DNA of 64,000 bases, from the NCBI RefSeq assembly GCF_006345805.1, contig NC_042999.1:86428001-86492000 (forward strand), given 5' to 3'. Source of the stretch: Octopus sinensis (lineage: Eukaryota). Of this stretch, positions 1 to 64,000 are shown piece by piece. Each line of letters begins with the position of its first letter. Within the stretch, counting starts at the first letter, position 1. Both the position numbers and the translations under genes were made by a program. The notes under the pieces were generated by a model that worked only from the letters and a program-made list of their open reading frames with translations, searched no databases and was not told the origin of the DNA.

Positions 1-359
1 TGCCAATTGTTAAATAAGGCACAAATGGAGATAGTAAAAAAGTATGATAAGGGTATTGAGTTGTGGAAGGTGATCGGGGAAAGAGAGCAATGCCAAAACA
101 GACCTGTCATACTGAACTAAAATTGACTGCGGTATTGAACTGCTGAATTTTAGATAAGTGTGATTGAACTGTAAAACGGTTTCAATGTAACCACTCGACT
201 TCGGGGGTCGAGGGGGCATTCCGCCTCATTATGTCATCTTTTTCATGATTCATTCGTTTTTTTTTTTAATTTTGCTTCTTTCTTTATGCCTCCTTGTTAT
301 AATTTTAGTTCCCCGATATTGTGCACGTACCTTCTATGTTGGTCCCTGGTGGGTAATAA

Positions 360-802
360 AGAAATCGATATTTCCTCTGCCGTTTCGTTCTGAGTTCAAA
401 TTCCGCCGAGATCGACTTTGCCTTTCATCCTTTCGGGGTTGATTAAATAAGTGCCAGTTACGCACTGGGGTCGATATAATCGACTTAATCCGTTTGTCTG
501 TCCTTCTTTGTCCTCTCTGTATCTAGCCCCTTGTGGGTAGTAAAGAAATAGGTATTTCGTCTGCTGCTACGTTCTGAGTTCAAATTCCGTCGAGGTCGAC
601 TTTGCCTTTAATCTTTTCTGGGTCAATAAATAATCATTATTATTATCATTATTATTATTAAGGCAGCGAGTTGACAGAATCTTTAGCACGCCGGACAAAA
701 TGCTTTGCGGCATTTTCGTCTGGCTTTACCTTCTGAGTTCAAATTCCACCAATGTCGACTTTGCCTTTCATCCTTTCGGGGTTGATGAAATAAATACCAG
801 TT
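360..802 (+). mobile_element. Cluster of three partial SINE family A copies (tRNA-like head plus GCCTTTCATCCTTTCGGGGTCGATAA domain)
   Basis: Repeated GTTCTGAGTTCAAATTCC (B-box-like) followed by GTCGACTTTGCCTTTCATCC; same motif recurs more than 10 times in the window. Confidence 0.85.
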
Positions 803-1541
803 ATTAGTTATTGTTGTTGTTTCATTTTTATCTGACTACAATTAGTCTCCCCCTTAATTTCCTCTTCGGGTAATGGAGCGTAACTACCTATATGTCACTT
901 CTTTATAATGATTTTTGAAAGAAGAATTACCTGAATAGCCAAACTCATCGTTGTAATGAAAAATGAATGCAACCAGCTACACACACACACACACACACAC
1001 ACACATTTACAAACACACACTCATAGACATACATACACATATATGTGTGTGTGTGAATGTGTGAGTGAGTGTTTGTGTGTGACTGTGTGTGTGTGCGTGT
1101 GTCTATGTGCATTTCAATCTTTTTCTAATCTCTTCCCCCACCGCTTGGCAACCGGTATAGTTTCTTTACGTCTCTATAACCTGGCGGTTCAGCCAAAGAA
1201 GAAACCGATAGAATAAATACCAAACTTTAAAAATAATTATCAGTACTACGGTTGATTTGATCGGCTAAAAGCCTTCTATGCATATGTGAGTGTGTGCGTG
1301 TGCGCGCGCGCCAGTGTTTGCCCCTTACCACCGACGGACAACCAGTGTTGGCGTTTTTTATGTCGTGTAATTTAGCAGTTCGGCAAATAAACCGATAGAA
1401 TAAGTATCAGGCCTAAACAATAAGAAATGGGGTTGATACGTTCGACTAAAAATTTTCCGAGCAGTGCTCCAGCATGGCCGAAGTTTAATGGCTGAAACAA
1501 GTAAAATAATTAAATAAGATACAGGTACATTAGTACAAATA

Positions 1542-2830
1542 CGAGGGACGTTCAATAAGTAATGCCTCTGACCCACTTGCAGTTGTTTGATCTAGCTGAA
1601 ATTTTGCATGTGCAATCATTTATATCTCTATAGAGTAAGTGGCAAATTACAGCCCTAAATTAATTGTGGTTTTTGATTTACAGGTGTTGAACCGAGTCAA
1701 GTGTGAAATGGAGCCTGTTGAGTGTCGAGCAGTGATCCGGTTTTTGTATTTGAAAGGACGCACACCACGGGAGACTTTTGATGAAATGAAAGTAACTTAT
1801 GGTGATGATGCCCCATCATATGACCTTGTAAAACGCTGGCATCGTGAATTCAAACATGGTCGGAACTCTGTGGAAACAGCTCCCAGATCTGGTCGCCCCT
1901 TCTGCCATTGATGAGGCATCTGTCCGTCAAGTTGAGGCTGCCATTTTGGAAGATCGACGCATAATTATTCGCCAAATAGCCCATGAGGTCAAGATTAGCG
2001 CTGGGTCTGTGGAAACTATCATTCATGACCATTTGCATATGCAAAAGGTGTTTGCCAGATGGATTCCCAGGTTGCTCACGCCTTTCCAGAAGCAAGAACG
2101 CGTCAAGTGCTCGAGGGTGAATTTGGAGATGTGCCAAGAAGATGAGTCAAAATTTTTCAAAAGACTGATTACACAGGATGAAACCTGGGTTCATCATGAT
2201 GATCCAGAGACCAAAGCCCAGTCAATGCAGTGGAAGCACCGTGACTCACCCCCTCCAAAGGAGGCAAGGGTGCAGCCCTCCGCTGGCAAGGTCATGCTCA
2301 CAGTCTTCTGGGACCAGGACGGAGTAGTGATGACAGATTTCCTGGCAAAGGGTACCACAATTGCAGGAGCCTATTATGCTTCACTTTTGAGGAAATTAAG
2401 AGAAGTTATCAAAATCAAGAGGCGGGGCAAGATCAGCAAAGGCATCCTCCTCCTGCAGGACAACGCTCCGGTCCACAACTCGCTTGTCGCCAGATCAGAA
2501 GCACAGGCGTATGGCTATGAACTCCTCCCCCATCCCCCTACTTTCCTGACCTTGCACCCTCTGATTTTCACCTCTTCCCAGTCATGAAGTTGTTTTTGAA
2601 AGGAAAGCGTTTCCCAGATGATGCAGTCTTGATTTCTGAAGTCACGTTCAGGTTGGAGGACCAAGCTGGGGTCTTCTACAAAAACGGTCTCCAGAGCTGC
2701 ATCAAGCAATGGGAGAAATGCGTAACTCTGGGTGGTTCCTATGTAGAAAAAGACTAATAACTGTGCCAAGTTTCGTTGCTCTACTGCTATGGGAAGTGGG
2801 TCAGGGGCATTACTTATTGAACGCCCCTCG
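1542..2830 (+). mobile_element. Full-length mariner (DD34D) element with frameshifted transposase
   Basis: ~37-bp TIRs CGAGGGACGTTCAATAAGTAATGCCTCTGACCCACTT / AAGTGGGTCAGGGGCATTACTTATTGAACGCCCCTCG, TA on both sides; transposase pieces MEPVECRAVIRFLYLKG, WIPRLL, TQDETWVHH, LQDNAPVH and PDLAPSDFHLF in three frames. Confidence 0.95.
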
Positions 2831-2950
2831 TATATAAGTTTATTAATACTGTGCTGTGCAAAGCACTGTGAAATAGAGTCACCCTGTAATTTAGTCTGGC
2901 GAGAACTTGAAGTTCTTCAGAAGTTAGTGGAATTACGAGAGACTCTAGAC

Positions 2951-3241
2951 CAGGGCTGGCCAACATGAGGTCTGCTTGATATTCTCTTGAAATGGGTTTA
3001 TTTAAACAAACATTTGAAAATTTTTGTCAAAAATTAAAGTTTGTAATGAAAAGTAAAAAAGAAAGATACTACAGTTTTTGCAACGATAATATTTCATGTT
3101 GAATCAACGATCATTCATTCATTATTGTAATAAGAGCACGAGAAAACAAAATGCTTTCCATTCTGTCTGTACACAAGCGGCCCTCAAAAAACGTCCTGTG
3201 ATTAAAGTGGTCCGCAGTGTATATCGAGTTGGCCAGGTCTG
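2951..3241. mobile_element. hAT (Charlie-type) MITE
   Basis: Ends CAGGGCTGGCCAAC / GTTGGCCAGGTCTG; 8-bp flanks CTCTAGAC / CTGTAGAC (7/8 match, TA-centred TSD). Confidence 0.75.
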
Positions 3242-4481
3242 CTGTAGACTATCAGAGTCGGGATAGTAGTTGTTGTTCTTGTATTATAAAAGACATTTAA
3301 TTAGCTATTACAATTCAACCAATTGCTAAGCTAAATCTATGTGTTCAGGTAACTTCATTCAAAACCATTACTTTTACTCGTATGTGTATGTGAGTATGTG
3401 CGCGAGAAATGGAGAGAGCAAGCGAGGGATAGTGAGTGACAGAGAGAGAAAGAGAGAGAGAGAGAAAAGGAGAGAGCAGAAGAGAGAAAAAGAGAAAAGA
3501 GGAAGAGAGAGAGAGAGCATATGTCAACATTCAGGCAACTCCCAATTCTTAGATACGCAAACACACACATGCTCAAAATTATAGAGTGATTGCGAAAGAA
3601 TGTGATAGAAAAAAGAAGAGATAACTAAATTGTTTAGGACATTTTTATGTCGTATAAACTTTTCCTATGTTTTGTTTACATTCTTTTTGCATTTATCTTT
3701 ATGCTTGTTATTTTTGCTTTGTTTTCCATTGGTGTAAATGTAAATATTTCCCAGTTTTCTGGCTGTGAAAAAGTTTTTAACTTACAAAAGTACTATAAGT
3801 GGCATTGGTTAGAAATGTACTATTTTCTCAAGTGTCTATCTTTTCCAGATAAGTATTGTGTAGTTAAAGGTTAGAAAGAAATTAAAATAAATTGTGTATT
3901 TAAAGAAATAATAAAGATAACGATATTCCTATGTTTTTTGTTTCTTTCTCTTCGATAGTGTGGTCTTCAGAATATGTTGTGCTTGCCTGCTTCACGACAA
4001 ATAGCATTTTGTCTTCTAATATCCACATCAGCATAAGAGTTTCTTTTTCGCTGAAAACATCTTTAATATAGAAGAAATAAAGTCATACCATAATCTATTC
4101 AAGTTGTAATTAGAGCTATGTGCGCACACATTTTAATTTAAACATTTAAAAGAAACTAACGAATACATTTCTTACTTTTCCCGTATTTTTCCAAGCTTTT
4201 TAATTATAAACAAAAAATTTGAAATAAACCCATTATTCATTTCCTCGATATGCGATATTAATCTCCATGGTCTTACTTGGGATATCTATTGTCTCTTAAG
4301 AATAGAAAACGAATACTCTGGAAGTTTTTAGTTTTGATTTTCTTCTTAAAACTATATAAAAGTTTGTAAAACAAATTTTTCTTCGTAAGATACTGTTTAG
4401 AGCTTGTGGAAGAAATATAGCTGTATTATATCATTTGGAACAAATAATTTTATTTAAATTGCAATATGTATTAAACTTTCA

Positions 4482-4680
4482 AGGCAGCGAGCCGGCAGAA
4501 TTGTTAGCACACCGGACAATAACATACTTAGAAACATTTCGTCTGTCATTACGTTCTGAGTTCAGACTTCACCAAAGTCGACTTTGCTTTCATCCTTTCG
4601 GGGTCGATGAAGTAAGTACTAGTTAAGCACTGGGGTTGATGTAAACGACTAGCCCCCTCCCCTACCGAAATTGATGGCCT
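4482..4680 (+). mobile_element. SINE family A copy
   Basis: GGCAGCGAGCCGGCAGAATTGTTAGC head, B-box-like motif, GCTTTCATCCTTTCGGGGTCGAT domain. Confidence 0.85.
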
Positions 4681-4783
4681 TCCAAAATTTGAAAATAGTA
4701 TGTTTAATTTTAAACTTTAACGCGTCAAATTTTCTCGGGAGTGCATATATTAATGTAGAAATTGTACTTTTAAAAGAAATATA

Positions 4784-5178
4784 TGCAGGAGTGGCTGTGT
4801 GGTAAGTAGCTTGTCTACCAACCACATGGTTCAGGGTTCAGTCCCACTGCGTGGCACCTTGGGCAATTGTCTTCTACTATAGCCTCGGGCCGACCAAAGC
4901 CTTGTGAGTGGATTTGGTAGATGGAAACTGAAAGAAGCCCGTCGTATATATGTATATATATATATACGTGTGTGTGTTTGTGTTTGTCCCCTAGCATTGC
5001 TTGACAACCGATGCTGGTGTGTTTATGTCTCCGTTACTTAGCGGTTCGGCAAAAGAGACCGATAGAATAAGTACTGGGCTTACAAAAGAATAAGTCCCGG
5101 GGTCGAGTTGCTCGATTAAAGGCGGTGCTCCAGCATGGCTGCAGTCAAATGACTGAAACAGGTAAAAGAGTAAAGAGA
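4784..5178 (+). mobile_element. SINE family B copy (tRNA-like head, CORE-like centre, internal microsatellite)
   Basis: GCAGGAGTGGCTGTGTGGTAAG...GGTTCAGTCCC head, GGCACCTTGGGCAA CORE-like motif, conserved tail ending GACTGAAACAGGTAAAAGAG. Confidence 0.85.
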
Positions 5179-7026
5179 GATTTATATAAAAATATACTCA
5201 TAAAATATCATTTAAGTGAACGATATATATATTTTTTTTATAGTATCAATGACATTAACGTTTCAGAAGCCTGTTTCAAGTGAAGTCATTGACACCTTAG
5301 TTTAATATGTACTTGTGTGTGTGTGTGTGTGTATGTGTGTGTGCGTGGGTGTGGGTGTGTGTGTGCATATGTATTTACATGCATATAATATTCTCAATAG
5401 ATTCAACTATATGCAATCTTTTTCATAGATTTATTTTAATTACGCTACAAGTCAAAAAGTCCGTTGTTAAGTAGCTTAATCGCTTACTTATCTCAACCAA
5501 AATTGATGTTTTCCTTTTTCAAAATTAAGAAATAGTGCTTTTTTTCTTTATAATTTGGAGGGCAGCATATGTTCAGAGTACACCGCTTCGAAGTCATGGA
5601 GTACCATTTGTTGTGTCAAGAGCAGATCTTTTAGCCCAAGACGGCAGGTGGTGACATAACAAACTGTCTGAACGTGAATACTCAGTCATGTCAAGTGCCC
5701 TTGAAATTAATAGTAACATAAATTGGTAAAGATTCTAAATTTAAAATTAATCCTCTATTCATTATATATTCAGTGCTTTACGTCTTAATATTAACAACTT
5801 GGTTCAACACTACGCACACATATAGGGACACATACACACACCCAAAGGTTACCTGCTTAAGGGAACATGGTGGAAGCATATACATACATGTGTACACAAA
5901 CACATATAATTAATAGCACCAAAATCAGTATTAATGCTATAAAAGACAATCTTTATTTCCTCCTTAACTTGGATGATGTGTCAGACCACAGAACACTGCG
6001 GTATTTACTGTGGAGAGGAGAGGATCTCACATATGAACTCGTGTTGCATAAAAGCACTTGTATTTATATCGTTGACATGCGAGAACTGCCAGATCACATG
6101 ATTTCGCTCTGTTTTGCGCTCCTCGGTGGCAGACATTCAGTAGCTACGTAACAGATAAATCTTGCATCCAAGATATGTAGGACATCAGTGTCTATTCAGG
6201 CACTGATGTCGCAAATAGGAAGCAAACTTATTAAAAAATAATTCATGGCGACAGAAGCAGAATTAATACCAAGAGGTAATCTTTATCACCGGCTTAATTA
6301 GGATGATGTGTTAGAACACAGAATACTGCATTATTTACTTTGAGAGAACTTCTTATGCACCACAAGTCCATATAAGAGGAAGTTGTGCAATGTCAACATT
6401 CACGCACTCTCACAGTTAGATAGATAGATACATACATACATATATACACACATACATACACAACAAGCTTCCAGCAGTTTCCGTCGAAACTATGGCAATT
6501 ATCTTGTACTAAAGCCCCGGACCGACCGATGCCTTGTGAATGAATTTGTTCGACGGAAAGTGCGTGGAAGCCTTCATGTGATTTTTATTTGAGTTTAAGT
6601 TCTTGTGAGTATTTCTAAAATGTTTTATAAAACTTCACTGTGAACTAATAGATTAAATTTGGAGAATCCATGTCAGTTTCCTTTACTTTTTCTTCGTGAA
6701 ACCGAGTATTGGTAAGTTTTTGTGCAAAGATTTTGGTACATAAACTAACGCACCTATGATGAGGAGTACAAATGAAAATTCATAGTCAGAGTACGCATTA
6801 GTTCATCCTTATTGTTATGTATGTATGTCATTATTTAGTTTTATTTCAAGATTTCTTACCAATAGGGAAAGAGTCGGTTTCTAACCTAGATCCAAAGTTC
6901 CTTTACTGGAATTTCAGCATCTACAACATGTATGTGTACGTGCAGATTTGTATGTTTTGTTTTATGTATGTCTTCTCATGCGTATACTTGCATATTTAGA
7001 CATGCTCATATGTATGTATGTATGTA

Positions 7027-7225
7027 TGTATATAGCAGAAACGTTAGCGCGCCGGGCGAAATGCTTTGCGGTATTTCGTCAGTCTTTACGTTCTGAGTTC
7101 AAATTCCGCCGAGGTCGATGTTGCCTTTCATCCTTTCGGGGTCGATAAATTAAGTACCAGTTGCATATTGGGGTCTATCTAATTGACTGGCCCCCTCCCC
7201 CAAAATGTCGGGCCTTGTGCCTAGA
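7027..7225 (+). mobile_element. SINE family A copy
   Basis: Near-consensus family A sequence with CpGs intact. Confidence 0.85.
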
Positions 7226-8511
7226 TTAGAAAAGTATATATATATACATGCACACACGCACTGTATGTGTCATTGTGTTTGCCTCACGTTATTTTGACCA
7301 ATGATGTGTTTTTTTCATGCCCCTGTAAACCAGCGGTTCGACAAAGGGGAAAGATATAATAAGTACCAAACTTTACAAATAAGCACTGGCGTCGATTTCT
7401 TTGACTAAGCCTTTCGAAGCGGTGTCCCAGCATGGCAGCAGTCTAATGATTGAAACAAATAAAACATACGTACATATGTATATACGACCGTGTATTACAA
7501 GAAATGTTAAGCCTTAATCTAGGTGGATATTTATACATCGATAAGTATGTGTTGTAAATCTAACATTCAAAACTCATCAAATAGAAATTTTCTCTACTTG
7601 TCAAATGTAACCAATTCTTTTCTCCAATGAAAAGGTTACATTTCTGAAACATATGCTCATCTTCTTTATCAGACTTTTCGACACTCTTATCGCAGCTTGG
7701 CATCTGACAGTATTCTTTTAAATAAGAAAATAATAATGTTCTTCTCTGCATTTAGATTCAAAAATGTTTTAAAGAAGACTTTTATTTAATTGAGCAAACT
7801 TGTTTTGTAAAGCTGCACCCAATTTTTGACTGTCGCTAGTTAATTGTGCTTCTTACGTTAGATGTATAATATTTATCCTAAGTTAAAAATATTCAGAACT
7901 TCTCACACCAATGAGTTATTATGTCGTAGTCTTTGAAAAGAAAACTCTCGTCCGACTGGTAATTCTGAATGAAGAGCCTGATATCTTTTAGATACGTTGG
8001 AGCCAAGAAGTCTCATCGCGCCACATGTTTCTTCTTAAGTATTCTAAGTAATAAATGGTTCTTCCGACTTTGCTCTTCAACGGCTGTCAATAAGTATGTC
8101 CCCTACACAATATTAATCTAAAATAGAAATCAATTACAAAATATCAACAAGCCACTTTGGCAAGAATTACAAGAATCTCTTTTTCTGTACATGCAGTCGT
8201 GAGAAAAAATGAGTTCATGTTATCAAGATATCAGATATCTGTGACAGAAACATCGTGTTTTTTTTCATTATTATTTTCTAATTTTATTTATTTGTGTTTT
8301 TGGTATTTCTTTCACTGTTTTATTACAACATGAAAGTATCGAAATATCTAATGATAATGGAAATACTGTAGTTTATTTGAAAATATTACAACAATGTAAG
8401 AAAATATTATATGAAGTATATCATGTTTATAGAGGCGTAGGCGTGGTTGTGTGTTTAAGAAGTTTGCTTTGCAACCGTTTGTTTCTGAGTTCGATTGTCA
8501 CGTACATACGT

Positions 8512-8551
<40 letters not shown>

Positions 8552-8979
8552 TATATATATATAAAGGATATCAAACCAAGCTATCTCCTCATGAAATACA
8601 TCTACGATTTCCAGGTATGAATTTCATGTATGTAAATGTTTCATTTTAAATGAAAAAATCATACAAAGAAGTTGAAATTCCTGATGAATTGGAATATTCG
8701 CATGAAAATATATTTTAAAATAAAATCTGAATTATGTTGTTTCACTTTAATTCTGTGTTACACATGTTTCATTACGCTATTGGAAATATGTTCTATAAAT
8801 ATAATTATTAATATTAATATAATTATAAATATTAATAATTATTAATATTAATATGGATATAATAATTAATATTAATAATGCACTATGGCATTGTCAATAA
8901 ACGTCGGAAAATACGGCACTGCAGTATTAACTTCAGCTATTTGTGTACTATGTTCAGTCCCTGCAATTGAAATATTAAA

Positions 8980-9170
8980 GTGGCGAGCTGGCAGAATCAT
9001 TAGCACGCCGGGAAGCTGCTTAGCGTCCGTCTTTACGTTTTGAGTTCAATTTCCGCTGAGGTCAACTTTGTCTTTCATTCTTTCCGAGTTGATAGAATAA
9101 TTACCAGTTGAGCATCGGAGTCGGTATAATCGACTGAACCTCTCGCTCGAAATTGCTGGCCTTGAGACCA
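8980..9170 (+). mobile_element. SINE family A copy
   Basis: GGCGAGCTGGCAGAATCATTAGCACGCC head and downstream conserved domain. Confidence 0.8.
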
Positions 9171-10799
9171 GTATTAAATATTAAAAGTTCACGATAGATA
9201 TATGCATACATGTAGAAACGTGTTGAACATTTCCCATCTGTAGTCTTCAAACATAGATTCAAAATAATATAATTTTTAATTTGCCTGAAGGATACTACAA
9301 TCACATACATTTTCGTTGTGCTTCCCTACATCATACCTGCGTGTGTGTGTGTGAGTGTATCAGCATCGGAAAGAATCAGTACATTTGAAGAGAAATGTCT
9401 TTCGTTGTTAATGTTAAACTATTTTATCTTCCTCAACTTCGAATTTAGTACTTGATGAAATAAGTTCCAGACAAATATTAGAAATAAAAATGTGATCGTA
9501 AAAAAAAGACAGTAAATTCGAGCTCTCCGTGTAGCCGCAGTCCAATGACTAAAACCAGCATAAGATAAAACCAGCATATTGAGATTCATGATTAATAAAT
9601 TAATTAAGAATTAACGTTTATTCATGCCTGCAAAATATAAAGATACCATTCGTAGTGGAAATTGTAACCTTGTCATTAACTAAGTAATAATAACTATGAT
9701 CATATTTTTTCGCGACCTGTGTGGTTAATATAGATGTTCTAATAAAATTTATGTTACATACAGTTCATAGTATAAAAGAATTTGTCGATCTAGTCAACGG
9801 CCAGACAAACTGTTTGAATTTCAATTTTTATACAACAATGAAACCCAGTCACTATTTATCAAATCAACCACGCAGTATAATCGATACGTAACACTCCAAA
9901 TAGAAAACATTGAAACTTAATCACGCTTTCGCGAAAAGATTATGACGTCTTCTTCTTCTTCTCTTCCTCCTCCTCCTTCTTCTTCTTCCATTTCTCTTTA
10001 ACATCAACAGTAAATGCCTCCACAAATAATTTTTAACCCCCCCCCCCCAAAAAAAAAACAAAGCAAAAAACAAAACAAAAACAGAGAAACCAAAAACCTG
10101 CAATGGCTGCAATTAAAAATATACCTCTTCGTAGCATCGTTATCCTCAATGGCTACATTCTTTTTCTAATCTCTCACACTTAGTTCACATTGAAACAAAA
10201 CTCACAGTATACAATTTTCTGTCTTTTCTTCATTTAATCAAGAACCGTCTTCAGCAACATAACTTCACTAATCTTATCACCCAAACCTATCAGCTAATGA
10301 TTTTGAGACTCTCATTTTCTTATTAAAAGAATTGCAGACCTTGAGTTTTTTTCAATATTTTTTATCCTGTATTTTACGTTTTATACTTCATACTTGTTGG
10401 TAATTTCCTGTCTTTTATACTCACTTCTACCATTTTTTAAAGATGTTCTTTAGAGAATGCGAGAATGCGAGTTTTATTATTGATTTAAGGAAAAACAGAT
10501 GAAAGTTAAGGAATTCCTTCAAAACCACCGTCATTTCATTAAATTAAGTATTCTTGAAGTAGTTTTTCTAATTATAGAAAGGATACTTGGAAGTGGATTC
10601 TGACTAGATTCTCCTGATGTGCAGGAACCCTAAGATTTTTGGTGAAAATGTATGTATGTATGTATGTATGTATGTATGTTTGTATGTATGCATGCGTGAG
10701 TGCGTGTGTGTGTGTGTGTGCGTGTTTGTGACAAAAACTAGCAAGGCATTGTATCATTTCTTGCCAAAAATTAAAACTAGGTTGTGCATTCTGTTTAAT

Positions 10800-11230
10800 A
10801 ATCCTTTCTACTATAGGCACAAGGCCTGGAATTTGGGGGAAGGAGTAGTCGATTACATCGACCCCATTACACAACTGGTGCTTAATTTATCAACCTCGAA
10901 AGAATGAAAAGCAAAGTCAACCTCGGCGGAATTTGAACTCAAAACGTAGCGACGACCGAGATACGGCTAAGCACTTCACCCGGCGTGCTAACAATTCTTA
11001 TTTCTTTACTGTCCACGAGGGGCTACACACAGAGGGGGCAAACAAGGACAGACAAACAGATTAAGTCGATTATATCGACCTCGGTGCGTAACTGGTACTT
11101 ATTTAATCGACCCCGAAAGGATGAAAGGCAAAGTCGACCTCAGCGGAATTTGAACTCAGAACGTAGCGACAGACGAAATACCGCTAGGCATTCCGCCCGG
11201 CGTGCTAACAATTCTGCTAGCTCGCCACCT
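10800..11230 (-). mobile_element. Two tandem SINE family A copies
   Basis: Reverse complement of the family A domain (GGATGAAAGGCAAAGTCGACCTC...GAATTTGAACTC) occurs twice. Confidence 0.85.
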
Positions 11231-11729
11231 TAACCTGTTTAATAATCTATTGAGATTCATGATTAATAAATTAATTAAGAATTAACGTTTATCCTGCAGT
11301 ATATTTCCCATGTTCTTCTCCATTTCAGGTTTTACAAATATCCAACACATAAATATTGGATGTCTAGTTTTATTTATTTCTTTTTTTCCCATATTGCTAT
11401 ATAAACTTTAAATCTATTTGTGATTCACTTTCCAAGTTTAATTTTTGTTTGACATTTTACAAAATGTTGATATGATATGCATTTATCTTTGTTTTCAGTA
11501 AAGTGTATATTTATTGCTGGTAACTAAAGTAATATTTCTATGCACTGAGCTTCTAAATGGAGATGGACGCCAAAAACATCAGTGAGGAGCTGACAACAAA
11601 CTGTAAAATGGCCTGTCGGGAGGTTCCTTCCACCTCTTTTTTTGCTTCGTACATTAATAACGTAGAAAGAATGTGTTTACATTTTTATTTCACCTACAGT
11701 AAAGCTTTGTAGTATTTAAATATTCCTAA

Positions 11730-12300
11730 GGCGGGTAGCTGGCAGAAACGTTAGCACGCTGGGCGAAATGCTTAGCAATATTTCGTCTGCCGCTACGTTC
11801 TGAGTTCAAATTCCGCCAAGGTCTACTTCCCATTCATATTTTCGGGGTCGATTAAATAAGTACCAGTTACGCATTGGAGTCGATATAATCGACTTAATCC
11901 GCTTGTCTGTCCTTGTTTGTCCTCTCTGTGTTTAACCCCTTGTGGGTAGTAAAGAAATGCTGGGCGAAATGCTTAGCGATATTTCGTCTGTCATTACGTT
12001 CTGGGTTTAAATTCCGCCGAGATCGACTTTACCTTTCATCCTTTCGGGGTCGATAAATTAAGTACCAGTTGCGTACTGGGGTGATGTAATCGACTGGCCC
12101 CTTTCCCCAAAATTTGGGGTCTTGTGCCTAAAGTAGAAAGGAATATTTAAATATTTTTAAGGCGGTGAGCTGGCAGAATCGTTAGTAAGCGGGACAAAAT
12201 ACATAGCAGCATTTCGTTCGTTTTCACGTTTTGAGTTCAAATACTGCCGAGGTCGATTTTTGTCTTTCATCCTTTAAGGGTCAATAAAATAAGTACTGTA
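11730..12300 (+). mobile_element. Cluster of three SINE family A copies
   Basis: Head and B-box-like motif repeated at about 11790, 11990 and 12225. Confidence 0.85.
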
Positions 12301-12535
12301 TTGTGATTGACCTGGGCCCATACAACAACCATTACTAACATTATCTGAAAACTTCTGCCTGAAGTATATTAGCGACAAAGGCAGTAATAATGCTAAGGGG
12401 TAATATTTAGCTCCACTTAAACGTAGATGTTCTGTTAGAACGAACTTCACTGCGGTAGATCCATGAGATAAATTCCCAAAAGCTAATATGAGAGTTTCTC
12501 TCATAGTATCTACCACAGTACAGTTTGTTCAGAAG

Positions 12536-12880
12536 GCGCATGGCTCAGTGGTTAGAGCGTCGAGCTTACGATCGTGAGATTGTGAGCTCGAATCCCGGAC
12601 CGGGCTGCGTGTTGTGTTCTTGAGCAAGGCACTTTATTTTCACGTTGCTCCAGTTCACTCAGCTGTAGAAATGAGTTGCGACGTCACTGGTGCCAAGCTG
12701 TATCGACCGTTGTCTTTCCCTTGGATAACACTGGTGGCGTGGAGAGGGGAGGCTGGTATGAATGGGCGACTGCTGGTCTTCCATAAACAACCTTGCCCGG
12801 ACTTGTGTCTAGGAGGGTAACTTTCTAGGTGCAATCCTATGGTCATTCATGACCGAAGGGAGTCTTTACCCTTTACCTTA
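12536..12880 (+). mobile_element. SINE family C (tRNA-derived head, CORE-like centre)
   Basis: GGCGCATGGCTCAGTGGTTAGAGCG (A box)...GCTCGAATCCC (B box), TGTGTTCTTGAGCAAGGCACTT; homologue on the minus strand at about 49670-49975. Confidence 0.8.
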
Positions 12881-12941
12881 CAGTTTGTTCTAATAACATT
12901 CACGTTTAAGTGGAGATAGATATTATATTAAAGTATCTAAT

Positions 12942-13155
12942 AATCCTTTTTACTATAGGCACAAGGCCTGAAATTTTGGGGAGGGGGTAGTCGATTACAT
13001 CGACCCCAGTACTCAACTGGTGCTTAATTTATCAACCCCGAAAGGATGAAAGGCAAAGTCAACCTCGGCGGAATTTGAACTCAAAACATAGCGACGTCTG
13101 AGATACTGCTAAGCACTTCGCCCAGCGTGCTAACGATTCTGCCAGCTCGCCACCT
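12942..13155 (-). mobile_element. SINE family A copy
   Basis: Reverse complement of family A; shares both flanks with the 10800-11230 copy. Confidence 0.85.
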
Positions 13156-13377
13156 TAACCTGTTTAATAATCTATTAAGATTCATGATTAATAAATTACT
13201 TAAGAATTAACGTTTATTTTATAATCTGGCAAATGTTTTTAACTTTCTGGATAATTTGCCGACTAAAGACTTTAATGTACAGAATATACAGTTAGTTGTA
13301 ATTGCTTTTAGTTGTATATAACAAGCATTCTCACGTTCATTTCGATACACGAAAAATAAATATTTTAAAATCACAAG

Positions 13378-13536
13378 TAGGCGTAGGTGTGTGTTAAGAA
13401 GCTCACTTTCTAGCCACATATTTCCGGGTTCAATCCCACTGCAGGGCACCTTGGGAAAATGTCTTCTACTATAGTCTCGGGTCGACCAAAGCCTTGTGAG
13501 GGGATTTGGTAGACGGAAACTGGAGGAAGCCCGTCG

Positions 13537-13569
<33 letters not shown>

Positions 13570-13770
13570 TTATCCCCAACCACCGGTGTTTGTGCGTTTA
13601 TGTCCTCGTAACTGAGAGGTTCGGCAAAAAAGACAATAAATACCAAGCTTATCAAAAATATTAAGTACTATTAAGTATTCGAGCAAAAAAAAAAAAAAAA
13701 TCATCAAGGCGGTGTCCCGGCACAGCCGCAGTCTAATGACTGAAACCAGTAAAAGATAAAAAAAATAAGA
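13378..13770 (+). mobile_element. SINE family B copy
   Basis: GGCGTAGGTGTGTGTTAAGAAG head, GGCACCTTGGGAAAATGTC, conserved tail. Confidence 0.85.
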
Positions 13771-14067
13771 TATAGAAATAGCTAGAGTTAGTAATTTCAT
13801 TATGTACAGAGACTATATTGAGGAACAGCAACTGATATGCTCTGCGTAAGACCACTTCGACCACCATCAGAATCTACAACAGTGCTTCTCAAAATCGGGT
13901 GGGAGGGTGTTACTGTTCCCCCTACGAGCGATAGAAAATATATGGGTATTGAAGACACAGAGGGCTGTATGGGGTCAACAGTGGTATTAATACATTTTAT
14001 TTTATTAATTAACTTTTAAAACAGTTTTTATGTAATAAATACTATGATAGACTGCTTAACTGAATGT

Positions 14068-14820
14068 ATACCATCTCTTTTACTCTTTTACTTGTTTCAG
14101 TCATTTGACCGTGGCCATGCTGGAGCACCGCCTTTAGTCGAGCAAATCGACCCCCAGGACTTATTCTTTGTAAGCTTAGTATTTATTCTATTGGTCTCTT
14201 TTGCCGAACCGCTAAGTTACGGGGACATGAACACACCAGCATCGGTTGTCAAGCGATGTTGGGAGGACAAACACAGACACACAAACACACACATATATAT
14301 ACATACTAGTAGTATCGCCCGGCGTTGCTCGTGTTTGTTAGGGAAATAACTATAAAGCATTTTTAGAGAGTTATAGCCAAAAAATGGAAAAAAAATGATG
14401 GTAAATTTTTTTAGTTAAAAAGGTCGAGTTGCGTCCCCTAGACAGTCTGTGTTTCTGATTCTCGACCCCATGTCGAATTTATCGATTTTTTTCAGAACTG
14501 GGGGAACTTTTCAAAATTTTCGCTGCGTTAGTTTTGAATTATGACATTGGGCTATGTGTGTGTCAAGTTTCATCAGAATCGGTTGAAAGCCGTGGTCAGG
14601 GTGAGGGTACAACCTAACAGACACACAGAAACACTGCCGTTTATATAGAGAGATACACGACAGGCTTCTTTCAGTTTCCGTCTACCAAATCCACTCACAA
14701 GGCTTTGGTCGGCCCGAGGCTATAGTAGAAGACACTTGCCCAAAGTGCCACGCAGTGGGACTGAACCCGAACCATGTGGTTGGTAAGCAAGCTACTTACC
14801 ACACAGCCACTCCTGCGCCT
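14068..14820 (-). mobile_element. SINE family B copy interrupted by a Helitron-like insert
   Basis: Tail at 14068-14300 and head/core at 14655-14820, both reverse-complement matches to family B. Confidence 0.85.
14304..14654. mobile_element. Non-autonomous Helitron/Helentron-like (Lep1/DINE-like) insert
   Basis: Starts TACTAGTAGTATCGCCCGGCGTTGCTCG, ends ACAGACACACAGAAACACTGCCGTTTATATAGAGAGAT; no TSD visible; sits in the SINE microsatellite. Confidence 0.55.
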
Positions 14821-15880
14821 ATTTAAAATTTTTGTTGAAAAATTGTTAGTAAAAGAATGGAGACGTGACAAGCACTGATCTACAGGTTATTGAAGAAGCC
14901 TCTATACGGTCACTTGGTCAGAAAGAAATGGCAGGAGACATGAAATAATGTAACCTTAAGTTTGGAAAAAAAAACTCAAGACTAGATGAAATGGTAACGA
15001 GTGAAATTCCTTAAATCATATATCTGATTCTTTATATCAACGCTGACTCAGGGCTAAAAAAAACAACATAAAGAAAGGTGATTTAGATTGTAACCTTAGA
15101 GAATATTACAACAAATAAGAATGTTTGTTTAGTTTACCATAGCCTCTTCAGTCTCATCGTTGTGGTATTACAAATAGTAAACGAGAAACTTATGATATAT
15201 AAAACTTTCTTCATTTTATGCCTCTGCAAAATGTATTATATTTTTCTTTTATCTGATATTTCATTACCATAACTTTTAGAATAAGGATAATTAATAGCCA
15301 AGCACATTTAAGATATCATATAGAGCAGGAATAGAAGATGCTAAGCAAATTACATTTCTTGCATTCTATCATACCAATACTGTGTGATTCATATGATACA
15401 TAGCAAAGGAATACAAAGTTACTGGGAGGAAGTTTAAGCATAATATTAATCTTAGGGTAACAACCTCTCCTTTAAATTCTGCAGCTTAATGCTTGTATAA
15501 ATATTACATAGCATAAACAAATAAATATTCTCCTTCATCACTATATTTCGGACTTCCTTTTGTGCATAATCTGACACTATATGAAAAAAGTTTTATTTCT
15601 ACACTAATTGAATTAAGATTTTAATTACTCTCCTTTCCTGTCCGACTAACTTCTTCCAAACAACATAATATCTATTTCCCACCATTAAACTGCAGGGGTC
15701 TGCGGAAGTATTCAGTGCATCAAACCTCAGCAGTTGTTCTTTGGTTAGCTTCAGAACAAGGGAGGAAAGATATATGTAATGTCATAACCTAAATACGAAC
15801 ATGCTTTAGACAAACTATTTTAAAGCAAGATTTTATTACAAAACCAATTTCTTTTATATATATATATCATAAACGTGTAA

Positions 15881-16085
15881 AGGCGGCGAGCTGGCAGAAT
15901 CGTTACCGCGCCGGGCAAAATGCTTAGCGACATTTCGTCCATCTTTACGTCCTAAGTTCGAATTTCGCTGAGGTAGACTTTGGCTTTCGTCTTTTCGGGG
16001 TCGATAAATTATGTACCAGTTGAACATTGGGGACGGTGTAATCGACAAGCCGCCCCCCCCCACCATAAACATTTCTGGATTGTAC
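15881..16085 (+). mobile_element. SINE family A copy
   Basis: GGCGGCGAGCTGGCAGAATCGTTA head and conserved domain. Confidence 0.85.
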
Positions 16086-16099
16086 CAAATTTTAAAATA

Positions 16100-16293
16100 C
16101 AGTAACCCCTCGCCATATCGTAGTTTATTATTTAAGCTTACGTCGATTCCTCCATGTTTTGCATTTATAATAAATGAAATATATACAAATTATAAAAATT
16201 TAAAAAAATATACAGTACTGTTTCTACTTGGCGGATTTTCACCTATCGCGGGTTTTTTGGAACGTAACACTCGTAATAGTCGAGGGATTACTG
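16100..16293. mobile_element. pogo/Tigger-type MITE
   Basis: TA-CAGTAACCCCTCGCC ... GTCGAGGGATTACTG-TA inverted ends. Confidence 0.7.
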
Positions 16294-16632
16294 TATGTCA
16301 TAGACATGTGAAGGTGCGTGGCGTAGTGGTTAGGGGCATTTCACTCCCGATCGCAAGACGGTAGTTTCGATTCCCAGACAGGCGACGTGTTATGTTCTTG
16401 AACAAAAGACTTCGTTTCACTTTGTTTCAGTCCATTCAGTTATAAATGAATAATTCTGCGACGGAATAGTCCGTCGCAGAATTATTCCGTTCTGGGGAAA
16501 TGTTGGCCTGTTCGCCTATCCAGTAGGATAGTACCGTTCGAAACCAGCAACAAAGTGACAAAAGTGCATTCTGACTAACGGTGTATAAAAACATCCGATA
16601 GCCTGATCGATACAGCGATATCATAGACTCAA

Positions 16633-17190
16633 GCGCAAGCGTGGCTGTGTAGAAAGAAGCTTGCTTGCCAACCACATGGTTCCGGGTTCAGTCCCACTGT
16701 CTGGCACCTTGGACAAGTGTCTCCTACTACAGCCTCGGGCCGACCAAAGCCTTGTGAATAGAATTAGTAGACGGAAACTGAATAAAGCCCGTTGTATATC
16801 TATATATATATATATATCTGTGCGTGAGTGTGTGTGTCTTCGTGTCTATGTCTCAGTCTGTCTGTCTGTCTCTCCCCCTCCCTAATATTACCAAGTCATT
16901 TTCAGTGGTAAAGTTTAATGAAATTTTTGACTTTGAAGCATCGTAAACATTTTACATTTTAATACAACTTACTCGTTTCTTTGTCCTCCACCACCACCGC
17001 TTGACAACCGTTGTTGGCGTGTTTACGTCTCCGTAACGTTGTGGTTTGGCAAAAGAGACCGATAGAATAAGTATCAGGCTTAACAAAAAAAAATGTGCTG
17101 GGATCGGGTCATTCGACTAAAAATTCTCCAAGGTGCTGCCTCAGCATGGCCGTAGTTTAATGGATGAAACAAGTAAAAGATAAAAGACAA
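16633..17190 (+). mobile_element. SINE family B copy with an internal ~100-bp insertion
   Basis: Head/core 16633-16880, tail resumes at about 16980 (CCACCACCGCTTGACAACCG). Confidence 0.8.
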
Positions 17191-17699
17191 CTAGATAAAA
17201 TTTTTTAAATTAGTAGCAATTGGAAAAAAGTACGGTAGAGAGCTGCATCTATCTCTCTCTCTAATATTACTCCTCCGTTTTGGTTTCAGTCATTTTCAGT
17301 GCTAGAGTTTGATGAAATTTTTATTTTGAAGCCTTGTAGATATTTTACATTTTAATACGACTTCTTTGTTTCGTTAATATATTCACCAAGTCAATAAACG
17401 GGCAAGCATAAACACTAAATAGGTCTCACAGTAAATTTCGATACGTTGCAGATACTATACTATGTTGTGTGTACAAGTGAGAATTTTCGTTTGCAGTGTG
17501 TTATACCTTTTTATCTAACTCAACATATAAAAGAATGCTCAACGGGTCCTACTGAATGTGATTGTGTGTAACCTTATAGGGCCAGTTTGGTCCCATGAAA
17601 ATGAGAACTGATTGTTTCAAAATTCTATATAAAATAATGTGTTGATTCGAGATATAATATACATATATACACATATACATACGTACGTTTGTACGTACG

Positions 17700-17898
17700 T
17701 ACATACATACATGTCACTTCAGCAATGTAACTGCATACGTACTGTTAGAGATTTCTATTCTTTCTTTGGACTTTTCTCCTTTCCGACGAAGATCTATGCT
17801 CGAAACGTCAAACTCCCTCTCTTCACCGAGCGTCAAGCTAATGCATTGTTTGTGTACGTCCTCTTGTTGTCCGTTAATTTTATTCGTTTATTTGAATT

Positions 17899-17900
<2 letters not shown>
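17700..17900 (+). mobile_element. PLE-type 3' end relic with a degenerate minimal hammerhead
   Basis: TTT-CCGACGA-AGATCTATGCTC-GAAAC-GTC-AAA at 17780-17813, followed by a T-rich tail into (TA)n. Confidence 0.45.
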
Positions 17901-17938
<38 letters not shown>

Positions 17939-18048
17939 ATATATATATATATGAGAATGAAAATAAACTCAAATTAGGTAATCAACTTTTTTTACATATA
18001 GTTATAAATTCGACTTAAAATACGTATATATATATGTATATATATATG

Positions 18049-18104
<56 letters not shown>

Positions 18105-18125
18105 TATGTGTATTATATATATGTG

Positions 18126-18177
<52 letters not shown>

Positions 18178-18183
18178 ATATTA

Positions 18184-18220
<37 letters not shown>

Positions 18221-18343
18221 ATTATTCACAATCAAGGAACGGCCATAATAGGCCATTCACCCACTAGAAATAACAGCCAAGCTTCAACCGCAAAATAACA
18301 TTAATTCCGTAACCAGGAAAAATTAAAAAACATTTACCCTGTA

Positions 18344-18451
18344 ATTTCTTATAACGATGCACCGTTTCATCTACTGTTTAATGGTAAACTAACCTGATTA
18401 AATTAAATCAAGCCAACTTCCCATAGGCCCTTAGATTCGTCAGTAAGAAAT
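18344..18451 (-). ncRNA. Type I hammerhead ribozyme, copy 1 (one extra base at the cleavage site)
   Basis: Minus strand ATTTCTTA-CTGACGA-ATCTA...TAGAT-GAAAC-GGTGCATC-GTTA-TAAGAAAT. Confidence 0.75.
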
Positions 18452-18823
18452 AGCCAGATCGGAACAGATATTTTCACGAGGCATTTCTGTCCTGCTTCGG
18501 CAAATATCTGACCTAAAATTTTCAAATCATCGCACTCGCGCCAATTTATCGGCAGCAAATAAATATAAGCCGCCGATTCATTACGGAATTAACCAGAAAA
18601 TTCATAATTAATCAATATAGGTGGCAAAAAATTTTGTAGAATTTTTTGCCACCGCGGCCTAGTGGGAAAAAATTAAATAGTCATAGACCATTTTTAAGTT
18701 CAACATCACAATCAAGGAACGGCATAATAGGCCATTCACCCACTAAAATAACAGCCAAAGCTTCAACCGCAAAATAACATTAATTCCGTAACCAGGAGAA
18801 AATTAAAAAACATTTACCCTGTA

Positions 18824-18927
18824 ATTTCTTATACGATGCACCGTTTCATCTACTGTTTAATGTAAACTAACCTGATTAATTAATCAAGCCAATCTTCCAT
18901 AGGCCCTTAGATTCGTCAGTAAGAAAT
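18824..18927 (-). ncRNA. Type I hammerhead ribozyme, copy 2 (intact; predicted GUA cleavage between 18832 and 18831)
   Basis: Minus strand ATTTCTTA-CTGACGA-ATCTA-[55 nt]-TAGAT-GAAAC-GGTGCATC-GTA-TAAGAAAT: 8-bp stem I, 5-bp stem II base, full conserved core. Confidence 0.9.
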
Positions 18928-19304
18928 AGCCAGATCGGAACAGATATTTTCACACGAGGCATTTCTGTCCCTGCCTCGGCAATATCTGACCTAAAATTTT
19001 CAAATCATCGCACTCGCGCCAATTTATCGGCAGCAAATAAATATAAGCCGCCGATTCCATTACGGAATTAACCAGAAAATTCATAATTAATCATATAGGG
19101 TGGCAAAAATTTGTAGAATTTTTTTTGCCACCAGCGGCCTAGTGGGAAAAAATTAAATAGTCATAGACCATTTTTAAGTTCAACATCACAATCAAGGAAC
19201 GGCCATAATGGCCATCACACCCACTAGAAATAACAGCCAAAGCTTCAACCGCAAAATAACATTATTCCGTAAACCAGGAGAAAATTAAAAAACATTACCC
19301 TGTA

Positions 19305-19411
19305 ATTTCTTATACGATGCACCGTTTCATCTACTGTTTAATGGTAAACTAACCTGATTAATTTAAATCAAGCCAATCTTCCATAGGCCCTTAGATTCGT
19401 CAGTAAGAAAT
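19305..19411 (-). ncRNA. Type I hammerhead ribozyme, copy 3 (intact; predicted cleavage between 19313 and 19312)
   Basis: Same architecture as copy 2; predicted cut sites 481 nt apart. Confidence 0.9.
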
Positions 19412-19717
19412 AGCCAGATCGTAACAGATATTTTGACGAGGCATTTCTGTCCCTGCCTCGGCAATATCTGACCTAAAATTTTCAAATCATCCGCACTCGC
19501 GCCAAATTTATCGCAGCAAGCAATTATAAGCCGCCGATTCCATTACGGAATATATATAAATATTATATATATATAATATATATATAATAATAATATATAT
19601 ATATATAAATATATATATATATTATATAAAATATTATTGAGACAAAACCACTATTTTGCAAAACAACAAGGAAAGACTTAATCAATACATAAAATTTAAT
19701 AATAGTCAAAAAAACCG

Positions 19718-19760
19718 CCACTACAATCGTTTCTTGTCTTGATCGACAATCTTCAGGTGG
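19718..19760 (-). ncRNA. Minimal type I hammerhead ribozyme in the PLE 3' end
   Basis: Minus strand CCAC-CTGAAGA-TTGTC-GATCAA-GACAA-GAAAC-GATT-GTA-GTGG. Confidence 0.8.
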
Positions 19761-22660
19761 ACTTCCAATCTAAAAAATCAAATTTTAAAATATAAAAATT
19801 ACTTTTAAATAATTAAAGTATAAATGAAAAAATATAAGTATATAATCCATATATAACCTATATATAATCCATATCGAAAATATAGACTAATTACCACGAA
19901 TTCCCTAAAAAAACCATGATAAAACAAAACTCTTAAAAACATATAACGATAAAATCTCCCTTTGCTAAACTCTATAACAAACCTATAAAGTAAACCCCCT
20001 AACCTAAACATTCACACACATACACACACGTAAACCACAGACTCACGACTTATACACATACCTATACTAACTTATAAACCTCAATATACACCAAAACCCA
20101 CTCCCTCCCCACACAGACAAATTACACATACATCCCAAAACCTAAATAACAAACCCATATACACATTCACACACAAACACACACTCACACGCAAAACACT
20201 CACACACAAAAGATACATATACTCCCTCACATATACGCCTATACATACTCACTAAACTCGACATATACAACACATACTTACACACCCACACAAAAACATT
20301 ATACATTTATGAGCTTTAACTCACCTTAGCATCTCTAACAAAACTTGCAGTAACCCAATCCCATTCTCTATGCCTACCTCACTACTACACTATTCCATTC
20401 ACATTCCAAGCAACGCTAGTCCACCACCCGTTATTCACGTGGCAAAACGAACACCACTCGAAAATTATGAATGAAACAATGTAAAAAAATAACCAACACC
20501 TAAAATAGACAAAATACCACGAATTACCTAAAAAAACCATGATAAACCAAAACTCATAAAGCATATAACGATAAAATCTCCCTTTGCTAAACCCTATAAC
20601 AAACTTATATAGCAATCCCCTAACCTAAACATTCACACACAAAAACCCACACGTAAACCACAGACCCAAGACTTATACACAAACCTATACTAACTTATAA
20701 ACCTCAATATACACCAAAAACCACTCCCTCCCCACACAGACAAATTAAACACATACATCCCAAATCCTAAATAACAAACCCAATACACATTCACACACAA
20801 ACACACACACACGCAAACACACACACACAACAGATACATATGCTCCCTCACATATACGCATATACATACTCACTAAAACTCGATATATACAACAATATTT
20901 ACACCCACACTCATACAGATAAATAAATTAATTACAATTAAAACTCACAACCAATCTCATATACATAAACACTCTTATGAAAACACAATAAATACATCGT
21001 AATTAACCAGAATATCAAAAATAACATTATGACATAAGGATAATCAAATACATACTTACAATTCAGTTACAATTATGAAGTGAAATTAGATTCTTAGCCG
21101 TTAAAAAACCAAACAAAATTACGTTACCATGGAAATAACTAATGTAAAAAAAGAATGCGCCATAGAAAGTAAACGTCATTCATAGTATGAATGGAAAATA
21201 TAATAAATGAACTAAAACTATTTCCACGTAGCAAACCAACGCTACTTAAAAAAATTTATTATGAATGGATTCTTTAAAAACTATCATGAAAATCAATTAT
21301 ATACATTTATGAGCTTTAGCTCACCCTAGCAACTCTAACAAACAACTTACAGTAACCCATACTCAATGCCTACCTCATTACCACCCTAATCCATTCACAA
21401 TTCCAAGCAACACTAGTCCACCACCCGGTTACAATTCCCAACTCTACCCATTCATTCACATTTCAACGACGTTCCCTTCAACAACTCTACATATAAGCCT
21501 CAACATTACACCGGAGATACACTTACACATCCGTACGGATGGGTGAGAGTATACATTAAGTGTAGTGATGGGGCTCCCATTTCTAACACATTTGTACCTG
21601 TGTGGTAGTCTCCATGTGTATATTCACGCACGGGTATAAATACAGGGGGTACACGTTCACTTCATTTACGTGTACCCCTCACATGTACATATGCATACTA
21701 TTTTGGCTCGATATATGCAACAATGTAATCGCGCCTATGTGTGAGCATTCACTGGTTGTGCAATTCACCTCTGGGTGTGATTGTGTGTAAACTTATCACT
21801 GTGGAGGTCGAGCTTGATACGTATATATTAGTGTGTATTAGGGGTTGTACGTACTAATTATGTTCATGTGCTTCACGCACTTGCGTCCATGTATGGAAGA
21901 ATATATTGGGATTACTATGTAGGTGTAATAGGGTATGGGGGAGTTTTGTCATTGTATGGGTGTGGGTTTCATTTGTGATGGTGGTTTAGTTGGTGATTAT
22001 TAGTATGTTCTGTATATTAGGGCTAGTATGTATTATTCAAGTGTGTATAATTGTATACATATAATTGGTGTGAATGGGATTACTCCCATTTTTTTTTTTT
22101 TTTTTTTTTTTATTATTATTTTTAGGGGATGTATGTGTTTATTTATCCATGTGGGGCTGGAGTGGCCGTTAGGTGCATATGCTGAGGCTCACATGCAAAC
22201 CAAGTACAACGAATGAAGTGGGCACTTATAATTGTTATGGGTGTGTACTTTATTATAAAAGACAATACCCAAATAAAATCTGTCAATTCAACATACAAAT
22301 AAAAAACAAAAAACAAAGGGATCTTAAACATTCACACATACATACAAAACTCAATAAAACACCACTAAATAACACCCAAAACATATAAATATATCCTCAA
22401 AATACATATAACAAATGCAAATAAAAATACATAATAAATAAAATAATAAAAATAAAAATAAAAAAATAAAAAAATCTAATATAAATTATTAAAGTTTTAA
22501 CGTACCATAAACTGCTAAATTAATATACATTAAAAATGAACTAATTAAAACAAAGAAATATCAATAAAGACTAACTATAATTAAATCCTAGACAACATAA
22601 CCAAATATATCATCTAAACTATTTAAACTAAACTAAAATAACCTAAAGGGAACTATATTG

Positions 22661-24083
22661 CTATTTATCATGAAACTTATTATATAAGTAAAGTAACTTG
22701 TGTCTACATTTTATTTTGCGCTCCTCCCCAGTATTAAGTAATTATCATACTTATAAATAAATTTCTTTAAACTCATTAGAGCATAAATAACAACAATTAG
22801 CTCCTATATTATATGATTTAGTTTTACAAATTATTTCCCATATTAAACTATAATTAATATTTAGTGAATTAAGACTCCAAATATACTTACTAAGTCCGGT
22901 TGAGTTGATTAAGTTTTATTTTAAAAGAATTCATATGTTGTGCAATTCTTGTTTTATTTTTGAGGAAGTAGAACCTATATAAACCGCTTTTGTGTAATTA
23001 TTATTCTTAAAGTTATTATCATGTATGTAACTATACATTTATACACTACATCGTTAATATCACAATTATTATTTAATATACATTAGATTTATCTCTACAT
23101 GTACAATTAATATAAGTCTTATCATTATTAATATTATTATCAAATAATTTCTTTTATAAAAATTATTCATTTATATTTATTAATGAAGAAATAATGTTAC
23201 CAACATTATTAGTGGTAGAGTAACCAACTCCAAAATTATTAAAAGAGAAAATGTTTCTATATTACGATTATCTCTAATAAATAGTTCTATAACATCTAAA
23301 ATCTCTTTAATAATATTCGTTTTAACTTGATCTCCATAAGGAACTATTAACCAAATTTTTATTCTTATTAACCTTATTATTATTATCATTATTATAAATA
23401 TATTTATAATTCTTTATTTTATTAAAATTATTATCAGAATTATATCTATGTACAGCATTTAAGGAATTATTATATTATTAAATTTATCAATATAATTATT
23501 ATAATAATTATTAAATTTATTTTATTTATATTATTCTTATTTATATTATTATTATTATATTTTATTATTATTTATTATTCTTATTTATATTTTTTATCAT
23601 TTTTATTATTTTTTTATAATATCTATTATTTTTACCACTAAACGTAACAAAATTATAATTATTATTAGAAGTATCTCGAAAATTATCATTTAAAATCATT
23701 ATCGCTAATATTATAAAATTTAATATTCTTATTATAACCTGCCCCTCTAAGGGCCTCATTATAATAATTAGCATGTTTATTAAAAATCTCTATATCATAA
23801 GAGAGTAATGAAATACGTTTACTTATATTATTAATCAACGATTTTTTAATAGAAAATGGGTGATTACTATTACATTTATATATCTAAGGTTCTCATTAAG
23901 TTTATGATATGGTTGTGTTTTACCTGTAATAAGATTAAAATTAACATCTAAATAATTAACATTATAATTCTCCTTATATATAGTAATACGTAAACCATAT
24001 CTTTTAAAGAAACTATATAGTTTTTTCTTATATACTTCTAGATTCCTATTAGTACAATTCTTTGTAACTAGTAGAAGATCGTC
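22661..24083 (-). pseudogene. PLE reverse transcriptase C-terminus, Asn-rich insert, Cys linker and GIY-YIG endonuclease, broken by single-base frameshifts
   Basis: Joined translation across frames: DDLLLVTKN...YLDVNFNL...NSNHPFSIKKSLINNISKRISLLS...YYNEALRGAGY...KIWLIVPYGDQVKTNIIKE...GYSTTNNVGNIISS...NCTCRDKS..C..VVYKC...VYIGST...NSTGLSKYIWSL...YSLIWEII...CCYLCSNE...CRHK. Confidence 0.9.
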
Positions 24084-25001
24084 TCAAGTCTTGGGTCTGT
24101 GGTTTACGTGTGGGTTTTTTGTGTGTGAATGTTTAGGTTAGGGGGATTGCTATATAAGTTTGTTATAGGGTTTAGCAAAGGGAGATTTTATCGTTATATG
24201 CTTTTATGAGTTTTGGTTTATCATGGTTTTTTTAGGTAATTCGTGGTATTTTGTCTATTTTAGGTGTTGGTTATTTTTTACATTGTTTCATTCATAATTT
24301 TCGAGTGGTGTTCGTTTTGCCACGTGAATAACCGGGTTGGACTAGCGTTGCTTGGAATGTGAATGGAATAGTGTAGTAGGAGGTAGGCATGAGATGGGGA
24401 TTGGGGTTACTGCAAGTTGTTTGTTGGAGAGATGCTAAGGTGAGTTAAAGCTCATAAATGTATATAATGTTTTTTGTGGGTGTAAGTATTTTGTATATTC
24501 GAGTTTAGTGAGTATTAGTAGCGTAATATGTGGGGAGTATATGTATCTTTTGTGTGTGAGTGTTTTGCGTGTGAGTGTGTGTTTTTGTGTGTGAATGTGT
24601 ATATGGGTTGTGTATTTAGGTTTTGGGATGTATGTGTTATTTGTCTGTGTGGGGAGGATGGGGTTTTGGTGTATATTGAGGTTTATAAGTTAGTATAGGT
24701 ATGTGTATAAGTCGTGAGTCGTGGTTTACGTGTGTGTATTTGTGTGTGAATGTTTAGTTAGGGGGTTTTACTTTATAGTTTGGTTATAGAGTTTAGCAAA
24801 GGGAGATTTTATCGTTATATGTTTTTAGATTTTGTTTTATCATGGTTTTTTTAGGGATTCGTGGTAATTAGTCTATATTTTCGATATGGATTATATATAG
24901 GTTATATATGGATTATATACTTATATTTTTTTCATTTATACTTTAATTATTTAAAAGTATTATTTTTATATTTGAAAATTTTGATTTTTTAGATTGGAAG
25001 T

Positions 25002-25042
25002 CCAACCTGAAGATTGTCGATCAGACGAAACGATTGTAGTGG
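25002..25042 (+). ncRNA. Minimal hammerhead in the inverted pLTR copy (small indels relative to the 19718 copy)
   Basis: CCAAC-CTGAAGA-TTGTC-GATCA-GAC-GAAAC-GATT-GTA-GTGG. Confidence 0.65.
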
Positions 25043-25214
25043 CGGTTTTTTGACTATTTATTAAATTTTATGTATTGATTAAGTCTTTCCTTGTTTGTTT
25101 TGCAAAATAGTGGTTTTTGTCTCAATAATATTTTATAATATTTTACTATAAAATTGGATTTAATCCTAAATCTGATTTTTTTTCCCTGTAAATTTGGATA
25201 TATTCCCGAATATT

Positions 25215-25590
25215 TATTATATATATATATATATTATATATATCATAAAATATATATATATATATATATATATTATATAAATATATATATATATAATAGA
25301 TAATATATATATATATCTATATATAATATTATATATATATAAAATATATATAAATATAATATATATATATATAGATATATATATATAAATATATATTATA
25401 ATAATATATATAAATATATATAATATATATTATATATATATATATAAATATATATAATATATATATATATATATATAAATATATATAAATATATATAAAG
25501 AATATATTAAATATATATAATATATATATATAATTATATAATATATATAATATAGATATATATAATTAAATTATATATATAATATAATAA

Positions 25591-25622
<32 letters not shown>

Positions 25623-25856
25623 TATATCTATATAATTATATATATATATATATAAATAAAATATATATATATAATATATATATACAATATATATTATATA
25701 TAAATATATATATAATATATTATATATATATATAATATAATATATATATAAATATATATATCTATATATAAATATATATATATTATATAAATATATATTT
25801 ATAATATATATATATAATATATATATATATATAATATATATATATATTATATAAAT

Positions 25857-25926
<70 letters not shown>

Positions 25927-26076
25927 ATATATACATATAATATAAATCTATATATTTATATATATATTTTTAGTAGAAGAAATAGCTATAACCCTTTGAC
26001 TGCTATTTCTAAATTCGGTATGTGGTAGGCAACTCGTTGCTAAACCCTTATTGCTTAGTATAAAATATATATATAA

Positions 26077-26115
<39 letters not shown>

Positions 26116-26573
26116 CATATATATACTAATATATATATATATATATAGATATTATAAATATATATATTATATATATAAATATCATATACGTATATATATA
26201 ATATATATATATAATATAAATATCATATATAGATATATATATATATATTATATAATAGAATATATATTATATACATAATGATATATATATATATGATATA
26301 TATATATATTATATATATATAGATCTATAAATATATACATATAGTAAATATATATATATAATAACTATATATATTATATATATATAGTTTTTTTAGTAGA
26401 AGAAATAGCTATAACCTTTGACTGCTATTTCTAAATTCGGTATTGGTAGGGGCAACTCGTTTCTAAACCCTTATTGCTTAGTATAAATATATATATATAT
26501 ATATATAAAATATATATATAAATATATATATAATATAAATATATATATATATATAAATCTATATATAAATATC

Positions 26574-26611
<38 letters not shown>

Positions 26612-26928
26612 ATAATATAAATATATATAATATATATATATAATATATATATAAATATATAATATATATAAATATATATATATATATAAATATATTATAT
26701 ATAAATATAATATCTATATATAGAATATATACATATATATAAATATTATATATAAAATTACTATTATATATATATAAATATATATATATATAAATATATA
26801 TATTATATATATATATATAAATATATATAAATATATTATATATATTATATAATATATATATATATAGAATATATATAAATATATATCTATATATATAAAA
26901 TATATATATATATATAAATATATATATA

Positions 26929-26964
<36 letters not shown>

Positions 26965-26982
26965 CTATAAATATATATATAT

Positions 26983-27015
<33 letters not shown>

Positions 27016-27055
27016 ACAATTATATATAAATATATATATATATATATACATAACA
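25215..27055. repeat. Long degenerate (TA)n tract containing two copies of a ~95-bp unit
   Basis: Nearly pure AT; unit at 25967-26064 and 26388-26487. Confidence 0.95.
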
Positions 27056-27056
27056 A

Positions 27057-27344
27057 TACATGTAAAGAATCCATGTGGGATATATATATAGAAAAAAGTG
27101 TGAGAAAAAGAGAACTGGTAAGAATTTTTTCGTACTAAAATTAAGAACGGTTAAGAATTCCAATTAAAAGATGTATTATATACCATTTGTATATTTTTTA
27201 AAAAGCATTGAATTTTATGGTTCTTTTATAATTGGAACTCTTAACTGCTCTTAATTTTAGTACGAAAAAAGTTTTTTTTTACCAGTTCTCTTTTTCTCAC
27301 ACTTTTTCCCATATATATCCCACATGGATTCTATTTACATGTAT
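27057..27344. mobile_element. Foldback/MITE-like element with ~110-bp inverted arms
   Basis: ATACATGTAAAGAATCCATGTGGGATAT...GAATTCCAATTA and TAATTGGAACTC...ATATCCCACATGGATTCTATTTACATGTAT, ~62-bp spacer. Confidence 0.8.
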
Positions 27345-27349
27345 TTTTA

Positions 27350-27380
<31 letters not shown>

Positions 27381-29529
27381 TAAAATATTCATACGTGTCG
27401 ATATGTATGATCATATACATATATATATATACGTATTTTAAGTTGAATTTATAACCGTATGAGTATGTAAAAAAGTTGATTGACTAATTTGAGTTTATAT
27501 TTTAATTCTTATCTTTTGTCTCGGTTTCGACCCAAGCACTTCTTAATCAGTTCTATATATTTCGTAAGAAAAAATAATATTATATGTGTGTGTGTATGCA
27601 TGCATTTTGTTATCTACATTGCAACGATGGAGCTTTGTATCTTTATTAGAAACCAGTTCCGTCCTCAGAGTAAAAATTTAACTAATTAAAAACAGAAGAG
27701 AACATATATGTATATCACTGTATCACCCAAACTATCGAATGTTCCAAGGACCCACTGAACGTTCCTACATTTTGAAATAGATGAAAAATTAAAGAACACT
27801 GCATGAAAGGAAGGTGTGAATTTTGAGAAAATAGTAATCCAGATATAATAGATTCCTTGAGTGTGAAGGATTAAAATTAACCTGTCCGATTGTTAACGAG
27901 TAATATGATTGTTGGAGAATAGTTAAGCAGTCTCAGTTGGATATTACTTTTGTTTGTGAAACAATGATATTTGCTCATCTTTTTAAACCTCTAATAGTCT
28001 TATTCAAGGTGGGGAAATAATTTTAAAATACTTACATACACTAAAATGATAATTTTTTTAAAAGTTTTTTTTCACTCAAACATCTCATTTGAATGAATCT
28101 AGAAAAAAAAATCACTGATAAAAAAGATTATGGCGGAGTTTCTTGGTGGCGTCGGCTGAAATATTCATCTTAGTCACCAGCATTAGAAAATACTGAATAT
28201 GCATGTCATGTTACGATACTATCTAAAATGTTTCCAATCTGTACATCTCATGTATTGTCAATAAATGACTGACAAAATGTTTTTGTTTCATTGTCTTACT
28301 CTACTTAAGAAACGGAATCAAAGTGTACAAGTCTATACTGTAAGTAAATAACGGGTTTAGAATATGCCTTGCTTTGTTACTTTAATTGTTTATAATATTT
28401 AAATAAAACGATACTATTTTCCTGTGACTTCTTTTCCGAGCAGCATTCGAACAACCCTTCAAAATTACAGCATTAAAATACTAAAGACAAATTTACGAAA
28501 CTTGAACGATACTCATTAGATATCTCGTATTTGTCCATTATGGTATCAAACAATATGCCAATCGTTAAAATAATCTCATACGCAGTACTTTTAAGCACTA
28601 ACAAATGTTTAAGACAATACAATTGAACAGAACTATACAAATCATTCGTGATTTATGCAAAATTCTTCTGTGATGGAATTAAAGTCTATAAAAATTATGA
28701 AAATGAACAGCAGATATTCTTCTAAAATATATTCTGGCCATATCAAATTGTTCAACTTTTGACAAAAGTATGCCCAGCACATAAAACACGACGACCTTTA
28801 AACGTCTCACATAAACTATGCTTTCTTCTTAAAGATTTATTAACAACTTATGGCGACAATTATCAACTAGCATCTATTCATATAACTGAAATCCCACCCC
28901 TTCCTAGGGAAAACAAATAAGGATATATCAAAAGAAGTTCAGCCGTTGACCTTTTCTCTATCAAATGCAGATGACTCTTGAAAATTTTGGAGAAAGGTCA
29001 ACATCTGATCTTGCCTTTTTTTATAGACTTTGGCGCAGTAGTTACACTTTGTCTTAAGAAGTCAACCATAACTGAGCACTTAGAATTGCCATCTTCTTTC
29101 CGGTCATGCTTTCTTAGCATGCTCCAAATGAAGAAATATTAAATACTCATCCCCATCCCGTTAATACAAACGCTGACCAGCCTGTTCATAAATATTATTT
29201 ATTCATGGTTTAAAATAGCTCAACAGAACCTCTAACATTTGTTTCCATATTATTACATTACTGTAACGATTGGTTAATTAACAACTAAGTCAATATCTTA
29301 TGTATGTTACATTAATTCTTTAAAATAAACTCAGAAAACAATCAATGGCTATAATGGATGCTTGGAGCTATAAAAGCTACAATGAAGTCACTTTAACACT
29401 TATATATATATATTAAAATATATTTATAAAAGAACATTAATGCTCATGAGAGATATTAATGTTATATATATATATATATATATCTTCAGCATCATCAACA
29501 CTGTATGTAGCGTTTATCTTTAATTCTAC

Positions 29530-29880
29530 TTATTTCAGCCATTAAACTGCGGTCAGGCTGGGGCATCGCCTTGAAGAAACTTTAGTCAAATGACTCGACC
29601 TAGTACATTTTTAAAGCCTGGTACTCGGTCTCTTTTGCCAAACCGCTAAGCTACGAGGACGTAAATAAACGAACACCAGCTGTCAAGCGGTGCAGAGGAA
29701 CAAACACAGACACGAAAACACACTTACACACACACGTGTGTGTGTGTTTTCATCTACCAAATCCATTTACAAGGCTCGAGGCTGTAGTAGAAGACACTTG
29801 ACCAAGTTGCCACGCAGTGGGACTGAACCTGAAGCCATGTGGTTTGGAAGCAAAGTTCTTACCACAGAGCCACGCCTCCG
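29530..29880 (-). mobile_element. SINE family B copy (diverged)
   Basis: Reverse-complement head (GCCACGCAGTGGGACTGAACC) and tail. Confidence 0.75.
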
Positions 29881-30354
29881 AGTGTTTATTATAAACATAC
29901 TTTCTTTATACAGCACATTCGACATTTGATTTGTGTTTAGAGCTAAGAGTGATTTATCCTCAAGTTAAATTGTATCATACGCACTGGATTTGCTTTACAA
30001 GACGGTTAATAAATGTATATATGGCAAACGAATATGTTCTTTTTGAAAGTGATTAAGTGTATCAGCCTTATTAGGTGGTTAGTTTTTAAACAGTCTCTGA
30101 TGAAGACAGAAAATTCGCCATTCTTCCACCTGTCTGAATAGTTACTCTAATTTCTTATGGAGGTAAGCAATTTTTGTCAGTCAGAAACTGAAAAGTTTTG
30201 TCGTTCATGTCTTTTCTAAACGTCTTTAACGATAAAGGTAAGGTAAAAGGAATGACTTTAACAAGTTACTGAAGTCTGTTCTCGGACACGGTCTGTTTGG
30301 GAAATTACCATTGTTCAACGTAGCTCATCTCAGAAAACAGCAAATATTGGTTTC

Positions 30355-30542
30355 AAATTTTGGCACAAAATCAGCAATTTCGTGGAAGGGATATGCCGAT
30401 TACTGGTTCTTATTTTATCGATCCCAAAAGTTTAGAGGCAAAGTCGACCCTAGTGGCATTTGAACTCAGAACGTAAAGACGGACGAAATGCCGCTAAGCG
30501 TTTTTGTCCCGTGTGCTAACAATTATGCCAGCTCACTGCCTT
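30355..30542 (-). mobile_element. SINE family A copy
   Basis: GGCAAAGTCGACCC...TTTGAACTCAGAACGTAAAGACGGACGAAATGCCGCTAAG. Confidence 0.8.
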
Positions 30543-32929
30543 GAACACAACAAATATTAACAAAAGAAAATGGGTAGGGTGCTTTACTGTTGCTAGTACG
30601 GTGCTTCACAGTTCTGAGGTGAAAATATACAGGTGTCGATACCGAGCTTAAATTCTATCAGAGTTAATTTTAACTTTCTATTTTTTAAACCCGTTAAATT
30701 AATTATAAATGATGGTTCCTGTGCTGTTAGCTCTATCCAATTTCGTCTGGTTGAGCTCGATTATCGAACCAAATGAGTTTTGTGTTCATTAGGGGAAAGT
30801 TATGAAAGAAAAAAAAAACCACGACTGGAGCTGAATTCTAAGTTCGTGGTGAAAATGAGAGATGGGATTCGAGCCAGCAATCTAACCTCCAAAATGTGAC
30901 AAAACGAAATTGCTCCAGAAATTCAGCTTAACTGGCATAAACATAACAGCTCATCCCGAAAGGAGATAATAGAACTGATAAAAGCCGAAAGGAAGTTCAG
31001 CTCCAGTTGTAATTGTTTAAATAACAAGTTCACCCTAGCTCTCAACAAAGTTATTTTTAATGACTGATTTCGGAATGTATACCAGAGACTACACCCGTTT
31101 AACAAATTGATATAAGCATTCAGCATGTATGAGAGATAGTAACTAGACATTTAAAGCGTAAGCGAAACGAAATAGATGGGTGACGATAAAAATGTATAAC
31201 GACTAAAATACCAAGCTGTTCAGGAGGATATGGAAAACAATACATGAGAGATGGTGATAAAGTTTTTAACAAAGAAACTAAGGCTCAGTAGACAATAGAG
31301 TTTAAAGGAACTAAAGCCGAATGCTGAAGGACAAAGTGAACGACATTAATGCCAATACTGACAAAAGCTGGGGCTTTTTGTTGTTGTTTTTGTTAAACAG
31401 GTTACAGATATTAAATGACAGTTCATACAGACGACGGTGACTGATAACAATCGAATGAAGATGAAGTCAAAGAGAACGCAAGAGAAAATAAAGAAAAATG
31501 GCTGCTGTAATTGACGGGCGTATCTTTGGCTGGTAGTAATACTTCAGTTTAAACGTTCCTTATGCAGAAAGAATTGGAGCAGAACTCAACTCCATAAAAT
31601 TTAATGCGAGCCAATAAGGGAGCTTCTACATGATAGCTCCATTTGCTAGAAATAGAGGCTAAATCTGCTCACATATTTTACTGCATTAGACAATCCTTGA
31701 CATACGAGGCATGACCACGGCTGAGACACTTTGATCATAGATTACAGAACTACTGAATCGGAACTCAATGTATGTGTGTATGTGTGTGTGCGTGTATACA
31801 ATAAAGTAGGTGCTGACATAGTTGATGAAATAAGTCAGGAAATTTTGACTAATTATACCCATAGTGATGATGTGGAAAAATAATTATTTTCATGTTTAAA
31901 TCTGGGTTGACAACCGCGGAATTTTAACTAAAAATTAAAGTGCAATGCGGAGTGAATCTGACCTTTGGCATTGTGGTAACAACCTCAGACATATTTCGCA
32001 CCTATTAAACCTTATCAGCAGAAAACAGTCTAAACGTTATTGGAGGATCTATAGAATGACTACGCAAATGAAAGTATTCTAATCAGATGAAAAAATATTA
32101 ATATTACACAACATTTTTATTCACTAAACTTGTATATCTTCTCTATTCATTCTAAAGTCTAGCGGAACTTTGGACTTTGTCGAAGTGTATTTACACGCTG
32201 AAACACATCCGGAGTTTGCACCTCCGAGATGGCAAAGTGCATATAAGTGTTCACTGCATTCTATTTTTAATTAATTAGATAGAAAGAATGAACAAGCAAA
32301 ACAAGTGATATCACTTTAGATTATGTAATTTAAAATTCAAACATAATCGTTGAGCAGTTAGAGTAAAGAAGGGATTACGAAGTTATGCACAAAGTCTCTT
32401 ATAGTTGTTTCTAGAATAGCTGTGTATATGACGCATATTTCAATGAGCAAAAATTTCCATATAAAAGCCAACACCACCATCTTCAGAGAGGAAGGATTAA
32501 AGAATATCGTTAGTAAAGCATATTACTAGTTACCCGTTCCATCGTCGAAGAGAGAGTTGCTAGGCAGCTACAAGGCCTCTTTTGTTTTGTTTTAGTGGTA
32601 CATGTATACATGCATACATACACACAAGCATGCATACATGAATCCGTCCAGCCATAATAATATTAATCCTAGGATGAAATTTATATTTTAATGCTCGCTA
32701 CACGCGTTTCCACAAATTACACGTCTCTTAAGATCACAGTCCATATTCCTGAGATGATTACAGTGTAGTCCGTAGTATCCGTGGGCATTGGGTAGATCAT
32801 CTTCATGGATTCCTTTCTTCTGGCGATATGACATTAATGGATGTTTAACATACATACATACATATCAGACTGAGAAAAATATGGCAGTCAGAAATCTCTT
32901 ACAAGGCAATATCCCACACTACATTTTCA

Positions 32930-33760
32930 GTACCAGTGCTGATTCCAAAAATCAGGATACTTGACTCGTCTGTAGAGGAAATCCACTCCTTAGACATTAA
33001 AACCCACAAGATCCTGATCTCAACTGGAAACCTCCACAGAAACAATGATATCGATAGGCTCAACCTAAGAAGGGATGAAGGAAGTTGGGGCTTGAATTCA
33101 GTGCAGCAGCAAAATTAAATACATAAACTTAGACCTCTCATACAACGCCAAAATACCTCAACGAGGACCTGAATATGAAACTCTCAAAACACACACACAA
33201 AACATTATGCGAGGGTCTGTTTCCCGAAGACTTGAAGAAGACAGTGATATTGACATAAAGTGCAGCCCCCTTGGACTCGTAACTGCTACATTACATTACA
33301 TTACGAAGGCTATACTATATGCTGCGAAATGCCTGATAAACATAAGAGACAGTGAAGCCCTTGGAGCTCGAAGCTGCAACCGAAAATATAGATTATGTCA
33401 TATTTCTGTGGAGGACATCGCACATATGATTAGCATCTGCGCAAAAATGTCATCACGATACTACCTCTCTATGCGATACGACGCTGTCGTAAAAACAAAA
33501 TACAATGCCATTTGGAAAAAAGACTATTCTGCAATAAATATAGAGAATCCCTCTTTTATTGAAGACATACACAAACATCAACACAAGGAATACTGGTGGA
33601 ACATTCCCATTAAAACATCTGTCAAATGTAAATATAACAGGCCGGAATTGTTGTTTGGGACAGACAAAAAATGTATGGACCATCATAGAAGTTAGCTCGC
33701 TGCTGAATTCTTCGAAAATCAAATAGGAAGAGGATAATAACATACAGCTACATACAACTG
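32930..33760 (+). mobile_element. R4/Dong-type (RLE) non-LTR retrotransposon relic
   Basis: GNLHRNNDIDRLNLRRDEG (DxDRLY..R..GGRG-like), CRLC....EDIAHMISIC zinc knuckle, EYWWNIPIKTSVKCKYNRPE (RPD-like nuclease start). Confidence 0.75.
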
Positions 33761-33852
33761 CTTGGAAACCTTCAGCTTTTATATGCTGATTATAAATTCA
33801 TATATTATAAATTATCAATTCATATTTTTATCAGTAATATTTGGTGCACTTA

Positions 33853-34480
33853 GGGTGGCGAGCTGGCAGAATCGTTAGTACGCCAGGCGAAATGCGTAGT
33901 CGTATTTCGACTGCCGTTACGTTCTGAGTTCAAATTCCGCCGAGGTCGACTTTGCCTTTCATACTTTCGGGGTCGATAAATTAAGTACCAGTTACGCACT
34001 GGGATCGATGTAATCGACTTGATCTGTTTGTCTGTCCTTGTTTGTCCCCTCTGTGTTTAGCCCTTTGTGGGTAGTAAAGAAGTAGAAATAGGTATTTCGT
34101 CTGTCTTTACGTTCTGAGTTCAAATTCCACCGAGGTCGACTTTGCCTTTCATCCTTTCGGGGATGATACTCGCTGACGATACATCGAAGAGGCCAGGGAA
34201 CAGAAGAATGAAGAAGAAAGAAGACATGCACCCAACACCAGAGCTGAAGACACCTCCGAAAGGGGGTGGCACATCAAAACGGTAGAGGAGTAGGAGCCGA
34301 AACCGGATGTGGTTCCTCCTGATGATGTCTTGAGCTAACTGGATCCTATAAAAGAGCTGTTGTGGTAGCAGACCACGAAACACGGTTGTAATTCCTCAGT
34401 ACCAGTTACACACTGAGGTCGATGTAATCGACTTAATCCCTTTGTCCCTTCTATGTTTAGCCCCTGTGGGCAATAAAGAA
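33853..34480 (+). mobile_element. SINE family A cluster with an unrelated 228-bp insertion
   Basis: Full copy from 33853, second copy from about 34085 broken at about 34170 and resuming at 34398 (AGTACCAG). Confidence 0.85.
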
Positions 34481-34788
34481 ATAAATATTTGGTACACTTG
34501 GTTTTGTAAGTAAATGCCTAAGTGACAATCTGGATAAGTTACGGTTCTCAGAATGAGAAACCAGCCGGTTAATTTGCACATTACAAATAAAATCTGTAAA
34601 TGGAACAGTAAAAATATGCAAAACTTTTTTGTGAAAATATGTCTTTTCAAATCTAAAATGGGAATTTGTTTTTGTTATCTAAATTCCAAGGATGGAGGTT
34701 TGTATCTTTATTAAAAACCAGCTTCTTCCTCAGAGGAAGATTTCAAATAATAAAAAAAAGAATAGACCATACATGTATATTTTTTATA

Positions 34789-36040
34789 TTGGGTTGAGGA
34801 ATAATTAATGAGCATTTTTATCAAAAGTTAAAAATACACGCAGAAATATAACGCATTGGCAAAATGTTTTGTGTCATTTAAAAGAAAATTTTTGGTCTAC
34901 AAGATAGTGTGTTTTGACTTTGTAATTTTATTGATTTTTGTGTATTTTCAGATCAAGTGGACAAAACTGAGCATTTTCGACACCATTTGCTTTTTGCATT
35001 TAGTCGAGGTGTTAAAGCCACCGAAGCTGCCCGTGAGATTTGTACTGTTTATAGAGAAGGAGCAATGCCTCAAAGTACCGCCCGCCGTTGGTTTTCGCAC
35101 GTCAAAAATGGGATTTTTGACCTCAAGGAAGGATCACACACCAGTCGACGAATTGAGTTCGGTGAAGAACGATTGAATCAACTTCTTCACGAAAATCCAC
35201 ATCAAACGACCAGAGAATTGGCAGAGCAGATGGATTGAGATAAAAAAAAAAAAACTGTGATGAACCACCTTCACTCAATGGGCAAGGTTCAGAAACTCGG
35301 CGCTTGAGTAAAAATAACAAAAGTCAACGCTCCACAATCGCCGTCAGTTTGCTCGCTCGACATCGCACAACACATGGTCACAAAGAGCGTTTTCTTTACT
35401 GCATTGTCACTGGCGATGAAAGATTGTGCCTTTACGTCAATATGAAGCAGCGAAAAGAATGGCTCAGTCGTGATAAACAAGTGACTCCGCGAGCAAAACA
35501 AGACCTTCATCCTCGAAAGACCATGTTGTGTGTATGGTTGTATTGGGAAGGCATAATTCATTACGAACTGCTTGAGTGCAACCAAACGCTCAATGCAGAT
35601 CTTTACGTTCAACAACTGCATCAACTCAACGAAGCAATTCAGCAAAAATGACCGAAATGGCGTTCTTCTGCAACACGACAATGCCCGTCCTCACATCGCC
35701 AATATGACCAAAGGCGCGATTCGAGAACTCGAATGGGAAGTGCTGCCTCATACTCCATACTCTCCAGATATGGCGCCGTCAGACTTTCATCTCTTTCGAC
35801 TGCTTTCAAGCACTTTACGCAGTGTATCGTTCAATAATGACGTGGAATTGAGGGCTTGGTTGGACGAATTCTTTGAGTCAAGACCGGGAGATTTCTATCA
35901 CCGAGGCATCGAAAAACTTATTCAACGATGGGATGAAGTCGTAAACAGCAACGGAGAGTATATTATTGATTAATTTGTTGTAGTTGTTTTTGTTTAAAAT
36001 ATATTTGAAAAATATGCTCATAAATTATTCCTCAACCTAA
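34789..36040 (+). mobile_element. Mariner (DD34D) element, transposase disrupted
   Basis: TIRs TTGGGTTGAGGAATAATTAATGAGCAT / ATGCTCATAAATTATTCCTCAACCTAA; MDKTEHFRHHLLFAF, TGDERLCLY, HDNARPH, PYSPDMAPSDFHLF. Confidence 0.93.
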
Positions 36041-36601
36041 CAGCAGAACTCAAAGCAATTCAAAGAAGCTACACAAAGAAGATCGTCTCAATGCAAAATA
36101 TCAGCTACTGGGAAAGACTGAAAGTATTAAACCTCTTCTCCCTAGAGCGAAGGCGAGAGAGATATGCGGTGATATACATCTGGAAAATCCTGGAGGGTCT
36201 TGTCCCAAACTTTGGCATTCAAAGTTACCCCAACCGCAGAACGGGGCGCCACTGGATGGTGCCAAAGATTCCAACATCACCATCAAAATACAGGTCCAGA
36301 TACTGCAACAGCTTGGGTTTCAGAGGACCACAGCTCTTTAACATCGTCCATAAATGCCTGAGAGACTTACATGGTGTGGATGTGGGTTTCTTTAAAACTA
36401 AACTGGATCTCTTCTTGTCGGGGGTGCCAGATGAACCTACCTCACGACAGGAGACACAGATGCGGGCAGCGGCATCGAACTCCCTTGTTAATCAAGTGCC
36501 ACGTATCAGAGGTGGATTCACATACTAGTGTAGCTCATTCAGCGGTGGTGCCCCAGCGTGGCCGCGGCCTTCGGGCTAAAACATTTTTAAGGATTTAAGG
36601 A
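36041..36601 (+). mobile_element. CR1/L2-group LINE 3' fragment
   Basis: SYWERLKVLNLFSLERRRERYAVIYIWKIL...FKTKLDLFLSGVPDEP, then a short tail ending TTTAAGGATTTAAGGA. Confidence 0.8.
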
Positions 36602-37254
36602 ACCCAATAGGTTGTTAAAGCTAAAAATAGCAAAAAAAAAAAAAAACGAAAGAAAATCACAAGCCAAAAAATAAAGGAAAGTAAAAAGACATGTAGAAAT
36701 GTTAGCAAAATATTTGAAGTAATAAAGAAAAAGAAGACTATTGACTGTAGAAACATATGAATAGAACATTTTAGATAGAAAAACTGCTAAATATGTCAAA
36801 TTTATAGTTTGATCATTACAAAAAGTTATTTAGCGCTAATTCATTTTCGTAGATAGAGAGATAGCTTGCTAGATAGATAGATATAAAAGTTCTTTGGTCT
36901 GGAAGAATTTATACACGACATACGCTCTCATTTCACAATAAATGACTTTGTAAGCAGACAGTACGACTAGTGTCGTCTTAAAGCATCGGTACATTGGGCA
37001 GTTGCTCGGGGCCCCACAAATCTATGGACCCGATTTTTATCTATGTATGTTGTGGCGTGCTATCAATAAATGAATGCTGCAGGGACCGCTGGATTGATTT
37101 GCTCGGGACCTCACGGGTTCAGAGTCCCAAATGCGATCCATGTATGTTGTGACTTGCTGTCAAATAAATAAATACTATAGGGCTAGGATATTGATTCTGC
37201 CAGGGACCTATAATACTGCTAAGGCAGCTCTGAATACGAGTTGTTATATCTTTT

Positions 37255-37592
37255 ATTGTTTTACTTGTTTCAATCATTAGACTGCGGTCATGTTGGGGCA
37301 CCGCTTTGAGGGACTTTAGTCGAACTAATCGGCTCCAATACTTATTTTCGTTTTAAGCTTTGTACTTTTTACCAAACCGTTAGGTTACGGGGACGTAAAC
37401 ACACCAACGCCGTTGGTGAAGCAGTGATGGGAGACGAACAGAGACACACACATATACATATACATATATATATACGTCGAGTTTCTTTCAATAGTAAGTA
37501 CATGACACTTGTTCAAGGTGCCGTGCGGTGGGACTGAACCCGGAACCATGTGGTTGGGAAACAAACTTCTTGCCATGCAGCCACGCCTGCCC
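37255..37592 (-). mobile_element. SINE family B copy
   Basis: Reverse-complement head CAAGGTGCCGTGCGGTGGGACTGAACCCGGAACC and tail. Confidence 0.8.
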
Positions 37593-38094
37593 CACACGCT
37601 TTCATTTTACGATAAACGATACATACACACATCCCTGCAGTTGTTATATCCAAATTAAAAGTCCAGGTTTATACCTGTAATTATTGGGGCCCTGGGATAT
37701 GTAACTCACTGTTTAAATACCAATCTTGAGAAATCCGGCTTCTCAAAACCGGAAAGTTGATTTGAAGACTGCTGATCCAAGCCATCACCAGAAGTCTAAA
37801 AATCTGTAAAACTTTCTAGAAGTTTATCATTTAATCATATATGAGCATGTCCAGATATGCAAGTATATGCTTGAAAAGACATACGCAAAACAAAACAAAC
37901 AAATCTGCAGGTATACATACATACATACATACATACATACATACAAACAAAAATACCCCGTTGTTGTAGAAATTCTAATGAAGAAGCCTTGAATTTAGGT
38001 TAGAAACTGGGTCTTTCTCTATTGGCAAGAAATCTTGAAATAAAACTAATGACATACATATACGCACACAAACCTTTATATATGTGTGCGTGTG

Positions 38095-38125
<31 letters not shown>

Positions 38126-38353
38126 ATATATATATATATATAGAACTCTTTTCAACATAAACATAACGATAACTCATCTCAACATAAACATAACGACGTA
38201 AGAAATTTGAAAAGCTAAACGCGAAACCGGTCTTTCTTCTAAATTATGTCATTGTAAGAAAAAAATTTATAATATTCTTCAGACATATTGACTCAAATAT
38301 ATATTTTTTAACCTTTTAAAACAAGCCTTCTGTAGTTTTTTCACTTTTTACTA

Positions 38354-38421
<68 letters not shown>

Positions 38422-38443
38422 CCCATTTGTATATTTTTTACTT

Positions 38444-38498
<55 letters not shown>

Positions 38499-39058
38499 GC
38501 GCGCGCGCGCGTGTGCTTGTGTGTCTTTGTCACTTCAACATCACTTGACGAGTGATGCTGGTGTGTGTTTATGTCCCCGTAACCTTGCGATTTGGCATAA
38601 GGCACCGATAGAATAAGTACTAGGCTTACAAAGAATAAGTCCTGGGTTCGATTTCTTCGACTTAAGCCCTCTAAAGCGGTGCTCCAGCATGGCTGGAGTC
38701 AAAATAACTGAAACATGTAAAAAAAAAAAGAGAATAAAAATACACAAACACACACACACAAATACACATAATGTGATATCATTCCACATGATTTCATTAC
38801 CAGTTTCTTTCCTCTACACATTTTTTCTTTCTTACATTCTCGTTATAAAATACGATTAACTTTCATTTCACACATACACACATGAGCAAGGCCAAAACAA
38901 TGCGAAGTAAATGCAAGGCAAATCATAAGAAAACAAATATGTGAATTAATGTATATATACATACATACATGCATACATACATAAACACACACACACACAC
39001 ATATATACCACGGAGTGGGACTGAACCCGGAACCATGTATGCATGTATGTATAGTATA

Positions 39059-39117
<59 letters not shown>

Positions 39118-39795
39118 CATGCATAAAAATTTTGCAAACCAGATACAGAAACGAAGTGTATATACACACACACACACACATTTATATAAAGATAAACACA
39201 TTTTATACACATACACATATATATATAATGAATGTATATATTTTAGTAGAGAGCATATTAATATTTACAAAGGAAAACTTGAGTGATATCGAAGTTTCGT
39301 CTCGCTTGGCGTCATTATTTAATGTATCTCTTATTTAAAGGATATGATTTATTGTAGAATTGGCTGTTATTTCTAGCAGGTCAAGAGACCGCCTAGTGCT
39401 TTTACCTTTTATAACTCGAACTAGCGGGAACATTCTATGCGGTCGCATGGACTTCTAGAAATAGCAGCCGGATTTCTTTCAAATCATACCCTGCCGCTTT
39501 AAATAAAATAGAATACATTTGATGATGCAGTCCCTGATATACAGACACCGAATGGTCACGGCTGGAAGGCTTTTAATCATAACGGCACGATCGGCGTAGA
39601 CTACAAGTAATGTGGCTAAATCAATTTTTTTTTATTCAGAAAACACAAACAATTGTATTTTAGTATTTATTGAATAAATAAAAAGTTTACCGTAAAAGTA
39701 ATTAATTATAAATATTTACCGACCGTTGTTAACAATGCAGGTGCTTTGTTGTGTCTGATCAGTTGTGATATAAACAAGTTTGAATCGAATATACT

Positions 39796-39805
39796 GTCAT
39801 GTGAC
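39796..39805. promoter_or_regulatory. Possible E-box/M-box (GTCATGTGAC) upstream of FBXL14
   Basis: Near-palindromic MITF/TFE/USF-type motif 130-200 bp upstream of the ORF in TE-free sequence; motif match only. Confidence 0.3.
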
Positions 39806-39937
39806 CTTGCTTTACCCCTCGTCCCCTAAACAAAGCACCACTGTATGGAGCGTGCGCAGTGCACTACCACGAGAGTCGTAGGAGCGTAAATAAAACAAAG
39901 AGAGAAAGGGGAGGAATTACCATTGTGAGGAGGCAGG

Positions 39938-41941
39938 ATGTTTGTTAACCTTTGCTTGGAGAAGTGGCACCACCACCACCACAGATGTATAATAAAAATG
40001 GAGTCCAATGAAATGGAAGAGAGCGACCAGTATAACAACAATAACACGACTACCTGTACGGTAAGCAGTCCTTTGCTTTTTAGAAATGGCAACACTCACT
40101 CAACAAATAGGCGAGAAGAAAACAAAAGCAGTCCTTACAATCTATCGAATAACTCTAAGCTTTCTAGTCGAACCAATGTTGAAAGTAATTCTTATTCACA
40201 ATGCGATCCTGAAATTCGAACTGAATCTCGTCGTTGTTCTTCTGAAAGTATTCGACCATCATCTGCTTCTCTCCACCAAACATCACATTCTGAAGTACTT
40301 TTGCATCCTACCGGTAAAAGTAGCAGCAGCAGTAGTAGTAACTCGAAGCATCACAGCCACCGTAACCATCACCAATCTCTCTACAGTAGCCGTCACCATC
40401 ATAGCCATCGTAAACACTACAGTCGTTACAAAAATAACCGTAGTCCTAACTATCAGACGTCTCAACAATTCGATGAAAACATCCAAATGATAACCAGCCA
40501 CGGACGACGATCGACGGATAACTACCTGTATAACAAAAGTAGTCGAAGTCATAACAATAATACAGTCACCAATAACACAAGTTGTTGCAGTAGTAGCAGT
40601 GATTGTGGCATTGGCGGCAACTCCGTCAAGGTTTCTCCGAGACTTTCTTCCTCAGACTCTAATTCCAATGACAATAGTCCAAGCCCCAACTTATCTCCAG
40701 CACCTACTTCAGCCATAACATCACCACTTCCGCCTCCGTCTCCCCCAACAAAGTCTGGAGAGCACGTCCATTGTTTGTTTCCCGAGTTATTGGTAATGAT
40801 ATTCTGCTATTTAGACGTGAGGAACAAAGGCCGTGTGGCCCAAGTATGTAGTCGCTGGCGGGATGCTGCCTATTCTCGCACTGTGTGGCGTGGAGTTGAA
40901 GCTAAAATTCATCTTCGTCGATCAAACCCTTCTTTATTCCGTAGCCTTGCCAAACGTGGAATTCGCAGAATTCAAATTCTGAGCTTAAAACGAAGTCTCC
41001 GTGATGTTGTAGCCGGCATTCCAGACTTAGAAAGTCTTAACCTTAGTGGATGTTACAGTATCACCGATGCTGGTCTAGGCCAAGCACTTCTATACCGGTT
41101 GCCTTTGGTTAGTGAACTTAATCTCAGCCTGTGCAAGCAGACAACAGACTACAGCCTCAGCCGGATTGCTATGTATCTAAAAAATTTAAAAGTATTACAT
41201 TTAGGTGGTTGTTCTCTAATAACGAATGCAGGTTTGTTTGTTATTTCCTATGGATTAGTCAACTTGCAATCACTTGATTTGAGAAGCTGTCGATATCTTT
41301 CAGATCAAGGGATTGCTTACTTGGCAGGACTTGGTAATGAGATAACTACACAAGGTAACTTAGCTCTTGAACATCTTTGTTTACAGGACTGTCAGAAACT
41401 TACGGACCAATCACTGCACTATATGAGTCTTGGGTTGAAAAGTTTACTTAAAGTGAACCTTAGCTTTTGTGGTGGGGTCACTGACGCAGGACTGCAGTAT
41501 TTGGCTAAAATGCCCAGCCTACGTGAAATTAACCTTGCCAGCTGTGATTTAGTGACTGACACTGGACTTGCACATTTGGCACGTGGAGGCTCACATATAA
41601 CATCTTTGGATGTGAGCTTTTGTGATAAAATTGGAGATGGAGGCTTGAGCCGTTTGGCTGAAGGACTCTTTAAACTCGAATGCCTCAGTTTGAGTGCATG
41701 CAACATCAGTGACACTGGTATTAGCTATATTACACAGAATATGCATGGTTTAACCACATTAAATATTGGTCAGTGTCATCGTATTACCGATCGAGCACTG
41801 AATCTTATAGCAGACAATCTGAAAAAACTGTCAAGTATGGACCTCTATGGTTGCACACAAATATCTGCAAAAGGTCTTGAAAGGATTATGCAGTTACCGA
41901 GTTTATCCAGTTTAAATTTGGGTTTATGGCACAAACGGTGA
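39938..41941 (+). CDS. FBXL14: F-box/LRR protein 14 (Partner of paired-like), single exon; start may be the ATG at 39998
   Basis: 667-aa ORF; F-box HVHCLFPELLVMIFCYLDVRNKGRVAQVCSRWRDAAY followed by VWRGVEAKIHLRR, about 11 cysteine-containing LRRs (LNLSGCYSITD, LSFCGGVTD, LNIGQCHRITD), C-terminal LNLGLWHKR. Confidence 0.96.
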   Translation: MFVNLCLEKWHHHHHRCIIKMESNEMEESDQYNNNNTTTCTVSSPLLFRNGNTHSTNRREENKSSPYNLSNNSKLSSRTNVESNSYSQCDPEIRTESRRCSSESIRPSSASLHQTSHSEVLLHPTGKSSSSSSSNSKHHSHRNHHQSLYSSRHHHSHRKHYSRYKNNRSPNYQTSQQFDENIQMITSHGRRSTDNYLYNKSSRSHNNNTVTNNTSCCSSSSDCGIGGNSVKVSPRLSSSDSNSNDNSPSPNLSPAPTSAITSPLPPPSPPTKSGEHVHCLFPELLVMIFCYLDVRNKGRVAQVCSRWRDAAYSRTVWRGVEAKIHLRRSNPSLFRSLAKRGIRRIQILSLKRSLRDVVAGIPDLESLNLSGCYSITDAGLGQALLYRLPLVSELNLSLCKQTTDYSLSRIAMYLKNLKVLHLGGCSLITNAGLFVISYGLVNLQSLDLRSCRYLSDQGIAYLAGLGNEITTQGNLALEHLCLQDCQKLTDQSLHYMSLGLKSLLKVNLSFCGGVTDAGLQYLAKMPSLREINLASCDLVTDTGLAHLARGGSHITSLDVSFCDKIGDGGLSRLAEGLFKLECLSLSACNISDTGISYITQNMHGLTTLNIGQCHRITDRALNLIADNLKKLSSMDLYGCTQISAKGLERIMQLPSLSSLNLGLWHKR

Positions 41942-43589
41942 CACTAGGAATCAAGTTGATCTTTTGTCTTCAGTTTTATGCAGGTTAAATTTATCTCCTG
42001 TTTTGTATATTTCACTTGACCGAGTTTTACATGGAACACAAGATGTTGGCCTGTTCATATAAGAATATATTCTATGGAAGTTAGAAATACTGAAACCTGT
42101 CTTGCAGTTTGCTTGATTTCGATTTACCTGAAACAACATTTTATATTCTTAGATCCAGAGTCATCTTAGGAACCAAGATTGCTGCAGAATATTTCTCAAA
42201 ATAACAAAAAAGACATTTGGGGAATATATTGACTTATAAAATGTAAAACAAAGAAGAAAAAAAAAAGAAACATGGAAAAACCTAACTCTACAATCTATAA
42301 TATTTATTATTTTGATCAGAAATGTTTTATATTTTGCTTAGTTTCTTTATAAACAGTAAATGCATTTTGTTCTGTCATTTATTTAATTTTTTTAATTTAA
42401 AAAATTTTTTTTTGAGAAATGATATTGAGAAGCAATAATATGGAAACAAGTTCAGCGGATTGGTAAAAATTCATATTGATTTGAATCATCACTTCAGAAT
42501 TAAAAACAAAACTTGTTTGAATATTAACAAAGAAGCTCTGTTGTTACGGCCTAGAATTTATTTCATCGGAAATAATATTTCAGTTATTTTTATGGTATGA
42601 AGGTAGCAAGTTGACCATACACGACATATATCTCTTTTCATTTTAGACCATTCTACACTGTTGTGCTGTCTTCATTAGTGATGACAGTAAAGATCTAAAA
42701 TAGGATTTTGTTTGATGTAATGTGAATTTAGTGTAGTAGGTCAGCCACATATCAGTTTTGTGCCTGCATGGTTGGTCTGATAAAAGTGGCTGTAATTGTT
42801 CTGGTGAGTTGCATTTATATGACCAATCACAAGTCTTGAAGTTCCAGGTGCTATAAGGGTTGTAAAGCACACTGACCATGAGCTATTGTTTAGATTAGAT
42901 CAGTTTTGAACTAGCAGACCAGCTATCAAAGACATTCTAACCATGGCCATCATGCTTCTGATTCAGGTAGTTTATTGGTGCATGTGTGGCTGTGTAGTAA
43001 GAATAAGTACAAGTGTGATAGTGTTATATGTCCTTTTTCTTATACTTTAGGGTATCATTTGAGAAGAGCTTTAGTTGCTATTTTTACAGGGTAGGCAACC
43101 ACACATAGATTTCCTAACAAGTGTATTTGAAATAAAATATTTTGGTTTTATTATTTAGGTTCTGAATAGATCAGTGAGAGCTGCATGTGGCTGAAAAATT
43201 AAGACTTGGTCAGGACTGTTTTATATTAAAAAATGGACTTGATATTGCTTGTGGGGCCTCAGTGTTGACAAAATTATTTGTCCTGATGGTTTGATTATAC
43301 TGTTCTCTGGTGTATGAATGATATCAATATATTGTGTGTGAATTGTGATCTCTTGGGGGAAAGTAATCTGATGAATTATTATTGAATGATATCTGTAGTA
43401 TGTTGTATTTTTAGTGTTGCTTATGAGTTGTGTATCAGTGACTGATACACAGTCTATTGTTTGAACTGATCTAAGGATACAGAAGTATACAATCAAAAGC
43501 TTGGAGCTAGCCCACCTTGGCTATAAAACACTGCTGTCTGTTATGGAACATTATTCTCCAGGGAGCTATGTTTGTTACAGAAAACTATT

Positions 43590-43880
43590 TGGTCATCATC
43601 ATCATTTATACATTCATTTATTCTTTGCTAGTATGAGTTGGATAAGTCTTCTTCAATACATCTCACTAACTGTTGCATTTCTTTATCATTTCCTTTGTGA
43701 AATTCAACATCCTGAGATTAGCATTCTACCCATGTCTTCCTTAGTCTTCTGTCCCATAGTTTTCTTCTTGGAGGTCCTGGCATTTCTTTACCAATCTGTC
43801 ATCAACTATATGCATTACATGTCCATACCAATACAGTCTCCTTTTTGGCACACTACATCTGATTTGTATTATGGCTAGTT
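43590..43880 (-). mobile_element. RTE-clade LINE 3' relic with (GAT)n tail
   Basis: Minus-strand RRLYWYGHVMHIVDDRLVKKC...RKTW; tail CCAACTCATACTAGCA...AAATGATGATGATG. Confidence 0.7.
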
Positions 43881-43984
43881 TTCTCTCAGCTCATCCAAAT
43901 CTACTTACAAAGATTTATTCTCAGCTTACATATTTTTTTGATATTCGGTTGGAAGTGACTGAACACCCAAGATCTCTGAGAGTT

Positions 43985-45070
43985 GCTGCCTGACTGGCCC
44001 TCGTGCCAGTGGCATGTAAAAGCACCCACTACACTCTTGGAGTGGTTGGCATTAGGAAGGGCATCCAGCTGTAGAAACTCTGCCAGATCAGATTGGAGCC
44101 TGGTGCAGCCATCTGGTTCGCCAGTCCTCAGTCAAATCGTCCAACTCATGCTAGCATGGAAAGCGAACGCTAAATGATGATGATGATATAGCAGCGCATA
44201 AAGTTCAGCCTTTACAGCTGAATAACTGTTTCAAGTTTTGGCATGGAGATAGGGTGTAAGTCAGTTACATCGATCCCAGTTGAGACTGGCACTTATTTTA
44301 TTAACCTCAAAAGATGAAAGACAAAGTCAACCTTGGTAGAATTTGAACCCAGAAGAAAGCTGTTAAGCATTTTGTTTGGTATGCTAATGGTTCTACTAGC
44401 TGACCCTCTTGCAGCTAAACAATGAGTATTTATGTGTGTAGGTATGTGGATCAATGTGTGTTTTTGTGTGTCTTCATTTCGACACCAATCGAGCAACAGT
44501 GAATATGTTTACATCTCTTGTAAACAATGCATTATGTAGCTCAGTGATTTTAATATGTGAAGACCAGTGGAAGAAAAGATACCTTACTTGAATAACAAGT
44601 AGAGTTGATAACATGAAGGGTAGCTGGCTGCAGAATACTGCCTCAATTAATCCTGTCCAACTCATGCAGATCTGGATATCAGATATAATGATGATGATAA
44701 ATGGAAACAAGCACCATTTGAGCATGATCCTTACCAGCATTGCCTTACTAGCACTTGTGATGGTGGCACGTAAAAAACATTCGAGCGAGGTCGTTGCCAG
44801 TGCCGCTGGATTGATTCCTGTGCAGGTGGCATGTAAAAGACATTTTGAGCGTGGCCGTTGCCAGTACCGCCTGACTGGCCCTCGTGCAAGTGGCACGTAA
44901 AAGCACCCACTACACTCTCGGAGTGGTTGGCGTTAGGAAGGGCATCCAGCTGTAGAAACTCTGCCAGATCAGATTGGAGCCTGGCGCAGCCATCTGGTTC
45001 GCCAGTCGTCAGTCAAATCATTCAACCCATGCTAGCATGGAAAGCGGATGTTAAATGATGATGATAGTGA
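43985..45070 (+). mobile_element. Two family D non-autonomous retroposons with RTE-like tail, flanking a decayed SINE A
   Basis: GGCACGTAAAAGCACCCACTACACTCTCGGAGTGGTTGGCGTTAGGAAGGGCATCCAGC...CCAACCCATGCTAGCATGGAAAGC..(GAT)n at 43985-44190 and 44720-45070. Confidence 0.8.
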
Positions 45071-46049
45071 TGGTTACATGCTTTGTGATAAAGATTTTAT
45101 CAGGTTAAGTTAGTAATAACAATTATCTTTCATTTTAAATAGTCACCAACCTTACACACTTCATAAATTGATTAAGAGTAAATTTTTGTCCAAGTTAGTC
45201 TGATAAAATGATAGCCATCAAACAACCAGATTTTTGTTTAAAGATATTTTTTCATTAGAATTTTAGTTGCACAAGACTGGATAGCAACAAGTCAGTGGCT
45301 GTTGTAATGACTCACTGGAAAAGCAGAAAAGTTTCTATTATCTAAACTACCATAGTTACTTGTGATAGCATAGCTGCTAAAGTTTCAGGGAAACAGAAAA
45401 CTTTAGCAAACTCCTATCTCTGTTAGCTATAGAAAGCATTCTTTTCCATATGAAAAACAGCTTTTGTGGTATGTCCTAGAGATGTGCAATATGATAGTTA
45501 ATGAAGAATTAGTTTGGCATGTTCACTAAGATGGGTTGGATGTCTTATGTTAACTAGCATGAAATATTACAGAAACGATTTAAGAAATGGCCTCTGATGC
45601 ATACTTATGTTAAAAGAAAACCCCCAGAATGAGAGATCTGAGGAATGGTGTAATGTATTTAACAAATGTCTTGCAAACAACTTGCACATACTGGAAGCCA
45701 GCAAGTGTATGGGGTCATCAGGAGAGAATGCTCACTGTTTTGGGGGCCTACCTTTTGATGACATCAATGTGCGCTGCCCCCCCCCCTCACTGATATGAGG
45801 CTCCGCTTGCTAGATCAACGGGTTATTAAATATAGCTCCATATTTCTCTAGCCATTGCTCATCTTTTTAACCAAATCCAGTGGCTAACCTTCTCTGTAGT
45901 TTGGATATTGGTTTTGGTAGTATTTACCTTATGATGTGTTAGGCCTAATGATAACAACAGTCGTCTCACACTGTGTCCAACAAACCCTCTACATCCGACT
46001 TCAATTGCATCTTAACATTCCTCGAGGAGGTTTACTTAACGGTCAATCT

Positions 46050-46300
46050 TTTAAGCCCAAGTGGTGTCCATGTTAGCTTCATGAGTAACCGTTAACTTGA
46101 CTACATTTACACATTTCTTTTCTTCACACATTAAAATGTCCGGTTTTTTCATAACTGGGATGGGAAAGAGTCCCTGGCACCCTGGTAAATCTGCAATCAC
46201 TTCCCAATAGCCGTTCCACTTTTCATCTCTCACACACCTGTCCATTTGTAAATTCTTGGTATGTAGATGTTTAACTTTTAATCCTTTAGCATTCACATTC
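46050..46300 (-). mobile_element. Possible RLE-type LINE nuclease relic
   Basis: KKPDILMCEEKKCVNVVKLTVTHEAN resembles PD...ELTVP.E of restriction-like endonucleases. Confidence 0.4.
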
Positions 46301-46486
46301 TATCAAAAGTAATGTTTATTTATTCACATTGTTTTGAATTAATCATGCATTATTTTATAACTGAGATTTCAATGAGGTAACTTTTAATTTTTAAAATGAT
46401 ATGATAGGGTTAGAGTAAGAGGCCAGATCTGGCCATTTTGATCATGAAACAAATACAATATTTTGGCTGGTTTAAATGCTAAAGGG
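46282..46486. mobile_element. piggyBac-type MITE
   Basis: TTAA-TCCTTTAGCATT ... AATGCTAAAGGG-TTAA. Confidence 0.7.
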
Positions 46487-46943
46487 TTAAGGGGAAAACA
46501 TGTTCATACAAGCTGAAATATCTGGTTAAGTATATTAGTTGCAGAGTATGTATAAATTAAAACAAAGACTAGAATTTATGATATTGTAGATATGTACATA
46601 AATATAAACACATGCACTCAAACAAACACACGCGTGTCTGTATATATGTACTTTTGCAATACAGTAAGTATTAGTTTCTATAAAATGTGGCAAAACCTTT
46701 TTATTGGAATTTAAGTAATTATACATATTTGTATTTACATGTGTATAGTAATCTGCCATTGTTTTTAGCCATAGAGTAGCCCTGAGTGAGCAGACTCATG
46801 ATCAGAGAAGTTCCAGCCATGACCAATGTGTCTTTTTGCCAAGCAGAATGTACTCCCAGACAACATTGTTTCATGTTTTTTGTTTCTTTTAATAAGTCTG
46901 CTTTAAGTGATGGATGAATTTAAAATGAAAAAATTTAGGAATC

Positions 46944-47126
46944 AATTGCAATGTGGAAGGTGTTTATAAGCCATTTAAGAAACACACAAAAACCGTTAAA
47001 TTCACTTCAACATTTAAATTTAATTTGTCAAAATAATTTCATCGCTTTGAGACCGCAACCTGTTCACTGACAAAACTCCATGCTGCATCTCTTAAATGGC
47101 TTGTAAACACCTTCCACGCTGCAATT
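46944..47126. mobile_element. MITE with ~37-bp inverted ends
   Basis: AATTGCAATGTGGAAGGTGTTTATAAGCCATTTAAGA / TCTTAAATGGCTTGTAAACACCTTCCACGCTGCAATT. Confidence 0.8.
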
Positions 47127-47425
47127 GTTTTTGTTCCAGCACACGATCTCAGATCAGGTCACTTGCTATGCAAGTACATCTCCTTAATTTTGGGAATGTT
47201 TTACATTAATAGAAAAAATCCAGAAAATTATATTTTGTCTAAGGCATTTTGTGGCACATTTATACCATAGCTGACAGGTTTCTGACAGCTAGTTGCTGGT
47301 TCACTGTATTTAGAATGGTAAGGGTGTATTTGTGCAGCTAATAACACAAAATATTTTTGTTCAACTGCTTTGATTTATTGGTTTTCTTACTGATATGTGC
47401 ATCTTTTGCTTATATATATATATGT

Positions 47426-48195
47426 ACAGGGTGTGATGGGTAAATTGTCACCATTTCATTTTTTAAAATTTTGTGTATGTGCATTGTTTGTTTTTGATTT
47501 TGTCAGACTGACAGTACAGTAGGGTTAGTTGGGCACCATCTGTGAGAAAACAACACCATGATGTAATTCACTGTACCAGAAATTTGGAAATTACATGCTG
47601 TACTGGTTGGTATTCATGCCAGAAGCTCCAATATAAACATTTCAAAGTGTTAGGGTGTCAATCTTAGGACAATGCAATCTGAGGACATGTTCCAAGAGCG
47701 ATAACAATCAAACATCCAGTCAACATCATGATGTTTGGAGTTATCATTAGTGATGGCAATGTTATGCCTCCATTCATCTTCCCACATGGTCTCACACTGA
47801 ACACAGAGGCCTACATCAAGTGCCTGGAGCAGGTAGTGCTGCTCTGGGTCAAGAGGGTGGCTGCTGGAAGATCCTTTGTCTAGCAACAGAACTCTGCACC
47901 ATGCTACACAAGTAGGAGACCCCAGTCATGGCTGTCTGACAATTTCTGCAACCACATCACCCCTAACATGTGGCCACCTAACTTGCCAGACTGCAGCCCC
48001 CTTGATTATAATATGTGGAGCGCAGTTGAGCAAGAGACCAACAAAACTCCTTGTAACACCAAAAATGAACTGAAGGCAATGATTATGGCAGCATTCAATA
48101 ACTTAAACAAGGAGACCATCAAGAAGAGTTGCAGGAGATTCCGAAGTCGTCTGGAAACCATGGTTGCAGCAAATGACAACTTTATTGAATTGTGC
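47426..48195 (+). mobile_element. Internally deleted maT/mori-type Tc1/mariner relic
   Basis: TA-CAGGGTG left end; MMFGVIISDGNVMPPFIFPHGL...QQNSAPCYTS...WPPNLPDCSPLDYNMWS. Confidence 0.75.
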
Positions 48196-48329
48196 ACGTC
48201 TTTATTTGTAGCAAATTAATGACATGAAAGATGTTTGAGTGAGCCAAAGATGTGATAGTAGAAAGGGGCAAGATCTGGATTGTATGCAGATTGATCAAGC
48301 ATAGACCTTGGTATTTGGTGCGAATTGCT

Positions 48330-48895
48330 GGTTTCAGTTCATTGGCCAGCATTTCACTGTAACCTACAATGGATACTGTAGACTACTTTTCCAGCAATGT
48401 TCCAGTATAGATAGGCCCTTTTGCATTCCAAGAATGGTTAGCATCATGTTTTCTGCTGAAGGTTGTCTTCTTGAATTACTTTTACATTGGCGATTCCAGA
48501 TGTTTTCCCTCCATACTCTACCTTTCAGGTTCTGGCTCAAAGTGATGGACCCAGGTTTCATCTCCTGTGGCAGAACCATGACTTATTGGCAGAGAACATG
48601 CCACCTCATTGATGGTTACTCAGTTAACCCAAACCATCTCTTGAGCTTGTTGAATCTTCATGTTAGTGGTGGAGGTTGATGAGTGTCCTGCTCCCTCTTC
48701 ATGCTTTACACTTCTCTGGCCATTTTTAAAATTCTCAATCCACTCATACTCACTTCCGTGTGGTAGAGCATTCCTTGTATTGTACTGAAAACCTGCAATG
48801 AATTTCAGTCCAACACCCCTTCAGACCAGACAAATCAGAGCAACTGACTTCTGTTCTTCCTGATGTACAGTGACAGCAGAATGGTTGTGCTTAAT
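48330..48895 (-). mobile_element. Mariner transposase relic
   Basis: Minus-strand pieces FVWSEGV, YEWIENFKNG, GDETWVHHFEPE. Confidence 0.7.
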
Positions 48896-49669
48896 CTGTA
48901 ACACAAGAAAACTGGAGCGATCAGAGTCAAACCTTGATTGTGTAACCACAAGAGACCATCTTTTAGCAAGCAAGCACTGAAGGCAGTGCAATCAACCTAA
49001 AGAAATTCTGGTAAAAGTGCAGATAATTTCTGACTTCCCCTAGTATCACAACATGACAGAGAAACAAACACACATCCACACAAACACAATTCATTTCTGT
49101 TTTGGAACAGTGGATCTGGAAGTAGGTAAAGCTAGAAATAGTAGCATGTAAATATCAGGTTAAGAAAACTCTTTGGATAGGTGAAGTCGAAGCCTAGGAT
49201 GTCAATTATATATGTGTGTACACACACATGCACACATATACTATGGGCTTCTTTTAGTTTCTTTCTATCAAATCCACTTACAAGGCTTTGCTTGACCCTG
49301 GGTTATAGTAACAGACACTTGCCCAAAGTGCCATGCTGTTGGACTGAACTCAAAACTGGATGGTTGGTAAGTGAACTTCTTAAATCACACGGTCCTGCTT
49401 GCGTCTGACAATATTTTTTTTTCTTGGATATATATATGTCTTCATTTCTTTCCTTGCTTTCAGATTCAGTTTGAAGGAGACAGTATTACCTTCCTAATTC
49501 CATTCGTGATCAAATCTACTAATGCCACTGTTCATGTAGCATATATCTTCCTTGTTTTGTTATTCAATTTTCAGCTTTCAAGTATACAATTTACTTGTAC
49601 ATGTTTGTACCAATATTCACACCACAAAAGCTTTTTAGAATAAGATGTCGAAGTCAACAGCATATAAAA

Positions 49670-49975
49670 GGTAAAAAACCCCTACAGTTGTGAATGACCA
49701 TAGGATTGCACCTGGAAAGTTCCTCTCCAAGGTACAAGTGTGGGCATGGTTGTTTATGGAAAACCAACAGCTGCCCATGCATACCAGCCTCCCCTCTTCA
49801 TGTCACTGATGTTATCCAAGGGAAAGGCAAAGGCCAGTACATCTTGGCACCAGTGATGTTGCAACTCATCTGAGTGAACTGGAGCAACATGAAATAAAGT
49901 GTCTTGCTCGAGAACAACACACAGCCTGGTCTTCTAATCAAACTAACTACCTCATGATAGTGAGCCAGACGCTCT
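49670..49975 (-). mobile_element. SINE family C copy (CpG-decayed)
   Basis: Reverse-complement homologue of 12536-12880. Confidence 0.75.
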
Positions 49976-50307
49976 AACAAAGGTTCAAATGTGTCTGAGG
50001 TCAACATTTGTTATCATAGTCGTTGGTGTCATCGACATCATCATCATCATCATCATCACCAGCATCATTATCGTTATTTTAATGTCCACTCTTCCATGCT
50101 TGCATGGGTTGGGCAGAATTTGTTGAGACAGACTTTTAGTGGCTGGATGCCCATCCTGTTGCCAACCCCTGTCTACTTCCAAGCAAGGTAATATTTCTCC
50201 ATGACTAGACATGTCTTACATAGACTGGAAATGAAGGTGACACTCATTTACAACTCTTGTACAATGTCAAGATGAAAGGACACTAACTCACTGCATATAT
50301 ATATATA

Positions 50308-51588
50308 TTTGGTTGTCCAGAAAGTTTGTGACGATTTTTAAAGAAAGCAAAAGGTCAATAAATACTTGCCATTACATTTTTAATCCACCAAATATGAACC
50401 ATTTTGTTGCACAATGCGTCTCCATCTTTCCTTTAACTTGAAAATATCCTCTTCCCAGAATTGAGGTGGTTCCATAGCAAAGAATTCATCAAGGTATCTT
50501 TTTATGTCATCCAAGGCATTGAGATTTTTACCATTAAGACTATTCTGCAGAGACCTGAATAAGTGGAAATCCGAAGGAGCAATATCTGGTGAATACGGAG
50601 GGTGGGGTAACACATCCCAGCTGAGCTGTAGCAATTTTTGTCTGGTTCCCAAAGAAACGTGCAGTTTTGCATTATCATGTTGGAAAACAACACTCTTCCT
50701 GTTGGCCAATTCTGGACGTTTCTCTTGAATTGCTGCTTCTAACTCATCCAGTTGTGTGCAGTATTTCTCAGAATTAATTGTCTGGTTACTTGGGAGAAGC
50801 TCATAGTACAGAATTCCTTTCCAATCCTACCAGACACAAAGCAAGACTTTTTTAGGGTGAAGACCCGCTTTTGGGGTGGTTAAGGGTGGCTCATGTTGCT
50901 TAGTCCAGGATCGCTTTCTCTGAACATTTCGGTAGATAATCCATTTCTCATCACCTGTCACAATTTGCTTTAAAAAAGGCACGTTTTCATTCCATTTATA
51001 AAGTGAATCACAGATGGAAATGTGATCCAAAAGGTTCTTCTCACTCAACTCATGTGGTACCCAAACATTGTAGCAATTTGTGTACCCAAGCTTCACCAGG
51101 TGCTCATGAACGACGGATTTTGATAGGTTGAGGTTTTCTGCCAATTCTCGGGTTGTGCAATGTGGGTTATTCTAAATGAATGACTTGATTTGGTCATCAT
51201 CTGTAGTGGATGGTCTGCCTGATTGCTCTTTATCAATAAGGCTACAATCTCCAGCTTGGAACCTTGCGAACCACTTCTGTACAGCTCTTTCGGATAAAGA
51301 AACATCACCATAAACTGTGCATATTTCTTTGGTTGCTTGTGAGGCATTTTCCCTTTATGGAAAAAGAAAAGCATCAAGTGCTGAAAATGAACTTTCTTAT
51401 CTTCCATTTTAAAGGGTTACAGAATTAACACAGATTATAGGAACATAAACCTTCTTCCTTGAAAAGATAGCTTAACTGTGCTCTAAATGGAGGTGTAGTC
51501 AAATCCTATTTTATGGCCTCAACCATGTTCTAAAATAAGTCGAAAGGTAAGCTACTATAAATCGGCACGAACTTTCTGGACAACCCAA
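50308..51588 (-). mobile_element. Full-length mariner (DD34D) element, transposase disrupted
   Basis: TIRs TTTGGTTGTCCAGAAAGTT / AACTTTCTGGACAACCCAA with TA flanks; MEDKKVHF, WVPHEL, TGDEKWI, HDNAKLH, PYSPDIAPSDFHLF. Confidence 0.93.
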
Positions 51589-54429
51589 TACATATATACA
51601 TACATCATATGTACACACACACACACACACAAAACAAGCTTCTTTCGGTTTCCATCTTCCAAATCCACTCACAAGACTGGTTTGCCAGTATAGCAGAAGG
51701 CATTTGCAAAGGTGCCATACAGTGGAACTGAACCCAAACTTCTTAACTACACAGCCACTCCTGCACCTGCATATGAAACCCTACAATGACAGAATTATTT
51801 GAGCATTGGACAGAATACTTTGTGGTTTTCTGTCTCTTTGCATTCTGAGTTCAAATTCTACCAAGGGCAACTTTGCCTTTCATCTTTTCATGGTCAGTAT
51901 ATAATGTTCCAGTCCTGCACCAAGCTGATTGGACCTAGAATCAATGTGGTCAGGAAGCACAGTCACATCTGCACCTAATATCACTCTATTTGTATTTACA
52001 CTGCCAATACAGCAAATGCTCTTGTTCTGTAGCACTCATCATGGGAAAGAAGGAAATATACAAGTCATTGATATCAATGATTGTGGTCTGTTACCTCAGT
52101 TAAAATTGAGGTTAGAAGACCCATCCTGGGTTAATCTCATTTTGATATTCAATATCTTGTTCTAGAATTCTAGGTCATACCCCAACCCTACAAAAAAGAA
52201 AAGTGAGCTTTAGTTTCTAGTGCTAAGTTAAACAGCAACAGCTTCACTTCAGTACATATTTATATATATATATATATATATTATCAGCATTGTTTAACAT
52301 CCACTTACAAAACTTCATTGGTCTGGAGTTATAGTAGAAGACACTTACTCAAGGTGGAACTAAGAAGACACTTACTCACTTACTCAATAGTGGGACTGAA
52401 TCCAAGGACTCATAACTGGGAAGAAAGATTCTTAACCACACACCTACATGTGTGTGTGTGTGTTCACTCATGTCCATGTATTTTACATTCTATGCTTTCC
52501 AGAAAATTACTGAGTTACAAATGGCAATGTTGTCATTTCCTTTTCAATGTATTGTCCACTGGCTTTGCATCTCTGAAGATGTGTGAAATAAGAAATTCCA
52601 TGATTTGAAAAATAAGTAGGCAATGACAGCCTCTCAGAGACAATGACAAGTGACTGAGGCCTTTGGTGATATACTCTGCTTGGGAAGACCTGTCAAGCCA
52701 AGTGAAGTCGTGGTTGATACCAATGTCACATAACTGGTATGTAAAAAGCACCCTTCGAACGTTGGGTGATATGCCATGCTTGAGAAGACCTGTCAAGCTA
52801 AGTGAAATTGATACCAGTGTTGTGTAAATGGCAGCTGTGCTGATTGCATGTAAAAAGCACTGCTCAAAAGTTGGGCCTCAATGGTAGCAGTGACAAGTGA
52901 CCAAGACCTTTGGCAATATACTGTGCTTAAGAAGACCTGTCAAGCCAAGTGAGATCGTTGGTGTTAGGAAGAGCATCCAGCCATAGAAACATTGCCAAAT
53001 CAGATTGAAACCTGGTGCAGCTCCCCAGTTTACCAGTTTTGAATCAAACCTTCCAACGTCAAAGTAGATGACTTTGGAAGACCAAAAATTCTATGTGAAA
53101 TGCATCAGGATTTGGAATGACAGAAGCAATTTGAATGTATTCTATGCTGACTTGAATGTAGGAAAATACACTAACATTCTTATCTAACCCATTCGAGCAT
53201 AGGAAAACAGGTGTAAAAAATGAATGACCAAGCTTATTACTGAGAATGCTGCTGAGCTGATTTATCATCATCACCATCATCATCATCATTTAACGTCTGC
53301 CTTCCATGCTAGCATGGGTGGGATGGTTTTGCAAGAGCTGGCCAAGCAGAAGCCTGCACCAGACTTCTGTGACTGTTTTGGCAGGATTTTTACAGCTGGA
53401 TGCTTTTCCTAACATCAACCACTCAGCAGAGTGAACTTAGTGCTTTCTGTGTGGCACAAGCACTAAGTCCAAACGAATTATCTTTATCTTTTTTCATATT
53501 TGTTGTGACATACTCAGAGGACAACTGGTAGTGCCATGGTCTTTCATTAAGACTTCCAAGACTAGTAGAAGAAAGGGAGGATGAAATTGGAGGCACCCAA
53601 AGACTAAGGTATTAAACAAAATGATAAAGTTAACCATGTAAGAACATATTCAGTTCTTCCAGACAGTTTGTGTCTATCTAATTTCACTTACAACATTTGG
53701 GCTGACCTAAGCTTCTGAAGAAAACATTTGCCCATAGTGCCACACAATGGGATCAGATTTAGAACCGCAAGATAGGCATAAATGTGGCTGTGTAATAAAA
53801 CGTTTATTTCCCAACCACATGGTCTTGGGTTCAGCCCCACTGCATGGCACCTTGTGAGTGGATTTGGTAAATGGAAACTGTCATATATATGTGTATGTGT
53901 GTGTGAATGTTTTCTTGCTTTGACTTCATGCAATAGTTGTTAAATGTCATTGTCATGCAAACAGAGTTCTTCATTCTGATCTGTGAAAAAATGGGAAATA
54001 TTACCTTGCTTGAAACAGGTGAGGGTTGATAATAGGAAAGGCATCTGGCTATAGGAAATCTGCCTCAACAAATTCCACCAAATTCATGCAAACATAGAAA
54101 AGGGAACATTAAACAATGATGATCAAGATTTACAAAAGAGACTTTTTAACCACTTGGCTGTGTCTGGTTCTGATAAATTGAAAATCATGCATGAATAAAA
54201 AGGCAGGTGCATTATTATGTTAAGTTATGGACCAAGTTGCTTGTGTGTATTCCTGAATATTGTAAGTAGTGTTTATGTATTTGTGTGAATTGGGTAACCT
54301 TGCTGGAGTAGCTTCTCTGTTTTTTCTCAAGCAGATAATTTGATTCTGCAATTGCTTTAGACTGAAATGCATTTAACATGTTCATGCTGTTACTTCAGCA
54401 TCTTATAGGTACAAGCATAAGTATGTCTC

Positions 54430-54782
54430 CTTTACTTGTTTCAGTCATTTGACTGTGGCCATGCTGGAGCACCACCTTTAGTCGAGCAAATCGACCCCAG
54501 GACTTATTCTCTGTAAACCTAGTACTTATTCTATCGGTCTCTTTTGCCGAACTGCTAAGTTACAGGGATGTAAACACATCAGCATCGGTTGTCAAGCGAT
54601 GTTGGAGGAACGAACACAGACTCACAAACACACACACACATATATACGATGGGCTTCTTTTTCAGTTTCTGGCTCATGGCTATAGTAGAAGACACTTGCC
54701 CAAGGTGCCACGCAGTGGGACTGAACCTGGAACAGTGTGGTTGGTAAGCAAGTTACTTACCACACAGTCACTCCTGCGCCTA
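54430..54782 (-). mobile_element. SINE family B copy
   Basis: Near-complete reverse-complement family B. Confidence 0.85.
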
Positions 54783-55125
54783 TGCAGTTAAGAGGTTTAT
54801 TCCTAACTATGTGGTTTTGAGTTTAATCCCACTATTTGGCAGTTTTAGCAATTGTCTTCTATTATGTTCCTGTTCCAGATAAAGCTTAGTGAGTGTATTT
54901 GGTAGAAGCCTATTACACACACACACACACACACATGTGTATGTTTGTGTGTGTATAAGTATTGTTCTGTGACTGAGAATTTGCTTTCCACCTACAGTAT
55001 CAGGTTCCCACTGTGCGGCACCTGCGTGTCTTCTATTATAGCCCCAAGCAGCCCAAAACTTTGAGTTGATTTGGAAACTGAAACTGGATATGGAAACTGA
55101 AAGAAGTTTGTTGTATGTATATATA

Positions 55126-55267
55126 TGAGTGGGTGCTGAAAAGTTCCTGTCTTTGGGTAAAAAAAAATGCAGGAGGACCAGTTAATTATGATTCTATTCG
55201 ACATATTCCCCTCTCAGATTCACACACTTATTGCAGTGGTCCTTGGAACTTTTCAGCACCCCCTCAT
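55126..55267. mobile_element. Mariner-derived MITE
   Basis: TGAGTGGGTGCTGAAAAGTTCC / GGAACTTTTCAGCACCCCCTCA; interior partly shared with 61620-61670. Confidence 0.75.
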
Positions 55268-56439
55268 GTGTATATATGTATATATATATATATATTCTCC
55301 TTGTCTTGGCAAGGAGTCTGACCATGGGGAAATATCTTGCTTGGAAACATATGAGGATTGGTGACAAGAAGAGCCATCTGGCTGTAAAAAGATCTAACTC
55401 GGTAAACTTTGTCTGACCATGCAGGCATGGAAAAGTGGACATTAAAATGATGATTGTGTGTGGGAGGGTGGGGGTGGGTGCGTGTGTGTGTGCTTGTGCT
55501 TCATAAAAAAAATGCTCAGCAATTAATGGTGAATATCTGCTTGTTTTGCATCTTTGAAGATGAGTGAAACAAGAGATCCTTCACTTGAAAAGCATATAGA
55601 TTTGCAACAGGAAGGGCATCTTGCTGAAAAACAATGTCTCAATATCTTCATCTAACCCATGGTAACAAGAAAAAAGCATGTAAAAACAGACAGAGAGTAT
55701 TACAAGTTCATATTTATTACTATAGACTACTGGAAGCTATCTTGATGCATCAAGATGTTTCAAAACTTATACTTTTTCAATAGCCATATAGCATGTTGAT
55801 TGATGAATTGTAGCAGTGAATACCAGTTTTATGCTTTAGATCATAAACTCCACCATTTGTAGTTACATATTTTTTTACTCATACCCAGAACATCATAATT
55901 ATTATAATTATAAGGATATGATATTGATGTCAGAAGTCAATATTAAAGAACTAACCAGTTACTCAACCAGGCCAGTTTAAATTACAAAATTATAAGAGAA
56001 AGTAGTTAATAGGTAACATCAAATGCTAATTCAGCAAACTTAGTTGATGCTGTTTAGCCCTAGTTGAACCTTGATCAAGCTGATCTATGATCAAAAGTGT
56101 TCCATCCTTGAACAATCCATCTTGTTTTGCCCATTGCTGTACTCTCCAATGTGTATTTCATTTTTATTTTATGACAGTGCAATTTGATCAGGCTGGTAAG
56201 TATGTAAAATAAATCTTTAATACATATATGCTATGGTTATGTATGCTAGCAGAAGACATGTGATTTAGTGGTTAAGGTATTTGGCTCACGATCATATGGC
56301 TGTGAGTTCATTCCCAGTGGCATATTGTGTTTTTGAGCAAGATATTTCTTGTTGCTTCAGTCCACTCAGCTGGCAAAAATGAGTTTTACTTGTTATTTAA
56401 AGGGTTAGCCTTGTCCCATTCTGTGCCATGTTGAATCAT

Positions 56440-56830
56440 CATCATCATCATCATCATCATTGTTTAACATCCGCTTTCCATGCTAGCATGGGTTGGACGA
56501 TTTGACTGAGGACTGGCGAACCAGATGGCTGCACCAGGCTCCAATCTTGATTTGGCAGAGTTTCTACAGCTTGATGCCCTTCCTAATGCCAACCGCTCCG
56601 AGAGTGTAGGAGGTGCTTTTACATGCCACCGCCATGAGGGCCAGTCAGGAGGTACTGGCAACGGTCACGGAAAATCGTGTTTTTTTTTTTACGTGTCACC
56701 TGCACACCAGCATAAGTGCCAGTAAGACGACGCTGATAACAATCATGCTCAAATGGTGCTTTTTATGTGCTACCAGCACGAACGCCAGTTAATTGCTCTG
56801 GCAATGATCATGCTCGGATGGTGCTCTTAG
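56440..56830 (-). mobile_element. Family D retroposon copy
   Basis: (CAT)n followed by the reverse complement of the family D tail and body. Confidence 0.8.
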
Positions 56831-58014
56831 TGCCAACTCCCTGAGAATTATGTTAAGGGTATACGTGTCAGTGGAGTGCTCAACCACTTGCATGTTAATT
56901 TTATGAGCATGGTGTGTTGTTGATTGAATCAACTGGAATATTTGTCATTGTAACTGATGTACAGCAGGAGCTGGACCTTACAAGCAGAGATAACATACTC
57001 CAGTGTTTCTGCCAATTTATATGAACATATGTTGAGTGAATGGAGAAAGCATGAGTCGGCACATTGCTTCAGTGAAGTGATTATATTTCCAGTCTGTCCT
57101 TTCCTATTCTAAGGTAATAGGGCTTGAGTTAAAGAAAATATGGCTGCTATTTCTAACAGGTATGCAAGTTCTTTACCTTTTTGACACAAAGTAAACTTAC
57201 TTGTTGTGTAGTCCCAGAGCAGTCATGATAATAACAAAATTATATTGTTTGATGTAACTTATTTATCTCCATCAAGTGATTTGTGAGATATATAGCTGCA
57301 GTTTTGAGGTGGTCAAATAGTTGTGTGTTTGGTAGTTTGATGAATGAAAACAAACTCACCTGCCATTGAGTCACACACATGCACACACACACACACACTC
57401 TCTCTCTCTGTGCCTCTTTCCCTTTCTCTTCATAGATCATAAGGTTGTTGAAGTGAGTGAGGTAATTGTTGTTTGGAGCAGTGTGATGTTTAATTTAACA
57501 ACAGAAGCTGATAGCATGGTGTTATGCAGTGCATTGTGTAAACATTGCGGACATTAACTCCTTAGCATTTTATCTGGTTGTAAGCAGCCCAAATATTCTA
57601 TCCATTTTGTGTTCAAACCAGCCAGATATAGCCTCTCACACCTAGCTTATGATAACATTCTAAAAATGAACAATTATGTCATTGAAATCTCACAGGTTAA
57701 AGATAATGTAAGATAAGCCATTTCTGTTTAAATACAATCAGAAATACCGAGAAATTTTCAGTGACTCATTTATTATTTTTCAGTGTTCAAAGTGGAGACA
57801 AATTTTGTTTTTTGTAATTACCAATATAACTTCAGGATGTAGGAGTTCTGAGTTTGAAAGAATTATACTCGAAGACTAAAGCCTTGTGAGCAGATTTTGT
57901 AGATGGAAACTGAAAGAAGCCCATCATATGCATGTGTGTGTGTGTGTATGTTTTGTTTCTCCTTGTTTTGACATCATGTAAATGTTGTAAATGAATCTCA
58001 TCAATTTCAAATAT

Positions 58015-59620
58015 TGTGTGACACTTGTGAAGACCTGTTGAGGCAAGTGAAAATCAAATCAAACCAAATCAAAATAGATGAACATCAATGGAATTTGTAT
58101 CTTTGTGGTTCCAGTACCGGTGGCACACAAGAAAAACCATCCGAACGTGGCCGTAGCCAGTACCGCATCGACTGGCCTCCGTGCTGTGGGCACAACAAAC
58201 ACCATCTGATCGTGGCCGTTCACCAGCCTCATCTGGCACCTGTGTCGGTGGCACATAAAAACACCATCCGAAGACCCGGCGACGTAGTCAGTCCACCTGT
58301 GCATACCTTCCTACTTATGACACTTGTGAAGACCTGTTGAGGCAAGTGTGTGACACCTACTTATGACACTTGTGAAGACCTGTTGAGGCAAGTGTGTGAC
58401 ACTTGTGTAGACCTGTTGAGGCAAGTGAAAATCAAATCAAATCAAACCAAATCAAAATAGATGAACATCAATGGAATTTGTATCTTTGTGGTACCAGTAC
58501 CGTTGGCACACAAGAAAACCATCCGAACGTGGCCGTAGCCAGTACCGCATCGACTGGCCTCTGTGACGTGGGCACATAACAAACACCATCCGATCGTGGC
58601 CGTTCGCCAGCCTCATCTGGCACCTGTGTCGGTGGCACATAAAAACACCAACCGAAGACCCGGCAAGACTAGTCAGGCCATAACCCGTGGCCCCTACTTG
58701 GGACGTAGTCAGTCCCCTGTGCATACCTTCCTTCCTTCCTGTGACACTTGTGAAGACCTGTGAAGACCTGTTGAGGCAAGTGAAAATCAAATCAAATCAA
58801 ATCAAAATAGATGAACATCAATGGAATTTGTATCTTTGTGGTACCAGTGCCGGTGGCACACAAGAAAACCATCCGAACGTGGCCGTAGCCAGTACCGCAT
58901 CGACTGGCCTCCGTGCTGTGGGCACGTAACAAACACCATCCGATCGTGGCCGTTCGCCAGCCTCATCTGGCACCTGTGTCGGTGGCACATAAAAACACCA
59001 TCCGAAGACCCGGCAAGACTAGTCAGGCCATAACCCGTGGCCCCTACCTGGGACGTAGTCAGTCCACCTGTGCATACCTTCCTTCTTGTGACACTTGTGA
59101 AGACCTGTTGAGGCAAGTGAAAATCAAATCAAAACAAATCAAAATAGATGAACATCAATGGAATTTGTATCTTTGTGGTACCAGTGCCGATCATCCGAAC
59201 GTGGCCGTAGCCAGTACCGCATTGACTGGCCTCCGTGCTTTGGGGACGTAACAAACACCATCCGATCGTGGCCGTCCGCCAGCCTCATCTGGCACCTGTG
59301 TCGGTGGCACATAAAAACACCATCCGAGCGTGGCCGTCTGCCAGCCTCGTCTGGCACCTGTGTCGGTGGCACATAAAAACACCATCCGAGCGTGGCCGTT
59401 CGCCAGCCTCGTCTGGCACCTGTGTCGGTGGCACATAAAATCACCCACTACACTCTCGGAGTGGTTGGCGTTAGGAAGGGCATCCAGCTGTAGAAACACT
59501 GCCAGATCTGACTGGCCTGGTGCAGCCTTCGGGCTCCCCAGACCCCAGTTGAACCGTCCAACCCATGCTAGCATGGAAAACGGACGCTAAATGATGATGA
59601 TGATGATGATGATGATGCAA
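58015..59620 (+). repeat. Hierarchical tandem array of family D 5' part (four ~350-370-bp units) ending in one RTE-like tail
   Basis: GTGACACTTGTGAAGACCTGTTGAGGCAAGTGAAAATCAAATC recurs at about 58018, 58395, 58741 and 59087; ~57-bp subrepeats at 59260-59440; single tail plus (GAT)n at 59440-59617. Confidence 0.9.
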
Positions 59621-60459
59621 AAATATATTTGCCCATGGGGGAAAATATTACCTTGCTTAGAAAAACATATAGGTTGGTGACAGTAAGGGCATCCAGCCAT
59701 AGCAAATCTGCCCCACCAAGCTCTGTCCAACCCATACAAGCATGGAAAAGTGAACATTAAAATGATGATGATGATGTATAGTTATTGAAATGTATGAATA
59801 CATATAAATATTTATGAATGGTTTTATACACAAACACACATACACACTTGCCCACTCACTCACTCACTTCACAGATGTGTGTGGATATATATCCACTTAT
59901 TGTCAAATGTTAACATTTGATTATTTTCCCATTCTAGATGAGATTATGAGTTTTGGCATAATCTTATGAAAAGAAGAAACTGAAAGGCTGTGACTTATAT
60001 GTATTTCTCAAATATTAGTAGCATAAATAAAGAGAGCTGAGTTCCATTGAGACTATAAATCAGGGCCAGTAGATCTTATCCAGAGCTTACGTTACCTGTA
60101 TTTTCTAGAATAGAAGTTAACTTAAACATTCAAACACTGTCCCAATCTTTCCAAACCCTGCAACATTTCTCATGGAATTTTTGGTTCTCCAAACTCGTCT
60201 TGGTGTATAAACCGACCTACCATTTTTTTAGTTGTAAATTTTGATCTGAAAACTTCAACTTGTAAGCTGAAAAATACAGTACACCATGTTGCCTGTTTCT
60301 GCTTGCATGTACTGTGCTATTTCTTTATTGCTAATTGACAATAGTGGATGTTAACACTGAATATTAATTTGCTTTTAGCTGAGCTTAGTTTGAGTCCTCT
60401 TCCTCCTGAAGCACACATTACATTTTCTCATTTTCAATGCTAAGCATTAGCAAATCCTC

Positions 60460-60850
60460 TGTCTTTTACTTGCTTCAGTCATTGAACTGCAGCCATGCTG
60501 GGGAACCACCCTGAAGGGATTAGTCAAACAAATTAACCTCAGAACTTTTTTTTTTTATTAAGTTTGGTACTCATTCAATCAGCCTCTTTCTGCTGAACTC
60601 CTAAGTTATAGGGATTAAACAAACCAACACATATCAAGTGGTGGTGAGAAACAATCATAAAGACACACACATAATATACAAACACACACACATAGATACA
60701 CAAAAGGTTTCTTTCAGTCAACCAACTCACAAGGCAATAGTCAACTCAGAGCTACAGAAGACATTTGCCCAAGGTGCCATGTAGTAGGACTGAACCTGGA
60801 ACCATGTGGTTGAGAAGCAAACTTCTAGCCGCACAACTATGCCTGCACCT
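60460..60850 (-). mobile_element. SINE family B copy (CpG-decayed)
   Basis: Reverse-complement head CCCAAGGTGCCATGTAGTAGGACTGAACC and diverged tail. Confidence 0.7.
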
Positions 60851-61725
60851 AAATAAATATTTTAAGACAACATCCTTAAATGTAGATGAAATCACAAACT
60901 TCCGTAAATTGTAACCGTATTTACAGGCCACTAAACATTACAAAGTATCAAATTTTACTTGATTTTCAAAAGTATTTGCAAATTTATTGATATAATTCCT
61001 TCCTTTAAGTCAAGTGTGAATCCTTAGTGTATGTTTTCATGACTACACACTTTAAAAAGAAATACTTGGAAGAAAGGATGATAATGTGCTTATTACAAGA
61101 ACCTGAGTTTGTGGAACATAAATAGTTCCTTATTAAGTAAATTCAAAATAAATTGGTAATTAGTGAGTTACATGTATATATGAGTGGACATAGTAGAGTT
61201 CAGTGAAGAAATTTGCCAGGTGAGTGGGGATGGGTGAAAGAATTTAATGATTTGAGTACTCATCCTTCTTCAGCAAAAGGAAACACCAGCATAGCCCCTT
61301 CTACCAACCCTCATCACATACCACACCAATATCTCCTAAACCATAAAATAAAGAATCTAATGAATTTTCCCAAACTATTACACATGCATACATACAAACA
61401 TGTGTATCTCTTCATACTATGGCAATGCTGGGATACCACCTTCAATGGTTTTTACTGAATCATATCTTCTTGGCACTTACTTTATTGATCTCTATTGAAT
61501 AAGTTACTCTTCAACATAAAGGAGTGTAACTCAATGCACTGGTATATGGAAACATAAACACAACATATATATTTTTGTTTATATACGAAGCAGAAAAATT
61601 CCTGGTTGCGGGTAAAAGAAAATACAGATTCTCAGATTCACGCACTTATTGCAGTGGTCTTTCAGTTTTTCTAAGCCTTCTGAAAAAACTCGGAGGTCGG
61701 GCCTCTAACCAGGCCTTTTGTGATA

Positions 61726-61821
<96 letters not shown>

Positions 61822-62231
61822 CTGTTGGTGTGCGTGTGTGCCGGCTTATGTGGAAGCACATGGCTGTGATTAGCGATCATAAGATTATGGTTTCGATTTC
61901 GAGGCTGGACGATGCGTTGTGTTCAAAACACTTCATTTCATGTTGTTCCAGTCCATTCATCTGGTCAAGATGAGCAATCTGGCGACAGACCGGCGTCCCG
62001 TATAGGGAGCAGTGTATACGCTAGAGAGACCAGCTTTATGATCCCTACTGAGTAATGTGGACCAACCATATGTGTGTATATACATCCATGCATATATCTA
62101 CATTATATATTTATAACATATCATCATCGTTTATATATCTACATCTATATCTGTGTGTGTGTATATAAATATATGTATGTGTATATATATATATGTATGT
62201 GCATATATATATGTATGTGTTTATATATATA

Positions 62232-62935
62232 TATATAAGAAGAATAAAAACGGAAAATACGCACACTTACATGGTTATAGTATAATTTTTAATGTATCGA
62301 CCGGTTTCGCAATCGCTATTCATGATACAATGTTTAATTTATATGAAAATATATTTTTTCTTAAGAAGAAAATGGGTCCATGTTGTTTATAATGAGATTC
62401 ACGAGTGAATGATTTTACAAGTTGACAATAAAGGGAGGTAATTGGTTGTTATTATTGTTATTGTTGTCTGTAAGGGAGATGACTGTTTAGGTTTTGGGTG
62501 GGGGAAAATATGTGTACAGAAAGGAGACAGGTTTAAAAAAAGGGGGCCTTGTTTAGTAGGGGATTTATGTACAGTGATGTAAAATGTAAAAATATAAAAA
62601 TTGGTTATGCGTGCTTATTCAGACGCGTTTTGTATTTTTCAATGAAAAAAGTTTCTTTATTTGAGCGTTCTAGTTGAGAGATTGTGTCTTTGCACTGGTA
62701 GAAAGGGAAGACTGTAAAATTTGGTTTGATGTTACCTGCACATTTTTCTATGTGTTCACTAAGAGGGATTTGTCTGTATTGCGGGAAACGGATTTGCTCC
62801 TTATGCAGAGTAATTCTCTTCCTCAAAATTAAACTCGTTTGTCCAATGTACTGATGACTGCAAACCGGTCGATACATTAAAAATTATACTATAACCATGT
62901 AAGTGCGCGTATTTTCCGTTTTTATTCTTCTTATA
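62232..62935 (-). mobile_element. Short 5'-truncated Penelope-like element (GIY-YIG end only) with inverted terminal copy
   Basis: HQYIGQTSLILRKRITLHKEQIR...LSEHIEKC...FPFY...KETFFIEKYKTRLN; 76-bp inverted repeat 62232-62307 / 62862-62937; flanked by (TA)n. Confidence 0.85.
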
Positions 62936-62986
62936 TACATTACAATCCACCACATGGGGACAACCCAAATTCCTCTTTTCTGTTAC

Positions 62987-63022
<36 letters not shown>

Positions 63023-63054
63023 ATATACTAGAGTTTTCTGCAATTTCATGTATT

Positions 63055-63965
63055 TCGAGGCAGTTTCAAAAAGTTCCTGGACGCGAAATTTTTTTTCACG
63101 AGAGTTCCAGATCTCAGTAATGAACTCATGCGCATACGGCCAATCAGAACTCACCTTGACTTTGTTGTCAAGTTAACAAAGGTTGACATTCAAAATGGCG
63201 ACCTCCGCGTGCCATGCGAATCTTGTATTGTGCTCTCATTCAGATGCCAATATTATCGATACTGAACACGTACGTTAGTTAGCGGTAAGTTTGAATTACC
63301 GAAAATCTCGAGTCAGTATGAAGGCAATTGGTGTGCAACCAACTGCAGCATCCAAGAAAAAGATGGTTGGTGCTGGCAGACCGTTGAAAGATTGTTTGGA
63401 AAGTGTGATAGGAAAGGTGCCGTTCAGCACTCAGATTATGCCTAGACACAAAGCTCAACATAATATTCGTGAATTAGTTAAAAACAACCAATCTCTTGGT
63501 AAAATGCACTCTACCGAGTAAACTCAAGTCGAAGAACAGTGTTGTATGTCGACCGATCACCAAGTTATGCCTGATTTTAGAAGGAGACAAGTAATTAGAT
63601 AGATTTGCATCTATACCTATTATTGGATTTTGTTAGGACTCCATATGGTAAAGATGTGGATAGGAAAAATGCGGGTAGTGGAGGATGTGCTAGCATCCCT
63701 CTCCCCTTACTGTTTTACAACGTGAACAACAACACAAATAACTACGCAGAGGCAGCCATGGTTGAAACAAGATCAAGAACAACAAGCATTCTTAAAATGG
63801 AAAAGAAGCATGGTCATTCCTTACCCAAGTGATCTTATCTTATCGCCCATCACTTATGCTCTCATAAATTAGTTTGATAGTTGAGCTCTGATTAGCTGTA
63901 TGCAAATGAGTTCATTACGGGTTCGGAACTTCCGTGGAGAAAAAAATTTTACTTCCCGGAATAGT
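63055..63965. mobile_element. Unclassified element with ~90-bp imperfect inverted ends (mariner-like terminus)
   Basis: CGAGGGCAGTTTCAAAAAGTTCC...GAACTCATGCGCATACGGCCAATCAGAACTC mirrored by GAGCTCTGATTAGCTGTATGCAAATGAGTTCATTAC...CCCGGAATAGTT. Confidence 0.6.
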
Positions 63966-64000
63966 TCTGTAGCACGTCAACACATGGAAGCACACGGTTG

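Follow-up and report, generated by a model that had tools for sequence, protein, structure and literature searches.

A candidate non-LTR retrozyme built from type I hammerhead units in a (TA)n-flanked tandem array of an Octopus genome

Does a short tandem array of non-coding units in an octopus genome, each unit carrying a hammerhead-like motif, represent a retrozyme, or is it a relic, a fragment of another retroelement or a coincidence? An initial annotation of the locus had favored a retrozyme, and we analyzed the 64-kb window (the whole stretch of DNA under study, 64,000 nucleotides) in which the array lies. Our findings suggest that the array, which comes from an Octopus species, is probably a non-LTR retrozyme and non-autonomous. 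That the DNA comes from a cephalopod, which had been guessed earlier, was borne out by the FBXL14 gene near the array, whose product shares 97% identity with the Octopus bimaculoides protein. The 647-codon FBXL14 reading frame is intact and free of frameshifts, and the assembly is therefore accurate, at least in unique sequence.

Tandem Repeats Finder (TRF) detected the array with a period of 479, 2.8 copies, 94% matches and 4% indels, and by a wide margin it is the top-scoring long-period array of the window (18226-19551). These values agree with the 2.75 head-to-tail copies of ~480 bp described initially, as does the presence of (TA)n on both sides. The array and its flanks are as follows.

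18226..19551, minus strand: tandem array, 2.75 units of ~480 nt (TRF; blastn of the unit against the window; copy alignment)
18226-18705: array copy 1
18706-19185: array copy 2
19186-19551: array copy 3, partial
18025..18220, no strand: (TA)n tract bordering the array at 3′ in the minus sense (TRF)
19550..19628, no strand: (TA)n spacer between the array and an upstream element with a minimal hammerhead (TRF)

The units are arranged head-to-tail, measure 479-481 nt each, have a GC content of 36.7% and diverge from one another by 5-6%, the alignment showing mostly 1-nt indels between copies. Neither end of the array coincides with the cleavage site; both are internal to the unit and lie directly in (TA)n, and the flanks consist of (TA)n, not LTRs. 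The microsatellite masks any target-site duplication, and the surrounding region from 17.9 to 27 kb is repeat-rich and unstable. As had been claimed, the array contains no ORF: its longest stop-free stretch is 63 aa, and it has no Pfam match. An ORF for a reverse transcriptase or GIY-YIG endonuclease is absent both from the array and from 19.6-25.1 kb, which is why we regard the array as non-autonomous. Blastn detected no second locus of the 480-nt unit within the 64-kb window.

Copies 2 and 3 have the minus-strand sequence ATTTCTTA-CTGACGA-ATCTA-(55-58 nt)-TAGAT-GAAAC-GGTGCATC-GTA-TAAGAAAT, exactly as the initial annotation had it. The motifs were located by a descriptor scan and constrained folding or, for copy 1, by copy alignment.

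19305..19411, minus strand: type I hammerhead of copy 3 (descriptor scan; constrained fold)
18824..18927, minus strand: type I hammerhead of copy 2, same architecture as in copy 3 (descriptor scan; constrained fold)
18344..18451, minus strand: hammerhead of copy 1 (copy alignment; Rfam Hammerhead_1, 14.6 bits)

Copies 2 and 3 contain the conserved core C3U4G5A6N7G8A9 / G12A13A14 / A15.1-U16.1 / H17 in the form of CUGACGA, GAAA, an A-U pair and A17 within the triplet GUA. They also have the three-helix type I topology, in which helix I (8 bp) is open and helices II (5 bp) and III (4 bp) are closed. All 11 core nucleotides and the three helices are intact in these two copies and nearly so in the third. 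The predicted cuts lie between 19313 and 19312 in copy 3, between 18832 and 18831 in copy 2, and between 18352 and 18351 in copy 1. With A17 at 19313 and 18832, the first two cuts are 481 nt apart, the spacing given originally. Copies 2 and 3 bear out the claim of a complete hammerhead in every unit. Copy 1 departs from it by one extra U (CGTTATAAG) at helix III or the cleavage site, because of which it matches the motif only if helix III bulges; its core and its helices I and II are intact.

Folding also reproduced the annotated stem I of 8 bp with its CUG/CAG extension beyond a small internal loop, and showed helix III as 4 bp with a palindromic UGCA loop. Stems II and III are both closed, as described, except that stem II is closed by a hairpin-forming insert of 55-58 nt rather than a small loop. 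Helix II is weak, consisting of four A-U pairs and one G-C pair, and after 5 bp it opens into an internal loop followed by a hairpin with a 14-bp stem; the insert measures 58 nt in copy 3 and 55 nt in copy 2 (18853-18907). Since this hairpin replaces loop 2, the canonical contact between loops 1 and 2 is not evident, and the nucleotides canonical for the two loops could not be assigned in the folds. Pair 10.1-11.1 is A-U, where G10.1-C11.1 is usually conserved.

Could such a motif arise by chance? The descriptor scan detected no comparable motif (helix I of at least 6 bp, II of at least 4 bp and III of at least 3 bp) in 200 Markov-random 64-kb sequences, and under relaxed settings it found 0.05 motifs per random window. 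Covariance models were less supportive. The search with hammerhead models that had been suggested as a check yielded no Rfam match in the array at the gathering score for the type I hammerhead (RF00163, clan CL00010; gathering threshold, 34 bits). The best score was 14.6 bits, for copy 1 only, in an alignment that places ~57 inserted bases in loop 2 and uses the same helices and architecture as the descriptor motif; copies 2 and 3 were not listed by Rfam below the threshold, even in a 141-nt search. A second model, R1, which was built from four validated retrozyme hammerheads (supplement of PMC7229834), did not recover the array motifs in its search of the window, probably because it could not span the loop 2 insertion. 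R1 was set aside as evidence on the array, about which it says nothing. Given that the covariance models remain below threshold, we call the array a candidate retrozyme.

Hammerhead cleavage of a minus-strand transcript would release the following monomers.

18832..19312, minus strand: predicted 481-nt monomer between two cuts, a putative circular RNA (fold)
18352-18831, minus strand: second predicted monomer

The 481-nt monomer is highly self-paired, with a minimum free energy (MFE) of -138.4 kcal/mol, a z-score of -3.7 to -3.9 and 147 pairs, and the fold constrained to contain the hammerhead lies only 2.1 kcal/mol above the MFE. The plus strand folds significantly as well (z -5.0), so self-pairing does not identify the strand, and strand assignment by folding z-scores was rejected. 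The helix III strand favors a self-duplex (-17.5 kcal/mol) over a hairpin (-0.2 kcal/mol), a preference resembling that of the hammerheads of newts and Penelope-like elements that act in dimer mode (PMC4209133).

The array lies close to sequences with features of Penelope-like elements.

19629..20674, minus strand: copy A of a non-coding element that contains a 623-bp internal duplication (blastn; repeat search)
24086..25133, plus strand: copy B, the same element as copy A (blastn)
19718..19760, minus strand: minimal 43-nt type I hammerhead (ccacCUGAAGAuugucGAUCAAgacaaGAAacGAUUguAgugg) (descriptor; R1, 14.0 bits, E 0.12)
62605..62877, minus strand: 5′-truncated Penelope-like GIY-YIG endonuclease fragment (Pfam GIY-YIG, 22.6 bits)

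Copy A has the same orientation as the array, which begins 77 bp beyond it, and its 3′ end abuts (TA)n. Copies A and B are inverted head-to-head and 94% identical over 1070 bp, and ~76 nt past the 3′ end of copy B starts an (AT)n tract that extends from 25210 to 27052. The minimal hammerhead of copy A, which is situated 89 nt from the 3′ end of the element, ranked second in the R1 search of the window, and that search exposed its second copy: copy B carries a minimal hammerhead of its own at ~25003-25045. Rfam gave no match to the 43-nt motif. The first ~100 nt of the GIY-YIG fragment recur as an inverted duplicate, and the fragment is flanked by (TA)n; we found no hammerhead in its 3′ region. 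A search with this fragment for relatives that might lead to octopus Penelope-like elements or their pseudo-LTRs was abandoned, having returned a single 134-aa match on a 702-nt contig. Penelope-like elements favor (TA)n targets, form tandem and inverted insertions and are reported from cephalopods (PMC8557442), and on our reading of the locus the head-to-head pair ending in or near (TA)n is a Penelope-like insertion pattern. The 43-nt motif resembles the minimal hammerheads of Penelope-like elements in its short helix I (4 bp), its tiny helix III, its position near the 3′ end of the element, the occurrence of copies on opposite strands and the (TA)n targets, but has a helix II of 5 bp instead of 7-8 bp and lacks both G10.1-C11.1 and the unpaired base that separates position 9 from 10.1 (PMC4209133). 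It also differs in having no associated ORF for a reverse transcriptase or endonuclease.

The array combines head-to-tail non-coding units of low GC, type I hammerheads on one strand, a self-paired monomer and no LTR. The coexistence with minimal-hammerhead Penelope-like elements that characterizes retrozymes is seen here in the GIY-YIG fragment and the inverted pair; the two kinds of element have been reported together in molluscs and other animals. Every retrozyme feature examined in silico is present, which supports the array as a candidate. The initial interpretation is upheld by the same-strand hammerheads, the non-coding array, the self-pairing and the (TA)n and Penelope-like context, whereas its view that the monomer is unusually large is not, as published consensus lengths of non-LTR retrozymes (51 to 972 bp) include 480 nt. 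Units of the Dolichopoda pDo500 satellites measure ~500 bp, so a hammerhead unit of about this size is not unprecedented.

Among known systems, the retrozymes of Mytilus galloprovincialis (PMC7229834) come closest. Like the array, they are AT-rich non-coding tandems in a mollusc, and each unit has a single type I hammerhead, always on the same strand; in both, the core is GAAAC...GUH, helix III is short and has a palindromic loop, the monomer pairs extensively with itself, the canonical nucleotides of loops 1 and 2 appear to be lacking, and Penelope-like elements bearing atypical hammerheads occur alongside. They differ in unit size (350-390 bp in Mytilus galloprovincialis, 480 nt in the array), in helix II (4 bp with a 5-nt loop, as against one that leads into the 55-58 nt hairpin) and in the pairing and triplet (G10.1-C11.1 and GUC, as against A-U, GUA and an 8-bp helix I). 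Cleavage and circles have been demonstrated for Mytilus galloprovincialis, whereas the array is known here from its sequence; no similarity between the two sets of units was seen by eye. All four experimentally validated retrozyme ribozymes have GAAAC...GUH and a U1.1-A2.1 pair (PMC7229834), and so does the array motif. Axolotl HHR_Amex2 has GUA and a 10.1-11.1 pair other than G-C and still cleaves: the monomer reaches 22% within 1 h, and the dimer far more (PMC7229834). Axolotl Rtz_353 differs from the array in being a vertebrate element with a 350-bp unit, ~60,000 motifs and a small loop 2 (PMC7229834). Hammerhead satellites also occur in newts, Schistosoma (Sm-alpha) and Dolichopoda cave crickets (pDo500) (PMC6155905); in contrast to the array, these belong to other phyla, their loops 1 and 2 are small, canonical and engaged in tertiary contacts, and experiments have shown that they cleave. 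Plant LTR retrozymes follow the same life-cycle logic, with a hammerhead-flanked non-coding RNA that is circularized and mobilized by an autonomous retroelement, but they carry type III hammerheads in LTRs together with PBS and PPT motifs, rely on Gypsy-type helpers, exceed 55% GC and generate 4-bp target-site duplications (PMC4918200), whereas the array has type I hammerheads, (TA)n flanks and the low GC given above.

If the array is a retrozyme, minus-strand transcription would run through it, and each unit would fold a type I hammerhead, by itself or together with its neighbor in a double hammerhead joined through the self-complementary helix III strand ACGGUGCAUCGU of the two units. The ribozyme would cut after GUA, yielding monomers of ~480 nt with a 5′-OH and a 2′,3′-cyclic phosphate, which an RtcB-type tRNA ligase could close into highly base-paired circular RNAs with the predicted junction ...CAUCGUA joined to UAAGAAAU... 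A Penelope-like element would supply the reverse transcriptase and the GIY-YIG endonuclease, and its enzyme would nick (TA)n and copy the circle by rolling-circle, target-primed reverse transcription. An insert of 2.75 units whose ends fall inside the unit would follow from such copying. We infer transcription, cleavage, circularization and mobilization by a Penelope-like element from the features described above. A bolder version, which we put forward tentatively, holds that the motif is an active hammerhead of undescribed architecture and that the array founds a cephalopod-specific retrozyme family beside its Penelope-like partner. It is similarly speculative that this architecture consists of a loop 2 enlarged to a structured domain of 55-58 nt, an A-U pair at 10.1-11.1 and the 8-bp helix I, and we are doubtful, to the same degree, that it uses a different solution to the tertiary contact between helices I and II or an obligate dimer mode.

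Several features of the motif might instead be signs of decay. An ordinary satellite or dead relic, whose ribozyme has been lost and whose copies arose by DNA duplication or by unequal crossing-over within the microsatellite, would account for the A-U pair at 10.1-11.1, the weak helix II, a loop 2 broken by the insert, the sub-threshold covariance-model scores and the extra U at the cleavage site of copy 1. It would also suit the small number of copies (three, with none elsewhere in the window) and the unstable surroundings. Decay would not be expected, however, to preserve the core and helices fully in two copies and nearly so in the third at the divergence observed, and array ends inside the unit and directly in (TA)n are what target-primed insertion predicts; moreover, HHR_Amex2 shows that a validated retrozyme ribozyme can likewise lack G10.1-C11.1. 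We consider a relic unlikely, although it deserves to be taken seriously.

The proximity of copy A invites another explanation, in which the array belongs, together with the neighboring minimal-hammerhead sequences, to a degraded Penelope-like element and is its tandemly repeated terminus (pseudo-LTR). Partial tandems are known from Penelope-like elements, whose pseudo-LTRs bear hammerheads (PMC8557442, PMC4209133), a 2026 preprint derives non-LTR retrozymes from pseudo-LTRs, and the array is on the same strand as copy A, close to its 3′ end. Yet in blastn the 480-nt unit resembled neither the adjacent element nor the GIY-YIG fragment, a microsatellite separates the array from copy A, no array is present at the 3′ end of copy B, and the descriptor assigned different architectures to the two hammerheads, all of which makes this origin improbable. 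Least credible of all is that a hammerhead-like motif occurs by chance in an ordinary tandem repeat or that the triplication is an assembly artifact: the covariance models give no support at threshold and the largely 1-nt differences between copies could be consensus noise in a repeat, but 25.6 Mb of random sequence contained no comparable motif, copies that differ are not a simple duplicated contig end, and the nearby FBXL14 frame is intact.

Searches for relatives of the unit produced candidates that were discarded. Among predicted proteins, its translated stop-free frames had no word-index match, and exhaustive HMMER searches returned only unrelated repetitive proteins with repeat-inflated scores. 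A pattern scan of metagenome contigs gave a single match, a chance occurrence in the protein-kinase gene of a ciliate nanochromosome with C4A4 telomere repeats. The literature searched contained no hammerheads or retrozymes linked with octopus, and on that basis the array has apparently gone unreported so far. It looks like an ordinary member of the animal retrozymes, a class of elements that are small and parasitic and give rise to circular RNAs.

Since retrozymes are already known from a wide range of invertebrates, molluscs among them, the candidate leaves the current picture unchanged. If confirmed, it would extend hammerhead retrozymes to cephalopods, whose genomes are famously repeat-rich and whose RNA biology is intensely studied, and would provide a ribozyme variant whose helix II contains a large, structured insert. 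Should the motif prove to be an active variant, the array would offer a natural locus for dissecting rolling-circle retrotransposition into (TA)n by Penelope-like enzymes. Within 8 kb lie the candidate retrozyme array, the Penelope-like element with its minimal hammerhead and the (TA)n target common to both, a convenient arrangement for testing the link between retrozymes and Penelope-like elements.

Tandem Repeats Finder delimited a tandem array at 18226-19551 with a period of 479, 2.8 copies, 94% matches and 4% indels, and no other long-period array in the 64-kb window is as strong. When one 480-nt unit (GC 36.7%) was compared with the window by BLASTN, the three array copies were recovered, with no other significant match within the 64 kb. 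Across all frames of the array, stop-free stretches reach 63 aa at most, and none of them gave a Pfam match. The initial annotation had thus located and described the tandem array correctly, including the absence of an ORF and the (TA)n on both sides:

18025-18220, (TA)n abutting one end of the array
19550-19628, (TA)n abutting the other end

Its minus-strand hammerhead in copies 2 and 3, with cuts 481 nt apart, was likewise confirmed in the sequence. Both copies read AUUUCUUA / CUGACGA / AUCUA-(55 or 58 nt)-UAGAU / GAAA / (A)CGG-UGCA-UCG(U) / A / UAAGAAAU, with a complete set of core nucleotides (C3-A9, G12-A14, A15.1-U16.1, and A as H17) and a type I topology, closed at helices II and III with helix I left open. 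The two A17 positions, 19313 and 18832, set the spacing of the predicted cuts. Helix I consists of 8 perfect pairs, extended by CUG/CAG past a small internal loop. Copy 1 contains one additional U (CGUUAUAAG), and for the motif to fit, a U must bulge out of helix III. Helix II is weak, its 10.1-11.1 pair is A-U, not G-C, and in place of loop 2 there is a 55-58 nt segment predicted to fold as an internal loop and, beyond it, a hairpin with a 14-bp G-U-rich stem. This expanded helix II is the sole distinctive trait of the element.

A descriptor in the style of RNAmotif, requiring CUGANGA, GAAA, three helices and a UH cleavage site, recovered the two perfect array motifs in the real window. With minimum lengths of 6, 4 and 3 for helices I, II and III, it found 0 matches on both strands of 200 first-order Markov randomisations of the window; relaxed to 4, 3 and 2, it gave an expectation of 0.05 per window. 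While the descriptor recognises the array hammerhead, covariance models do not: a search of the whole window detected no Rfam family at its gathering score. Checking with Infernal hammerhead models, as proposed in the initial annotation, left the motif below threshold, Hammerhead_1 scoring 14.6 bits against 34 and in copy 1 only. That alignment contains the same helices as proposed, with a penalty for ~57 inserted bases in loop 2, and copy 2 went unreported even in a 141-nt search. R1, a 44-position covariance model with small loops made from the four cleavage-proven ribozymes of Cervera and de la Pena, Supplementary Table 2 (PMC7229834), scored 3-6 bits on the array motifs and aligned no more than their 5′ half. 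Because R1 is probably unable to span the loop 2 insertion, this negative result is little informative.

CUGANGA ... GAAAC ... GUH, U1.1 paired with A2.1, and a palindromic loop 3 are common to these four ribozymes, one from coral, one from mussel and two from axolotl (PMC7229834). The octopus array motif shares every one of these features, its loop 3 being UGCA. Axolotl HHR_Amex2, present in ~60,000 copies, resembles it further in having a GUA triplet and no G-C pair at 10.1-11.1 (U-U mismatch in HHR_Amex2, A-U in octopus); its monomer reaches 22% cleavage in 1 h, and its dimer does far better (PMC7229834). Lack of the G-C pair thus does not disqualify the octopus motif. For the helix III strand ACGGUGCAUCGU, a 12-bp self-duplex is predicted at -17.5 kcal/mol, compared with -0.2 for the hairpin, which makes a double hammerhead between neighbouring units plausible, a mode described for newt and Penelope-like-element hammerheads (PMC4209133, PMC6155905).

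The array is most likely a non-LTR retrozyme. Its minus-strand transcripts would self-cleave after GUA, the ~480-nt monomers would be ligated into circles, and a Penelope-like reverse transcriptase/endonuclease would insert cDNA from rolling-circle copying at a nick in a (TA)n tract. Such an insertion would account for the non-integer copy number, the microsatellite flanks and the array ends, which fall inside the unit at about positions 243 and 126 from the cleavage site. Whereas the anatomy is read directly, transcription, cleavage, circularisation and mobilisation are presumed from the biology described for the family. The predicted 481-nt monomer RNA folds at -138.4 kcal/mol (z ~-3.7 to -3.9, 147 predicted pairs), a strong self-pairing like that of retrozyme RNAs in the literature (PMC7229834). 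Significant structure is likewise predicted for the plus strand of the same region (z -5.0); folding thus cannot identify the strand, which is assigned from the ribozyme alone.

Cave-cricket hammerhead satellites with a unit of ~500 bp have long been known. The initial annotation considered the octopus unit larger than known retrozymes, a claim that fails against the consensus lengths of 51-972 bp in a 2026 survey (mean 650 bp in ray-finned fish). The cave-cricket satellites are a known family (PMC6155905). Apart from a survey of Penelope-like elements, no paper in the literature searched linked hammerheads or retrozymes to octopus or other cephalopods, and, judged from that literature, the array probably represents an unreported family, adding another member to a class already known.

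Separated from the array by a 77-bp (TA)n spacer, a fourth hammerhead was found with the descriptor:

19718-19760, minus strand (that of the array), minimal type I hammerhead of 43 nt, ccacCUGAAGAuugucGAUCAAgacaaGAAacGAUUguAgugg

It comprises CUGAAGA / GAAAC / GUA with helices of 4, 5 and 2 bp. Rfam did not report it; R1 ranked it second in the whole window (14.0 bits, E 0.12) and also detected, through a match at 25005-25040, a near-identical minimal hammerhead at ~25003-25045 (+) (11.4 bits), with small indels in helix II. The two belong to inverted copies of one element, copy A at 19629-20674 (-) and copy B at 24086-25133 (+), 94% identical across 1070 bp by BLASTN. The copies lie head-to-head around ~3.4 kb of AT-rich sequence, each with its hammerhead ~89 nt from its own 3′ end; this end abuts (TA)n in copy A, whereas ~76 nt of unique sequence separate it from 1.8 kb of (AT)n in copy B. 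Published hallmarks of Penelope-like insertions and minimal hammerheads are a short helix I, a tiny helix III, opposite-strand copies, inverted 5′-truncated partners and (TA)n targets (PMC8557442, PMC4209133). The octopus element has the architecture described for such insertions, but no ORF, and specifically no RT/EN ORF, was found in it. Differences between the inverted copies, as between the array units, are mostly 1-nt indels, which may in part be consensus noise in repeats, so that the copies may in truth be more recent than 94% identity implies. Within this element, 19879-20910 contains a 623-bp direct duplication, ~91% identical and GT-rich on the minus strand, and a ~130-bp piece is present three times (20300-20430, 21300-21427, 24329-24468). 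The very AT-rich block at 22000-28000 (GC 0.17-0.21), including the (AT)n tract at 25210-27052, and the (TA)n at 17.9-19.6 kb are one large microsatellite domain that holds all the hammerhead-bearing insertions.

Other recognisable features of the window are:

62605-62877, minus strand, GIY-YIG endonuclease ORF of 90 aa (Pfam 22.6 bits)
39998-41941, plus strand, FBXL14-like F-box/LRR gene, intact single-exon ORF of 647 codons, 97% identical to Octopus bimaculoides A0A0L8FPT6
1639-2587 (+), 34957-35973 (+) and 50380-51407 (-), frameshifted mariner/Mos1-type transposase remnants (Pfam HTH_48 and Transposase_1)

Because the GIY-YIG ORF runs into a stop codon followed by a non-coding tail, the fragment at 62235-62960 indicates a 5′-truncated canonical Penelope-like element. 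An inverted duplicate of its first ~100 nt lies at ~62235-62390, a search of its 3′ region gave no hammerhead, and its sole database relative is a 134-aa protein (51% identity). Both ends lie in (TA)n, an independent sign that Penelope-like elements hit microsatellites in this genome. The FBXL14-like protein and its O. bimaculoides counterpart are separated by substitutions, most of which fall in the disordered N-terminal region; this places the window in an Octopus species near O. bimaculoides, though probably a different one.

The atypical helix II, the sub-threshold covariance-model scores and the single locus in the 64-kb window would also suit an inactive relic amplified at the DNA level, but this is unlikely given that core and helices are intact in all copies, copy 1 with its extra U. 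It is very improbable that the array is a reiterated pseudo-LTR of the neighbouring element, as the 480-nt unit shares no sequence similarity with that element and copy B lacks such an array. A chance motif or assembly artefact is hardly credible: the 200 randomised windows contained no motif at the stricter helix lengths, the array copies differ from one another, and the nearby FBXL14-like ORF is intact.

Relatives of the candidate retrozyme array were sought via pseudo-ORFs, motif pattern scans and Penelope-like protein relatives, and none were found. The sole pattern match among metagenome contigs, Ga0210307_1053494 (2.8 kb), was rejected as chance, lying by eye inside an apparent protein-kinase gene; the contig begins with C4A4 telomere repeats, which mark it as a ciliate nanochromosome unrelated to the octopus array.

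The top R1 match in the window (18.8 bits, rough E 0.005), at 6086-6132 (-), reads CUGCCA-CCGAGGA-GCGC..GAGC-GAAA-UCAUGUGAU-C-UGGCAG and has the full hammerhead architecture, but with C in place of U4, a change that should be inactivating. It lies between two ~110-nt direct repeats (5906-6017 and 6238-6347, spaced 332 nt, 76% identical) and may represent an older retrozyme dimer that has decayed, or chance. At 58000-59600 (-), where GC is 0.48, several overlapping ORFs of 100-127 aa repeat one peptide (...MCHRHRCQMRLANGHDRMVFV...MRYWLRPRSDG...) and a 62-bp tandem repeat occupies 59253-59445; these ORFs had no Pfam match, and the region is probably another repeat family. A 145-aa ORF at 36091-36528 (+) (…LNLFSLERRRERYAVIYIWKI…), also without a Pfam match, resembles the C-terminal part of ORF2 proteins from non-LTR retrotransposons.
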